Of a stretch of DNA of 64,000 nucleotides, positions 1 to 64,000 are shown piece after piece (the stretch's first letter is position 1; each line of letters begins with the position of its first letter). Source of the stretch: an uncultured Verrucomicrobiae bacterium (GTDB taxonomy: Bacteria; Verrucomicrobiota; Verrucomicrobiia; Chthoniobacterales; UBA10450). The notes below the pieces were generated by a model. That model saw only the letters and a list, made by a program, of their open reading frames with translations. It made no database searches and was not told the DNA's origin. The position numbers were made by a program, and so were the translations under genes. The stretch is taken from NCBI GenBank assembly GCA_963720895.1, contig CAVRGZ010000006.1:8328-72327 (forward strand). The letters are read 5' to 3'.

Positions 1-104
1 GCCAATTAACGCTGTTTGTGGAGGTGGTGATCGCGAACGCTGCCACCCCTCGGATCGAGCTGATCCGGAACGCGTTGCAACTTTCCGAGCCTTACCTCAA
101 CTAG
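1..104 (+). CDS. 3' end of an unidentified upstream gene (partial, runs off the left edge)
   Basis: Frame 3 is open from the window edge to TAG at 102-104 (...LTLFVEVVIANAATPRIELIRNALQLSEPYLN*). There is no start in the window and no recognisable domain. Confidence 0.25.
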   Translation, partial: QLTLFVEVVIANAATPRIELIRNALQLSEPYLN

Positions 105-169
105 AGGCGGGCTTGAAAATGGGTTTTTTGTTGTGTTCAAGGCGACTGTTTTTTGCTACAGGGCAATCC

Positions 170-1444
170 ATGACTACGACAAGCACGAGGAATTTGGAAC
201 TGACGAGGCCGTCAATTAGGCAAACGCGGCGGTTTTTTGCCCGGATTGCAGGCGCAGCGATTGTCTTCCTGATCGCGCTCACTGCTGCGGCGACGGCAAA
301 AGCGACGACCGAGGTGATTTATAGTTTCACCGGTGGCGCGGATGGTGAATATCTCGACACCGATGTGGCGATCGACGCCGCTGGAAACCTGTATGGAACG
401 TCAGTCCTGGGCGGGACGTTTGGCGGTGGCACGGTGTGGCAATTGAGCCTGGTGAACGGTAGTTGGGTGCATACGGTGCTCTACGATTTCACTGGAGGAG
501 CAGATGGCGGTGAGCCCTACAAAGGTGTGACTCTCGACGCCGAGGGTAATCTCTATGGAACAGCCGTGACCGGTGGCTCAGGAAGCTGCGAAGGCGGTTG
601 CGGAGTGACTTACAAGTTGAGCAAGAACGGATCGACCTGGACACAGACAGTTCTGCACGCCTTTACGGGCGCAGATGATGGTTCTGGCCCTGGCTCGAGA
701 GTCACGCTTGATCAGAAGGGAAATGTCTATGGCATGACTCCGACCGGCGGCGCTTTCGGTTTAGGCACAATCTATACGCTGCGGCCGAAAGCCAATAACA
801 CTTGGAATCTGCAAGTGCTCCACGCTTTTACGGGTGGCGTCGACGGATCATCCGGTTCGGCTGGTAAAATGGTTTTCCATCAGGGAGCTCTTTTCGGCGC
901 GGCCACGACCGGTGGCGCCTCCGGTCACGGCACAATCTTCAGACTTAAACCGCAGAACCGAGGTCAATGGACCTTTCAATCAATCTATTCTTTCCAGGGC
1001 GATCTGGACGGGAGCTTCCCCTACGGCGGACTAACGATCGATCTTTCAGATAACATCTTCGGAACCACCTACTATGGCGGGCCGGACGGTCTCGGCACGG
1101 TTTTCCAATTATCGTTCGCCCGGGGCGGATGGGTGAACCTGGTTCTCTACAGTTTCAAGTCGGGCACCGATGGAAATAGTCCGATCAGTAATGTCGTCTT
1201 TGATACCATGGGGAATATTTATGGTACGACGAGCGAAGGCGGCCTGGGCAGCGGGACAATCTTCCAGCTAGTTCCGGTGCCGGGCGGTAGCTGGTCGGAA
1301 ACATTGGCCCATGTCTTTGCCGGCTCGCCTGATGGCGCGTTTCCTTATTCTGGGATGAGTCCGGGCGCCGACAATACGTTCTATGGCGCGACCGTGCACG
1401 GAGGCGCAAACGGGGAAGGCGCCATCTATAAGTTTACGCCCTAA
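170..1444 (+). CDS. Secreted Gloeo_Verruco-repeat (GloVer) protein, beta-propeller-like
   Basis: ORF 113..1444. It has seven ~55-aa repeats of the form [VL][LI][YH].F.GG.DG..P...L..D..GN[LI]YG[TM]T..GG..G.GT[IV][FWY].L, which is the Gloeo_Verruco repeat pattern. After Met170 the N-terminus is QTRRFFARIAGAAIVFLIALTAAATAKA, a signal peptide with a twin-Arg. The start is ambiguous (TTG113, ATG119 or ATG170). Confidence 0.8.
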   Translation: MTTTSTRNLELTRPSIRQTRRFFARIAGAAIVFLIALTAAATAKATTEVIYSFTGGADGEYLDTDVAIDAAGNLYGTSVLGGTFGGGTVWQLSLVNGSWVHTVLYDFTGGADGGEPYKGVTLDAEGNLYGTAVTGGSGSCEGGCGVTYKLSKNGSTWTQTVLHAFTGADDGSGPGSRVTLDQKGNVYGMTPTGGAFGLGTIYTLRPKANNTWNLQVLHAFTGGVDGSSGSAGKMVFHQGALFGAATTGGASGHGTIFRLKPQNRGQWTFQSIYSFQGDLDGSFPYGGLTIDLSDNIFGTTYYGGPDGLGTVFQLSFARGGWVNLVLYSFKSGTDGNSPISNVVFDTMGNIYGTTSEGGLGSGTIFQLVPVPGGSWSETLAHVFAGSPDGAFPYSGMSPGADNTFYGATVHGGANGEGAIYKFTP

Positions 1445-1704
1445 CGATCGCGCTTTTCGTCGCGATCGTCTGGATCGCGACGCCACCGAATTCCTAACTT
1501 TTTTAGGCGGAAGAAATCAGTTTCCTCAGCTCGGACGACCCAGACTTATCTGCCTTATTCCATCATCCTAGGTAGCGTCTTTTACTGAGGCCGTCGAGTG
1601 CTCAAGCCCGCTCCCGCTGCTCTGGGGCGAAGATTTTGATTGCTAATTTTGGGATTTTTAGAGACAAATCATGCGGACTGGACCTAAAGCCGAGATCACC
1701 CCGT

Positions 1705-3246
1705 ATGAAACATATATCCCCATCGCGCCGCTGCACTGTTCGTCTAGCTCTCCTCTGTCTTGCGTTGTTCCCAATCGGATCGTCTGCATCAAGCTCGTTC
1801 CTCTTCGAAGATACCGCCCTACTCGCGACCGAGCGGGCCTATCACACCGCGACACTTCTGCCTGATGGCAGGGTTCTCGCCGCCGGTGGCAATACCGGCT
1901 CGGACCCCACTGCAACCGCTGAAATTTTCGATCCGGCCACCGGCGTCTGGACGCCCACCGGGAGCATGAATCAGGCGCGCTACCGGCATTCCGCTACTCT
2001 GTTACAGAACGGACTCGTGCTGGTAGTTGGCGGGCTCAATAACGACGACAAATCGATTGATTCGACGGAATTGTATGATCCGGCGACTGGAAGCTGGACG
2101 ACAACCGGAGCGCTTGTTGCAGGCACCGCTGCACATTCAGCGACCTTACTACCCGATGGCCGCGTGCTCGTCGCCGGAGGCGGCAACCAGACCGGCGCCC
2201 TCGTTGCCGCACAGCTCTATGATCCGGCGACCGGAGTTTGGATCCCAACCGGGAACCTGTTGGCGGCGCGGCAACGGCACGGGGCGACATTGCTGCCGAA
2301 TGGTCTGGTGCTGGTGAGCGGCGGCAAGGGGCCGAGTGGAGCTTTAACGAGCGCGGAACTTTATGACCCGGCGACCGGAGCCTGGACCCAAACGGGGAGT
2401 ATGGCCTTCGCCCGTTTCCGCCATACGCAAACCTTACTGCTCAACGGACTGGTCTTGGTGGCTGGAGGCCTTGATGTTGAGGGGACCTCAAGCATCTCGA
2501 GCACCGAGCTCTACGATCCGGCCGCCGGGACATGGACCATGGCGGGGTCCCTGAATGTCGCGCGCGCGCAGCATACGGCGACGTTGCTCCCCAATGGCCT
2601 TGTCGCGGTCCTGGGAGGTTTCCATGGTCCAACCGCGTCCAGCGAACTTTACGATCCCGCCACCGCAACCTGGTCGCTCAGCGGCGACATGATCAGGCCG
2701 CGAGCGGCCCATCAGACAGTGCTCCTGCCAGGTGGAGACATTCTCGTCGTTGCCGGCTTCAATACCGATCCGCCCTCAAACGATCCTTTGTCCCCCCCAT
2801 TCGACGATTACACGCTCAAGGAAACGGAACTCGGAACCCTGGAAGGAAGTCCGACACCTACGCCGACTCCGACCCCAACCCCAACGCCCGCGCCAATGAT
2901 TGCTAGCCAACCGAAGAACCAGAGAGTTCAGGCCGGTGCGACGGCGACCTTCAGGGTTCTCGCGACAGGCACCCCACCCCTGATCTACCAGTGGGCCAAG
3001 AATGGCATTGAGATTCCAGGGGCTGTCGGAGCAAAGTACACGACCCCTCCGGTTACCGCGCAAGATAATGGCAGCATGTTCGCCGTCACGGTCTCAAATT
3101 CCGGAGGTAGCGTCACGAGTCGGTCTGCGACCCTTTTTGTAAGGCTAGCCTCGACTATGATCGTTCAACCTCCAGACAGGAGTGTTCCGGTGGGCCAGAT
3201 CGCCCGATTCGGATTCGCCGCAACGACGTTGTTCGATGGACGGTAG
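1705..3246 (+). CDS. Kelch-repeat beta-propeller protein with Pro/Thr linker and C-terminal Ig-like domain(s)
   Basis: ORF 1636..3246, with the likely start at MKHISPSRR (ATG 1705) followed by a signal peptide. About 7 repeats of ATLLP[DN]G.VLV.GG....L.S.ELYDPATG.W match the Kelch motif. A PTPTPTPTPTPTPAP linker follows (about 2851-2895). Next comes an Ig-like module (QPKNQRVQAGATATFRVLATGTPPLIYQWAKNGIEIPGA). A second Ig-like module starts (IVQPPDRSVPVGQIARFGFAAT) and is cut off by the stop. Confidence 0.8.
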   Translation: MKHISPSRRCTVRLALLCLALFPIGSSASSSFLFEDTALLATERAYHTATLLPDGRVLAAGGNTGSDPTATAEIFDPATGVWTPTGSMNQARYRHSATLLQNGLVLVVGGLNNDDKSIDSTELYDPATGSWTTTGALVAGTAAHSATLLPDGRVLVAGGGNQTGALVAAQLYDPATGVWIPTGNLLAARQRHGATLLPNGLVLVSGGKGPSGALTSAELYDPATGAWTQTGSMAFARFRHTQTLLLNGLVLVAGGLDVEGTSSISSTELYDPAAGTWTMAGSLNVARAQHTATLLPNGLVAVLGGFHGPTASSELYDPATATWSLSGDMIRPRAAHQTVLLPGGDILVVAGFNTDPPSNDPLSPPFDDYTLKETELGTLEGSPTPTPTPTPTPTPAPMIASQPKNQRVQAGATATFRVLATGTPPLIYQWAKNGIEIPGAVGAKYTTPPVTAQDNGSMFAVTVSNSGGSVTSRSATLFVRLASTMIVQPPDRSVPVGQIARFGFAATTLFDGR

Positions 3247-3547
3247 CGAGCTTCCAGTTCCTCCAGACGACTAATACAAGCTGGAACGATTTCCAGGGAA
3301 GACGTTTTCTCCTTTGTTCGATCCCCCTAAGGATTGCAGGGAACAAGCTGAAAAGTTGGGCCGCGCTAATTGGGATCCGTTTTAGATTGTGGGCGTGAGG
3401 CTGGTTCGGGTACCCTAATCGCATGTTCGACATTTTTCCGTCCACGCCCCTGCAAGCCAGCTTGGTAGACCGCATAAGTTCGGCCTACTTTTCGTTAGGC
3501 TGAGGAAAAGACACTCTCCCTCACCAACACCCGTCCTCGGAGGTTCT

Positions 3548-3934
3548 ATGAAACGAGTCACTGGCATTGGCGGCATCTTCTTCAAAGCCAAAGATGCTCC
3601 CGCACTGCAGGCTTGGTACAAGCGGCACCTCGGAATCGATGTCCAGGAATGGGGTGGCACGGCTTTCACCTGGACCGATAGTGAAGGTAAGCCGGTTGCC
3701 GGAACTACCGTTTGGTCGATTGGTTCGGCGCAAGGTGATCACTTTGCGCCCAGCACGGCAACTTTCATGGTCAATTATCGGGTGGAGGATCTCCACGCCC
3801 TGGTTAAAGTCTTACGCGAAGAAGGCTGCAACGTTCTCGACAAGATTGACGATTCCGAGTACGGGAAGTTCGCCTGGGTCATCGACCCAGAAGGAAACAA
3901 GGTAGAACTTTGGCAACCGCCTGCCGGCCAGTAA
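3548..3934 (+). CDS. VOC (glyoxalase/bleomycin-resistance/dioxygenase) family protein
   Basis: 128-aa ORF: MKRVTGIGGIFFKAKDAPALQAWYKRHLGI...FMVNYRVEDLHALVKVLREEGCNV...GKFAWVIDPEGNKVELWQP. This is the typical single-domain VOC fold pattern. Confidence 0.75.
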   Translation: MKRVTGIGGIFFKAKDAPALQAWYKRHLGIDVQEWGGTAFTWTDSEGKPVAGTTVWSIGSAQGDHFAPSTATFMVNYRVEDLHALVKVLREEGCNVLDKIDDSEYGKFAWVIDPEGNKVELWQPPAGQ

Positions 3935-4120
3935 TCAGGGCAATGGGGTTGGTTCGGATTCAGTTTGATAACTAAAGCCGTGTCGAAAACGACAAAGAAA
4001 AATGTCGTCTCCGGGATTTTTGTATCGGTCTTGCCAGCGGGAACGGACCGATAAGAGGCTTTTGGCGAGGGTGTTATATTTATTTAACATCCCTGGCACG
4101 CCTGTTGCATCACGTCATAT

Positions 4121-4495
4121 ATGCGCTTGCCTGGGGAAATCCTCACGTCTCTGGGGGCGGCGTGCATCGGGTTGGCGCTCGGCGGCTACGTTTCAGCGAA
4201 TTTTCCCCAGCTTTACCACGTCAGTAACATTGTGACGGTTGCACGTTGCGGTTTGGGTCTCCTAACCGGCTTTGTGCTCCTCATCATCGCGTATGGATTG
4301 CGCCGTCCGGCGTTGCTTGCGCGGTGGCTGGGTTGTTTCGCTTACATAATTTTGATGGGCTACTTTTTCTGGCGAACAGTCATTACATTAGAATTGCCTT
4401 CGTTCTTTGTTCTAATCGCATTCATCGCGGAGCTACCGTTCGCCCTCATGTGGTTGAGCTACGCCAAGCTCTTTTTTGGGCGAGAACAGAGATAG
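4121..4495 (+). CDS. Small integral membrane protein (unknown function)
   Basis: 124-aa ORF with about 4 hydrophobic helices (LGAACIGLALGGYV, GLGLLTGFVLLIIAYGL, FAYIILMGYFFW, FFVLIAFIAELPFALMWL). No recognisable family. Confidence 0.45.
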   Translation: MRLPGEILTSLGAACIGLALGGYVSANFPQLYHVSNIVTVARCGLGLLTGFVLLIIAYGLRRPALLARWLGCFAYIILMGYFFWRTVITLELPSFFVLIAFIAELPFALMWLSYAKLFFGREQR

Positions 4496-4813
4496 TTGAT
4501 CCGAAAGCGCGCTCCGAACCAGTAAACCGCCAGGGCGGTCGAGCAGGCCACCGGGGGTGGGCAGTGCGCGGCTAGGATTTGGTTGGTTCTGAAGAGCTAA
4601 GAGCCGAAAGTTTTCGAGAGGCAAAGAAAAGCTCGAGCGGCAGAGATCGTGGCGGGAAGCGCCGTTTAGGTTATGAAGAGGCCCTGCGCCGCAGGGCAAC
4701 CGATTCCAGGGCACTCCGCCCTACTGTTCGGCTCACAGCTTACCGGGAGACAGCACAACCCGGAAGCCGAGACGGCGGTCCTTGAGTGCCGGGAGGCCGC
4801 CGAAACCAGAATG

Positions 4814-5596
4814 TCAAGTGTTCCGTGCCGACTGCTCGAGATGCGAAGAGATGAGTTCGATCTCGGACCTTGTAAGCTCCGGCCGATCCTCATTTTGGAA
4901 ATAAGGTTGGACGTCATCAGCCGCGATCACGCGGACGTCGCTATCGTCGTCCCAGCTGTTTTTCACTTTCCAATCTCCGACGAAAACAACTACCGGCTTT
5001 ACAGAGGCCTTAACGCCAGCATCCCGAATCAAATCATGAACAACGCGGGCATTTCCCCTCGCCTGCTGGAGAGAATCTCGCTTTTCTTCGCGACCGCCAA
5101 CCAGGATCCCCTGCCCGTTCTTGAACTCGATCTCGCCCGAACCGCTACGGAACTTCGTTTCGACGGCAAAAACCCCCGGTGGCCCGACGACCACGTGATC
5201 AATATTGAACCCATCCCTAACGACGTCGTGGAAGCAACGGAAGTCGTTCGCGTCGAGTTCTTTCAGTTGCTCCGAGACGAACAACTCGCCGTGACTCAAT
5301 TTGCGGAACTGGCCCCAGAGTTGGCCGGATTTTATCGCTGTAATGCTCGTCGCGACGATCGCGAAGCAGAGATAAATCTTCGGTTCAGATGGCTGATTGG
5401 ACCGGATTTGAAGACCCATCACCAACCAGAGGACCCAGCAAAAGGCAGTCGCAAGAAAGAGCGGAATCAGCAAATTGTCCGTGATCCGCTCCTCCTGATC
5501 GCGCAGCGATTGACCAGGCGACCGACGAAAAGCCGGAGGCCGCGCCCATTTTTTCGACTCGGGAAACATCATCCAATCCGCTGTTGTCGGTTTCAT
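4814..5596 (-). CDS. NERD (nuclease-related) domain protein with two N-terminal TM helices
   Basis: The ORF track gives 4814..5977. The first 127 codons look non-coding, so I place the start at ATG 5596 (MKPTTADWMMF...). Two TM helices (LLIPLFLATAFCWVLWLVMGL, LCFAIVATSITAI) are followed by a NERD-type core: RCFHDVVRDGFNIDHVVVGPPGVFAVETKFRSG. Confidence 0.7.
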   Translation of the reverse strand: MKPTTADWMMFPESKKWARPPAFRRSPGQSLRDQEERITDNLLIPLFLATAFCWVLWLVMGLQIRSNQPSEPKIYLCFAIVATSITAIKSGQLWGQFRKLSHGELFVSEQLKELDANDFRCFHDVVRDGFNIDHVVVGPPGVFAVETKFRSGSGEIEFKNGQGILVGGREEKRDSLQQARGNARVVHDLIRDAGVKASVKPVVVFVGDWKVKNSWDDDSDVRVIAADDVQPYFQNEDRPELTRSEIELISSHLEQSARNT

Positions 5597-6136
5597 GCCA
5601 GATAAGGACGGGAGCAAAGAATATGCCAGACGCTGTTCATCGGCGCGGCGATCTTTGGCTTGGCTGGAGGCCAGGCGGGTCTCCGGCCCGGGCACAGGCT
5701 TGCAACTTTGGCGGACAGATTCGCGCTTTAGGGGTCCGGGTGAAACATTCCGGAATCCCAAATTCGCCGCTGGTCTGGAGTCGGAAAGTGGAACAAGCCG
5801 CCCGTGACTTACAGCCTGCGAGATATTCCTCTTCGACAAGAACAAGTCCGCACTCAAAAAAGCCGGACGGCTCAACGCGAGGAGTTCTTCGACTACCTCA
5901 CGCCCAAAAAACCTGGTTCCGTCACAATGCAGGCGGCTCTCTCGGTCGTCTACAGCGGGAAAATTCGGGCCTGCCATCTGATGGAAGTCCGGGTGCGACG
6001 GACTTCCGGGCGCAAAACGGCTCTTCCTGTTTGATGTCCCGAGAATTGGGCAGAATTTCAGATCGATGATCGGCGACCTTGCCGCAGGCGAAATTTCCTC
6101 TTTGACTCGCCGAAACGCTTTTGTTAGACGAACAGC

Positions 6137-6442
6137 GTGACTCGTCGCTCGCTCTCACAGATGGCAATCGTGGCTTTTGTTGTCACCTGCTGTGCCAAAG
6201 CAGACTATGCTTTTTCTCTGCCCGACGAACTCGTCGTATCTGTGGGCCCCCGATCCGACCCCGGCGACTTCGATCCCTATTTCAATCAGCCTAAAATTTA
6301 CCGTCAACCACGCTATTACGAATCAACGAGCAAAAAGACCAAAGGCAAAAGAGTGTTCAAGACGACAAAGGTCAGGGATCAATACGGTAACACGGTCTAC
6401 AAAAAGACCACCTCTCATAAGAAGAAGAAAAAGAAGCACTAG
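6137..6442 (+). CDS. Small secreted lysine-rich protein (unknown function)
   Basis: 101-aa ORF starting at GTG 6137 (alternative ATG 6161). The signal-like N-terminus is RRSLSQMAIVAFVVTCCAKA. The C-terminal half is very basic and ends KKTTSHKKKKKKH. No known family. Confidence 0.4.
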   Translation: MTRRSLSQMAIVAFVVTCCAKADYAFSLPDELVVSVGPRSDPGDFDPYFNQPKIYRQPRYYESTSKKTKGKRVFKTTKVRDQYGNTVYKKTTSHKKKKKKH

Positions 6443-6451
6443 TCCGCATTC

Positions 6452-6799
6452 ATGAAACTTCGGGTCTTTTTCTTCATCCTCTTAAGCATTGCAACCGTGT
6501 CCGCGTCCGATCTCGACTTCACGCTGGTGAACCGGACATCGCGAAGCTTTGAAGGTCTCTATATTACCGCCACTGACAACAAGGATTGGGACGCAAATAT
6601 CCTTCTCGACGGAAAAGTGCTGGCTGCTGGTGGAAAGATCCAGGTGCGCTTTAAGAATGAAGCGAAATCAGAAACCTGGGATTTCAACCTGGTAGACGAC
6701 GAAGGACTTTCAGTGACCCTGGGCAAGGTAAAGCTGGCAGGCGCTGACACGGTCACATTGACGGATGTCGACGGCAAGATCACTGCGGAGATTGAGTAG
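6452..6799 (+). CDS. Small secreted protein (unknown function)
   Basis: 115-aa ORF with a clear signal peptide (MKLRVFFFILLSIATVSASD) and a beta-rich mature part. It starts 10 nt after the previous gene, so co-transcription is likely. Confidence 0.55.
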   Translation: MKLRVFFFILLSIATVSASDLDFTLVNRTSRSFEGLYITATDNKDWDANILLDGKVLAAGGKIQVRFKNEAKSETWDFNLVDDEGLSVTLGKVKLAGADTVTLTDVDGKITAEIE

Positions 6800-7152
6800 G
6801 CGCGAACTTACTTCCAGGAGAAAGCAGTCTAAGTGGGATCGTTGGCGTGTTCGGCATCTTTCTTCCCATTTTCCCTGGACCCCCCGGCTAAAGTGATAAT
6901 GCGGTCCAACTCTTATCGCGGCCGGGTTGGTAGTGCCTCCCGTGCGATTGTGTAGCATTTTCGTCAGACGGTGCGATTGGGTCCGCACGAAGGGAAACGT
7001 CGGCCAGCCCCAAAACTGATCCTATTGGCCGGTCGCGGGTGTGGTTTGACTTCCGCTCGTGTGGCCGCTCTCTCGCTCGCCCTGCTGGCTTTCGAACTGC
7101 ATTTAGCCATAAATTTTCTTGCAACTTTTCCCGAATTCTGGCGAATTTGTTT

Positions 7153-8592
7153 ATGAACTTCCATCTCGGACAACGCCCCAGACCGACCCGTCTGGATAAC
7201 CGCATATCCCCGCCGTCTCGACCGCACTTGATCCTCCCCCTGATTTGTGCGGTTTCACTGGTAACAACAGCCCGAGCGACGACCGTGCTCGATCCGTTGC
7301 CGGAACCCTCGAGCACCCTCTTCGGCTACAGCGTCGCCTCTCTTGGAGACGTCAATGGAGATTCAGTGCCCGATTACGCAGTCGGAGCGCCTTACCAGGA
7401 TGGCGATTTTGTCTCGACCGTGACGGGCTTTGGGCTGCCGCAGAATGTTGGAAAAGTGCTTGTCATCGACGGAGCCACCTTGGCCACGCTGAGCGAAATG
7501 AATGACCCGGAATTTGAGCTGATACAGCCGCAGCATTTTGGCGGTCAACTGGGTTGGTCGCTCTCGGTCTCGAGTGATATCAATGGGGACGGGGTGGCCG
7601 ATGTGATCGCTGGGGTGCCGCATCACATTGCTGACCCAAACGTTCACGAGTCGATCATTAACGCGGGCAAAGCGCTCGTTTTCAGCGGCAAGGATGGCGC
7701 TCTGCTCTTTACTCTCCTGGATCCGGACGAACAGGAGGATGGCCTCTTTGGGAACTCTGTGGCCGCGCTGGGTGACGTCAATTCCGACGGGGTCGCTGAC
7801 TTTGCCGTGGGCGTACCTGGCCATGACATAGGAGACGAAGGAGATGGAGTGGCGAATGTGGGAACGGCTTACATCTTCAGCGGCAAGACGGGAGCCGTGA
7901 TTCGCACCCTGGAGGATCCTCCCCGTGGCGGAGAGGAGGCCGGTGCCGCCTTTGGGACGGCAATTGCCAACGCGGGTGATGTCAACAGTGATGGCGTTTC
8001 CGATGTCGTTGTGGGTGCGCCTGGCGAAGGCCGCGTTCATGTCTTCAATGGCAAGACGGGCGCGCTCCTCTATACGATCATCGGTCCCGAAACGGAATTG
8101 CTTACCTCCTTTGGGGCGGCGGTCGCCGGTGGGCAGGATTTCAGCAAGGATAAGAAGCCCGATATTGTTGTCGGTGCTCCTTTGCAATCGGGCAGCCGGG
8201 GCGCGGCCTATGTCTACAATGGACCTGATGGGACCTTGATTCGTCGCTTGAAATCGCCTGTTTCCCAGGCCTTCGCAAAGTTTGGGGCATCGGTTTACGC
8301 CGCGCCCGATCTGAGCGGAGATAAGCGGGCTGATATTATTGTTGGTGCTCCGGGCCAAAACGTGAACGGATTGCTCGGTGCTGGTCAGGCCTTTGTCTTT
8401 GACGGGGTTAAGGGCCGGCTTACGAGCACTCTGACAAGTGACAAGCCGCAAAGCAACGCCGGTTTCGGGACGGCCTTAAGTTCGATCCGTCCCGCGGGAA
8501 GCCAGGTCTCCACTCCCGTGGTTGGAGTACCTTACCAGGACTCATTCGATTCCATAACCCATCTGCAGATCGGCCAGATCGAGATTCAATAG
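7153..8592 (+). CDS. FG-GAP / integrin-alpha-like beta-propeller repeat protein, copy A
   Basis: The ORF track gives 7039..8592. I take the start as ATG 7153 (MNFHLGQRPRP...), matching copy B. It has repeated FG-GAP units with Ca-binding-like loops (FGYSVASLGDVNGDSVPDYAVGAP, FGNSVAALGDVNSDGVADFAVGVP, FGTAIANAGDVNSDGVSDVVVGAP, FGASVYAAPDLSGDKRADIIVGAP). Confidence 0.85.
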   Translation: MNFHLGQRPRPTRLDNRISPPSRPHLILPLICAVSLVTTARATTVLDPLPEPSSTLFGYSVASLGDVNGDSVPDYAVGAPYQDGDFVSTVTGFGLPQNVGKVLVIDGATLATLSEMNDPEFELIQPQHFGGQLGWSLSVSSDINGDGVADVIAGVPHHIADPNVHESIINAGKALVFSGKDGALLFTLLDPDEQEDGLFGNSVAALGDVNSDGVADFAVGVPGHDIGDEGDGVANVGTAYIFSGKTGAVIRTLEDPPRGGEEAGAAFGTAIANAGDVNSDGVSDVVVGAPGEGRVHVFNGKTGALLYTIIGPETELLTSFGAAVAGGQDFSKDKKPDIVVGAPLQSGSRGAAYVYNGPDGTLIRRLKSPVSQAFAKFGASVYAAPDLSGDKRADIIVGAPGQNVNGLLGAGQAFVFDGVKGRLTSTLTSDKPQSNAGFGTALSSIRPAGSQVSTPVVGVPYQDSFDSITHLQIGQIEIQ

Positions 8593-8600
8593 ACTAAAAC

Positions 8601-9809
8601 ATGAAAAACAAAACATCTATTCTTCTTAGTCTCGTGGGGTGCGCGCTTGGCGCGACCTTTACCAGCAGTGCATTGGCTAACCATCGAAGTGGCGATTTCG
8701 CCTTGCCCGAGATCATGACCGCTGGCGATTTCAATCAGGACGGCAACCTCGATCTCGCGGTCAACCTTTCTGGCTTCGATAACTTCGCGGTTCTGACCGG
8801 GGACGGTCACGGTGGTTTTACCCTGAAGAGTCATGTTGCGACCGATACGCTTCCGAAAAGTGTTGTTAGTGGAGACGTCGACGGTGATGGAAAGCTCGAC
8901 ATCGTGGCGGTCTCCGATTGGGGCTATACGATTAAGATCTTCCTCGGCGATGGCCTGGGTGGCTTCCATCTCTCCACTGTCCTGAATGGGGACGGAGAAC
9001 CAGTTAGAGTCCGGTTGGCCGATTTGGATAAGGACGGCAACCTTGACATTCTGGCCGATGCGCCAGCGGAAGGCATCCTCCTCATTTACTTCGGTCGCGG
9101 TGGCGGCGCTTTCAGTAATTCACCTCTCGAGCTGGAAGGATACACGAATCTCGCGCAGTTAATGACTGGCGATTTCAACAGAGATTCCAACCTCGATATT
9201 GCGTTTACCTATTTCGAGAACAAACTTGTGGATGGAACGCATTTGCAGATTCTCCTCGGCGACGGCCACCGTAATTTCACGGTCGGTCAAAATGTGGTGA
9301 TCAACTCGCAGTGCAATAACATCGAGGTCAGCGATTTGAACAAGGACGGTAAACTTGACCTTGTTCTCGCGGGAGCAATTTCGGAGAACGGCACAGGTCT
9401 CTTCATTTCCAGCTACCTCGGCGACGGCCACGGCAACTTTGCCGTGCAGCAAGTGATCGATCTCGGAGAAGGTGCCACCCGCGGGGAAATTTCGCTCGGT
9501 GACTTTAACGAGGATGGCAACATGGATGTTGCCTATCCATTGTCATCCGATGGCGGTATGAGACATGATTTCAGCACGGATCTCCTCATTTATCTCGGGG
9601 ATGGCGCCGGCAATTTCACCCAAGGCCAAACAGTCACTGTCGGGAAGGAACCCGGCTCCACCTGGACGGCTGATTTTAACAAGGACGGACACACAGATAT
9701 TGCCTGCACCAATCGCACCGATACGACGCTTTCGATTCTTCTTGGCAATGGAAATGGAACCTTTGTCACCCATGCCACCATTCCGTTGAACGCCTTGTCG
9801 ACGCCCTGA
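8601..9809 (+). CDS. FG-GAP/VCBS-repeat protein, copy A (intact)
   Basis: 402-aa ORF with a signal peptide (MKNKTSILLSLVGCALGATFTSSALA). It has seven or more repeats of GDFN.DGNLD.A........LGDG.G.F. It starts 9 nt after the preceding gene. Confidence 0.85.
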   Translation: MKNKTSILLSLVGCALGATFTSSALANHRSGDFALPEIMTAGDFNQDGNLDLAVNLSGFDNFAVLTGDGHGGFTLKSHVATDTLPKSVVSGDVDGDGKLDIVAVSDWGYTIKIFLGDGLGGFHLSTVLNGDGEPVRVRLADLDKDGNLDILADAPAEGILLIYFGRGGGAFSNSPLELEGYTNLAQLMTGDFNRDSNLDIAFTYFENKLVDGTHLQILLGDGHRNFTVGQNVVINSQCNNIEVSDLNKDGKLDLVLAGAISENGTGLFISSYLGDGHGNFAVQQVIDLGEGATRGEISLGDFNEDGNMDVAYPLSSDGGMRHDFSTDLLIYLGDGAGNFTQGQTVTVGKEPGSTWTADFNKDGHTDIACTNRTDTTLSILLGNGNGTFVTHATIPLNALSTP

Positions 9810-9851
9810 GGCCAGTGCGCAACGGCAGAGCCTGTCCGGAGGAGCGAATCG

Positions 9852-9884
9852 GAACTCCCTGGATGCCAGACATCTAGGGAGTTC
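9852..9884 (+). terminator. Hairpin between the two duplication units (possible terminator)
   Basis: GAACTCCCT (9852-9860) pairs with AGGGAGTTC (9876-9884) across a 15-nt loop and is followed by TTT. The loop is long and the T-run short, so this is weak as an intrinsic terminator. Confidence 0.3.
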
Positions 9885-9985
9885 TTTAGGCTCTCCCAAA
9901 ACGCCGGGGCGCAAAAGGGTCAGCAAGTAATTGAATTAGCCATAAATTTTCTTGCAACTTTTCCCGAATTCTGGCGAATTTGTTT

Positions 9986-11425
9986 ATGAACTTCCATCTC
10001 GGACAACGCCTCAGACCGACCCGTCTGGATAACCGCATATCCCCGCCGTCTCGACCGCACTTGATCCTCCCTCTGATTTGTGCGGTTTCACTGGTAACAA
10101 CAGCCCGAGCGACGACCGTGCTCGATCCGTTGCCGGAACCCTCGAGCACCCTCTTCGGCTACAGCGTCGCCTCTCTTGGAGACGTCAATGGAGATTCAGT
10201 GCCCGATTACGCAGTCGGAGCGCCTTACCAGGATGGCGATTTTGTCTCGACCGTGACGGGCTTTGGGCTGCCGCAGAATGTTGGAAAAGTGCTTGTCATC
10301 GACGGAGCCACCTTGGCCACGCTGAGCGAAATGAATGACCCGGAATTTGAGCTGATACAGCCGCAGCATTTTGGCGGTCAACTGGGTTGGTCGCTCTCGG
10401 TCTCGAGTGATATCAATGGGGACGGCGTGGCCGATGTGATCGCTGGGGTACCGCATCACATTGCTGACCCAAACGTTCACGAGTCGATCATTAACGCGGG
10501 CAAAGCGCTCGTTTTCAGCGGCAAGGATGGCGCTCTGCTCTTTACTCTCCTGGATCCGGACGAACAGGAGGATGGCCTCTTTGGGAACTCTGTGGCCGCG
10601 CTGGGTGACGTCAATTCCGACGGGGTCGCTGACTTTGCCGTGGGCGTACCTGGCCATGACATAGGAGACGAAGGAGATGGAGTGGCGAATGTGGGAACGG
10701 CTTACATCTTCAGCGGCAAGACAGGAGCCGTGATTCGCACCCTGGAGGATCCTCCCCGTGGCGGAGAGGAGGCCGGTGCCGCCTTTGGGACGGCAATTGC
10801 CAACGCGGGTGATGTCAACAGTGATGGCGTTTCCGATGTCGTTGTGGGTGCGCCTGGCGAAGGCCGCGTTCATGTCTTCAATGGCAAGACGGGCGCGCTC
10901 CTCTATACGATCGTCGGTCCCGAAACGGAATTGCTTACCTCCTTTGGGGCGGCGGTCGCCGGTGGGCAGGATTTCAGCAAGGATAAGAAGCCCGATATTG
11001 TTGTCGGTGCTCCTTTGCAATCGGGCAGCCGGGGCGCGGCCTATGTCTACAATGGACCTGATGGGACCTTGATTCGTCGCTTGAAATCGCCTGTTTCCCA
11101 GGCCTTCGCAAAGTTTGGGGCATCGGTTTACGCCGCGCCCGATCTGAGCGGAGATAAGCGGGCTGATATTATTGTTGGTGCTCCGGGCCAAAACGTGAAC
11201 GGATTGCTCGGTGCTGGTCAGGCCTTTGTCTTTGACGGGGTTAAGGGCCGGCTTACGAGCACTCTGACAAGTGACAAGCCGCAAAGCAACGCCGGTTTCG
11301 GGACGGCCTTAAGTTCGATCCGTCCCGCGGGAAGCCAGGTCTCCACTCCCGTGGTTCGAGTACCTTACCAGGACTCATTCGATTCCATAACCCATCTGCA
11401 GATCGGCCAGATCGAGATTCAATAG
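9986..11425 (+). CDS. FG-GAP / integrin-alpha-like beta-propeller repeat protein, copy B
   Basis: ORF 9980..11425 (TTG 9980 or ATG 9986). It differs from copy A at 3 residues (P/L near the N-terminus, I/V, G/R). Confidence 0.85.
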   Translation: MNFHLGQRLRPTRLDNRISPPSRPHLILPLICAVSLVTTARATTVLDPLPEPSSTLFGYSVASLGDVNGDSVPDYAVGAPYQDGDFVSTVTGFGLPQNVGKVLVIDGATLATLSEMNDPEFELIQPQHFGGQLGWSLSVSSDINGDGVADVIAGVPHHIADPNVHESIINAGKALVFSGKDGALLFTLLDPDEQEDGLFGNSVAALGDVNSDGVADFAVGVPGHDIGDEGDGVANVGTAYIFSGKTGAVIRTLEDPPRGGEEAGAAFGTAIANAGDVNSDGVSDVVVGAPGEGRVHVFNGKTGALLYTIVGPETELLTSFGAAVAGGQDFSKDKKPDIVVGAPLQSGSRGAAYVYNGPDGTLIRRLKSPVSQAFAKFGASVYAAPDLSGDKRADIIVGAPGQNVNGLLGAGQAFVFDGVKGRLTSTLTSDKPQSNAGFGTALSSIRPAGSQVSTPVVRVPYQDSFDSITHLQIGQIEIQ

Positions 11426-11433
11426 ACTAAAAC

Positions 11434-12640
11434 ATGAAAAACAAAACATCTATTCTTCTTAGTCTCGTGGGGTGCGCGCTTGGCGCGACCTTTACCAGCA
11501 GTGCATTGGCTAACCATCGAAGTGGCGATTTCGCCTTGCCCGAGATCATGACCGCTGGCGATTTCAATCAGGACGGCAACCTCGATCTCGCGGTCAACCT
11601 TTCTGGCTTCGATAACTTCGCGGTTCTGACCGGGGACGGTCACGGTGGTTTTACCCTGAAGAGTCATGTTGCGACCGATACGCTTCCGAAAAGTGTTGTT
11701 AGTGGAGACGTCGATGGTGATGGCAACCTCGATATCGTGGCGATCAACGATTGGGGGTATAGCATCAAGGTCTTCCTCGGCGATGGCCTCGGTGGTTTCC
11801 ATCTCTCCACTGTCCTGAATGGGGACGGAGAACCAAACCGAGTCCGGTTGGCCGATTTGGATAAAGACGGTAACCTTGACATTCTGGCCGATGCGCCAGC
11901 GGAAGGCATCCTCCTCATTTACTTCGGTCGCGGTGGCGGCGCTTTCAGTAACTCACCTTCTCGAGCTGGAAAAATATTCAAATCTTGTCCAGCTGAAAAC
12001 TGGCGATTTCAATAAAGATTCCAACCTCGATATTGCGATCACCTATTTCGAGAATAAGAATTCGGATGGGACTCATTTGCAAATTTTCCTCGGCGACGGC
12101 CACGGTAATTTCACGGTCGGTCAAAATGTAGTGATTAACTCGCAGTGCAATAACATCGAGGTCAGCGATCTGAATAAGGATGGCAACCTTGACCTTGTTC
12201 TGGCGGGAGCAGGCTCGGAGAATGACACAGGTCTCTTCATTTCCAGTTACCTCGGCGACGGCCATGGCAACTTTACCTTAAAGCAGGCGATCGACCTTGG
12301 AGAAGGTGCCACCCGTGGGGAAATTTCGCTCGGTGACTTTAACGAGGATGGCAACATGGATGTGGCTTTTCCTTTGTCTTCGAAGCAGATCCATCGTGAT
12401 AAAAGCACGGATCTGCTTATTTATCTTGGAGACGGCACCGGCAAATTTACGCAGGGTCAGACGGCGACTGTCGGGAACGAACCTGGCTCTACCTGGACGG
12501 CTGATTTTAACAAGGACGGGCACACAGATATTGCCTGCACCAATCGCACCGACGGGACGCTTTCGATTCTTCTTGGCAATGGAAATGGAACCTTTGTCAC
12601 CCATGCCACCATTCAGTTGAACGCCCTTTCGACGCCCTGA
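11434..12640 (+). pseudogene. FG-GAP/VCBS-repeat protein, copy B, interrupted by a +1 frameshift
   Basis: ORFs 11434..12015 and 11819..12640 together are colinear with copy A. Copy A reads cacctctcgag (9121-9131) and copy B reads caccttctcgag (about 11955-11966). The extra T shifts the frame. Confidence 0.7.
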
Positions 12641-12733
12641 TTCAAAGTGCTTCGCGCGGTTGAGTGGGCGTCGGCACGCCTGCGGTTCGTCTGGGACGCA
12701 GAGGGGCGCAAGCAATCGTCTTGGCGAGGCGGC

Positions 12734-14105
12734 TCAAGAGGGCACTGACATCCATTCTTCAGTGGTCGGGAGCGGGGAATTAGGTTCCCAAATAGCAGCC
12801 CGCTCGGGATGAAAGCGCGAACCGATCGGGATCGAATAATCGTCTTCGTGTTCGTACTCCCGTGTCCGCGCGAGCATTTTGCGGAACGCGAGAATCGCAC
12901 GCGAGGGCTGGTGCTCGGTCTCATAGACGCGACCGGCAAACGCATCAATCATCTCTTCGCGATAGAAGTGATGGACAAGTCCCGAGAAGGTGAACGGCTG
13001 CTCCCAAAAGAGGTCCACCATGTCTTCGAGGTTGTCGGCGCCCTTTTCGCAAAAGACCATGTGCTCGGCGAACGGATTCTCCGAGTCTCGTCCTTTGCCC
13101 CCGAGATACCTGAGCACGTGAGGAACGGCAAATTCCGCCTCACGCATCGTAGCCGAGAGGCCGAAGGAAAAAATGGGGTCAATAAAGCGGTGCGCGTCGC
13201 CGATACAGATAAAACCTTTCCCGCAAAACCGGCGCACTTGGTAAGAGTAGTTCGGTATTACATGCACGTCTTCGACCATCCTAATATCGAGAGACCGGGA
13301 CTTTAGGTCGGGGTTAATCTCGGGAAGGTAACTGCGAAAGAACTCTTCTCTGGTTTGGCCTGATTCCTGGAACGTCGCCGACGGTGCAACCAGTCCCAGA
13401 CTTACGACCTGATCGTCGATCGGGATGAACCAGGCCCAGTGGAACTTTTCCTTGTAAAAAATGAGCGTATTGCCTTTCGCCTCCGCGCCGGAACTGCCGC
13501 TGTCGCGGAGAGCACCGGTTACATGGGTGAAAAAGGCGATCTGTTTGTCATAGCTGCCGACATATTTCGGTCCAGTGATTCGCTGGTTCGCGAGGAAGGT
13601 CGCCATCCCGGAACAATCGAGCACCATTTCGGATTCAATGTCCTCCAACCCGCCATCGGGATGACGCATGGTTACTCCGCGCACCGCGCCATCTGCGCCG
13701 AGCAGCGCTTTCACGGCTTTGCCCCGCACGACCGTTGCGCCTCGTGCTTCGGACTCCTGCAGGAGCATTCGATCAAATTCGCTTCGGCGAACCTGCCATG
13801 TGGTTCCCGGCGACATTTTCCAATCCTGAGTGCGCGCCGCCACCGGGACGAACCAGGAGTTCTCCCCGGACGCGCCGTAGACCTTTACGCCATGTTTAAT
13901 CGGACAATTGGCGGCCTCCATTTTGTTCTCCAAACCAAGCCTCCGCATGTACCTGGCCCGCCTCTCCAGTCATCGACTCGCCAATATGGAAACGAGGAAA
14001 TTCTTCCTGTTCGAGGATAATCGGCCTGATGCCTTCACGAAGCAGAAACATGGCGGACATGGCGCCGCCAGGGCCTCCCCCAATAATGACGACGTCTGTT
14101 TTCAT
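12734..14105 (-). pseudogene. Flavin-dependent halogenase (Trp-halogenase family), one frameshift as assembled
   Basis: N-terminal ORF 13896..14105 has MKTDVVIIGGGPGGAMSA (GxGxxG) and FPRFHIGES. ORF 12734..13948 continues with CPIKHGVKVYG (conserved Lys) and FHWAWFIPI (WxWxIP motif). The frames join near 13950-13960. Confidence 0.75.
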
Positions 14106-14504
14106 GGATAAAGGCCAGCTCCACTCTCAGTTGTGACTAAGACCGCATCATTTCCCGAGCGGGCGGGACTTTTGCAAGTCGAGGGCAAAATCCAGGGTGC
14201 CGAAAAGGGTTCTGTCGAATTTCGTCCGATAATGAAAGCCGTGGACAGGCTCTGCGGTGCGAATTCATTGGTTTCGTCTACAGTAATTTTGTCTGGACTT
14301 GCAATAGAAAAGTTGCTTGATCGGCACGCTGCGAAGGCGCCTTTTCGGCGCTGCCGAATACTCAGAAGGCTTTTGGAATTTGATCGACCAAATCGTGGTG
14401 ACTCAACATGATCAAAGGATGACTTCGGCGCCAAAAAGCCTAATCACATTTTTAAACTCGGGATTGGATGGGGCAGCTTTTATTTTGTCCGGTCCTGCGA
14501 GCGA

Positions 14505-15385
14505 GTGTTGCCGCTGAGTTTGTTCAGCCTTCTGTTGTGGCCTCTCGCGGCTGCCTGGGACTTGATGCAAATTCGAGCGCGCAAGCCCTGGGTACACTGG
14601 CATCGTTTCCCGCGGTCATGGCGCCCGAAACGCTGGCGTTACGTTCTCCGGCACAGCCTCGGTCTCTATCACTCACAGCTGTTCTATATGTGGCCGGATC
14701 GTCTCACCAGTCCGCGTTGGCTGAACCGGTGTCGCTTCGAGGGCGACCGCAAATTGCTTGAACGCGCGGACGACGATCAAGGCATCGTCCTGGTTTCGGT
14801 ACATTTCGGGCCGTTTGAGATTTTGCCCTATTGGCTGCGCGCATATGGGATCCCAGCGACGAGCGTGCGCGCCGATCCGCCCGAAGCGCTTCGAAGCCTA
14901 ACGAATTATCAGTATTCTTTGAGTCCGCCAGCCGATACCCGGTGTTTATTTTCGCAAGTGATTTAACCCCCGTGCCGCGATTCTCGCACATCCGCAAGAT
15001 TGTCGGACCGGGGCGGCGATTGCTCGTCATGGTCGATCCGAATCGAGGTGTGATGGCCGATATCCCGTTTCAAGATCGATTGTTTCACATGGCCACTGGG
15101 GCAATCCAGCTGGCACAGATGTCGGGAGCCAAACTCATACCGTGCATGATCACGGAAGATTCCACTTGGAAATTTACCATTCACGTCGGTACCCCAGTGC
15201 CACAAGAATGGATTGGCCGGTCGCCGGACATGCAGGCAATTGGAACTCATTTGCTGCGGGAATTCTCCAAGGTGGTCACTCGTTTCCCAGTGCAATGTAA
15301 GATGCGCTGCCTGCGAGCGATGTGGCCGCTGCCGGATGATGGAATTGCAGAACGATCCGCGGTCCAAGCTGAAACCGTAGGCTAG
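14505..15385 (+). pseudogene. LpxL/HtrB-type (lysophospholipid/lipid A) acyltransferase, one frameshift as assembled
   Basis: ORF 14505..14966 (GTG start) has an N-terminal TM helix and VSVHFGPFE (an HX4D/E acyltransferase motif). ORF 14831..15385 continues with the C-terminal half (RRLLVMVDPNRG...ATGAIQLAQMSGAKLIP). The frames join near 14930-14945. Confidence 0.65.
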
Positions 15386-15438
15386 GGCCACGACATCGCC
15401 GTCCCTGAACTGAAGCCGGTGTTTGGAGGGGAAACGCC

Positions 15439-15789
15439 TTAGGCAGTAACTGGTTCCCGGACTGGCGTGGTCGCGAGGTTGGAGCCGTCCCCGCCGTTTT
15501 CTGAACCATTCATACCAATTCCCAGCTTCCGGTTAATGAAAATCTCGCAGTCGTTAAGCGTCTGAAAATTTTCCGGGAGCATGTCCGTGTCTTCGATCGT
15601 CAATGGAAAGGCAGTTTCCAGGAAATCGATCATCCGCAATGAACCAAGGGAATCGATGATATTGTTGGTCAGAAGCGGTTCGTCGTCCTTCAATTCGGTG
15701 AGGCCTCGACCGGCTGCGTATTCGAGAACGAATTCGCGAACCTTCCCTTTTACATCCCCAAGCGGTGTGTTCAAATTGTTTGCTGTCAT
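15439..15789 (-). CDS. Acyl carrier protein (stand-alone, with Gly/Asn-rich C-terminal tail)
   Basis: 116-aa ORF. The motif IIDSLGSLRMIDFLE is the DSL phosphopantetheine attachment-site pattern. The extra roughly 30-aa tail is GIGMNGSENGGDGSNLATTPVREPVTA. Confidence 0.8.
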   Translation of the reverse strand: MTANNLNTPLGDVKGKVREFVLEYAAGRGLTELKDDEPLLTNNIIDSLGSLRMIDFLETAFPLTIEDTDMLPENFQTLNDCEIFINRKLGIGMNGSENGGDGSNLATTPVREPVTA

Positions 15790-15930
15790 TTGGGTATTTT
15801 GTTAAACATATCGCGACCCTGTCGAGCACAATTTTATTCGGTGATTGACATTTTCGTTGCCGCTCGATGACATGGCGATTGCAAACTCCCGCTGTTGGAC
15901 ATTACGGATCTCAGGCGTGAGAAAGAGACT

Positions 15931-16932
15931 ATGAAATCAGAGGTTGGAATTCTGTCGGCGTCATTTCAGGTGCCAAAGGCCAAGCACACCGCTGAGGATC
16001 TATTTCACGAGGAAGGGGCTCTCTACAATCCTGAAATCGCTGCCAGGCTTGGAATTGCGCAGGTGTACCTTCAAGACGGAGCGGCGAGTGAGACCGCATC
16101 AAATATGGCGGTGGCGGCCGGCCGCGAAGCCCTACTGCGCGCCAAGGTCGATCCGCAGACCGTGAATGTCGTGGTTGAGTATTCCATTATGCCACAGGAA
16201 TACCTCGTGCCGGTCTGGAATATGAGCAACAAGGTTCAGGCCGAGGTGGGTGCCGCGAAGTCGTTCGTCGTCGGCTTCAGTGGTGGGGGCTCCAGCAATT
16301 TCATGGTCGCGCTCAGTTCAGCAGCCGCAATGTTGTCGGAAAATGAGGAACTGAAGACCGCCTTGCTCGTTACCGGCGACACCACGATCCCTGGCAATCG
16401 GGTCCTCAACCCGAAGGATCCGGTGACGATATTGGGCGATGGAGCGAGTGCAGTCGTCCTGCAGCGCGACTCACCTCGTAGTGTGGTGATCGACACCGAG
16501 CTATGGTCCGATGGTAGCAATCACGACATTTGTTACATTCCGGGCGGCTCACTGGTCCATCCCGAGGACATTGGCCTTTACCGGATGCAACTAGATAAGG
16601 CTCGCTATGACGCCTTTCCGAGGTCGGAAACGCTTCGTCGGATGAGCGATCGGCTGTTAGGCCGCGCCGGGCTGACTCTCTCCGACGTCGGTTGCGTGCT
16701 GTGTTCGAATGTCTCTGCGGAGGATGAAACGGCGATACAAAAGGTCTTTGACAACAAAGTCTCTCCGGTTTGTGCGGCCAATCGGGAGCGGCACGGACAT
16801 CTGCAAGGCACCGATTTCCCGCTCAACTATCTTTCCCTGGTCGAGAGCGGCAAGGTCAAGCAAGGCGACTACATACTCGCCGTGTCCCACGGGATGGGCG
16901 CAACCGTGGCGGTAACCCTCCTGCGTTATTGA
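15931..16932 (+). CDS. KAS III (FabH)-like protein with Ser in place of the nucleophile Cys
   Basis: ORF 15895..16932, likely start ATG 15931 (MKSEVGIL). It has the FabH-like fold pattern. The position of the FabH active-site Cys reads GFSGGGSSNF. The region equivalent to the FabH Asn reads ERHGHLQGTD. Confidence 0.75.
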   Translation: MKSEVGILSASFQVPKAKHTAEDLFHEEGALYNPEIAARLGIAQVYLQDGAASETASNMAVAAGREALLRAKVDPQTVNVVVEYSIMPQEYLVPVWNMSNKVQAEVGAAKSFVVGFSGGGSSNFMVALSSAAAMLSENEELKTALLVTGDTTIPGNRVLNPKDPVTILGDGASAVVLQRDSPRSVVIDTELWSDGSNHDICYIPGGSLVHPEDIGLYRMQLDKARYDAFPRSETLRRMSDRLLGRAGLTLSDVGCVLCSNVSAEDETAIQKVFDNKVSPVCAANRERHGHLQGTDFPLNYLSLVESGKVKQGDYILAVSHGMGATVAVTLLRY

Positions 16933-16957
16933 TGCGCAAGGATTTCGGAACTGAATT

Positions 16958-17977
16958 ATGAACGCCAGCATCGGCATCCTCGAAGCAAATTACTACCTTC
17001 CGTCCACCAAGAAGACTTTGTCGCAGGTCTTTGAAGATGAAGAAAAGCCCACTGCGGCCTTTGATGCCAATGTGGATTTCCAGAAGGATATCGGGATCGA
17101 TGCTTTACACATAGCGAAAAATGAAACGGCCGCCGACCTATGTATCAACGCTGCCAAGCTTACTATGTCCAAATCGGGAATCGATCCGGATGAGATTGAC
17201 CTGATCATAGACTTCACCAGCATCCCCGAAGACTATGTCGCGCCGACCTGGTCGGCGGCGGGGCAGGTTCAAAAGGCAATTGGAGCGACCCGTGCCTTCA
17301 CCACGGCGATTAACACAGGCGGTTGTGCCAGCTATCAGACCACCCTCAAAACTGCCTGTTCGCTCATGTCGGCTAACGATCGATATCAGACGGCGCTCCT
17401 TGTCGCCGGGGATAAGGCGCCTGAGCTCAATCACAACTACTTTCCCATCACTGTCGTTTCAGATGGGGGCAGCGCGGTTCTCCTGAGAAAAGGCATGACC
17501 ACGCGACGGATTCTGGGTGTTGAAGTCGCGACGGTGGGGAGACTGCACGATATGTGGGTTATTCCCGGCATTCACAATCGGAAAGCCGAGGACATAGGCG
17601 GCAGATATCCACGCTGGCTTCACGTTTGCGGCGATATCCAGCGATTTAACAAGGAGCTAATCCCAATTAATTTATTCATGTTTCGCAAGGTAATGCTCGG
17701 CGTCCTCAAGCAGGTCGGCAAAAAAATGCAGGACGTTGATTACTTCGTTTATCCCACCTTTTCTCTTTGGGATCAAAACGCTTTCATAAAGGCGTTTGGC
17801 TTGGCTCGGGAAAAAGTTTCCACGGAGAACATGCATCACGGGCATTTGCAGGAAACCGACATGGTGGTCGGCTATGTCGATGCGCTTGCAGCGGGTAAAA
17901 TTAAGGATGGCGACCTGGTTATGCTGGCCACCAACGGCGCCGGATTCTCCTGGGGAGCGTCCCTCGTTCAGCACTAA
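16958..17977 (+). CDS. KAS III (FabH)-like ketosynthase, Cys present
   Basis: 339-aa ORF. The active-site region is AINTGGCASYQ, with Cys retained. The Asn-equivalent region is NMHHGHLQETD. The C-terminus is GAGFSWGASLVQH, comparable with the FabH C-terminus GGGFTWGSALVRF. Confidence 0.8.
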   Translation: MNASIGILEANYYLPSTKKTLSQVFEDEEKPTAAFDANVDFQKDIGIDALHIAKNETAADLCINAAKLTMSKSGIDPDEIDLIIDFTSIPEDYVAPTWSAAGQVQKAIGATRAFTTAINTGGCASYQTTLKTACSLMSANDRYQTALLVAGDKAPELNHNYFPITVVSDGGSAVLLRKGMTTRRILGVEVATVGRLHDMWVIPGIHNRKAEDIGGRYPRWLHVCGDIQRFNKELIPINLFMFRKVMLGVLKQVGKKMQDVDYFVYPTFSLWDQNAFIKAFGLAREKVSTENMHHGHLQETDMVVGYVDALAAGKIKDGDLVMLATNGAGFSWGASLVQH

Positions 17978-17991
17978 AGACGGAGAAGTCT

Positions 17992-19722
17992 ATGATAATG
18001 CAAGAATCCAAGCACGATTTCGATGTTGCCATCCTTGGTAATGGATTGTCTGGCTCTTTGCTCGCCACCATTCTGAGCAAACAAGGAGTCAGCGTCGTCT
18101 TGATCGATGGCGAACAACATCCCCGCTTTGCGGTTGGCGAGTCGACCATCCCGCACACCTCTCTCCTCATTTCCCTCCTCGCCGAAAAATACGATCTTCC
18201 GGAGTTGGATGACTTGGTTGACACCGAGGGTCTGGCGAAGCATGTCTGCGGCACCTGCGGGATCAAGCGCCATTTTGGCTATGTCTATCATCGCCCAGAC
18301 CAGACTTACAACCGGACAGAGGGCCTGCAGTTCGGGACGGCGGCGCGCGACGAGAATCATTGGTTCCGTCAGGACATTGACGCTTATCTGCACAATCTGG
18401 CCGTGCACTACGGAGCAGTCCCACGCCAAAAAACCAAAGTTACGGGGGTCGAAATCGACACCGGCGGTGTCAGGTTGCAAACCTCGGCCGGCGAGGAAAT
18501 ACGCGCCCGCTATCTCGTCGACGGCACGGGCTATCGGAGCATCCTAGCTGATCGCTTCAACCTGCGCGAGAATCCTACTCGCTTAAAGCATCATTCACGG
18601 ACGCTCTTTACGCACATGGTGGACATCCCGCCATTCGACGATGCGCAAAATCCGCTCCCGATCTCCTATCACAACGGTACCCTGCATCATTGCTTTGAAC
18701 GGGGATGGTTCTGGGTTATTCCTTTCAATAACAACCCACTGTCGACCAATCCGATCATTAGTGTCGGCTTGACAATCGATCCACGTCGCTATCCCAAGCC
18801 GGAAATGTCTGCTGAACAAGAGTTCAATGAGTTTCTGCAGCGCTTTCCGAGTGTCGCCGAGCAGTTCAAAAATGCAAAGGCGGTCCGTCCCTGGGTCTCG
18901 ACCGATCGTCTTCAATATTCCTCTAAAAAGACAACTGGTTACCGCTACTGTCTGATGTCACATGCCTCCGGGTTTGTGGACCCACTTTTTTCCCGCGGCA
19001 TGTTTAATACGGTGGAGGTCATCTCCGCGCTGCTCGATCCTTTACTCGAGGCACTCACAACAGACAACTTCGACGAAGAATCCTTCCGCTCGATTGATGC
19101 GCAGCAGCAGTTGGTCCTCGACTATAATGATGACCTCGTAAACTGCTCCTTTATCTCCTGGAATGACTTTGATCTTTGGAATGCCTGGCTTCGCGTCTTT
19201 GGACTCGGAACCTTTCTCGCGGAATTCCATCTCATGAATGGGATGAGTGACTATACCCGGACCAAAGATTCCTCTTGTCTGAAGGGCCGGACAAAGAATC
19301 CGGTTTTCTGCGATTTTGAAGATCCTGATTATGCGGCGTTCTTCAGAGAATCGGTGGAAGCGGTGGAAGCCGTGGAAGCCGGCACCCTCGAAGCCAAAGA
19401 CGCCGCCAACCGAATCTTCGAGCTTGCGGATAGTTACTCATTCGAGGTCCCCATTCGTAAGGATGCGCTGGTCCGCGCACGCTGGGTCAGAGAAGAAGAC
19501 GAGCTCACGGAACGAGGCCTCGGCCGTGTCCGTCGCGGCTTCCGTTGGGCTTTAACCACGCCGCTGACCCGTGATCTGGTCAACAGTTCGCAGACCTTTT
19601 TCCGCTGGTGCGCACACCAACCCGATCCGCATCTCTTAATTCGCAACGGTTTGGCAGAAAAGACGCAGGACCCGTCCTTGGAAACCGCCGTTGCTCCCAC
19701 TGATCATCCAGGGGTCGATTAG
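17992..19722 (+). CDS. Flavin-dependent halogenase (Trp-halogenase family), long form, intact
   Basis: 576-aa ORF. It has DVAILGNGLSGS (dinucleotide-binding site), HPRFAVGES, CGIKRHFGYVY (conserved Lys) and ERGWFWVIPF (WxWxIP). A C-terminal extension of about 200 aa follows. Confidence 0.85.
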   Translation: MIMQESKHDFDVAILGNGLSGSLLATILSKQGVSVVLIDGEQHPRFAVGESTIPHTSLLISLLAEKYDLPELDDLVDTEGLAKHVCGTCGIKRHFGYVYHRPDQTYNRTEGLQFGTAARDENHWFRQDIDAYLHNLAVHYGAVPRQKTKVTGVEIDTGGVRLQTSAGEEIRARYLVDGTGYRSILADRFNLRENPTRLKHHSRTLFTHMVDIPPFDDAQNPLPISYHNGTLHHCFERGWFWVIPFNNNPLSTNPIISVGLTIDPRRYPKPEMSAEQEFNEFLQRFPSVAEQFKNAKAVRPWVSTDRLQYSSKKTTGYRYCLMSHASGFVDPLFSRGMFNTVEVISALLDPLLEALTTDNFDEESFRSIDAQQQLVLDYNDDLVNCSFISWNDFDLWNAWLRVFGLGTFLAEFHLMNGMSDYTRTKDSSCLKGRTKNPVFCDFEDPDYAAFFRESVEAVEAVEAGTLEAKDAANRIFELADSYSFEVPIRKDALVRARWVREEDELTERGLGRVRRGFRWALTTPLTRDLVNSSQTFFRWCAHQPDPHLLIRNGLAEKTQDPSLETAVAPTDHPGVD

Positions 19723-19857
19723 CGCTGCCAGATCCCGAGCGCTCCTGGGAAAAAGCTTGACGAAAGCGCATCGATTCGATGGGATGCCGGTTGACAGCCC
19801 GGGCTTTCCGTCTCTGAGTTACCGAGGGTCGTCCGGTCCCTTAACGAAAGGATAATT

Positions 19858-21051
19858 ATGCAACCCAGAAGATTCAACGGAGCAATGGTCCGGTTAATTC
19901 TCTGCGCGACTGCGACGTGGCTTTCCAGTCTGAGCGCAACATTCGCCGCGTCGACTTATGTCTATATCAACGCGAACATCAATATTCCCGGACAGAATGC
20001 GGTCATTGCATTGCAAAATGACGGCACCGGAAATTTGACTCCTGTCGCAGGATCACCTTTTGCCACGGGAGGCACGGGCGTCGCCGGGGTCGGCACTCTG
20101 CTCAACGACATTCAATGGGATTCTGATTATGAGCTGGTGCTGAATGCTGAGGGAACTCTTTTGTTCGCTGTCAACGGGCATTCGAATGACTTTTCTGCTT
20201 TCACGGTGAATGCAAATGGCAGCCTGACACTAATTTCTGGGTCGCCATTCGCCTCCCACGGCTCACAACCGGCATCGATCGGTTACAAGGACAACGGCGC
20301 CGGAGCAGGGATTGCGACCATGATAATTGCCAATAAGGATTCTGATCCTTTCCAGACGCAAACTGCGCCAAATTTCACAACCTTCCAGGTTGATTCGACC
20401 GGAGTTCCGATCTGGAACTCGAATTCTACCTTAACTCTGCCCGCGGGCAGCTCCCCCTGGCAGTTCGTTATGCCCAAAAACTCCAAGTCATTTTTTAGCA
20501 TTCTTTTTACCGGGGATGCAATTTACAGCTGCCGACTTTCCCGTGCAGGGCAGGTTACTATTACCAGTTCGCTACCTATAGGTGCGGAGAATGGAGGCGG
20601 GACGCTGAACCCGAAAAGTAATACTCTTTATGTAACTTTGCCCGTTCCGCGCCTCGTCAATGTTCTCTCCTACGATGCACGCTACAACGTTTCTCTCGCA
20701 GGGAGCGTCAACAGTACGGGATCCGCACCATGCTGGGCAACCACGAATCGGACGGGAACCCGGCTTTATGTTACCGAAACTCCGTCCGGGACGCTCAGTG
20801 CCTATGATATTACGGATCCGCTGGTCCCCGTTCTTTTACAGCACCTTGAGTTGGCCGGTTCGGCAGCCTACCCGACGCACGTCCGATTCGACCCCACCGA
20901 GACATTTCTCTATGTTCTCAACCGGCACGGCAAACTCCATGTGCTCGACGTGGCGGGCGATGGCACTTTGACGGAGAATCGCAGGCCTTATAACTTGGGT
21001 CTGCCGGACGGTAGGGTCCCGCCGCTTGGGTTGGCGGTTTTGCACAAATAG
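19858..21051 (+). CDS. Secreted beta-propeller protein, lactonase-like (7-bladed lactonase family fold)
   Basis: 397-aa ORF with a signal peptide (LILCATATWLSSLSATFAAS). Repeated units resemble G.L....GSPF..G..P..I......LYV.N..S..[VL]S.[FY] (for example NGSLTLISGSPFASHGSQPASI and TGTRLYVTETPSGTLSAYDI). The family assignment rests on pattern only. Confidence 0.55.
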   Translation: MQPRRFNGAMVRLILCATATWLSSLSATFAASTYVYINANINIPGQNAVIALQNDGTGNLTPVAGSPFATGGTGVAGVGTLLNDIQWDSDYELVLNAEGTLLFAVNGHSNDFSAFTVNANGSLTLISGSPFASHGSQPASIGYKDNGAGAGIATMIIANKDSDPFQTQTAPNFTTFQVDSTGVPIWNSNSTLTLPAGSSPWQFVMPKNSKSFFSILFTGDAIYSCRLSRAGQVTITSSLPIGAENGGGTLNPKSNTLYVTLPVPRLVNVLSYDARYNVSLAGSVNSTGSAPCWATTNRTGTRLYVTETPSGTLSAYDITDPLVPVLLQHLELAGSAAYPTHVRFDPTETFLYVLNRHGKLHVLDVAGDGTLTENRRPYNLGLPDGRVPPLGLAVLHK

Positions 21052-21512
21052 AGTAAAGCGTTCTCTTAGTTCGCTCGTGTCGGCTCTTCTGGAGCCATAA
21101 GGCGGAACGACTCCGTCGTCGAACAATTCCGCAATTGATAAGTCCCGCCGAGGCTGATAGCACTCGACAAGCGCAACGCCGGTAGAATTGTTTTGCCTGC
21201 GGACCACGGCGGTGGATAGGTCCCGTGCAAGAGGCTCAAGATCGCCGATCCTGCCCTGTAATCGTGCCTTTCTCGGATAGAGGGAGTCCGTTCAGTCTCG
21301 CTGTGACCCGGAAATAGCGGGCCGCGCTCTCCGAGAGGTAGGAGGGATACAATCCAGAAACGACTCGCCGTCTTATTTATGAGTTTGCTCCCAGTTTAAC
21401 ATTGCTCGTGATTGTCGGCCAGTATGATTGATTTTGTTGTCGTTGGGCGTTGACACAAAGTGTGTAAATGCATGATTAAAATCGAATACCATCGCGTAAA
21501 CAGAATAGCGGG

Positions 21513-22598
21513 TTAGGGACCAAAATCGAGATCAAAGGGTTCCAATCCTAAATTACGGATTGTCCGCAGGACATTTAGCGACGGAATATCAATCACGGTG
21601 ACGGTCGTGTCCTTAGCATTCGACACGTAAAGTTTCTCCCCATCCGGATGGGCCGCGAGAAAGAATGGACCCTCGCCCACCACGATCGTTCTGATGATCT
21701 TGCGTCTTGCTGTATCGATGACCGATACCGTATTGGAGCCCCCATTTGTTACGAATGCCCTGGTTCCATCATTGGTAACGACCACTTGCCACGGGTTCGG
21801 TTCCACTGTTAGTGTCTTGACTCTTAGGGTGCGAGAATCGATGACCGAGGCTGTGCCATCGCGGACGTTGGTCACGTAAATCGCGTCGCCGCTCGGTGTG
21901 ATAGCAATTCCTCGCGGCCCAAGCCCGACCGGAACCGTCGCGATCACCGTCTGGGTCAGCGTGTCGATAACGGACACTGAATTGTTGAGGAAATTGCTCA
22001 CCGCCACGCGATCGCCCGTGGGAGAAATGGCAAGGCGACGCGAACCAAGTCCAGTGGAGATCGATTTCAGCTCGTAGGTGTCGGTATCGATCACGTCCAC
22101 TTTCCCTCCGTTAAAGTTCGCGAAGTAGGCGAAGCGCCCGTCCAAAGTGAACAGAACGTCGTTTTCGCGTCCGGGAATGGGAATCGTTTTGATGACCTGA
22201 TTTGTCGCCGTATCAATCACGGTGATCTCGCCGATTAGTTGGTGGATAAGAAAAAGCCGTCCGCCATCCGGGGTGACCGCGGCCTCTTGCGGGCTGGAGC
22301 CGACCGGGATTGTGGCCACGGTCGCGAGAGTGTCCGTATCGATAACTGAGACTGTCTCGGATTTGCCATTGGAGATATAAGCAGTGCGCCGATCCGGTGA
22401 CATCGTGATCCGCACCGGATGTGCGCCAACCGGGATCGTTTTAATGATCCGGTCGGTCGAGGAGTCGATCACCGCCACGGAGTCGGACGAAGTCGCGACG
22501 ACGAACAAATTTTGCGCCAGAACCGATGGGGCAACAATGCATGCGACGGCGACCAAGACACCGATACCGGGTAATGGAAGGGAGTAGGGCCGTTTCAC
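21513..22598 (-). CDS. YVTN-family beta-propeller repeat protein (secreted)
   Basis: 361-aa ORF starting at GTG. It has about 8 tandem 40-residue repeats such as AYISNGKSETVSVIDTDTLATVATIPVGSSPQEAAVTPDG and IYVTNVRDGTASVIDSRTLRV, which fit the YVTN repeat pattern. Confidence 0.85.
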   Translation of the reverse strand: MKRPYSLPLPGIGVLVAVACIVAPSVLAQNLFVVATSSDSVAVIDSSTDRIIKTIPVGAHPVRITMSPDRRTAYISNGKSETVSVIDTDTLATVATIPVGSSPQEAAVTPDGGRLFLIHQLIGEITVIDTATNQVIKTIPIPGRENDVLFTLDGRFAYFANFNGGKVDVIDTDTYELKSISTGLGSRRLAISPTGDRVAVSNFLNNSVSVIDTLTQTVIATVPVGLGPRGIAITPSGDAIYVTNVRDGTASVIDSRTLRVKTLTVEPNPWQVVVTNDGTRAFVTNGGSNTVSVIDTARRKIIRTIVVGEGPFFLAAHPDGEKLYVSNAKDTTVTVIDIPSLNVLRTIRNLGLEPFDLDFGP

Positions 22599-23184
22599 CC
22601 TGCATTTCTACCCAGCCGGCAGGCCTGGAGTAAAGGCTAATTTCCGCGTTACACTGTGGCTGGGTCACTGACGTCCGCCGACGCGATCGCAGGGACTGGC
22701 TTGGAGGTTGTTGGCGTTCAAAATCACAGGGTCGATCAGGTCGCCGAAAGTGACACTATTCGGATCTGTCGCTCGTTCGCCCTTCGCCAACCTGGATCGT
22801 TGACGCCACAATCAGGCCCCCGCCGCGAACACGTATTCAAACTTCGCGTCCTCTTCCGCCTCATACAATCGGAGGCCCTTTCGACTTCCGGTCTATTTCC
22901 CTTCCACGCCAGGGCAAGACTTGGTGTGGTCGCAACAGCCTTGTGAGCGCAAATAAAATCCCAAAGGAACTTTCCGTAATCTTAATGACATTGTCTGAGG
23001 TTCACGCTTCTGCAGGACGGGTGCAGAAAAAATATTCGCCCCTGCCTTGCCAACGCTGGTTCTGAATCAAATTTGAGTCTTGACAGCGCTTGCCCATTTA
23101 AAGACAAAAAACGATTGGTTTGCCTAGCCATCCGTGTCAGACGGTGAAGCAGACCATCGGAAAACAAAGTGCTCAACTTCTCCT

Positions 23185-25305
23185 ATGAAACGTATATCTG
23201 CCTTACCTAGTTTTGTTACCCTGATCCTATTCATCATTCTTGCCGTCGCCAGCTCCGCGCCGGGGCAAGGAAAAATGGGCTCCGTGCACGTGCCATTTCG
23301 TAACCCCGCGCCCGAGGTACATTTGCTCGGTGCCAAAACCCCTCCTCACGATGTCCTTGGTCGCAAAGTGCTCGTCCGCACTCACGACGAGGCCGACCTT
23401 TCGCGGTTCGCCGTTGGCGGCGACCAAGGCAGGCTGCTGATTCCTGCGAGCCCATTGGAATCTATCTGTAGCATTCAGTCACTGGCTGAACATGGTGAGC
23501 CGGCTCCCAACACCGGCGGCGGGACGCTTGATCCGCTGGCCTTCTTTAATCCGACGACGGTGAATTCCTCGGGGCAAATCGCATTTAACTCACTCGTCGA
23601 TGGAGTTTCGCGAAATCAGGGCGCCTTTATCGCGAACGCTGATGGCAGCCTGAGCGCCGTTGTCATCGGTTGCGGCGGCGGTGGCGGGAGCGGCGATACC
23701 ACTTCGCTTTGTGGCGATCCTTCACCGATCGGCGGGAACTTCAGTGGCTTCTTTCTCGGAACGGTTTTCACCCCCGACATCAACGATGCGGGCGACGTTC
23801 TATTCTTCTCCGACGTCAACGGCGGGAGCTCGAGTCGAGGGCTCTTTCTCTACAAAGCCGCGACAGGCGATATCTTGAAGGTCGCTGCGGTGGGTGATCC
23901 TTCTCCGCTCGGCGGCACATTCGCGGCGGTCGGACCCGGCTCGATGAATAACAACGGCAAAGTCGTTTTTCTTGCCTCGCCGAGCACGAGCGCATTCCCG
24001 GCCAATATTTTTCTCTGGGATAACGGCGTCGTCACGAAAGTGGCAGCGATCGGCGATCCCGCGCCCGGTGGCGGCACCTTCTCCACCCTCGGTGGGGAGA
24101 GTTTTGGATTTGTCGATGGCACGAACATCCCGACCGGTCCAATCCCGGACATAAATGATGCGGATCAAATTTGCTTCAAAGCCATCGTGACCGGTGGCAT
24201 AACTGAGCGCGGCCTCATCGTTCGCACCGCCGGAGTCAATGAGTGGTATGTGAAGGTGCCAGATCCGACCCCCGTGGGCGGCACTTACTTCGATATGCAG
24301 GCCGCGTCGATTAACAATGCCGGCGAGATCGCTTTCCTGGCGGATTTCCAGCCGACGCCCGAGACGTTCAATACCGGGTGGTTTGCCGGAGCCCCCGGCA
24401 ATTGGCGCAAAGTAATCGCCTTCTTCGACCCGGTGGATGGCGGTCAATGTCTTGGCCTCGCCTTCTCGCGTAATCCGATGCAGATGATTGACGCCCAGGG
24501 AAACGTGATCTTTTGGACGAATCTCGATTCCAACGGTGAATCCGATCGCCTTATTCTGGGATTGACCGATGGAAGTCTGCTCGTCACCGCGCGACGCGGA
24601 GATCCGACCCCGATCGGCGGAACCTTTGGCTCGCTCGATGCCTGGCCGGCCACGGGCGGCAATAACGCCGGCATCAATGCCAGCACGCCGGGAGCGCAAA
24701 ACGGTGTGCTAAGTGCGCACATGACATCCACCCTTTGCTCGACCCAGACCCTCGCCCTCAGGAGTGCCTCCTCCCGGATCGGACCATTCGAGATAGACCT
24801 GCCGCTCAACGGATCGAGCGGAGTCGAGTGCCGAGGCGGCGGGACTAATCGACATTATACGATAGTGTTTACTTTCAATAATTTCATTACGTCCGTCGAC
24901 AGCGCTGTCACCACTTGTGGCATGGTTAATAAGATCGCGCTCGATCAGTCCGATGCCCATCGTGTTTTAGTTAGTCTGACTCACGTCATCTGTAACGAGG
25001 AGTACGTGACTGTGACCTTAAATGGGGTGCACGACGATCAAGGCAACACGCTCGCTTCCGCGGCCGTCCCCATCGGGCTGTTACTCGGCGACGTTGATGG
25101 CAATGGAATCGTTGATCTTGCCGATGTGCAGCAAACCCGCGCCGATGGTGGCCAAAAGACCCGGAGCGACAACTTCCGTGAGGACGTCAACGCCACTGGC
25201 TCCATCACGGGCCGGGATGTAAACGTCTGTACGGTCGAAGGTTGGCACCCTATTGCCACCCTGATGAATGCCCTGTGCGTTGCCGTGCGCGCAAGGCGTG
25301 TCTGA
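23185..25305 (+). CDS. Large secreted repeat protein (GDPxPxGGTF repeats) with C-terminal dockerin-like module
   Basis: ORF 23134..25305, likely start ATG 23185 (MKRISALPSFVTLILFIILAVASSAPGQ). Five or six repeats carry GDPSPIGGNF, GDPSPLGGTF, GDPAPGGGTF, PDPTPVGGTY and GDPTPIGGTF, alternating with INDAG-type turns. The C-terminus, LLGDVDGNGIVDLADVQQTR...REDVNATGSITGRDVN, resembles a duplicated dockerin/EF-hand-like Ca-binding segment. Confidence 0.7.
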   Translation: MKRISALPSFVTLILFIILAVASSAPGQGKMGSVHVPFRNPAPEVHLLGAKTPPHDVLGRKVLVRTHDEADLSRFAVGGDQGRLLIPASPLESICSIQSLAEHGEPAPNTGGGTLDPLAFFNPTTVNSSGQIAFNSLVDGVSRNQGAFIANADGSLSAVVIGCGGGGGSGDTTSLCGDPSPIGGNFSGFFLGTVFTPDINDAGDVLFFSDVNGGSSSRGLFLYKAATGDILKVAAVGDPSPLGGTFAAVGPGSMNNNGKVVFLASPSTSAFPANIFLWDNGVVTKVAAIGDPAPGGGTFSTLGGESFGFVDGTNIPTGPIPDINDADQICFKAIVTGGITERGLIVRTAGVNEWYVKVPDPTPVGGTYFDMQAASINNAGEIAFLADFQPTPETFNTGWFAGAPGNWRKVIAFFDPVDGGQCLGLAFSRNPMQMIDAQGNVIFWTNLDSNGESDRLILGLTDGSLLVTARRGDPTPIGGTFGSLDAWPATGGNNAGINASTPGAQNGVLSAHMTSTLCSTQTLALRSASSRIGPFEIDLPLNGSSGVECRGGGTNRHYTIVFTFNNFITSVDSAVTTCGMVNKIALDQSDAHRVLVSLTHVICNEEYVTVTLNGVHDDQGNTLASAAVPIGLLLGDVDGNGIVDLADVQQTRADGGQKTRSDNFREDVNATGSITGRDVNVCTVEGWHPIATLMNALCVAVRARRV

Positions 25306-25312
25306 GCGAGAA

Positions 25313-25701
25313 ATGATGCCACTTCGCCAAACCGTGAACAGACTCTTTTCAGTGCTGACGGCGTTGAGTGTTTTGCTACCCGCGTGTAGCGACAGGGCGG
25401 ACAGAGCCGCTGCGGCCGAGACCAAAGATCGCACGCCGCTGATGATGGCGTTTGCGGATTTGAAATGGACGGGAAGAAAGGGCATGCAGTTCGGCGTGAT
25501 CCTAGGCGACCCTGGGACAGGGGCATTTACGCAGATTCGAAGGTTCCTGCGGGGACTGACAAAGGGCTACACGCGCATAGTAGCGAACTCAGGGACGTCG
25601 TCATAAGCGGGGTCTTGTACGCCGGGCCAGACCTGGCATCAGCCAGGGATTTTGGCCCAGGGGTCGATCATCGTTATGCCAGCCCAACTGGGTGCACGTG
25701 A
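25313..25701 (+). pseudogene. Small secreted cupin-like protein, one frameshift as assembled
   Basis: ORF 25268..25606 (start ATG 25313, lipoprotein-like LLPACS) joins ORF 25465..25701 (VPAGTDKGLHAHSSELRDVVISGVLY, a cupin-type H.H...V..G pattern). The assignment is weak. Confidence 0.4.
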
Positions 25702-26280
25702 GCGGCTGCCGCGCCGGGAACGATTGCGTCTTTTACCAGGAGGGAAAGGGAAGGTTCGACCGCCACGCTGCCGCTGAATCGACTGCCGGCAAACCGAAGG
25801 ATGTTGGGCCTAGATGAAGGCCGATGGCCGGTTTTGAGGTTCACTTGGCTTTCCGACGCAGCGGCTTCGACCTGTTGCTTATGGTCTAGATCTTATGTGG
25901 GTCGAGGGTTCGCTTATTCGGCTTTTCGCGAGGCGGATACGAATTGCCTTTCCGATAGCTTCCTCAAATGGTGAGGTTAGCATCGGCAGCCCGAAAATTA
26001 TTTTCTCGACTATCTTGGTTTCTTTTTTAGAGGATGGGCAAATGGCACAAAAGAAAGAAACATCGTCTCCGAGTCCTGAGCCTCCTCCTGAGCAGTCCGG
26101 CGATCGTTAGGCGCCCTTCCGGAGGGCGCGGCGAGCCTTGCAAAATGCAGCGAGTCCGACAATCGCTTCACGATCCGTGGTCGCGATCGGCGGGGCGTCG
26201 ACGCTCCGTGCCGCATTCTCCGAGGTATCCGGAACTCTCACACGATTGACACCGCTGGACGAGAGTCGGATTGATTTTGG

Positions 26281-26989
26281 ATGCATCACAATTCCATTTC
26301 CAAACAAACCGCCGTTACGCCTCCCTCGTCCAGGGGCATCCCGGTCTCTTGGCGGTTGCTCTCGCTCCTTCTCCTTTTCGCGATCCCGGCGGTGACGCGC
26401 GCGGGGTTCGTTGAGACCTTCGACAACGGCAGCAACAACGGGGACTGGCATCTGACCGTAAACCCCGCCACAATCGAGCCCGACGGCGGAAACCCTGGTC
26501 CTTACCTCCACGCTACCGCCGATGCGGCCGTTCCGACCTGGTACGTCCCACTCGATACCGTCAGTACCATACTTCCTTGGCAACTTCGTCTCGCACGAGA
26601 TTGGGACGCTTGCAGTCGACATCGATATCTTCAGCGGAGTTGAGGTCCCTGACCGCGCCGTCACTTTGGATCTCAACACCACGCTTGGCACCGGCGATTT
26701 CAGCAAAGGCGTTGATGCCTATTATATCGGAACCGACATATCCAAGTTTCCCGTCGGCTGGCGCACCTACGAGTTTCCGATCAACGCGGCCTCGCCCACG
26801 ATCCCGCCCGGCTGGGTCGTGACGAAAGGCAATGGTAAGCGCGGCACCGACGCCGATTGGCAGGCACTGATGGGAGATGTCGAAACTCTTGGCGTAGAGT
26901 TGGGAGAGCCCGGCTTTTTCTATCCCTTCGGGATCTGGGATCTCGGTCTGGACAACGCCCGGATCACCAGGCTGCTCCGCCAGCCCTGA
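26281..26989 (+). pseudogene. Secreted hypothetical protein, one frameshift as assembled
   Basis: ORF 26281..26643 has a signal peptide (LLSLLLLFAIPAVTRAGF). ORF 26522..26989 continues colinearly, with the junction near 26560-26580. No recognised family. Confidence 0.4.
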
Positions 26990-27179
26990 CGCAGTTACCG
27001 GATACAAAGAGTCGCGGCCATCTGAAACGAGACCGGCTGTTCCGCTCCATTTTCCTCGTGTCCGCTCCGGGAGCGACGCTCTCGTCCGAGCCAGTGGTCT
27101 CTTGTAAAACGCGTAATTGTGGAAGTATGGGGCGATCTGGCCGACGCTCGGAGACTTCGCCCATGCTTCTGTCCTCAAT

Positions 27180-30100
27180 ATGATATTTCAGCGGACCAAA
27201 GTTGCGGGCGCAATCTTCGTCGCCATCTTCCAAAGTCCGGAGAGCGGGCGAGCTGTGCTGAGCAATCTGCGCCGGGGGGGATTCGGCCGGTCGGCGTTGT
27301 TGCGTTCCTCGGCGAGTGGCAAGGTGCGCGTAGGCGGCCGGCGCGCGGTTCGCGAGGCCGCTATCCCAGCTATGATTGGCCTTCTTACCGGGGCCTTTCT
27401 GCTCTGGCGGGAATGGCTGTCCACCGGCCCCGCGTCGACGCTGAAAATTGTTCTGATTCTGGCTGGATTCGCGATGGGAGCCGCGATCGTCGGTTGGTTC
27501 GTATCTCGCCTTTTCGAAAAACGCCCTGACGGCCCGAGTGAAGCCAGATTCAAGCGCTCGATCCTGCCCAATGAAACGATGGTGTTGGTCGAGGTGGCGC
27601 CCGGCGATGTTTCGCGGGTCTTGGAAATTTTGCGCGACGTCGGAGAAGACCCGTCGGTCCTGTTTGCTTTTCATTCGACAGCAAAATTTGAATTTGAGCC
27701 GACCACGCGACTTTTCCGTAGAGAAGCCCCTTCCGGCCAACGGCTCGCGGAAAAAGCAGCGCGCCTCGCGGAGTCGATTTCGACGCATCGCGGCAAAGTG
27801 GCGGGCGGCCCGTCCCTGCTTCGTCGCCTGCGCGAGAGCGAGTGCATCCTGAAGTGGACAGATGCCGGGCTCTCTGTGTCGGCGGAGGTGAACCAAAGCT
27901 TCGGGTTGTCGAGCGAGTGGCTCCTGGATAACGCCTACCTAATCCAGGAACAGATCAACGATGTCCGGCGCAGCCTTCCGCAAAAATATTACGCGAGAAC
28001 TGCCGATCGTTGCTGGCGGCCCGCAGGCAGGAGTTCCACGAGTTTATCGGATTGCGTCGGAAATTGTCGCGGAAAGTGATGGGGCACTGGATACTGAGAT
28101 CATTCGGAATTTTCTTGTCGCCTTCCAAACCGGCACGGCGCTCAAGATCGGCGAACTCTGGGCCATTCCCTCGATGTTGCGTCTGCGGCTGATCGAGTGT
28201 CTCCGCTCCCTGGCGATCGAAGTCGAGCAACTCCAGCAGGACAGTGAGGAAGCGGACTTTTGGGCGAACCGCCTCATCACAGCCGCGCGGCGCAGTCCCG
28301 AGCGGCTGCTCAAGATGACGGAGGAATTGGTCCAACGTCATCCACAACCGACGGCGCATTTTGCGAGCGAACTGGTGGCCCACCTCTACGACGAAGAAGC
28401 GCCCCTTCCGATCGTGACGAGCTGGCTCGAACGGTCTTTGCGCGCGCCTTTGCTCGAGGTGGTTCAGCAGGAACATCGGCGCCAGGCCGTGCAACAGGCT
28501 TCGCTTTCGAATGTGATTGGCAGTTGCCGCCGGCTGGCGCAGATCCAATGGGGAGAACTTTTCGAGGCGGTCAGCCGGCCCGATGCCGAACTGGCGAAAG
28601 ATCCTGCCGGTGTTTATCCACGGGTCGATTTCGAAACGCGTAATCGTTATCGCGACGCGGTCGAGCAATTGGCAAAATGGTCGAAGTGCTCGGAATTGGA
28701 AATCATCGAGCGCGGTCTCGCATTGGCTGCGGTTGCCGAGGACGAGGTCGCGCGACATATCGGCTACTATTTAATCGACGGGGGCAGGCCTGCACTCGAG
28801 CGGGAGGCCGGGTGTCGTGTTCCTTTGCGAGAACGTGAGCGGCGCTGGCTTCGCTCGCACGCCGCGGTGTTTTATTTTGGAAACATTTTCCTTCTTACTG
28901 TCCTGACAGTCGTCGCTCCTCTCGCACTTACGGCATCAGGCACTCCGCTATTCGTCCGCTGTCTGATCAGTCTTCTCCTCTTGCTGCCGGCGAACGAGCT
29001 GGCTGTCCTGACGGTAAACTATCTCGTCACGTCGCTCCTTCCTCCGCAGGTGCTGCCGAAAATGTCCTTTAGGAAGAAAGGCGTTCCTGACAATTGCCGG
29101 ACGCTCGTCGTGGTGCCGATGTTGCTCACGACGCCGGACGCGATTCGCAATGAGCTCGGCCGTCTCGAAATTCGTTACCTGGCGAATTCGGACCCGAATT
29201 TGCATTACGCGCTGCTCAGCGATTTTGCCGACGCCCCCATGCAGAACATGCCGGAGGACGCGGAATATTTCGAGATTGTCGCGCACGGAATCGCGGACCT
29301 GAATCAACGGCACGGCGCCGGACGTTTTTTTCTTTTTCATCGCCAGCGTTCCTGGGGCGAGAGCGAACAGCGCTGGCTCGGCTGGGAACGCAAGCGAGGC
29401 AAGCTGGAACAACTCAATCGCTTTCTCATGGGCGAATCTGCGCCAGAGCTGGAGCATTTCCTTTGCGTCGGAGAGAGAGGCGCGATCGATGACATCCGGT
29501 TTGTCATCACGTTGGATGCGGACACCCAACTGCTGCGCGACACAGCGCGGCGTTTGATCGAAACGCTGGCGCATCCTCTCAATCAGCCGCGCCTTTCGGC
29601 AGATGGACGCAAAGTCACACGCGGTTACACCATCATCCAACCGCGAGTCAGTGCCACCCTCCCAAGCGCAACCGCGACCTGGTTCTCACGCATCTTCGCC
29701 GATTCCCGCGGGATTGATCCTTATACGCATGCCGTCTCTGATGTTTATCAGGACCTGACCGGCGAAGGCAGTTATCACGGCAAGGGCATTTACGATCTGG
29801 CCGCGTTTCATCGCATTCTGTCCGGGCGTTTCCCCGAGGCGCATTTATTAAGTCATGATCTGCTGGAAGGGAGTCACGTTCGCGTCGCGCTCGCGACTGA
29901 TATTGAACTCCTTGATGTTTTTCCGTCGAGTTACATCGCCTGGTGGAATCGGCAACACCGTTGGGTCCGTGGTGATTGGCAGATCATCGACTGGTTGAAA
30001 CCGCGGGTTCCTGGTCGGGACGGCGGTGACTATCCCAATCCCCTTTCCTTCTTTAACCAATGGAAGATTTTCGACAATCTCCGCCGCAGCCTCATCCCGG

Positions 30101-33100
30101 TGGCAGTCGTCGGGCTTCTCCTTGCCGGTTGGTTCCTTTCGTCAGAACCCGTCTTATGGAGTTTGCTCGTCGCGGGATTGTTGCTCTGGCCGGTCATCAA
30201 TTCGCTCGTCGCGCTCCTCCTTCACCCGCCGCCTCCGGGAACCCGGTTTTGGCGTGAGCCGCGCGACCGCCTCATCCGATCGGCTCTCGCGCTGGTCTTT
30301 CTCCCGGACTACGCCGGGCTGACTCTGAATGCGATCGCACGGGTTGCCTATCGCCGGCTCAAGTCACACCGTTTTCTTTTGGAATGGGAGACCGCGCAGG
30401 AGGCGCATAGCCGGGCAAGGAATCAGGAATGGCAGTTTGTTCTCGCTCGTTTATGGATTCCGGGACTGGCGGTTTTATTGTTTTACCTCCTCGCCTATGT
30501 CGGGCGGGGCGCGCTCATGGCGGCGCTGCCTTTTCTCACCTTGTGGGTTCTCTTTCCGCTGGTTGTCCTGCTGATCAATCGACCGGCGATGACTGCGCGA
30601 GGAGGAATATTAAGTCTGGCTGATCGCAAGATGCTGCGCGCCACCGCGCGACGAACCTGGCGCTATTTCGACGATTTTGTCGGACCGGAAACGCACTGGC
30701 TCCCACCGGACAATGTGCAAGAAATACCCACGCGCGAAATTTTCCTGCGCACCTCGCCGACCAACATCGGCCTTTGGATGCTTGCTACCTTAGCCGCGAA
30801 CGACTTCGGCTATCTCACACTCGACGACCTGACGGCGCGCAATCTCGCGACTCTCAAAACGATTGGACAGCTCGAGTTATTCGAGGGTCATCTTTTTAAC
30901 TGGTATGACATTGGCAAGCTCGAACCGCTCCACCCGCGCTATGTCTCGACCGTCGACAGCGGCAATCTTATCGCGACCTTGTGGACCTTCACGATCGGAT
31001 GCGTCGAGTTGACGGCAAGGCCGGTGCTGGACGGTGCTAGCCTTCGCGGATTAGCCGATACACTGGCGGTGGTGCGTCAGGTGGCCGGCACAATCGATGA
31101 AACCAACCAGCAGCCGTCGGCCCTGATCGTCCTCGAGAGACTTACGGCAGGTCAGACGGTGAATCTCGTCGAAGTCATCACCCGTCTGCGTTCGGCTCGA
31201 GAGCCCGCAAAGAAACTGGCCGAAAGCTTCTTTGCTGACAAGGGCGATCCACGTGCCTACTGGTCGAGGCAGGTGGAAAGGCAGGTCGAGGCCTGGAATG
31301 GGATTATCGACCGTTATCTGCGGCCACTGGAAATTCTGGCCGCGTCGCCGGCGCAGTTAATGTCGTTAGGGACGGCCGCGCATGAATGCCGGCGCGACGC
31401 TCTTGCCGCGACCTATTCTCTGCGCAACATCGCCAGCACCGGGATCGCGGGACTGACGACGCTCATCGCCTTTCAATCGCGCCGGGACGAGTTGCAGCTT
31501 CCGCAGGCCGTCGGCGAATGGCTCGACAGTCTGGTTAGGGAGGTGGCACGAGCTGAGCAGAACGCGACGCAACAACTGGCACAGACCGACGAGATCATCG
31601 GTCGCATCGGCGAGTTGGAAGCCGGAATGAAGCTGGGCTTTCTCTACGACGAACAACGACGCATTTTCGCGATTGGCTATCAGGTGGGCGAACGCCGCCT
31701 CGATAACTCGTTTTACGATCTGCTCGCGAGCGAAGCGCGCCTAACGAGCCTGCTTGCGATCGCGCGGGGCGATGTCCCGTTGGAGCATTGGTGGGCCCTT
31801 GGTCGCCCCTTTGGCTCAGCCTATGGGCGGCTTCCTCTCCTTTCCTGGAGCGGCACCATGTTTGAGTACCTCATGCCTGTTTTGTTCACCCGCACTCATG
31901 AGGATTCCCTCCTCGACCGCGCCTGTCACGATGCGGTCCATTGCCAGATTGCCTATGGCGAGAACCTTGGAGTGCCATGGGGTATTTCGGAGTCGGCCTT
32001 CAGTGCGGTCGACCGGAATCATGTCTATCAATACCGCGCTTTCGGCGTCCCGGCGCTGGCTTTGAAACGCGGTCAGGAACGCGACCTGGTCGTCGCGCCC
32101 TATGCGTCGGCTCTGGCCCTCGGGATTGAACCGGTCGCCGCGGTCAAGAATCTGCGAAAGCTCGCGCTTGTCGGCGACGCCGCCATGTTGGGCGATCACG
32201 GTTACTACGAGTCACTCGACTATTCGAGACGGAGCGAACCGGGTGGGGCAGCAGGAATCGCGGTCCGTTGTTACATGGTTCATCACCAGGGAATGTCGCT
32301 CCTTGCCTTCGACAACGCGCTCCATGACGGCGTGATGCGGCGGCGGTTCCACTCCGATCCGCGGATTCGCGCGACCGAACCTCTCCTCCACGAACATATC
32401 CCGAGCACCATTCTCCCGACAACGGGTGGAGCGCACGAGGAGCGCCCGCTTCCGCGAGTGATTCCAGTCGTCGGGGCCGCCGCCGCCCCGCCGCACACGG
32501 CCGACACTTTGACGCCGCGAACGCAGTTGCTTTCCAACGGCAACTGCTCGCTGATGGTGACCAACTCCGGGGGCGGCTATCTCCGCTGGCTGGATTTCGA
32601 CATCACAAGATGGCGCGCAGATACGACGCGCGACGTGCCGGGGGCGGCCTGTTATGTGCGGGACCTCGATCGCGAAATTGTCTGGAGCACGACCAATCAG
32701 CCGGTGCCTGCGCCCAAATCGCGTTACACCTGGATCTTTACCCCCGACAAAGCTGAGTTCCGTCGCACCACCGAACCATGCGATACCTTTACCGAGATCG
32801 CGGTTTCCGCCGAAGACGACGCCGAGGTTCGCCTCATCACGTTGGTCAACATTTCCCGCAAAGCCTGTCGCCTCGAATTGACCAGTTACGCCGAACTCGC
32901 GCTCGCACCGCATAAGACCGATCGCGCGCACCCGGCTTTCAACAAGCTTTTTATCGAAACAGAATGGCTTCCCCATTGCGAGGCCTTGCTCGCCCATCGC
33001 CGCCAGCGTGCGCCCGATGATCGCCCGATCTGGGTGGCACATTTGCTGGTCACGGAATCACCATCGGCCGAACCGCCTGAATTTGAGACGGACCGCGCGC

Positions 33101-36100
33101 GCTTTGTTGGCCGGGGCCGCACTCTTGAAAATCCGGACGCCGTCAGAGCTAATCTGACGAATAGCAGCGGCGCTGTGCTCGATCCGATTTTCAGCCTCCG
33201 TCGTCGAGTCACGATCGCTCCCAATGGACGCTTCCAGTTTTCCATCGTAACGGTGGTGGCGGATTCGCGGGAGGCGGTCGTTGGATTGGCCGAGCGCTAT
33301 TCGGAGTTCCGCGTTTCGACTCGCGCTTTCGAAACCGCGTGGACCCGCGCGCAACTCGAGCTGCGCCGTCTCCACATCCGGCCTAACGATGTTCAGCTCT
33401 TCCAGCAACTCGCAGGGCACGTTCTTTTCCCGCAGCCGCAATTGCGCCCTCCCCCAGCCCGCCTCGGACGTTCGAGCGCCGGTCAGCGGGCGCTCTGGGC
33501 GCAGGGTATCTCCGGCGACGTGCCGATCGTCGTCGTGACGATTGCTCATCTGCGGGATGTGGAAGTGGTGCGCGAACTTCTCACCGCGCACACCTTCTGG
33601 CATTTGCGCGGGCTAAAGGTCGATCTCGTCCTGATCAGCGAAGAAATTCCGAGCTACGACGAACCACTAACCGATCATCTGCGGCGACTGGCCGAAGCTC
33701 ATGCCCAGCTCACCGGGGTCGATCAGCCCGGAGGCGTTTTCCTGCGATCGGCGAACAAGATGTCGAAGGAAGAACTCGGCGTCATTCAGTCCGCGGCGCG
33801 TGCAGTGTTGATCGCGGCACGCGGCACACTCCGCCAGCAACTGGCCGCGACGGCGCCCGCCTCGCCGCAGCTCAAACTGCTAGCCCCCGGCGAAGAGACT
33901 CGCGAAGAACCGTCGCCCCCGTTGCCCTTCATGGAACTGGCCTATTTCAACGGCCTCGGCGGTTTTACCCTGAACGGAAAAGAATACGCGATTTACCTCG
34001 GACCAGACACGCAGACCCCTGCTCCGTGGGTCAACATCATGGCGAACCCGAACTTCGGCGCTCTCGTCTCCGAATCGGGCTCGGGCTTCACCTGGTCCGG
34101 CAACAGTCAAAGCAATCGCCTGACGCCTTGGTTTAATGACCCTGTCTCTGATCCTGCCGGATCAGCGATCTATATTCGTGATGACGATCTCGGCGTTTTC
34201 TGGTCGCCGACACCGCTGCCGATCCGGGAGCAGGATGCTTATCGTGTGCGACACGGCCAGGGCTACTCGATTTTCGAACATAACAGTCACGCGATCGAGC
34301 AGGAGCTTCTCATCGTCGTCCCGGTCAATTCAGCGGGCGGACTTCCAGTGCGCCTGGAACGACTTCGCTTGCGCAACCTTTCGTCTCATCACCGCAAGTT
34401 AACGATTACTTCCTACGCCGCGCTCGTTCTCGGTCCCGACCCGGAGGAAACGCGAATGCATGTCGTAACAAAATGGGACCTTGAGAGTCAGAGTCTCTTC
34501 GCCCGCAATCCCTATAGTTCGGACTTTTCCGACCGCACGACCTTTGTTAGCTCAAGTCCGCCGCCAACTTCTTTCACGGGCGATCGGGCGGCTTTTCTCG
34601 GAAGAAATCGGTCCATGCGCGATCCCGCGGCAATGGAACAGGAGGGATTAACCGGCGACACCGGTGCCGGAATGGATCCGTGCGCCGCGGTCCAGCTGAC
34701 TCTTAAACTGGAGCCGGGAGAATCAGCGGAGGTTACCTTCCTTCTCGGTCAGTCGCCTAACGAGACTGAGGCTCGCGCACTCGTGCAACGGTTCCGCGAT
34801 CCTTCCAACGTTGAAGCTACGTTCCAGGAAACACGCGGTTGGTGGGACAATCTCCTCGAGACCATCCAGGTCGAAACGCCCGAGGCTTCCGCCAATGTTT
34901 TGCTCAATCACTGGCTGCTCTATCAAACCTTAAGCTGCCGTGTCTGGGGACGCTCGGCCTTATATCAATCGAGCGGCGCCTACGGCTTTCGCGATCAACT
35001 CCAGGATGTCATGGCCCTGGTTCATACTGCCCCAGAGATCGCCCGCGAACAGATTTTGCGCGCCGCGGCGCGACAATTCCTGGAGGGCGACGTCCAGCAT
35101 TGGTGGCTTCCCGAATCCGGCGCCGGCGTCCGCACCCGGATCAGCGACGATCTGCTTTGGCTTCCATTTGTGACTGCCCACTACGTACGGGCCACGGGTG
35201 ACGCTGCGATTCTCGACCAACTGGTCCCTTTCCTGGAAGCCAAGCCGCTCGAGGAAAATGAGACTGGAAAGCTTTTCGGTTCCCGCCAATCTCAGCCACC
35301 GAGGCTTCGTTGCTCGAACATTGCCGACGGGCCATTTCCCATGCGTCCACCTCGGGTCCTCATGGCCTCCCGCTGATTGGAACGGGAGATTGGAACGATG
35401 GCCTCAATCGGGTCGGCGTCGGCGGCAAAGGCGAGAGTATCTGGCTGGCCTGGTTCGAAATTTGCGTCCTGAGAGATTTCGCCGAACTCATCGAGGGGCG
35501 AAATAAGGAAGAAGCGCTTGCTTATCGTAGTCGTATTGCGGCTCTTGTCGCGGCCATTGAGGATCACGCGTGGGACGGCGCTTGGTATCGGCGCGGGTAT
35601 TTCGACGACGGCACTCCCCTTGGTTCGAAGGAATCGGCCGAGGCGCAGATCGATTCCATTGCGCAATCATGGGCCGCGATTTCCGGCGCGGCCGATGATG
35701 ACCGGGTCGAAAAAGCCCTGCGCTCGGTCGATGAACAGCTCGTCCGTGACACCGAGCAGATAATTCTGCTCTTCACTCCGCCCTTTGATCAGTCGTCGCA
35801 TGATGTCGGCTATATCAAGGGCTATCCGCCGGGAGTGCGAGAAAATGGTGGCCAGTACACTCATGCCGCAGCTTGGGTGGCGATGGCCTTCGCGCGTCAG
35901 GGCGACGGCGACAGGGCCGTTTCTCTTCTCCGGATGTTAAACCCGGTCGAGCATGCTCGCGCGGAGCAGGATTACGAACGTTACAAAGTCGAGCCTTATG
36001 TCATGGCGGGAGATGTTTATGCATTAAAGAATCACGTTGGGCGTGGTGGCTGGACTTGGTACACAGGCGCCGCGAGCTGGATTTATCGCGTCTGGCTGGA

Positions 36101-36347
36101 GGAAGTTCTTGGGTTCAAACGGCGCGGCGACAGACTAATGATCGACCCGGTTGTGCCGAAGGACTGGTCGAGGTTCCGTCTGCGCTACCGCCATCAAAAT
36201 ACTCACTACGATATCGCGGTTGAAAACCCCGAGCATATCTCCCGTGGAGTCGATCTGGTCGAGTTGGATGGCGTAACCGTTCCCGACAAGACGATCATAC
36301 TGCGCGACGACGGTGGATCCCACGACATCCGGGTGCGCATGGGTTGA
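27180..36347 (+). pseudogene. Giant cyclic beta-1,2-glucan synthase-like protein (NdvB/Cgs-type glycosyltransferase plus GH94 phosphorylase-like domain), about 3050 aa, at least 3 frame disruptions as assembled
   Basis: ORFs 27117..28079, 27961..35376 and 35310..36347 read through as one protein. Segments are: SEWLLDNAYLIQEQINDVRRSLPQKYY | RELPIVAGGPQAGVPRVYRIASEIV; GELWAIPSMLRLRLIE; a GT region with VITLDADTQL; several TM helices; and a C-terminal GH94-type region with HGLPLIGTGDWNDGLNRVGVGGKGESIW. The junctions lie at about 27990 and about 35260-35300. Confidence 0.8.
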
Positions 36348-36560
36348 GTGCGCATGTTTTAGGCAACCGCCGTATCCAAGGCCTCTTTTTCTAGGGATGG
36401 AAGAGCCCGCAACCTCCGGGGAGCACGGCGCCCCGCCCGCTGTGTCACACGCCTCGCGGGGCACACTCTGGACGCGGGGAGGTTTTGGCGAGGTGCCAAA
36501 AAGGGCGGGCGGGACGTCCCGCGCGCCCCGAAGGCTGCGCTGCGAAACCACGTCTGAGCA

Positions 36561-37427
36561 TCAAATCGTGCTCCCGCTCCATTTCAGCTTTTGGCGGACT
36601 ACGCCGAAAAATGAGAGCTCGGGCAGAACGGCCAGTGGCAGGACTTCCCGCGAGCGACGGATCGTAACAATCGAACCAAACTCCAACGGCACCGGGCTGC
36701 GGCCGTCCAAGGTCAGGAAGACAGGGTAATCCGGTTCGCTGCCCTCTACCTCAATGACGGAATGATCGCCCACGATGACGGAACGATTGGTGAGGACATG
36801 CGGGCAGATCGGCGTGATCACAAAAACACCAGATTGCGGTTCAAGGATCGGCCCACCCGCAGAAAGTGAATAGGCCGTCGATCCCGTGGGGGTCGCGACG
36901 ACCAGGCCGTCGGCGTTGAATTCGGTCAGCGGGGCGCCATTCACCCGCGTGCGCAGGCGGATGAGCCGTGAAATCTCGCCCCGGCTGATGACGGCGTCGT
37001 TGAGCGCGACCGTCTCACGAACACACTCGGTGCCTTTGGCAATTTCCACCGACAACAGGACGCGTTCGCTAAGGGCAAACTTCCCGCTCACGATCGAGCT
37101 GACGGCTTCGAGATAAGCGGAGGAATTCAGACAGGTGAGGAAACCGAGCGAACCAATGTTGATTCCAAAGATGGGTTTGATGGTGTCGTCGAGGCGAGCT
37201 ACGACGTTCAAAATGGTCCCGTCGCCTCCCAGGACGACGAGCAGATCCGCTTCCTTCCCGAGTTGCGCGACTGTCTGGCCGTCCGGCAAATCGACGAGCG
37301 CCGCCGTTTCGGTTTCCAACCGCACCCCGACTCCCGCGCGCTTAAACTCCGAGCAGAGCTGACTGACCAACTCAGCCGCGCCGGGTTTTCCAGTGTGCGC
37401 GATCAGGCCGATGGTTTTCGGAGACAT
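36561..37427 (-). CDS. nadK: NAD(+) kinase
   Basis: This is the C-terminal 289 codons of ORF 36561..38147, starting at ATG 37427 (MSPKTIGLIAHTGKP). It carries LLVVLGGDGTILNV (the GGDGT motif), NIGSLGFLT and LVVATPTGSTAYSLSAGGPI. Confidence 0.85.
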   Translation of the reverse strand: MSPKTIGLIAHTGKPGAAELVSQLCSEFKRAGVGVRLETETAALVDLPDGQTVAQLGKEADLLVVLGGDGTILNVVARLDDTIKPIFGINIGSLGFLTCLNSSAYLEAVSSIVSGKFALSERVLLSVEIAKGTECVRETVALNDAVISRGEISRLIRLRTRVNGAPLTEFNADGLVVATPTGSTAYSLSAGGPILEPQSGVFVITPICPHVLTNRSVIVGDHSVIEVEGSEPDYPVFLTLDGRSPVPLEFGSIVTIRRSREVLPLAVLPELSFFGVVRQKLKWSGSTI

Positions 37428-38147
37428 ATGAAGAATTCCTGGTTGCCGTCGGTCCCAGCGATGCTGGAGGGAACCAGCCCTGCCACTCAGCGCGCCGATC
37501 GTTTCTGGCAAAGGCAACGATCTTCTGCTGCGCTTTCTCGTGCAAGCTCGGCTCGAGCGCACGATTCCCGCCGCGCCCACTTCCTCGCGCGCAAGCTCGA
37601 ATTGCGGCTTGATCAAGGCCAGGATCACACCGTCTGGAGTTAGCAATTCGAAGGCATTGGGCAAGATCAAAGTCAGCGAAATGAAAGAAACGTCGATGAC
37701 ACAAATCTCGATCGGATCAGGTACCTCTCGTTCCGTGAAAGTTGCCGCGCATTCGTTTTTTCCAAGGTGACACCTGCTTATCGTTCCGAATTTTCCACGC
37801 CAACTGGCCATGACCGACGTCGACCGCAAAAACTTGCCGCTCCCTTTTCGGAGCAGGCAGTCAGTAAAGCCGCCGGTTGATGCCCCGATATCCAGCGCAG
37901 TCTTTTCGTCGCAAATGATTCCAAAATGCTCGATCGCCCCCTCAAGTTTGATCCCACCGCGTCCGACATAGCGACTGCGGGCGGCAACCGTAATTTCGTG
38001 CTGTTGCTGGACGCAATCCGATGGCTTGGCCGCGACCTGGCCGTCGACTCGCACTTCGCCCGCCATGATCGCCGTTTGCGCCTGATGGCGGCTCGGAAAA
38101 AGCCCGCGCTGGACGAGCGCCTGATCGAGTCGGGTCCCTTTTGCCAT
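37403..38147 (-). pseudogene. tlyA: TlyA-family rRNA 2'-O-methyltransferase (S4 domain plus SAM MTase), several frameshifts as assembled
   Basis: It has an S4 domain (RLDQALVQRGLFPSRHQAQTAIMAGEVRVDG) and a SAM site (ALDIGASTGGFTDCLL). The expected VFAVDVGHGQLAWKIRNDKQV and the C-terminal SSIAGTDGNQEFFICL appear only in other frames. The true stop is at TGA 37403-37405, overlapping the nadK start. Confidence 0.75.
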
Positions 38148-38194
38148 TCCTTAGGCGGGCGCTCCGGCGATCCCAAACGGCTGCTCTTTCCGAG

Positions 38195-39459
38195 TCACAA
38201 CAAACTGGACGCCTCGTGAAGAATTTCTAAAGCTCTTTCAAGTTCACCGAACGAAACGATCAGGGGCGGCATCAATGTAACCGTATTGCGGATATGGCGG
38301 GTGAGCAGGCCCAGCCCGCGCGCTGCCTGGCAGACTTGGGCAGCTCGCAGGTTGTCGCCCGCCAAATCGATCGCTCCAATCATTCCGCAGGATCGGGTCT
38401 CCTTAACCCGTCCGATCCGTGCGATAGCCTGCAAACCGGCTTCGAAGCGTGTCGATCTTTGGCGGTAACGTGTCGATCGTGCCCTCAATCCCGAAAGATG
38501 TCGAGACTGGCCAGTGCCGCCGCGCAGCCCAACGCGTTGCCGGTATAACTGTGGCCGTAGAACAGAGTCGCAGCGGGTTCCACCTTCAGAAACGGTTCGC
38601 ATATTTCATGCGAAATGAGCGTAAGAGCCAACGGTAAGTATCCGCCTGTCAAACCTTTGGCGAAAACATAGAGATCGGGTTGAACTTCTTCGTGCTCGCA
38701 GGCAAACATCTTTCCCGTCCGACCAAAGCCGGTCATTACCTCATCCGCGATCAGGAGCGTTCCGACTTCGTCGCACCACTCTCGAAGGCGTCGGAGAGTG
38801 CCGACAGGCCAAACCTTCATCCCGGCCGCCCCTGGATGATCGGCTCGATGACCACAGCGGCGACCATCTTCCGAATTCGGGCATATTCGACAACTCCCGA
38901 TGTTCTCGACTCGCCGAACTGGAAATTGAGATCCCTCGATTTCCGCTCCAAACATCGCCGCGGCTCCCAGGCTGGCGGCGCCCGCGGTATCGCCGTGGTA
39001 GGCAGTCACGAAAAGAAATGAATATTCGGCGCCTCGATCCCTTTAGCTTCCAATATTGGCTGACGATCCGGAGGGCCGCCTCCATTCCGGTGGATCCATC
39101 ATCGGAGTAAAATACCCGTCCGAATATTCTCTTCCGGAAACAGCTTCACGATTTCGCGGGCCAATTTGATGGCAGGCGGATTGGTCGTTCCGAGAAAAGA
39201 CGTATGTGCGACGCGCTCGAGCTGTTCGCGGATCGCCGCGTTGATCCGCGGATGATTATGCCCATGTACATTTGTCCAGATCGACGAGTTCCCGTCGATG
39301 TATTCGCGCCCGCGACTGTCGCGCAGGATCGCCCCCTCTCCTCCGACGAGCACGAGCGGTTCATGATTCCGGCGCACACCATTCCCCCATCGAAGTAAAG
39401 GGATGCCAGACGTAGCGCTTATCGTCGGATGCCAGCTGCTCGGTATTCCAGCTATCCAT
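38195..39459 (-). pseudogene. bioA: Adenosylmethionine-8-amino-7-oxononanoate aminotransferase, several frameshifts as assembled
   Basis: Colinear pieces lie in ORFs 39361..39633 (MDSWNTEQLASDDKRYVWHPFT), 39099..39713 (LVGGEGAILRDSRGREYIDGNSSIWTNVHGHNHPRINAAI), 38741..39085 ([16 protein letters not shown]), 38485..39009 ([23 protein letters not shown]...[21 protein letters not shown]) and 38195..38602 (C-terminus). Confidence 0.8.
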
Positions 39460-39713
39460 TGCGGGTCTGGTCGCGCAGCATCTTGTCGACGGCCGCGAAG
39501 TCCTCCGCCGAAGCACGCCGGCGCTGATACTTGCGGAAAATGATATCCCGCAGCTCGCGCAGATCGTCGATCGGCGGGACGTCGTAGTAGTTCCATTCTC
39601 TCTTCGTCGTGGAATTTTGCCTGGAACTTCCAATTGCCGCCAAACTTCGTCACGCGGACCTCACGTTTGCGTCCGTCCTCATCCCGCGAGGTCCATATGT
39701 GTTGACTGCGCAT
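39452..39713 (-). pseudogene. Small conserved-looking hypothetical protein upstream of bioA, one frameshift as assembled
   Basis: MRSQHIWTSRDEDGRKREVRVTKFGGNWKFQAKFHDEE (frame of ORF 39099..39713) continues as EWNYYDVPPIDDLRELRDIIFRKYQRRRASAEDFAAVDKMLRDQTRNG* (ORF 39452..39643). No family recognised. Confidence 0.3.
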
Positions 39714-39739
39714 AGCGTCGGCTCCTTACATTAGCATTC

Positions 39740-40648
39740 TTGAAAGACGCGGCCAGACTCCTGCTCTACCTCGCCGGGGTTGTCCTGTTGGGAGCACTTG
39801 GGGCGCCCCTCCTCTTTTGGTCAGGCCAGTCTCTCATCGCACACGGCATCTGGCCGAGCCTCGGGCGGTTTGATTTCGAAAGCTATTTTCATCGTGCCCT
39901 TCTCGTTGCTGCGCTGGTTCTGCTCTGGCCGCTCCTGCGAGCACTGCGGATAAGGAGTTGGCGCGACCTCGCTCTGGAAAAGAATCCTCGCCCGGGTGCG
40001 GATCTGGCGTTTGGCTTTGCGATTGGAGCGATTCCCCTGCTCTGCTGCGGCGCGGTCATCCTCGCAATCCATATCTATTCGCTGCGGCACGCGTTTCTCT
40101 GGCAGAAAATGCCGAGTGTGCTCGTTGCGGCCAGCGTCGTGCCCATCCTGGAGGAACTGCTTTTTCGCGGTTTCATTCTCGGCGTCTTGCTCCGCAGTTT
40201 TTCGAGGCTCGGAGCGCTCCTCCTCACCTCCGGACTTTTCTCCATTGTCCACTTCCTGAAGGCCCCCGATTTGACCACGCCTAACGACGCCGTGCGCTGG
40301 TTCTCGGGTTTCGACTCGATTACCCACTCGTTTGGCCAATTTGGCGACCCGATGCTGCTCGCGGCCGGTTTTCTGACCCTTTTCGCGATCGGCTCCATCC
40401 TGGCCGACGCCCGCCTCCAAACCTCCTCCCTTTGGTTGCCGATTGGATTGCACTCCGGTTGGATTTTCGCCAACGGCACTTTCAGCAAAGCGGCGCATCG
40501 CGAAGTGCTCGCGCTGCCCTGGCTCGGGAAAGACTTGCTCGTCGGAATCGTGCCTCTTATTCTCGCCTTCGCCAGCTGGGCGCTGATGCGCCTCTGGCTG
40601 AAACATGCCGCCGCTCGCTCTCCCCGACCTCTTTCGCGGACTCGTTAG
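39740..40648 (+). CDS. CPBP-family intramembrane glutamic endopeptidase (CAAX protease family)
   Basis: 302-aa polytopic ORF starting at TTG. It carries PILEELLFRGF (the EExxxR motif), FSIVHF (FxxxH) and a later IGLHSGWIF. Confidence 0.8.
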   Translation: MKDAARLLLYLAGVVLLGALGAPLLFWSGQSLIAHGIWPSLGRFDFESYFHRALLVAALVLLWPLLRALRIRSWRDLALEKNPRPGADLAFGFAIGAIPLLCCGAVILAIHIYSLRHAFLWQKMPSVLVAASVVPILEELLFRGFILGVLLRSFSRLGALLLTSGLFSIVHFLKAPDLTTPNDAVRWFSGFDSITHSFGQFGDPMLLAAGFLTLFAIGSILADARLQTSSLWLPIGLHSGWIFANGTFSKAAHREVLALPWLGKDLLVGIVPLILAFASWALMRLWLKHAAARSPRPLSRTR

Positions 40649-41333
40649 TCTCTTCTATCCGCCTTTCTGCGCAGTCTGCGCTTCACCGGTTGAAACGAAT
40701 GAAAGTCTTTGTGCGAGTTGCGCCGAGAAAGCGCCACGGATTCGGGCACCATTTTGCGAGAAATGTTCGCAACCTTTCGCCGGAGCGATGACGGACTCGT
40801 TTACCTGCGCAAATTGCGCGAATCGCGTCCTCCACTTCGAAGCCGCGGTTTCGGTCTACTTAAGCCGGGGGGTGGTGCGCGAAGTGGTTCACAGTTTCAA
40901 GTACGGTCGCCAGATCCACCTCCGCCATCTTCTCGGCCGCTGGCTGGCGGAGGCGCTGGGCGACTCGCGCCTTGCGGACCGGCGCTTTGATCTCGTCGTA
41001 CCGGTGCCTTTGCACCCGGCGAGACAACGCGAGCGCGGATTTAACCAGGCTGTGTTGCTGGCCGCAGCACTCCACCGGAACAGCGGCCTGTCCGTAGACA
41101 ACGTCCTGCAGCGAACCCGTTACACTGCCACCCAGACGCAATTCGACCGGAGCGAGCGGATGGAAAATCTCAGAGGCGCCTTTCGTTTACGGCGCGGCGC
41201 CAACGTGCAAGATTTGCGGATGTTGTTGGTTGACGACGTCCTCACCACGGGTTCGACCTTGAGTGAATGCGCCTCGGTTTTACGCGAAGCTGGGGCCCTT
41301 TCGGTCCACGCAGTAACTGTCGCCCGCGGCTAA
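40605..41333 (+). CDS. comF: ComF-family protein (phosphoribosyltransferase-fold, ComFC-like)
   Basis: 242-aa ORF. The N-terminus has Cys pairs (CAVCASP...CASC; FCEKC...CANC, a double zinc ribbon). The C-terminal PRT motif is LLVDDVLTTGSTL. Confidence 0.8.
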   Translation: MPPLALPDLFRGLVSLFYPPFCAVCASPVETNESLCASCAEKAPRIRAPFCEKCSQPFAGAMTDSFTCANCANRVLHFEAAVSVYLSRGVVREVVHSFKYGRQIHLRHLLGRWLAEALGDSRLADRRFDLVVPVPLHPARQRERGFNQAVLLAAALHRNSGLSVDNVLQRTRYTATQTQFDRSERMENLRGAFRLRRGANVQDLRMLLVDDVLTTGSTLSECASVLREAGALSVHAVTVARG

Positions 41334-41336
41334 GCC

Positions 41337-42182
41337 ATGGCCATTTTCAAAAAACCGTCGCTCAAGACCGAGAACAAGAAAAAGCGCGAGATGCCGCAGG
41401 GCCTCTGGCAAAAGTGTCCCGGCTGCGGCGAAGTCGTGCACGAAATCGAGCTTGCGGAAAACGACCGCGTTTGTCCGCGCTGTGATTACCATTTTACGCT
41501 CTCGGCGAAGGAGCGGATCGCGAATCTTTGCGATCCGGAAAGCTTCGTCGAGCTCGACGAACGGCTGACCTCGATCGACACCCTTAAGTTTCAGGGCATG
41601 GCCAGCTACAAGGATCGACTGCGCAAATACCAGGACAGCACCGGACTGGTCGACGCGGTCCTGAGCGGGCACGCCCTTATCGAGGGCTACAAAGTCGCAA
41701 TCGCAGTCATGGATTTCAGCTTCCTCGCCGCCACCATGGGCTCGGTCGCCGGCGAACGCATCACGCGGGTGATCGAGTACGGGACAGCCCATCGCTGCTG
41801 TGTCATCGTCGTCGCAGCCTCGGGCGGGGCGCGGATGTATGAGGGCATGCTCAGCCTCATGCAAATGGCAAAGACAAGCGGCGCGCTCGCCCTCCACGCC
41901 GAGCAGAAACTGCCATTCATTTCTGTCCTCACCAATCCGACCACTGCCGGAGTGATGGCGAGTTTCGCCTCGTTAGGCGATGTCATTATCGCCGAGCCCA
42001 AAGCGATGGTTGGCTTCGCCGGACCGCGCGTGATCAAGGAGACGACGCACCAGGATTTGCCGGAGCGCTTTCAGACCGCCGAGTTCCTTGAGGAACACGG
42101 GCTGATCGATCTTATCGTCCACCGCAAAGCTTTGCGCCGGCAGCTCGCTCAACTACTCGCCTGCTTTTCCGCAGCGCATTGA
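41337..42182 (+). CDS. accD: Acetyl-CoA carboxylase carboxyltransferase beta subunit
   Basis: 281-aa ORF. It has the zinc ribbon WQKCPGCGEVVHEIELAENDRVCPRCDYHF, then ASGGARMYEGMLSLMQMAKTS and GFAGPRVIKETT. It is colinear with E. coli AccD. Confidence 0.9.
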   Translation: MAIFKKPSLKTENKKKREMPQGLWQKCPGCGEVVHEIELAENDRVCPRCDYHFTLSAKERIANLCDPESFVELDERLTSIDTLKFQGMASYKDRLRKYQDSTGLVDAVLSGHALIEGYKVAIAVMDFSFLAATMGSVAGERITRVIEYGTAHRCCVIVVAASGGARMYEGMLSLMQMAKTSGALALHAEQKLPFISVLTNPTTAGVMASFASLGDVIIAEPKAMVGFAGPRVIKETTHQDLPERFQTAEFLEEHGLIDLIVHRKALRRQLAQLLACFSAAH

Positions 42183-42297
42183 GCTTGTTTGGGATCGCCC
42201 GCCTTATCGTGTGCGTAATCGTGCTCGTGATCATGATGGCAAGCGCTGAGGGATCGAGCACGAGCATGAACCCGATTGCAAACAAGAAGAGACCGGG

Positions 42298-43523
42298 ATG
42301 ACTCTTGAGTACCGAGAAAGCCTCAAATGGCTTTTCAACACCCAGCGTTTCGGGATCAAGCTCGGCCTCGAAAACAGCCGCCGTCTCTTCGATGCGCTCG
42401 ATGTTCCGCAGCCTGACGAACGGATCATTCACGTCGCCGGGACCAACGGTAAGGGCTCGGTTTGCGCCCTGCTCGATTCAATCTGCCGTGCCGCGGGTTA
42501 TCGCACCGCGCTTTTTACGTCCCCTCATCTCGTCAGCTTTCGCGAACGCATACAGGTGAATGGCAAGCTGATCTCCGAAGACGACGTCGTGCGCGGCCTG
42601 GCGAAAATTCGAGAGCTCATTGCAAAATGGGAACCACATCCAACCTTCTTCGAAATTGCCACCGGGCTTGCGCTCGATCATTTCCGAAATTCCGAAGCGG
42701 AGATCGTTGTCCTTGAGACCGGAATGGGCGGACGCCTCGACGCGACCAACGTCGTCCGGCCGATCGTCTCCATCCTCACCCCAATCGATTATGATCACCA
42801 GAAATGGCTCGGTGCGACTTTGACCGAGATCGCGCGCGAGAAGGCAGGCATCATCAAAACAGACGTTCCGGTCGTCTCCGCCCGGCAATTGCCGGAGGCC
42901 GAGGCCGTCATCCGCGCTCGGGCCGCGGAATGCGCTGCTCCGCTCGATTTCGTCAGGCAACCGTTCGAGCGGCTGCCGATCGCACTCAGCGGCAGCCATC
43001 AAAAACAAAACGCCGCCCTCGCCCTCTCTGCACTCCACACCGCGAAGATCGAAGTGAACGAGGACGCCATCGCGCGCGGTCTGGCCGGGATCGTCTGGCC
43101 AGCGCGTTTCCAAGACTGGGACGAGCGAACGATCATCGACGGCGCGCACAATCCGGCCGGCGCACGCACGCTGGCGGAGACATGGCAGGAAAACTTTGGC
43201 GACCAGCAAGCGACGATTGTCCTGGCAGTCTTGCAGGAAAAAGATGCGACGGGATTTGCGCGGCACTCGGACCGATCGCGCGTCGCTGGCTGCTGCCGTC
43301 GATTCGCAGCGCGCGCGGCCTTGCGCCCGAGGAATTGCGCCGGACGATTCAAGGTCAGTTTCCCGATATTCCGGTCGCGGTCATGCGCTCCTTCGCCACG
43401 GCCTGGGAGGAGGCGCGGCGGGACTCGGCCCCCATTCTCATTACCGGTTCATTGCACTTTGCAGGTGAAGCGCTGGCTTTCCTCGAGGCGAAAGCGGCAG
43501 CGTTTGAAGAGTGTCTGCAATAA
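42298..43523 (+). pseudogene. folC: Bifunctional folylpolyglutamate synthase / dihydrofolate synthase, one frameshift as assembled
   Basis: ORF 42298..43551 has HVAGTNGKGSVCALL (P-loop) and the Mur-ligase pattern. From about 43255 the conserved C-terminus (GICAALGPIARRWLLP...ILITGSLHFAGEALAFL) lies in the frame of ORF 42804..43523. Confidence 0.8.
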
Positions 43524-43547
43524 ATTCCGCGCTTTGGCCGCGAGCGC

Positions 43548-45137
43548 TTAAGTCCTGCCGCCAGGTCCCCAGTTATGCTCGATCCGCGGGAACAACGGCG
43601 TCGGTTTTCCGACGACATGACCATCCGGCAACCTCCCCCACTCCGCCTCGGCTAACGAGAAGCGCTCTTCCTTTCCGCTTAGTTCCATCTTCCAATTCGA
43701 GCTGATCGAAAATGCCATGCGCGGCTTTGGGAAGAACCGGCGAGATCAGGATGGCGATGATGCGGAGCCGATCGGCCAGATCGTAGAGCAACTCGGCGAC
43801 GGCTTTTGTCTGGCCCTCCTTCATCATTTTCCAAGGGGCGGTTTTCTCAATGAGTTGATTAGCCTCGTTCGCGATTTTGATCACCGTTCCATGGTCCCGC
43901 TCATCGCGACGTCGTGAGCGAGATCACGGTATGCTTGCAGCAGCACTTGAAAAGAATCTCGGGTGAGCATGGTCCTGTTTCCGCGTTGCAAGTCCCCGCG
44001 GAATAGCGTCCAGCCATGTTAAGCGTTCGATTTAAGAGATTGCCTAACGAATTGGCCAGATCTGCATTGTAGCGTTCGACAATTCGATACTCGAGAAAAT
44101 CCGCGTCCTATCCGATCACCATATCGCTCATCAAATAATAGCGGAGCGCTTCCGGCGCCATATTTGTCGGCCAGCTCGTCGGGATCGACGACGTTGCCTA
44201 ACGACTTGCTCATCTTCGCGCCGCTGATGTTCCACCAGCCGTGGACGAGAAACTTTGGCATCTGGTCGTCGGGAAAGCCGAGGGCGTGAAGCATGATCGG
44301 CCAGTAGATGCCGTGGGCCGGGATGAGGATGTCTTTGCCGATGATGTGCAGTGCGGGCCATTTTTCGCGGAAGGCGGCGGGTTGATCGGCGAAGTCCTTC
44401 TTCGCGGGATCATAGCCAATAAAGCTGATATAATTCGTCAGGGCATCGAACCAGACGTAGTTGACGTAGTCGGGATCGAAGGGCAGCTCGATGCCCCAAC
44501 TGAGCCGCGATTTCGGACGTGAGATGCAGAGATCGCCGCTCAGTTTTTCGACCGCGTTGATCAGCTCGGTCTGACGGAAATCGGGCGTGACGCAATCGGG
44601 ATGAGTGCGCAGATAGCCGAGCAGCCAGTCTTTGTGCTGGTGCGAGCTGGAAGTAATAGTTTTCCTCCACGCGATGTTCGACCTCGCCCCACTCGGGACC
44701 GAACTCGCCGTCGGGGCCGCGCTCTTTGTCGGTCAGGAATTGTTCCTGACGGATGCTGTAGTAGCCCTCCTGTTTGTCCTTGTAGATCTGGTTTTCGTCG
44801 TAAAAGGCGCTGCAGCATTCCCTGCACGCATTTCTTGTGCAGCGGATCGGTCGTGGCCGCCCAGAGGTCGTAGCGGACTTCGAGTTTTTCCCAGAGCGCG
44901 ATGAATTTCGCCGTGAGCTCATCGACGAATTGCTGCGGCGGGATGCCGGCTTTTTCGGCCGATTGCTGCACTTTCTGGCCGTGCTGATCGACGCCGGTGA
45001 GGAAGAAAACCTTCTCGCCCTTCAGCCGGTGATAACGCGCGATGACATCGGCCAGCACTTTCTCGTAGGCGTGGCCGATGTGCGGCGCGCCGTTGGTGTA
45101 GTCGATCGCAGTGGTGAGGTAGAAAGGTTTTGGGCAT
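43548..45137 (-). pseudogene. metG: Methionine--tRNA ligase (short form), at least 5 frameshifts plus one in-frame TAG as assembled
   Basis: Pieces lie in several frames: KPFYLTTAIDYTNGAPHIGHAYEKVLADVIARYHRLKGEKVFFLTGVDQHG (HIGH motif), YDENQIYKDKQEGYYSIRQEQF, LHIIGKDILIPAHGIYWPIML (from frame reconstruction), HGWWNISGAKMSKSLGNVVDP (KMSKS motif), RYNADLANSLGNLLNRT and the C-terminal LFPRIEHNW...*. The start ATG is at 45137 and the stop TAA at 43548-43550. Confidence 0.85.
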
Positions 45138-45298
45138 CGGCTCGGAGATATTGCGGGCGGGAGCTGCGCGGCGCAACCGGCAGATTTGCCTGGAAATCAG
45201 CTTGCCTAACGAGCGGTCGCGGTTGCGAGGAGCGGCGCGCGCCAACGGCGGTGGAGGATGCGCGAAATGCGCAGGATGCGGGAAAAGCGAGAGGTAGA

Positions 45299-46077
45299 TC
45301 AGGCCGTCCCATTCGTCGAAACCATTGGATGCCGGCGAGCAACGCAGCGAGCAGGCCGATCGCGACGAAAGCAGATGATCCGGCAGATGGCGAAGCGAGT
45401 GTCGAGCCGTTCGAGCGCGGAGAGTTCGAGCGCCTCCCTGAGCCGATAGGCGTGGAAATAAAGGAGAAGTAGCGCGAGATAAACCGCGGCGAAACCGAGG
45501 CCGTAAATGACAAGTAAGGAGCGAAATTTGCGTCCGGCGTGATTTGGACGTTGCGGCGGGAATCGGTGCCGCCAGACGAGACTGTTGAGACTGAGGTTAA
45601 AAAGAAACTTGAGCGGATAGACATAGAAAAGAACAAGAAAGAGCAGAATGCAGGTGAGGAAACGGGTTAATCCGTCGTCGAGCCCGTAACGCCGGCAGAA
45701 TCGGTAATGGCTGTTCCAAATGAGCGCGAGGAGGAGGAAGCAAACCGCGAAAGCCGGAAACCGCGCATGGTGTTGACGAGGTCAGAGAAATTTCGCGGCA
45801 CATCGAGCGAAACGACGAGAAGGGTGAGCGCAAAGCCGAAGACGGCGTCGCTGAATCCCTCGAGACGGGTTACTTCAAGTCCGCGCTGGCGGAAGCCGTC
45901 GATATATTCCCGATCGTGCTTTCCGCGGGCGCCTCGGAACATGAGCGGTTGATATCCGAGAGCGCGCCGCAGGACAAGCACTTCACCAGCCCGGGAATCG
46001 CCATCTTCTCTTGCGGAGACCGGCTCCAGGCGAATGACGCTGACAAAGCGCCTGTTCGGGGGTAAATCTTGGCGCAT
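45299..46077 (-). pseudogene. TMEM175/DUF1211-family potassium channel-like membrane protein, at least 2 frameshifts as assembled (3' end uncertain)
   Basis: ORF 45667..46086 contains RLEGFSDAVFGFALTLLVVSL, the family signature (RxxxFSD...TLLV). The following TM helices (AFAVCFLLLALIWNSHYRF..., LLFLVLFYVYPLKFLF..., AFVAIGLLAALLAG) appear in the other two frames. Confidence 0.6.
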
Positions 46078-46092
46078 CTTGAGCAAATCAGC

Positions 46093-47739
46093 ATGTCTTT
46101 CTGGCGCGTCCTCGCCCTAACGATCGTCGCGACGCTGTCTTTCGCGGCCTGTGAACGGCCGAACCCCGCGCCAGAACCCGATTCATTTCCAATCCTGACC
46201 CCGCCGGCGCCGGCCGCCCCTCACATCAACGGTCCAGAATTTTCGGCGCCAGACCGGGCTCCCCTTTTCAATATCAAATTCCAGCGACCGGAGAGCGCCC
46301 GCTGGAATCTGCGGCTGATGAATCTGCCCGCCGGACTAACGATCAACCGGAAAAGCGGTCTTATCACCGGGGGACCGTGCAAGGCCGCTATCTCGTTAGG
46401 CTAGGCGCGCGCAATCGCCAGGGTGCGCCGAGAAGTTGTTCACGATCGTGGTGGGCGACGAAATCGCGCTGACACCGCCGATGGGTTGGAATAGCTGGAA
46501 TTGCTGGGGCTTGAAAGTCAGCGGGGAAAAAGTGCGAGCCGCGGCGCGCGCCCTGGCCGGAAGCGGCCTGCGCGACCATGGCTGGAGTTACGTCAATATC
46601 GACGACGGATGGCAGGGTCGCCGAGATGGCGCGTTTCGGGCCATCCAACCAAATCGAAATTCCCGCAAATCGCGGCGCTGGCTGGCGAAGATCCACGGTC
46701 TCGGTTTGAAGATCGGCATCTATTCCACGCCGTGGCGAATCAGCTCCGGCCGTTATGTCGGATCTTCGGCCGACGGGCCGAGCGGAGGGATCGAGACGAC
46801 CGCGCGGATGCAAGAGATTCCAGTATCAGCTCCGAAATTTCGCTCGTGGCTCGACGACTACGCCTGGCTGAAACCTCTGGCCGAATGGAAACGAGCGAAG
46901 GCGCGTAAAGGATTTCAGAATCAGCTTGAACACATTCGGTCGGTTTTCGTTTGTTAGTCGGGATGTACGGCAATGGGTGGCCTGGGGGATCGACTATCTC
47001 AAATACGACTGGGTACCGATCGATCTTGCCCACGTCGCGGAGATGAGCGAAGCGCTCAAGCGTCAGGGCGCGAATTTTCTATAGCCTCTCGAACAATGCC
47101 AAACTGCCGATCGCGCCGGAGCTGGTAAAGCTGGCGAATGCCTGGCGAACCGCGGTGGACATCGAGGACACTTGGGAAAGCGTGAGCGACATCGGTTTTT
47201 CCCGCGACAGATGGGCGCCGATTTAATGGACCAGGGCATTACAACGATCCCGACATGCTGGTCCTTGGTGAGACGCGATGGACATCGGCCGAACGGCAGC
47301 CGGCTAACTTCTGACGAACAATACTCGCACATGAGTCTTTGGTGTCTGCTCTCCGGTCCGCTTCTCCTTGGCTGCGATCTGACAGGCTCGATCCATTCAC
47401 CCTCGGTTTACTGACCAATGACGAAGTTCTGGAGATCAATCAGGATCCACTTTGCCAGCAGGCGACGTGCATCGCCCGTTCGGGCGTCGGCAATGTATAT
47501 GCGAAGCGCCTCGAGAACGGCGCGTGGGCAGTCGGCCTGTTCAACCGCGGAAACAAGCCATTGCCAATCGTGGTGCGATTGGTCGGATCTCGGAATTTCA
47601 AAACCGCTGGCGGTGCGAGATTTGTGGCGACAAAAGGATCTCGGAAGTTTCCGCGAACGGTTTGCCACGGTCGCTCCGCACGGTGTTGTTCCTCCGGGTT
47701 GGCGCCCGAGTCGTTAGTCGCGATCCTCCGGGCCAATAA
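46093..47739 (+). pseudogene. GH27-family alpha-galactosidase-like glycoside hydrolase with N-terminal Ig-like segment, many frameshifts as assembled
   Basis: The signal peptide is MSFWRVLALTIVATLSFAAC. It has LTPPMGWNSWNCWG...YVNIDDGWQG (GH27 N-terminal catalytic signature, ORF 46436..46957), WGIDYLKYDW (frame reconstruction) and NDEVLEINQDPL...VGLFNRG (ORF 47339..47833). The end is approximate. Confidence 0.7.
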
Positions 47740-47882
47740 CGACAACCGCGCGCTTTTTGTTCCCATTGTTCATCCAGCGGAAATCGCCGAGTCGGTTGCT
47801 CGCCGACCGCCTCTGAAAGCGCGAGGAGCCTGAGAGTCAGCCTAATTGAGCGCACAGACCCTGCGTTTCGCAAACGAAACGT

Positions 47883-49178
47883 CTAAAGGCCGAGGGCGAG
47901 AAATGTTTCGTCAACGTAACGAAAATGGACGTCGAGCGAACAGAGCGCATCGATTTCGTCCGGCGAAAGTAAGGCGGCTGATCTTCCGCTTCCTGTTTCG
48001 CGTTCTCGGCAAACGATCGGTCGCCCTTCCAGGTTCGCATTGCGGCACGCTGGACCGCTTCGTAGGCGGTCTGGCGATTGGCCCCGGCGCGGGTCAGAGC
48101 GAGGAGGACAGATTGACTGAAATAAAGACCTTTCGTCAGACCAAGATTTCGCTCCATGTTTTCGGGGTAAACCTGAAGCTTCTCGATCAGGTCGCGCAGC
48201 TTAGAGAGCATGTAATCGAGCAGCATGCAGGAATCGGGCAGGATGATGCGTTCGGCGCTGGAATGGCTGATGTCGCGTTCGTGCCAGAGGGCGACGTTCT
48301 CAAGCGCGGCGAGGGCGTTTCCCCGCACGACACGGGCAAGGCCGCTCAAGCGTTCGGCCGTGATCGGGTTGCGCTTGTGCGGCATGGCTGAGCTGCCTTT
48401 CTGTCCGGCAGCCGAAAAATTCCTCCACTTCGAGCACTTCGGTTCGCTGCAGATGCCGCAGTTCGGTAGCCCAGCGATCGATGCTCGACGCGATGAGCGC
48501 GAGCGTGGTGGAAAATTCTGCATGACGATCGCGTTGGATGATCTGGGTCGAAAGTTTCGCTGGTTGCAGCCCGAGCTTCTCGCAAACGTGGCGTTCGATC
48601 CGCGGGTCGAGATGGGCATGGGTGCCGACCGCGCCGCTCAGTTTGCCGACGCCGACCCGCTCGAGGGTCTGGGAGAGGCGCTCTTCGGCGCGGCCAAATT
48701 CGTCGAACATCAGCGCGAGTTTCAACCCAAAGGTGATCGGCTCCGCATGAATGCCGTGGCTCCGGCCAATCATCGGCGTCATTTTGTAACGCCGGGCCTG
48801 ATCGGCCACAACGCGCCGCAGTTCGCGAATGTCCTCCAGTAGGATCTTCCCTGCCGCGACGAGCTGTACCGCCAGAGTCGTGTCGAGAATGTCGGACGAG
48901 GTCAGACCCTGATGGATCCACCGGGCGGCCGGGCCAACCGACGTCGCGACATTTTCAAGAAAGGCAATGACATCGTGGTTGGTGCGTTTTTCGATCTCGT
49001 GGATCTCCGGAATGGAGAAGCGCGCGCGCTGCCGAATTTCCGCCGCGTCTGCTGCCGGGATTTGTCCGATTTCGGCCATCGCTTCGCAGGCGAGGGTTTC
49101 GATTTCGAGCCAGATTTCGAATTTGCGCTGCTCGGACCAAAGCTCGCGCATCGGCGCGCGGGAATATCGCTCAATCAC
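47883..49178 (-). pseudogene. purB: Adenylosuccinate lyase, at least 2 frameshifts as assembled
   Basis: GTG 49178 starts (V)IERYSRAPMRELWSEQRKFEIWLEIE. It has GLTSSDILDT and the signature [15 protein letters not shown] (ORF 47837..48619). The true C-terminus, [28 protein letters not shown], is in a third frame and ends at 47883. Confidence 0.85.
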
Positions 49179-49295
49179 CGCGTGAACATAGAAAAGACGA
49201 GCGACCGCGGCAAAGCGATTCGTGCAAAAAGAAACGTCGCTCGGGCGGCTCCGACCGCCGGAGAGACGTTTCACGTCGGATGGAGACGAAAAGTG

Positions 49296-49514
49296 CTAGC
49301 AGACCCGGGCGCGATTGAACCGCCCATTGCTTTCCACACGGACCTGGCCACTGCCAAGTAAATCAGCAACTGCCGCGACTGTTTCCTTGGTATTTTTGGT
49401 GCAGGAACTAACCGCGAAAATGAGTTCGCCAAGCGAAAGAGCAGGACGCGACTTAAGGATTTGAGTATTCTTTTTCATGTGAGGTAGGCCGTATTTCAGC
49501 AGATTGGATGCCAT
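49296..49514 (-). CDS. Hypothetical small protein (72 aa) in an AT-richer pocket
   Basis: ORF only. It sits between purB and the DedA gene. There is no recognisable family and it may not be coding. Confidence 0.25.
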   Translation of the reverse strand: MASNLLKYGLPHMKKNTQILKSRPALSLGELIFAVSSCTKNTKETVAAVADLLGSGQVRVESNGRFNRARVC

Positions 49515-49641
49515 ATATCTCTATTTAGAGAGTTTTTCGCGGTGAGACGTTCAAAAATAGTTAAGTCTGCCCGAGGGCGTCAGCGAAAAGGGAGTGACAC
49601 AAGTGTATCGAATTTATACACTGTTCTGCTGAGGCAGCGCG

Positions 49642-50280
49642 CTACGAGGCCGAAGTTCGTTTGGCCGAGAGCCGCAGAACCAGCAAATATAGAATCGCCA
49701 GCCAGCGCGACAAAGAGCACGATCCAATGGGATTGCGCCTTAATCAGATGCACCATGCCTTCCGGATTTGAGATCAAATCCGGTTGGGCGTGATACGCTT
49801 TGGCGCCCAGATAGGTCAGAACGGCACACCAGAGCGCTGAGCCCACGATCGTGACAACGCTGAACATCCAGAAATTCATCCGCACGATGCCAGCCGGAAT
49901 CGAAATCAGATGGCGAATGACCGGCAAAAGGCGGGCAAAGAAGACACCGCCCGCTTCGTAGCGCTCCAGCCAGATTTCCGCCCGTTCCAGTTTATCCGGC
50001 GAAATGAAGAAATACTTTCCGAAGCGCTGGACAATCGGACGGCCCGACCAACAGAGAGATCCAATAGGATAGAGGCTGCGCCAATGTAGGAGCCGAGGGT
50101 TCCGGCCAGGATGACGCCGGCAAAACTCAGGTCACCGCGGGCTGCGAGAAAGGCGGCCGGCGGAATCACGATTTCACTCGGGACCGGGAAGATCGAGCTC
50201 TCCATCGCCATCAGGACGACTATTCCGAGGTATCCCCAGTTCAGAACCCAACCAAACCAGATTTCAATTAAGTGATGCAT
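49642..50280 (-). pseudogene. DedA-family membrane protein, about 2 frameshifts as assembled
   Basis: ATG 50280 starts MHHLIEIWFGWVLNWGYLGIVVLMAMESSIFPVPSEIVIPPAAFLAARG (the DedA N-terminal signature). ORF 49580..49927 continues with PVIRHLISIPAGIVRMNFWMFSVVTIVGSALW. The likely true C-terminus is in a third frame, ending near 49642. Confidence 0.65.
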
Positions 50281-50377
50281 GCGAAAAATGTCGGATTGCG
50301 GATTTCGGAATTCGGAACAGACTAACGAAAGCGCGAAGCATGCTTGCACCGCACGCGTTCCGCAATCTGAATTCCTC

Positions 50378-52129
50378 ATGATCTATCGCCGTGTGCTCCG
50401 TTATTATCGACCCTTTCTCGGTTCGACGCTCGGCGGGCCTGCTTCTTTCGCTCCTTGCCATCGGCGTTAATCTGCTTAAGCCCTGGCCGCTCAAGATCAT
50501 CATCGATCAGATTCTGCCGCGCGAATTCCGGCTTCCGGCGACCCATGCCGATTGGCACATTATATTCCCCTGCTTTGCCTCGCCCTTGTCGGGCTCCAGT
50601 TACTCTGGGGATGCTCAACCTGCTCAGCAACTATATCTTCGTGAAGGTGGGACTGCAGGCTCTGCTCAAGTTGCGGACCGAGCTTTACTCCTATCTGCAA
50701 TCGCTCTCGCTCAAGTATCACGACGCGCGCCGCTCGGCCGATTCAAGCTTTCGCGTCGCCTACGATTCGCAGGCGATCCAGACCATTTACAACAAGGGAT
50801 TCACCAACATTTTCGGCTCGGTTATCACTCTGGTCGGAATTTTCATGCATCATGCTGCGGCTCGATTGGCAGCTGACTCTGCTGTCGTTAGGCATAGTTC
50901 CTCTCATGGTGGGCGCGATCTATTTCTTCGCCAAAGAATTCGGACCGGAATCCACCTCCATCCAGGAACAGGACAGTGCCTTGCTTACCCAGGCCCAGGA
51001 AGGCCTGAGCTCGATCCGCATGGTGGCGGCTTTTGGCAGGGAGGACTTCGAGGTCTCGCCAATTCCACAAAGCGCGGAGCGAAGCCTGCAGGCCAACCTG
51101 CGTCTCACGCCTAACCAATGTGAAAAGCGCGCTGGTCATCAGCGCCCTCATGGGGATCGGCACCGCCGCAATGTATTACCTCGGCACCCTGCATGTCCTC
51201 GCCGGCATATTAACTCTCGGATCTCTCATCGTCTTCAGTTCCTACCTCGTCATGCTTTACCAGCCGCTTGAAGCACTTACCTATACGGCCTGGGCGATGG
51301 AAGGCGCGACGGCTGGAGCGCAGCGTTGCTTCGAGGTGCTGGATCGCGAAGACGATGTGCGCGATTCGCCCGGCGCCATCGAGATTTCCGGGACGCGCGC
51401 CGCGATCGCGTTTGAGCAGGTCAGTTTCAGCTACAACGACAAACACCCGGTCCTCCGCGAAATCGATCTCCAGATTTCGCCTAACCAAATCGTCGCGCTC
51501 GTTGGTGGAACCGGCGCGGGGAAGAGCACATTCCTCAGTCTGGTCCCCCGTTTCTACGATCCGAGCGCAGGCGTGGTTTCACTCGATGGCCGCGACGTGC
51601 GCGAGATCACCAAGAAATCGCTCCGCGCGCAAATCGCGATTGTTCTCCAGGACACCCTGCTTTTTTCCACCACCATCCGGGAAAACATTGCCTATGGCCG
51701 TCCCGAGGCGACCGACGCCGAGATTCGCGCAGCGGCGCGGCGGGCCCAGGCAGACGAATTTATTTGCCGACTTCCCAACGGGTACGAGAGCGCGGTCGGC
51801 GAACGCGGCGGACATTTGAGCGTCGGACAGCGGCAGCGCATCGGCATCGCTCGCGCGTTTCTGAAGAATGCGCCTATCCTTCTGCTCGATGAGCCGACCT
51901 CGGCGCTCGACCCCACGACCGAAGCCGCGATCATGGGAACGATCAAAGAACTAATGCATGGTCGCACTACACTCATCGTGACTCATCGACTCGCGACCAT
52001 CCACAACGTTGACCAGATCGTCGTGCTGGAGCATGGGCGGATGGTCGAAGAGCGGCCGCGGCGCCGAGTTGGTGGCGCGCGGCGGCCCCTATGCGAAACT
52101 ATATGCCGCCGGGAATTATCCATCCCAAT
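50378..52129 (+). pseudogene. ABC transporter, fused permease/ATPase (MsbA/exporter type), at least 5 frameshifts as assembled
   Basis: ATG 50378 starts MIYRRVLRYYRPF. TMD pieces lie in ORFs 50391, 50455, 50852 and 51033. The NBD has GGTGAGKSTFLSL (Walker A), LSVGQRQRIGIARAF (signature) and ILLLDEPTSALD (Walker B). The true C-terminus, GRGAELVARGGPYAKLYAAGNYPSQ*, ends at 52129. Confidence 0.8.
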
Positions 52130-52719
52130 GAGCAATGTAAACAGCGATCGCCGGGTGGAAGCCGATTGGTGGACGAATCCAATTCCGCCTAACGTTCAAT
52201 TCGGCGACCGGCTTTTACTGCGAGACCGCGCAGATTTTTCGCTTCTTCCATAGCCGCGAGCGAGGGTGCCTTCAGGCTCGGTGACTATGTTTCCTGCTAT
52301 GCAGGTTGCTCGTTTTCGCTCGGCCCAGAACGGCCGCTGCACGGTCGGCGACTTTACCCTGATGAACGGCGCGCTTGTCATGGCCGAGGAACTGATCGAG
52401 ATCGGAAGCTATTGCCTTGATTTCCTGGAATGTCGGGATCGCCGACTCTGATTTTCATCCGATCGATCCAGCACAGCGGCGAATCGACGCGCTGGCCCTT
52501 GCGCCTTATTATAAGGAGCGTCCGCCGCGCCCGCCTATTCGGACCGCGCCGGTCCGGATCGCGCGATAACGTCTGGATCGGAATGAACGCGGTCATCCTC
52601 AAAGGTGTGACGATCGGCGAAAACTCGGTCGTGGCCGCCGGCGATCGGTTGTCTCGAAAAGCGTCGCCGCCAACACGGTCGTCGCCGGAAATCCGGCGGT
52701 CGTGGTAAAGAATCTCTGA
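52126..52719 (+). pseudogene. Hexapeptide-repeat (LbH) acetyltransferase, at least 2 frameshifts as assembled
   Basis: ATG 52126 overlaps the ABC stop (ATGA). The conserved DNVWIGMNAVILKGVTIGENSVVAAG, followed by ANTVVAGNPAVVVKNL* in another frame, is typical of maltose/galactoside-type O-acetyltransferases. Confidence 0.6.
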
Positions 52720-52821
52720 CCGCGGATTACCCAGATGACGCTGGATAAAAACCGAATGCCGTGAATGCTGAGTCTTTTCCCATCCGAGCAATTCGCGAAA
52801 TCCGCGGTTAATAATTTCCTC

Positions 52822-53998
52822 ATGAAACGCAAACGAATCGTCGTCATGGGATTCATGGGCTCGATGCCGATCGCCGGCGTCATTTGGCAGCACATCCATT
52901 ACATCGTCGGCCTGCAGCGTCTCGGCCACGATGTTTATTACATTGAAGACTCCGCGCGGATTCCCTACAACCCGCAAACTTTCGACACGAGCAACGACTT
53001 TGCCTATGCCGCGCAATTCCTTGGCCAACTGGCGCGCGAGTTCGGCTTCGAGCGGCGCTGGGGCTTTTGTGCGCGCTATCTGCCAGAGCATCCGACGGCC
53101 GGAATTCGCCTGCCGAAAATCCAGCAACTCTACCGCGAAGCGGACGCCATCCTCAACGTCTGCGGGACTCAGGAATTCAATGACGATCTGCTGCAAAGCG
53201 AGCGCATTCTTTACGTCGAAAGCGATCCCGGGGTTGAGCAAATCAAAGTCGATCAACGGCGTTCGCTCGACGATCGATTATCTCGGGAAGCATCGCGCCC
53301 TTTTTACCTTTGGCGAAAACATCGGGACCGAAAGATTCCCCGTGCCGCTGCACAAGTTGAAGTGGCTCCCGACCCGTCAGCCGGTCGTGACCGATCTCTG
53401 GAAAACGAGTCGCGCGCCGGCGCGGCCGCGGTTTTCACCTCGATGGCCAACTGGTCGACCAGCGGCCTGAAAGACATCGAGTGGCGGGGCGAGAAATATC
53501 TCTGGAGCAAGTCGCGCGAATTTCTCCGCTTCGTGGCCGCGCCGAAAAGATCCGGCGAACCATTCGAGCTTGCGACCGACATCAAGGACGAGAAGACGCG
53601 CGAAAAATTTCTGCAGCAATGGCTGGCGTTTCCGCGCGCCGCACGAGATGAGCGTCGAGTATTGGCAATATCGCGATTATATCCGGCGTTCGAAAGGCGA
53701 ATTCACCGTCGCGAAGGATCAATACGTCCGGCTCCAGACCGGTTGGTTCAGCGACCGCAGCGCCTGTTATCTCGCGGCCGGGCGTCCAGTCATCACTCAG
53801 GAGACCGGCTTCACCGAGCACTACGGCAACAACGGCGGATTGTTCGCTTTCCGGTCGTTAGGCGAAATTGCCGAGGCGGTGCGCCAGATCAACGCCGATT
53901 ACAAGAAGCACAGCCGCGGCCGCGCGCGCCCTCGCCCGATGAGATTTTCGAAGCGGAGAAGGTCCTTGCGCAAACTCTTGGAACGCGCTGGAATTTAG
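52822..53998 (+). pseudogene. Conserved hypothetical protein, glycosyltransferase-like C-terminal half; at least 3 frameshifts as assembled
   Basis: ATG 52822 starts MKRKRIVVMGFMGSMPIAGVIWQHIHYIVGLQRLGHDVYYIED. The colinear continuation is in ORFs 52931..53470 and 53570..53998 (WFSDRSACYLAAGRPVITQETGF...GLFAFRSLGEIAEAVRQINADY). The fold assignment is tentative. Confidence 0.4.
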
Positions 53999-54199
53999 AG
54001 CGGTCTAGAGGGAGGAGCGCTCAGGTTTTCTGCGAAGAGCATGCTTCCGGCGCGTCGTCTCCCATGGCTCTGACGAAGCGATCCTCTCCCGAGCTACAGA
54101 CATCTGACAACTGAACGTTTTCACAGGTTCCGCTCTCTAACGCTTCGATTGTCGTTTTACACTCGCGCTCTTCTGCTTGATCTTCCCGCTCTTTTCCTG

Positions 54200-55701
54200 A
54201 TGCACCGATTCCGTCTTTTCATCTGCTTGTTGCGCTTTTCCCCGTGCCGAGGCGCAGGCCCAGCCAAACGGCAATATCCAAAGCAGCCTCGTCCGAATCA
54301 CCTCGACCGAGGTGGAGCCCGATTATCGCGCGCCTTGGAACTCCGGTTCCATCGGGCGCGGGGTCGGTGCAGGATTCGTCATCGACGGCCAGCGCATTCT
54401 GACCAACGCCCATGTGGTGAGCAACAGCCGCTACCTCACGGTCGAACGCGAGGGCGATCCCAATAAATATCCCGGCCACGGTCCAATTTGTCGCCCACGA
54501 TTGCGATCTGGCGCTGCTCCCGGTCGCGAACCCGAATTTCTTGAAAGACATGGAGCCGCTCAGTTTCGGCGGCATCCCCGCGCTCGAGTCAACCGTCTCG
54601 GCTTACGGATACCCGATCGGTGGCGAACGCATGTCGGTAACCACCGGGATCGTTTCGCGGATCGATTTCAACTTTACACCCACTCGGCGATCGATTCGCA
54701 TCTGGCGATTCAGATCAGCGCGCAGATCAATCCCGGCAACAGCGGCGGCCCCGTGATGCAGAGTGGCAAAGTGGTCGGGGTAGCCTTTCAAGGTTACAGC
54801 GGCGACATCGCCCAGGGGGTCGCTTACATGATCCCAACGCCGGTGATTCACCGCTTTCTCAAAGATATCAAGGACGGCCATTACGATAAATATGTCGATC
54901 TCGGCATCACTTATACAAAGCTGCAAAACCCGGCCCAGCGCCATTTCCTTGGCTTGAAAGACGACGACCGCGGCGTGCTTGTCGGAACCGTGATCGACGC
55001 CGGTCCCGTGCGGAAAGAAGTTCAGAACAGGTGATGTGCTGCTCTCGATTGACGATCATCCGATTGCCAGTGACGGAAATGTGGAACTGGAAGGCGAGCG
55101 CGTCGAAATGCCGGAGATCGTCGAGCGGAAGTTCAAGGGCGATAAGGTAAAGCTCGACCTCCTGCGCAAACAGCCGGCCATGAGCGTGCGACGATCGAGC
55201 TGGGCACGGTTTGGCCATATCTCATCCAGGGTCACAGCTACGATATGCGGCCGCGTTACGTGCTTTACGGCGGCTTGCTTTTCCAGCCGATGACCCTTGA
55301 TCTGATGGAAGCCTATCGCATCAGCCGATCTGCGGGTCCGCCATTTTTTTGATTTCTTCGTCATGGAACAAATCTATCTCCAGCATCCGGAAGTCATCAT
55401 TCTGACCAACATTCTGCCAGACCCGATCAACACCTATCTGTTTCCCTACCGCTACGGCATCGTAGATGAAATTAACGGGCAAGAAAATCCGCACGCTTCA
55501 GGATCTGGCCAGGGCGTTCGCATCCCGCCGGAACGTTTTGTCATGAAGATGGTTGGCGACGGCCCGCCGCTGGTGCTGGACCCGAAAGAGGTGGAATCAG
55601 CCCGGGAGCGAATCAAGACGCGTTACAACGTCGTCTCGGAACAAAACCTGGAGGAGCAACCCCCGCCCAAACCGGCGGTCGCAGCCCAAACCAACAACTG
55701 A
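54200..55701 (+). pseudogene. Deg/HtrA-type (S1C) serine protease with PDZ-like C-terminal region, at least 4 frameshifts as assembled
   Basis: All triad motifs are present: ILTNAHVV (His), AHDCDLALL (Asp, from frame reconstruction near 54480-54520) and INPGNSGGPV (Ser). The C-terminal pieces are in ORFs 55036..55293 and 55363..55701. Confidence 0.7.
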
Positions 55702-55703
55702 TC

Positions 55704-57223
55704 ATGCGTCAGACCGCTCTCCTTCTGATCATCATGCCTTGCTGCTCTCGCTCCGGCCGAGGCGAAGAAGGCGCCTGTCGCTCTGAAGAAATTGCCGGCG
55801 ACCGCGCAGGGCGCCGTGCAGGCCAAGGAAGTTTCATTGGTCCGGGTCAATGTAACCGGTCAACCGTACGATTATTTTCGGCCGTGGCAAAAGAAGGCGC
55901 CATTTTCCAAACGCGCCCTCGGTGCCGTGCTTCCGCAGGATCGCGTGCTCGTCACGGCCGATCTGGTGGCGAACCAGAATTACGTCGAGCTGGAGCGGGC
56001 GGAATCGGGCGAAAAAACCGCGGCGAATGTGGTCGTGGTCGATTACGAAGCCAATCTCGCTTTGCTCGAGCCGATCGATAAGAAATTTCTCAACGGCCTG
56101 CAGCCGCTCGAACTCGCGCTCGATATCGTGGTGGGCGATCGGCTTTCAGCCTGGCAACTGGAATCCACCGGCACGCTCGTGGTGACGGAAGGAATCGTGA
56201 CCACAGTCGGCGTTACGCGTTACCCGGCAGACGTCGCCGATTTTCTGACCTACCGCCTGAGCATTCCGATGCAATACCGGGACAACAGCTACACCGTTCC
56301 GCTGGTCAAAAACAACAAGCTGGCCGCCCTGCTTCTTCGCTACGACCCCCGCACCCAGGTCCTCGACGCCATTCCTGCACCTATCATCGCGCACTTTTTG
56401 AAGGATGCCGCCGGCGAGCACTACCAGGGATTTCCATCGTTGGGCATTGCCTTTTTCCCGACCCGCGACCCGCAATTGCGTTCCTATGCCGGCGAGACCG
56501 GCAAAACAGGTGGCGTCTACGTCACGAGCGTCGAACCAGGATTGCCCGCGGCCAAGGCGGGCTTGCAAGCCGGGGACATTATCACGGCGGTGGGCGACAA
56601 CGAGGTCGATCAAAACGGCAACTACGTTGACTCGCTCTATGGAAAAATCGAATTCAGCAATCTCCTCACCGCCAAGGCCTACGTCGGCGATTCCGTTGCC
56701 CTCCAAATTCAGCGCGGTGGAAAGCCAGTGACCCTGAACGTCAAACTCGAGCACAGGGCGTGAAAACGACTATGTCGTTCCCCCTTACAACATCGATGAG
56801 GCACCATCCTATTACGTTTTGGGCGGCCTGATTTTTCAGGAACTGACCCGCCAATACCTCAAGGAGTGGGGCGCGAACTGGCAAAAAGATGCACCGCAAG
56901 ACTTCGTCTATCTCGATAAGTTCCAGTCGGAGCTTTTCCCTGAGGGAAAACAGCGCGTCGTTATCCTGAGCCAGGTGCTGCCAGCGAACAGCACGATTGG
57001 TTACGATGACTTCAGCTATCTGGTCGTGAAAAAGGTCAATGGTAAAGAGATCAAATCGTTAGGCGACCTGGCCGAAGCAGTCAAAACACCCGTCAATGGC
57101 TTTCACGTGATCGAAACCGTGGACGACCCGAAGCAGCTCGAGCTCGACGCCTCACAGGTGGCCGCCGAGGCGGAAGCCTTGCAAAAAAATTACGGCCTGC
57201 CCGCGACACAGCGCTTGCCGTAA
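55704..57223 (+). pseudogene. Deg-like paralogue lacking the catalytic His and Asp (probable pseudoprotease) with PDZ domain, about 3 frameshifts as assembled
   Basis: It is colinear with the upstream Deg gene. It reads VLVTADLVANQ where ILTNAHVV is expected, and YEANLALLEP where DCDLALLP is expected. The Ser region reads YRDNSYTVPL. The PDZ-like segment is GGVYVTSVEPGLPAAKAGLQAGDIITAVGDNEV. Pieces lie in ORFs 55704, 55792..56763 and 56819..57223. Confidence 0.6.
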
Positions 57224-57262
57224 ATGGATTGCTGATTTTTGAGGCTCGATTGCTGATTGGTC

Positions 57263-57970
57263 ATGGAGCAAAGCGTCCGTAATCAGAAATCCGCAATCAA
57301 CAATTTGCCGCCGCCCTTTGGCGCGATATTCGACTGGGACGGCGTCATCATCGATTCGGGGAATCTGCATGCGCAGAGCTGGCGCCGGCTCGCGGCGGAA
57401 ATAGGGCGATCCATCGCGGAGGACAGTTTCATTCGCGGATTCGGGATGAAGAGTAGCCGGATCATTGAAGAGATTCACGGTTGGTCGAAAGAGCCCGCGG
57501 AGGTCGCCCGGCTGGCGAATCGCAAGGAAGAAATTTATCGCGAGCTCGTGGCGCAGAGTGAGATTGCCCCTTTGCCAGGGGTGGTCGAATGGCTCCATCG
57601 CTTGGACCAAGCTGGGGTGCCCTGCGCGGTGGCGTCGTCAACCCAGCGCCTGAACATCGATGCAATACTAGATCGGATTGGGTTGCGGCAGGCCTTTCGC
57701 GAGATTGTCTCGGCCGAAGATGTGGTGCACGGAAAACCGAATCCCGAAGTTTTTCTGAAAGCCGCCGCGCGTCTCGGCCTGGCGGCGAGACGGGCGGTGG
57801 TTTTCGAGGACGCGCACGTTGGCATCGAGGCCGCTCATGCCGGCGGAATGAAGGTTGTGGCAGTCGCGACAACCCACCCGGCGGCGCAACTTTCGAGCGC
57901 AGATCTTGTTGTCAGTCGTCTCAACGAGCTGACGCTCGAGCAGGTCGCAAATGTCCTATCGGTCCCATAG
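57263..57970 (+). CDS. HAD-superfamily hydrolase (beta-phosphoglucomutase-like subfamily IA)
   Basis: ORF 57257..57970. It has IFDWDGVIIDS (the DxD nucleophile motif), ASST (motif II), HGKPNPEVFL and VVFEDAHVGIEAAHAGGM (motifs III/IV). Confidence 0.8.
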   Translation: MEQSVRNQKSAINNLPPPFGAIFDWDGVIIDSGNLHAQSWRRLAAEIGRSIAEDSFIRGFGMKSSRIIEEIHGWSKEPAEVARLANRKEEIYRELVAQSEIAPLPGVVEWLHRLDQAGVPCAVASSTQRLNIDAILDRIGLRQAFREIVSAEDVVHGKPNPEVFLKAAARLGLAARRAVVFEDAHVGIEAAHAGGMKVVAVATTHPAAQLSSADLVVSRLNELTLEQVANVLSVP

Positions 57971-58039
57971 GACTTATGGAACCCTGAAACTCCGACGTGA
58001 CGTCCCATACTCTGGTCAGGACGCCGATCTGCGACTACA

Positions 58040-59012
58040 TCACTCGTTAGGTTGGGCGAGCACCGTCCGCCGATCGATCGGTCGACCGGCCGCCGCCCAA
58101 CGATCGTAGAGCGACCAACCGCGCGCGAGAAGTGTGGCGCCCTCCCCAAAGCGATCGGGACTGCCCAGAATCACCACGATCAAACGTCGGGGCGTGACGA
58201 CTGTTGCGGCGCCTTCTTGCACCACTTCCGACGAACGCGCCGCCGTGACGACAAGACAGTCGCCGGCGAGCTGAGTGCGGCCGGTTTTCACCCCATCGAT
58301 GTTGTCACGGCCGAGCAGCTCGTTGGTGTTTCGCAGCAGATAGCGCAAACGCTCGGAGCCGCGTCCGAAACCGATTTCCCGTTCCTTTTGCGAAACATAA
58401 AACCGGAAGCCCGCATTGTTCATCGCATATCTCGTCAGCCGGGCGATGTCCGCCGCGGTTGAGAAAGGTTTCTCTTTCCCATCGAGACCGCTCGGATTGA
58501 GAAAACGTGTCCGCTCCATCCCGAGATGCTGGGCGAGCGCATTCATCTGAAGGACAAAGTAATCGACCGGTGTCCCGCGGGCCGCCTCCCCGCTCGGCGG
58601 GACCAGCCCATGGAGGGCCCGTCCGACATGATCCCCCAGGGTGTAAGCTGCGATGTTGTCGGATTGTACGAGCGCCGCATAAAGCAGGTCACGCAACGTG
58701 ATCGTGTCGCCCGGTTGAAAGCCAATGTTGTTTTCGCTCGTGCCGACAAAAGCGGCCTCCGGGATGGTGGCGACCTGCGCGAGATCACCATTTTGTTTCG
58801 CGGCCCAATCGAGCACGACCATCGCCGTGGCGATCTTCGTCAGGCTTCCGACCTGGCGTTTCTTATCGGGCTGCAGCTTTTCAAGAACAAAGCCCGTCTT
58901 CGCATCGATCGTGATGCTGCTCTGGGCGGCGCGAAAGCGAGCGCGTCCCACCCAGGGCAAAAAGCGCCAAAAGCAGAGCCACGAGCGCAAATTTACGAAG
59001 GAAAACGATCAC
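58040..59012 (-). CDS. D-alanyl-D-alanine carboxypeptidase (S11 / PBP5-like serine hydrolase)
   Basis: ORF 58040..58990 carries SLTK (SxxK), SDN and KTG (GVKTGRTQLAG). A much better signal peptide, (V)IVFLRKFALVALLLALFALGG from GTG 59012, is in another frame. This suggests an N-terminal frameshift near 58920-58935. Confidence 0.75.
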
Positions 59013-59107
59013 GACGGTCAAAACCGCTGCACGTTAACTGTGCCCTCTCGCTTGGCAACCGCAATCCGCGGGCGAAGCCCCCCGGGCTAACCGAGTCGCG
59101 CTCTTGC

Positions 59108-59791
59108 CTAACGAAGGCTGACGGACGATCGCGCGCCGTAACGGAAGGCATCCGGGCTGAGGACGAGGAGAATACGTTCGGCAGCGTTACGCATGTCGAA
59201 CGGAGTCGCCTTGCCCATCCCACTGGCGCGCAATGTTCCGTGCCTGCCCTGAGAATTGCTTCCACCGGCCATGTCGAATTCGTAAATCACACGATGTTTT
59301 TGCACGTCCGTGACCTTTACGTGCAGAGCGAGCATCGAAGCGCCCGCGCCAAATGTGCCAAAAAAGAAGCGCCCGGCCGGGTCGCCGCCATCGACGAGAT
59401 CAAATCGACCTTCAACCAACCAGCCGACTCTGGGCGCTTCGTCCTCCTCGAGGATGCGCGTCGGCGCCATCTTGCTCAGCTCTTCTTTCAAGTTCTGAGC
59501 AAAGGCGACCGGGGTGAGCGCCTTGCGAATCGGCATCTCTCCGTCGGAAGCCGCTTCATCGTTTCGGAATACGGCTGTGTCGATACAAAATGGCCGAATA
59601 TAGATCGCAGAAGGATTTGCCGCGCCCACTCCGCAGTTGGTTGAATAACGCATGGAGCCAAAATCCTTGGCATCTACTGGGCCACCAGCCTCGGAATTGG
59701 GGACGTATGTCTTGGTGACGACCATATCGGCGCAGGAGCAGAGCAGCAAACTGAAGGCGATGACGGTAAGAGATTTCATATTTTTAGACAC
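59108..59791 (-). CDS. Lipoprotein of unknown function
   Basis: 227-aa ORF (GTG 59791 or ATG 59779). The signal and lipobox are MKSLTVIAFSLLLCSCAD. No enzyme motifs were recognised. Confidence 0.6.
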   Translation of the reverse strand: MSKNMKSLTVIAFSLLLCSCADMVVTKTYVPNSEAGGPVDAKDFGSMRYSTNCGVGAANPSAIYIRPFCIDTAVFRNDEAASDGEMPIRKALTPVAFAQNLKEELSKMAPTRILEEDEAPRVGWLVEGRFDLVDGGDPAGRFFFGTFGAGASMLALHVKVTDVQKHRVIYEFDMAGGSNSQGRHGTLRASGMGKATPFDMRNAAERILLVLSPDAFRYGARSSVSLR

Positions 59792-59876
59792 CGCCGGTCT
59801 CCGTCGTTAGGACGTAGCCAGCGGCACTCTCTCGATGATGCAACTCTCGTGCCGTCGTCGCGAAAATTTCGTTCTC

Positions 59877-60377
59877 CTACGGCTCCGCCCGCGAAGCCCG
59901 ATGGCTCGTAACCAGGCCGCGGCAGACAAAATAAACGATCGCGGCCGAAGGCAATCCAATGATAAGCGAACCAATGAGCAGCGGGCGGCCGACGGAAAAG
60001 AGGGTCTCCCAGTGCGCATAGTAACGGAATCCCAGGGCCGGGAAATGGAGTCTCTGCGGAAGGCGACCGTGCACCGTCCAATAACCAAACTTGTATTCCC
60101 AAAGATAGATCGCCGGCATAAACGGCAGAATCAGGTCGTGCAACTGGACACTGATCGCTGCGGCGATCTTATTGCTCTTGAAGAGCCACGCGACCGCAAT
60201 CGAGAGCAGTGTTTTAAGGCTCCAAAGAGGGGTAAAACCAAAGAAGATCCCAATCGCCACACCCATGGCGATCGAATGCGGCGTGTCCTCGATCGTGACG
60301 ATACGAAAGTGGACATGGCTCAACCACTTGCGGAAACGCGCCCAGGTTCCCGGTTTCTCGACAGCTTCCTGAGCCAT
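59877..60377 (-). CDS. DUF2062-family membrane protein
   Basis: Within ORF 59877..60665, likely start ATG 60377 (MAQEAVEKPGTWARF). The core TPHSIAMGVAIGIFFGFTPLWSLKTLLSIAVAWLFKSNKIAAAISVQL matches the DUF2062 pattern. Confidence 0.65.
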   Translation of the reverse strand: MAQEAVEKPGTWARFRKWLSHVHFRIVTIEDTPHSIAMGVAIGIFFGFTPLWSLKTLLSIAVAWLFKSNKIAAAISVQLHDLILPFMPAIYLWEYKFGYWTVHGRLPQRLHFPALGFRYYAHWETLFSVGRPLLIGSLIIGLPSAAIVYFVCRGLVTSHRASRAEP

Positions 60378-61333
60378 GGTGCGTTTTTGCCTAACGAAAA
60401 AAGATCGGATTGGCGCTCCGGTGCATGGGCGATCTGCCTGAGCGCCGCGCGCAGGCGGAGAGCGGCATGCGGCGCGAAATCGAGCGCGTTGTTGTTGAAG
60501 ACAACGTGCACGATATTCGCCTCGGAGGCGAGCTTCTTTGCCCGCTCCGCGATCTCGCTGATCTCTTCGTCGCTGTAGTCGTAATAGAAACGCTCGGCCA
60601 CAGTCTTGCCGCGCAAGTAAGCCTGCGCATCGCGCCCATGGAGCCGCAGATAAGCAAGCGGACAATGCGTCACCACGTCCAGGTCGCCCGGCATGATCGT
60701 AAAATGCGCGTCGTTAGGAGTGTCGACCAGCGAGAGCGTCGTGTTGTGGCGCCGGAAAAACTCGACGGTTTGCTCCAATTGTTCGTCGCTCGTCCAGTTC
60801 CGGTTCCGCAATTCGACCACCGCCCCCAGCGGACTCAAGCGCCCGAGCAAATCCTCCAGCTCTGCCAAGGTATGTTTTCGTGGGGAAAAGGCGGGTGAAA
60901 GTTGGAGAAGAAAAGCGCCAAGTTTTCGCTCCGCTCGCAGCGGCTCCACCGCCGAGATCAGTTCCTCGACCAGAGCGTCCTCGATCTTCGGGGTCAGCTT
61001 CACCTTTCCTTTCCCATCGCTCTCCGCGCTCCGTTGCAAGGCCGGCGGGAGTGATTTCAAGGTTGCGGCGTGACGTGAAAGCAGCTTGTGCGCTTTCACG
61101 TCGAAAATAAAATCGTCAGGTGTGCTCCGGCACCACCGTTCCACCACACGGCGAGCCGGGATGGCATAGAAGCTGGAGTTCACCTCCACAAGCTCGAAAT
61201 GTTGCGCGTACCACGGCAGTCGCTCAGCCGCCGGCAGTTTCGCCGGGTACCAGCGATCGACAAACCCGGGATCGGACCAACTCGCCGTGCCGACGAGTAT
61301 CCGTCCCGAATCGGTTGATGATTTCCGCGACAC
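60320..61333 (-). CDS. DUF72-family protein
   Basis: 337-aa ORF starting at GTG. The N-terminus ILVGTASWSDPGFVDRWYPAKLPAAERLPWYAQHFELVEVNSSFYAIP is the characteristic DUF72 signature. Confidence 0.8.
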   Translation of the reverse strand: MSRKSSTDSGRILVGTASWSDPGFVDRWYPAKLPAAERLPWYAQHFELVEVNSSFYAIPARRVVERWCRSTPDDFIFDVKAHKLLSRHAATLKSLPPALQRSAESDGKGKVKLTPKIEDALVEELISAVEPLRAERKLGAFLLQLSPAFSPRKHTLAELEDLLGRLSPLGAVVELRNRNWTSDEQLEQTVEFFRRHNTTLSLVDTPNDAHFTIMPGDLDVVTHCPLAYLRLHGRDAQAYLRGKTVAERFYYDYSDEEISEIAERAKKLASEANIVHVVFNNNALDFAPHAALRLRAALRQIAHAPERQSDLFSLGKNAPWLRKLSRNREPGRVSASG

Positions 61334-61602
61334 AAAAGAGAAAACGCACAGGACAATTCAAACGCAACTGTGTTTGATTGCGGAGACGGGATTTGAATCC
61401 GCGGTCCCGGCGCCTGCCGGATTGATCCCACCGAAACTCGGGATAGGTCGCGGCCGCTTCTGTGGTTTGCGGAATGAGAGGTTTCAGGCGCTCAATTTTT
61501 TACGGACATGTTTTTTGGAAGGAACAAGCATCCGATTACTCACGAGCAACGGCAATTGCCGGCACGGGGATTGAGACATAGGATTCGCGAGCTCAAGCCG
61601 CC

Positions 61603-62706
61603 ATGAACTACTACTCCGTTGCCAACTTAAGCTTCGCCAACAATCTGCCCGATCCCGACACCTCCGGGAAGGAACTGCCAACATTCAAGTTCGCCCTCGA
61701 GAAGTCGCTGGGAAAGGTGATTGGAAAGAGCTCAGGAAAAGAAGCCACCGTTAGTCAATTGCCGATCTCGAAAGGACTGGCCGGAGTTTCCATGCGGATC
61801 GAACCCGGCGTTATGCGAGAGCTTCATTGGCACGCCACAGCCGCAGAGTGGGCCTACGTCCTGGAGGGAAGAGTTCGGACGACTGTGATCGATGCCGACG
61901 GTGGTGCGGAAGTGGACGATTTCGAGGCGGGAGACGTCTGGTACTTCCCAGAGGTCATGCGCACATGATCGAGTGCCTGGGCGACGTCCCCTGTCATTTT
62001 ATCCTTATTTTCGACAACGGCTATTTCTCCGAATTCGGGACGTTTAGCATCACCGATTGGCTCGGCCATGTTCCGACGGCCTTGCTTGCGAAGAATCTCG
62101 GTGTGTCTGAGGAAATGTTGATCGGCCTGCCGAAGGGCGAAGCGTATTTTTCGGCGGGTGAAAAACCTCCGATTAAAATTCCGAAGACCCGGCAGGCAAT
62201 GCCCAAGTTAGCGGCGCTCAGCCACAAGTATCGTTTATCGTCGCAGGAACCGCATTCCGTGCATAAAGGGGGGCGGGAATGGCGGGTGGATTCCTCGAAT
62301 TTCCCAATTTCGCAAACGATGGCCGGGGATTGTTATCGAACTTGAACCCGGAGCCTTGCGCGAACTGCACTGGCACCCCACCTCTTCTGAGTGGCAATAC
62401 GTTATTTCCGGGAGCGTCAGCGTGACCATGTTCGGGTCTCAAGGCCGTTTTCGGATCGAGGTTCTTGAATCCGGCGACGTCGGATACATTCCGCAAGGCT
62501 ATGGCCACTCGATCGAAAATATCGGCGATGCTCCGTGCAAGGTGCTCCTCGGCTTCAACACCGGCATCTATGCAGCGATCAATCTTTCGAGCTGGCTGGC
62601 CGCCAATCCCGAGGATGTGCTTTCCACCAACCTGGGAAAGCCCGGGGATTTCGTGGCTCGCCTGCCGCGGAACCTGGTATTCATCGCCGATCGCGACGGG
62701 CACTAG
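61603..62706 (+). pseudogene. Bicupin, oxalate decarboxylase/oxidase-like, 2 frameshifts as assembled
   Basis: The two cupin cores are RELHWHATAAEWAYVLEGRVRTTV...GDVWYFP | RGHAHMIE and RELHWHPTSSEWQYVISGSVSVTM...GDVGYIPQGYGHSIEN. The three ORFs 61603..61968, 61827..62345 and 62356..62706 are colinear. Confidence 0.75.
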
Positions 62707-62714
62707 TCTACGAG

Positions 62715-62784
62715 TGGCGGAGCGGGATTTGAACCCGCGTCCCGCAGTCGCGGGATTATGAGCGGGGCGTTGATCAGTCGATCC
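62715..62784 (-). other. tRNA-like 3' fragment (T-arm plus acceptor 3' strand), not a foldable tRNA as assembled
   Basis: The minus strand reads ...GCTCATAATCCCGCGACTGCGGGACGCGGGTTCAAATCCCGCTCCGCCA. It shares GCTCATAA and an 18-nt CGCGGGTTCAAATCCCGC block with the adjacent tRNA-fMet. It has no matching 5' acceptor strand or anticodon stem. Confidence 0.3.
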
Positions 62785-62792
62785 AAAAAAAT

Positions 62793-62869
62793 TGGTTGCG
62801 GGGGCGGGATTTGAACCCGCGGCCTTCAGGTTATGAGCCTGACGAGCTACCAGACTGCTCCACCCCGCG
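62793..62869 (-). tRNA. Initiator tRNA-fMet (anticodon CAT), CCA encoded
   Basis: The minus strand reads CGCGGGGTGGAGCAGTCTGGTAGCTCGTCAGGCTCATAACCTGAAGGCCGCGGGTTCAAATCCCGCCCCCGCAACCA. It folds as a 77-nt cloverleaf with a C1:A72 mismatch and a CTCATAA loop. It is near-identical in its first ~30 nt to E. coli tRNA-fMet. Confidence 0.88.
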
Positions 62870-63035
62870 ATCTTGAGAGGCCAATTATCACCGCGTTCGC
62901 AACGAACGCAATGGGAATTCGCGCCGCCGACATGATGCGCAACAAGACGGCGCAATCGTCCCCGCTGAAAAGTTGGACGATCTGTTTCGCGACGTTGAGC
63001 GTCTCCTTTGAACGGGTCGAGCCGGCGGAAGGCCG

Positions 63036-64000
63036 CTACATCGTTTCGATGTAGGCCGACTCCCCGTGGATCGCTTCGTCGAGGCCAAGTTCTTCGTGCG
63101 CATCTTCCACCCGCACGGGAGTGATCCGATTGATGAGCGACAACATTCCCAGGGTAAAGACAAACGCCCAAACAGACGAAAACAGTCCGGCGGCGAGCTG
63201 CTTTACGAAAAAAGCTCGAATCACCCGCGAGCAATCCATTTACGCCGCCACTTGGCCGCCGGATTCCACGCCGTCGAGGCGAAGACACCGAGCAACACGA
63301 TTCCGAGGAAACCGCCGACACCGTGCACTCCCCAGACATCGAGAGCATCGTCCCACTGAAGTTTGTTCTTCAGCGCGCATGCATAATAACAAACGATTCC
63401 CGCCGCGAGCCCGATGATGGCCGCCGTCGCCGGCGAAACATAACCCGCCGCGGGTGTGATCGTGGCAAGACCCGCGACCGCGCCGGTGAGCAAACCGAGG
63501 AACTTCGGTTTCTTCGAAACTCGCCAGTCGACCAGGAGCCACGCGATCGCGGCGAACGATGCGGCAATGTCGGTATTGATGAAGGCGACCGCCGTGATCG
63601 AATCCACGCGAAATTCAGAGCCGGCATTGAAACCGTACCAACCAAACCAGAGCAAGCCCGTGCCGAGCGCGACGAGCGGAATGCTATGCGGACCGCGATC
63701 CACCACCTTGCGCTTGCCGACGAAGAGAATGGAAGCGAGCGCAGCGATGCCCGCGATGTTGTGGACGACGATCCCGCCGGCAAAATCCTTTACTCCCCAC
63801 TCCGCCAGGATGCCGCCACCCCAGACCATGTGGACGAACGGAAAATAAACCAGGACCAGCCACCCGGTCAGAAACATCATGTAGGCCTTAAAGGTGATGC
63901 GGTTGGCGAATGCGCCGGTAATCAACGCCGGCGTGATAATGGCGAACATCATTTGGTAGGCACAAAAGACGATCATCGGAATGGTGTCGTTAGGCGAAGG
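63036..64000 (-). pseudogene. amtB: Ammonium transporter (Amt family), 5' end outside the window, frameshift(s) near 63230-63250 as assembled
   Basis: ORF 63221..63976 has FAGGIVVHNIAGIAALA, LLWFGWYGFNAGS and DVWGVHGVGGFLG. The conserved C-terminus (FFVKQLAAGLFSSVWAFVFTLGMLSLINRITPVRV...) is in ORF 63036..63239. The reading frame stays open upstream of 63976 to the window edge. Confidence 0.85.

Follow-up and report, generated by a model that had tools for sequence, protein, structure and literature searches.

A recurrent cassette of a KAS III-like pair, an acyl carrier protein and a flavin-dependent halogenase, and its possible role in forming a halogenated acyl lipid in a Verrucomicrobiae bacterium

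Organization of the locus

A 64-kb stretch of DNA from an uncultured soil Verrucomicrobiae bacterium, hereafter the window, carries a compact group of genes for two flavin-dependent halogenases, two KAS III-like proteins, an acyl carrier protein (ACP) and an LpxL-type acyltransferase, which raises the question of whether these genes form one pathway and what that pathway would make. All eight features of an initial sequence-only reading were reproduced in both coordinates and order (Table 1), and its family assignments held in Pfam and NCBIfam profile searches. The open reading frames (ORFs) are real genes and not chance ORFs, since orthologues of 80–92% amino-acid identity were found with gene order kept in many genomes. 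Gaps of only 25 nt between KAS1 and KAS2 and 14 nt between KAS2 and halogenase-2 showed an operon structure. The 399-nt divergent region had no Rfam match and no promoter or terminator consensus convincingly above shuffled expectation, and the 141-nt region held two weak sigma-70-like matches on the minus strand that were below shuffled expectation. The lactonase-like gene is often found as a neighbour, lying next to the other genes in about 12 of 43 loci (Verrucomicrobiota and Terriglobia).

Table 1. Features of the halogenase locus in window coordinates.
Feature	Position	Strand	Description
Halogenase-1	12734..14105	-	Bmp2/PltA/Mpy16-type flavin-dependent halogenase, carrier-protein-substrate class; accessory; +1 frameshift near 13948
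Divergent intergenic region, 399 nt	14106..14504	.	Between halogenase-1 and acyltransferase
Acyltransferase, LpxL/LPLAT-type	14505..15385	+	Proposed off-loading enzyme; -1 frameshift between 14938 and 14939
ACP, dedicated, 116 aa	15439..15789	-	DSL phosphopantetheine site
Divergent intergenic region, 141 nt	15790..15930	.	Between ACP and KAS1
KAS1, KAS III-like	15931..16932	+	Lacks conserved nucleophile (Ser121 here); His290 and Asp295 kept
KAS2, KAS III-like catalytic subunit	16958..17977	+	Cys123, His296 and Asp301 invariant
Halogenase-2	17992..19722	+	CtcP/PltM-clade flavin-dependent halogenase; conserved halogenase of the cassette
Lactonase-like seven-bladed beta-propeller	19858..21051	+	Pfam Lactonase 2.4e-8; N-terminal hydrophobic, signal-like segment; membership uncertain

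Frameshifts in halogenase-1 and the acyltransferase

In the window both halogenase-1 (1372 nt) and the acyltransferase (881 nt) have a broken reading frame, a point missed by the sequence-only reading. Halogenase-1 carries a single inserted base relative to locus L011 (86% identical DNA) and the acyltransferase lacks one base relative to loci L001, L006 and L008. These one-base indels, together with a public record that likewise truncates halogenase-1 to a 395-aa fragment (P0247) and an inversion of the acyltransferase-to-halogenase-2 block relative to L011 and L069 that shows recent rearrangement, could be interpreted as a cluster decaying in this host. If both frameshifts were real, the pathway would be incomplete in this organism and only the ACP-KAS1-KAS2-halogenase-2 core, or nothing, could work. 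We consider such decay unlikely, as only one indel occurs per gene and the frames, once corrected, are open and match intact orthologues along their length: corrected halogenase-1 shared 88% identity with its L011 orthologue over residues 1–453, and the corrected acyltransferase 86–87% with those of L001, L006 and L008 over residues 2–294. In addition, the same kind of split affects at least eight unrelated genes of the window, including those for a class III aminotransferase, an HtrA-like protease, an ABC transporter and a GH94 glucan synthase; such splitting, which extends to housekeeping-type genes, is typical of an indel-prone consensus, and fragmented gene calls also occurred in sister assemblies (L025, L069). 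Owing to these many split genes, consensus error is probably the better explanation of both frameshifts.

Two halogenases of different class

Both halogenases matched Pfam Trp_halogenase and FAD_binding_3 above cut-offs, and the GxGxxG, conserved-lysine and WxWxIP motifs previously read in each were confirmed by alignment. The halogenase-2 motifs GNGLSG, K92 and GWFWVIPF were invariant in 40 homologues, with K92 aligning to Lys98 of CtcP, and its last ~50 residues were poorly conserved. More than 2000 homologues of this protein were found, the best 120 listed having 60–92% identity. Its PDB matches included the tetracycline 7-halogenase CtcP (4e-133; 45% identity over 466 aligned positions) and the phloroglucinol halogenase PltM (3e-93), compared to only 8e-19 for ChlB4. 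Halogenase-2 shares the catalytic lysine, FAD motifs and C-terminal helical region of CtcP and PltM but not their genomic context, as no tetracycline or pyoluteorin genes are present at this locus. Characterised members of the CtcP/PltM clade use free phenolic molecules as substrates and not carrier-bound acyl groups (PMC12400496).

Halogenase-1 (Trp_halogenase, 1.1e-25) has the motifs GGGPGG and HWAWFIPI and a lysine aligned to that of Bmp2 'DKPGV'. It was closest in the PDB to Bmp2 (2.5e-70, full length), followed by Mpy16, ChlB4 and PltA (1e-37 to 1e-40). Bmp2, PltA and Mpy16 are pyrrolyl-S-carrier protein halogenases, and JGI annotation names halogenase-1 homologues pyrrole-2-carbonyl-PCP brominases. 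A pyrrole substrate is unlikely here, however, because unlike those systems there is no prolyl-AMP ligase or prolyl-carrier dehydrogenase near halogenase-1. This gene was linked to the cassette in three loci only (the window, L011 and L069). Outside these loci its close homologues stand alone, as do most of those in Verrucomicrobia. Halogenase-1 is therefore regarded as accessory, and the earlier description of the cluster as halogenase-rich, with a doubly halogenated product, was not sustained.

The KAS III-like pair, the carrier protein and the acyltransferase

KAS1 and KAS2 both matched Pfam ACP_syn_III and ACP_syn_III_C. The protein described earlier as KAS III-like with Cys is KAS2, and its Cys123, His296 and Asp301 were invariant in 43/43 homologues; Thr267 replaces FabH His244 and His296 replaces FabH Asn274. 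The companion description of KAS1 as KAS III-like with Ser was correct for Ser121 of the window but not for the family: among 49 homologues, 31 have Ser at this position, 14 have Ala (the near relatives L020 and L022 among them), 3 have Cys and 1 has Glu. As no nucleophile is conserved, the alignments suggest that KAS1 is probably a non-catalytic partner of KAS2. Each family is the nearest relative of the other and both stand clearly apart from generic FabH, with scores that fall from 589 bits to about 200 bits and then to FabH level. KAS2 forms one tight 50%-identity cluster. Foldseek comparison of the predicted KAS2 structure (AF2, pLDDT 81) gave TM values of about 0.8 at ~20% identity to FabH, DpsC, OleA, PqsBC and ChlB3 alike.

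The ACP ORF had no Pfam match and weak NCBIfam ACP matches (36.5 and 29.4 bits), and its D-S-L phosphopantetheine motif was invariant in 38/38 homologues. Acyltransferase matches were also weak, both to Pfam Lip_A_acyltrans (28.1 bits versus a cut-off of 22.3) and to the NCBIfam PIM acyltransferase and LpxL models. Its HX4E motif (H100-x4-E105) was invariant in 22/22 homologues, and the previously suggested role of this LpxL-type protein in anchoring or off-loading the product is plausible.

Comparison with known systems

Several known systems resemble parts of this locus. DpsC/ZhuH-type initiation KS III enzymes of type II PKS use a dedicated ACP and a non-acetate starter, and the GH-x4-D motif of KAS2 aligns with DpsC; DpsC differs in its Ser nucleophile and second His (His266), where KAS2 has Cys and Thr, and in its low sequence similarity to KAS2 (E about 1e-14). 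DpsC is not known to pair with a degenerate subunit. PqsBC does form a heterodimer of this kind with the FabH fold, encoded by adjacent genes with one catalytic and one degenerate subunit and having a Cys-His dyad as the PqsC active site, but it is about 19% identical, its chemistry is unrelated (2-aminobenzoylacetate plus octanoyl) and the pqs operon contains no ACP or halogenase. Aryl-polyene and flexirubin clusters with DarA/DarB, some of which carry a halogenase, also place an LPLAT/LpxL-type acyltransferase beside an ACP-dependent pathway; the window, in contrast, has no KS/CLF, KR, DH, DarA, ammonia-lyase or LolA/MMPL export genes. In lipoinitiation cassettes (e.g. CDA fabH/acp) a dedicated ACP and KS III produce a short, tailored acyl group for delivery to an N-terminal C domain. 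Related loci do have such NRPS partners. The window, in contrast, lacks an NRPS, has a flavin halogenase for tailoring and has a divergent heteropair as its KS.

In the chlorothricin sub-pathway (ChlB2/ChlB3/ChlB4/ChlB6) a flavin-dependent halogenase acts on a carrier-bound acyl group that is then transferred to an acceptor, and the Cys-His-Asp triad seen in KAS2 forms the active site in two transacylases, ChlB3 and CerJ (PMC9573744). The shared elements are thus KS III-fold enzymes with this triad, a discrete ACP and a flavin halogenase. ChlB3 and ChlB6, however, are homodimeric independent enzymes ~20% identical to KAS2, in contrast to the obligate pair found here with one member lacking a conserved nucleophile; halogenase-2 is of the CtcP/PltM clade and not ChlB4-like; and neither the 6-methylsalicylate synthase nor the sugar acceptor of chlorothricin is present.

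Conservation and genomic context

Linkage of halogenase-2 was counted over 63 GTDB species-representative genomes or loci. KAS1 and KAS2 were adjacent in 100% of loci whose contig spans both genes, and halogenase-2 lay directly 3' of KAS2 in 43/63, from Verrucomicrobiota, Acidobacteriota, Chloroflexota, Rhodothermales, Planctomycetota and Eiseniibacteriota, so that the KAS1-KAS2-halogenase-2 triad is co-conserved in at least six phylum-level groups. Most loci also had an ACP no more than a few kb from the KAS pair, giving a conserved core of ACP, KAS1, KAS2 and halogenase-2. The LpxL-type acyltransferase was present in 22 of the 43 halogenase-2 loci, all of them Verrucomicrobiota, and abuts the ACP-KAS-halogenase-2 unit in most Chthoniobacterales, including the window. 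The genes form a genuine biosynthetic set, of which five (acyltransferase, ACP, KAS1, KAS2 and halogenase-2) but not halogenase-1 are co-conserved in related Chthoniobacterales.

The earlier statement that no modular PKS or NRPS is present was borne out for this genome, but other lineages had such partners. Single-module C-A-T-TE NRPSs were found beside the cassette in Chthoniobacterales and Terriglobia. C-A-T was joined by a PKS module in Sulfotelmatobacter, Chloroflexota and Eiseniibacteriota, and one Planctomycetota locus had a partial C-A partner. These neighbouring NRPSs carry an N-terminal C domain, and the single-module codes were Gly-, beta-Ala- or Pro-like. In Desulfobacteraceae the KAS pair sits within a type II PKS-like cluster, a further likeness to DpsC-type systems. 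Both C-domain NRPS modules and type II PKS-like KS/CLF sets are enzymes that take up a starter bound to an acyl carrier. Amino-sugar genes were near the cassette in six loci, and some halogenase-2 loci had neither an acyltransferase nor an NRPS nearby. The N-terminal C-domain NRPS and type II PKS-like contexts point to a cassette that would behave as a starter-acyl module and not as a head-to-head condensation pathway.

Proposed pathway and alternatives

We tentatively interpret the locus as a starter-unit cassette coupled to a lipid-type off-loading enzyme, with a halogenated acyl lipid as its product, a reading to which we give slightly less than an even chance; the cassette itself probably makes a halogenated acyl group that is then attached to lipid. 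In this scheme a KAS1/KAS2 heterodimer with a single active site in KAS2 would load or prime a short acyl unit on the ACP, either through a DpsC-like priming condensation to a beta-ketoacyl-ACP or a ChlB3-like transacylation. The former is not assured, because KAS2 lacks the second His used by DpsC and FabH for malonyl decarboxylation. Halogenase-2, with FADH2 from a reductase encoded elsewhere, would halogenate an electron-rich carbon of the acyl unit, possibly the active methylene/enol if the unit is a beta-keto thioester, or a phenolic ring formed from such a thioester. In this sub-lineage a second halogen may come from halogenase-1. The acyl unit and the halogenation site named here are both guesses. 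LpxL-family enzymes use acyl-ACP as donor, and the acyltransferase here may use the halogenated acyl-ACP in the same way, passing its acyl group to a hydroxyl or amine on a membrane lipid or glycolipid. This proposal is weakened by the absence of the acyltransferase from 21/43 halogenase-2 loci, by its weak profile scores, by the lack of a flavin reductase among the window ORFs scanned, and by the free-phenol substrates of the CtcP/PltM clade.

The last point is better accommodated if halogenase-2 halogenates a free phenol made elsewhere, which a KAS1/KAS2 transacylase would then O- or C-acylate from the ACP by analogy with DIF-1 or PltM/PhlACB, the LpxL-type enzyme being peripheral; such a pathway would yield a halogenated acyl-phenol that serves as a signal or antibiotic. 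The acyl transfer in this alternative is likened to that of ChlB6 and CerJ, which use other acceptors. The Cys-His-Asp triad of KAS2 is that of acyl-transferring KS III homologues, and the chlorothricin pathway pairs two KS III-like transacylases with a discrete ACP and a flavin halogenase (PMC9573744). We nevertheless regard phenol acylation as quite unlikely, as a phenol-making enzyme (type III PKS or chorismate-derived route) was absent from the window and most related loci, the variable KAS1 nucleophile makes two independent ChlB3/ChlB6-like transacylases unlikely, and tight linkage to N-terminal C-domain NRPSs suggests that an ACP-bound species is passed on and does not go to a phenol.

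The original proposal, in which the KAS III-like pair condenses a dialkylresorcinol or pyrone head to head as DarB, PpyS, MxnB/CorB or OleA would, the two halogenases act on it and the LpxL-type enzyme anchors it in the membrane, draws on the paired KAS III-like proteins with an ACP, a halogenase-2 clade whose characterised members halogenate polyketide phenols and weak PDB matches to OleA (about 1e-7 to 3e-8) and CorB (2e-6), but is improbable because KAS2 has Cys-His-Asp in place of the His and Asn of condensing KAS III enzymes, OleA and CorB, the nucleophile position of KAS1 is not conserved, similarity of the KAS proteins to FabH and DpsC exceeds that to OleA and CorB, the fold search showed no preference for OleA or CorB, a DarA-type or aromatase partner occurs in no locus, halogenase-1 is not a conserved member, and the NRPS and type II PKS partners elsewhere imply an acyl starter and not a finished aromatic lipid.

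Returning to the starter-unit cassette, a full-text literature search found no published account of this gene set, in agreement with the initial impression that it matched no described cluster. We rate the locus as a member of an orphan, widespread cluster family, an uncharacterised cassette that recurs in several soil phyla.

Gene content of the cluster and state of the assembly

ORF listing and translation of the window bore out the positions that a sequence-only reading had assigned to the cluster genes, and profile searches backed its family assignments (Trp_halogenase, ACP_syn_III and, with weak matches, Lip_A_acyltrans and ACP).

Positions of the cluster genes in the window
Gene	Position	Strand	Basis
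Halogenase-1	12734..14105	minus	ORF listing and translation
Acyltransferase (AT)	14505..15385		ORF listing and translation
116-aa carrier-like protein (ACP)	15439..15789	minus	ORF listing and translation
KAS1	15931..16932		ORF listing and translation
KAS2	16958..17977		ORF listing and translation
Halogenase-2	17992..19722		ORF listing and translation

Two of these genes carry frameshifts: the initial 50 codons of halogenase-1 are out of frame with its remainder, and AT consists of two overlapping ORFs. Alignment to intact orthologues placed exactly one additional base in halogenase-1 near 13948 and exactly one missing base in AT at 14938/14939, and the deposited record (protein P0247) annotates halogenase-1 as a 395-aa fragment. 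As many other window genes are split likewise, including the second FG-GAP copy, a GH94 glucan synthase, a class III aminotransferase, an HtrA-like protease and an ABC transporter, the frameshifts are probable consensus errors in an assembly that is probably indel-prone, and a decaying cluster containing real pseudogenes is the less probable alternative.

Beyond the two cluster genes, split or truncated genes (neighbouring ORFs in differing frames, or shortened genes) were seen at window 11434-12640, 27961-36347, 38195-39713, 46436-46957, 48300-49274, 50455-52253 and 54312-56763; among those affected are genes for several enzymes (a class III aminotransferase, an alpha-galactosidase, a Lyase_1 enzyme, an HtrA-like protease and the GH94 cyclic-glucan-synthase-like giant gene), for an ABC transporter and for an FG-GAP protein. 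On the minus strand at 36561-38147, one ORF encodes a complete NAD kinase along with TlyA-like S4 and FtsJ-like methyltransferase domains, being either a fusion or two neighbouring genes joined by assembly error. The G+C content is 0.53-0.57 in window 1-22000, which holds the cluster and secreted repeat proteins, compared with 0.575-0.62 in 24000-64000. Scans for riboswitches or other RNA elements, promoters and terminators at 12-22 kb gave nothing that exceeds chance.

Conservation and architecture of the cassette

Homologous loci (L numbers, each with its own coordinates) were surveyed in one genome per species, giving 63 loci whose context was determined by tblastn and ORF clustering. KAS1 and KAS2 stand side by side wherever a contig spans both, an ACP lies near the pair in most loci, and halogenase-2 follows directly downstream in 43/63, from Chthoniobacterales and other Verrucomicrobiota, Terriglobia, Chloroflexota, Rhodothermales, Planctomycetota and Eiseniibacteriota. 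Halogenase-2 is lacking from 19/63 loci (Stappia, Mesorhizobium, other Alphaproteobacteria, Granulosicoccaceae and Desulfobacteraceae), and in the remaining locus the contig edge falls where it would stand. An LpxL-type AT is present in 22 of the 43 halogenase-2 loci, all of them from Verrucomicrobiota, and a lactonase-like propeller in about 12 loci; no further conserved partner gene of undefined function flanks the KAS pair in the loci surveyed. KAS2 identity across phyla is 46-92%, and more than 2000 halogenase-2 homologues were found in metagenomes, the best 120 listed having 60-92% identity. Intact orthologous clusters are compact, at about 5-6 kb, a size that suits heterologous expression.

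Halogenase-1 is joined to the cassette only in the window, L011 and L069, and its other homologues (70-76%) are lone genes. The order in L011 and L069 is AT (minus strand), then KAS1-KAS2-halogenase-2-halogenase-1, with FG-GAP genes next in L069; relative to halogenase-1 and the FG-GAP genes, the AT-to-halogenase-2 block of the window is therefore inverted. Two lone homologues from other Chthoniobacterales (L070 9001-13951 and L071 9001-12641; 70-76% identity) lie outside biosynthetic clusters, their neighbours being Alginate_exp-type porins, two-component regulators and a second FAD enzyme related to them.

A two-gene FG-GAP unit is tandemly duplicated at window 7039-9809 and 9980-12640 (period about 2833 nt); identity between the copies is 86-99%, and there is a frameshift in the second copy of the second gene. 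The same four genes adjoin halogenase-1 in L069. FG-GAP proteins, some with UnbV_ASPIC, were also seen beside the cassette in Chloroflexota and several Verrucomicrobiota (L005/L040 4350-7579; L031; L038; L069 10567-16073), as in the window (7039-12640), and this adjacency may be coincidence or a functional link. In the closest relatives, the lactonase-like gene is followed by genes for a Sulfotransfer_1 protein and for a 264-aa protein that is conserved but has no Pfam match (L001 14051-14869 and equivalents in L006, L007 and L008); both genes are missing from the window.

KAS1 and KAS2 lack the condensing triad

KAS1 and KAS2 both match ACP_syn_III and ACP_syn_III_C, and both score well under all NCBIfam FabH cut-offs. 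Their similarity to proteins of solved structure is distant (FabH about 1e-17, DpsC 1e-14, OleA 1e-7, CerJ/CorB 1e-6 to 1e-7), the CerJ match being to KAS1 only (2.8e-7). The FabH-type Cys-His-Asn triad of condensing KAS III is absent from both proteins. In KAS2, Cys123, His296 and Asp301 are invariant (43/43), and sequence alignment to DpsC and FabH only places Thr267 at the position of FabH His244, which is also His in DpsC, and His296 at that of FabH Asn274. KAS2 thus carries the Cys-His-Asp triad, with His and Asp five residues apart, of KS III-like transacylases such as ChlB3 and CerJ, in which it forms the active site (PMC9573744). In KAS1 the Cys position is taken by Ser or Ala and the His position by Asn260. 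The Ser pointed out in the sequence-only reading is not a conserved catalytic residue, because the nucleophile position varies (Ser in 31 homologues, Ala in 14, Cys in 3, Glu in 1) and is filled by Ala in close relatives from Chthoniobacterales.

An AlphaFold model of KAS2 (pLDDT 81) compared by Foldseek gave a TM of about 0.8 and about 20% identity to each of FabH, DpsC, OleA, PqsBC and ChlB3, such that KAS2 is no nearer to CerJ/ChlB3 than to condensing KS III in either sequence or structure. A search of 1.84 billion cluster representatives recovered the KAS2 family as a single tight cluster at 589 bits, followed by a tier of KAS1-type partners at about 200 bits and then by generic FabH. As the KAS1-type partners rank directly after the KAS2 cluster, the two are sister families. 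The simplest reading is that KAS1 and KAS2 would form a heterodimer with one active site, for which PqsBC provides the precedent.

Two halogenases with different closest relatives

Both halogenases match Trp_halogenase and FAD_binding_3 and possess the GxGxxG motif (GNGLSG in halogenase-2, with the three Gly invariant in 40/40; GGGPGG in halogenase-1). Also present in both is the WxWxIP motif that sets halogenases apart from monooxygenases, as GWFWVIPF in halogenase-2 (invariant in 40/40) and HWAWFIPI in halogenase-1. The catalytic lysine is retained: K92 of halogenase-2, invariant in 40/40, aligns with the catalytic Lys98 of CtcP (PMC12400496), and the Lys of 'PIKHGV' in halogenase-1 aligns with that of 'DKPGV' in Bmp2. 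GESTIP and DPLFSRG are likewise invariant in the 40 halogenase-2 homologues. Halogenase-2 resembles the tetracycline halogenase CtcP over residues 8-476 (4e-133; 45% identity over 466 positions) and PltM over residues 8-485 (3e-93), a full-length similarity that covers the C-terminal helical region common to CtcP/PltM.

The best match of halogenase-1 was to Bmp2 (2.5e-70), followed by Mpy16, ChlB4 and PltA, enzymes whose substrates are carrier-protein-bound. Pyrrole halogenation by Bmp/Plt logic was considered for halogenase-1 and rejected, as no prolyl-AMP ligase or dehydrogenase lies nearby. No Flavin_Reduct-type flavin reductase was found among the window ORFs scanned, with small ORFs partly covered; a reductase encoded elsewhere serves many halogenases, and its local absence does not bar membership.

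Acyltransferase and carrier protein

The AT match to Pfam Lip_A_acyltrans is weak (28.1 bits; cut-off 22.3), and its HX4(D/E) motif, H100-x4-E105, is invariant in 22/22 sequences; AT therefore fits the LpxL/LPLAT acyltransferases weakly. The phosphopantetheine serine of the DSL motif in the 116-aa ACP is invariant in 38/38 sequences. The matches of this protein to NCBIfam ACP models are all weak, and Pfam PP-binding did not match the window copy but does match related copies. The ornithine-lipid OlsH/OlsI pathway was rejected, as the top NCBIfam match, 'ACP for OlsHI', reached only 36 bits against a cut-off of 130, and the GH3-like ligase and alpha/beta-hydrolase which that pathway needs are both missing.

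Partners of the cassette in other lineages

An NRPS beginning with a C domain adjoins the cassette in 15 loci, as C-A-T-TE modules in Chthoniobacterales and Terriglobia, as C-A-T followed by a PKS module in Sulfotelmatobacter, Chloroflexota and Eiseniibacteriota, and as a partial C-A on one Planctomycetota contig. The specificity codes in GrsA numbering are DILQLGMIWK, VDWVISLADK and DVQIIAQIVK, which we take to be Gly-, beta-Ala- and Pro-like. Single-module C-A-T-TE NRPSs of the DILQLGMIWK type were observed beside ACP and KAS1 in L017, L018, L023, L026, L027, L028, L031, L033 and L062, four of these nine loci also having an LpxL-type AT. Taking the code as presumably Gly-like, these loci suggest that their hosts make halogenated N-acyl-glycine-type lipoamino acids.

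Other neighbours differ by lineage. Six Chthoniobacterales loci carry an amino-sugar set (DegT aminotransferase, epimerase/dehydratase and GT1). In Desulfobacteraceae MAGs (L065 3871-17802; L066 7197-15423), KAS1-KAS2-ACP sits inside a type II PKS-like cluster that encodes three KS/CLF-like proteins and one type III PKS-like protein, besides a FabA-like dehydratase, an AMP-ligase, an acyl-CoA dehydrogenase and a member of the arginase family. The KAS pair also occurs without a halogenase in cultured Mesorhizobium sp. Root554 and Stappia stellulata DSM 5886 (L054 5384-12123; L064 5224-12121), where it belongs to a conserved gene set (acyl-CoA dehydrogenase, ACP, B12-binding radical SAM enzyme, KAS1, KAS2 and ECH_2 hydratase/hydrolase) that looks like another uncharacterised pathway; NCBI labels its KAS1 homologue 'hypothetical protein'. 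Across loci the constant part is ACP with KAS1/KAS2 and the variable part is the consumer of the ACP-bound acyl group, and ACP with KAS1/KAS2 therefore behaves as an initiation or starter-unit module.

Proposed pathway and alternatives

The conserved architecture, catalytic residues and partner spectrum are best accounted for by loading of a starter acyl group on ACP, its halogenation and its LpxL-type transfer to a lipid, a reading that we favour at slightly under an even chance. KAS1/KAS2 would load or prime a unit, presumably a short acyl, on the dedicated ACP, halogenase-2 would halogenate this ACP-borne unit, to which halogenase-1 may add a second halogen in this sub-lineage, and the LpxL-type AT would then move the halogenated acyl group to an acceptor predicted to be a membrane lipid or glycolipid. 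A more far-reaching proposal, which we consider rather doubtful, is that KAS1/KAS2 are heterodimeric thiolase-fold enzymes of a functionally new class which, together with ACP and the CtcP-like halogenase, yield an unprecedented halogenated acyl block. In Chthoniobacterales this block would be put into membrane lipids by LpxL-type transfer, and in other Verrucomicrobiota and Acidobacteriota the single-module NRPS would put it into N-acyl-glycine-type lipoamino acids.

Alternatively, a free phenol could be halogenated and then acylated. This is improbable, and it is kept alive because characterised CtcP/PltM enzymes act on free phenols (PMC12400496), which is the main tension for halogenation on the ACP. 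Least supported, and more improbable still, is the head-to-head resorcinol or pyrone product proposed in the sequence-only reading from the two KAS III-like proteins: the condensing triad is not conserved, similarity to OleA/CorB is below that to FabH, and partner genes are missing.

Among the closest analogies to the cassette are the ChlB2/B3/B4/B6 module of chlorothricin and DpsC-type initiation modules; the closest for the heterodimer is PqsBC, and for the halogenases CtcP/PltM and Bmp2/PltA. LpxL-type enzymes of aryl-polyene clusters and lipopeptide lipoinitiation cassettes are further analogies. In contrast, the KS Cys-His-Asn (with Glu base) and DarA-type partners of DarABC or OleA/CorB/PpyS systems are absent here, the Dar comparison being drawn through OleA/CorB similarity and residues. 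Aryl-polyene and flexirubin clusters possess a KS/CLF pair, KR, DH and export genes, none of which was present among the window ORFs beside AT. Carbazole-type logic (two KS III, ACP and halogenase) was rejected, as no ThDP enzyme or cyclase lies nearby. The hallmarks of flavin halogenases and ACPs are present in the locus, as are, weakly, those of LpxL-type acyltransferases; those of condensing KAS III, Dar/OleA systems and aryl-polyene clusters are missing.

Significance

All enzyme superfamilies in the locus are known, but their combination and the KAS1/KAS2 clade are without characterised precedent, and a search of full-text literature with gene-set keywords found no published description of the gene set. 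We regard the cassette as an orphan but widespread cluster family. Chthoniobacterales and Terriglobia are abundant uncultured soil lineages, and as the cassette occurs in both and is highly conserved (halogenase-2 and KAS2), it looks like a widespread soil-bacterial trait rather than a rare antibiotic cluster. Working out its chemistry would define a new way of making starter units for NRPS, PKS and lipid pathways, and would add a third and very common substrate type to those of the CtcP/PltM halogenases. It would also supply a KS III-like catalyst that is new and heterodimeric, as well as a genetic handle on the makers of halogenated organic matter in soil. Should the doubtful proposal of a new KAS1/KAS2 class and an unprecedented halogenated acyl block prove true, organohalogen lipids would be a regular product of some of the most abundant uncultured bacteria in soil, which would then be a biological source of natural soil organochlorine.
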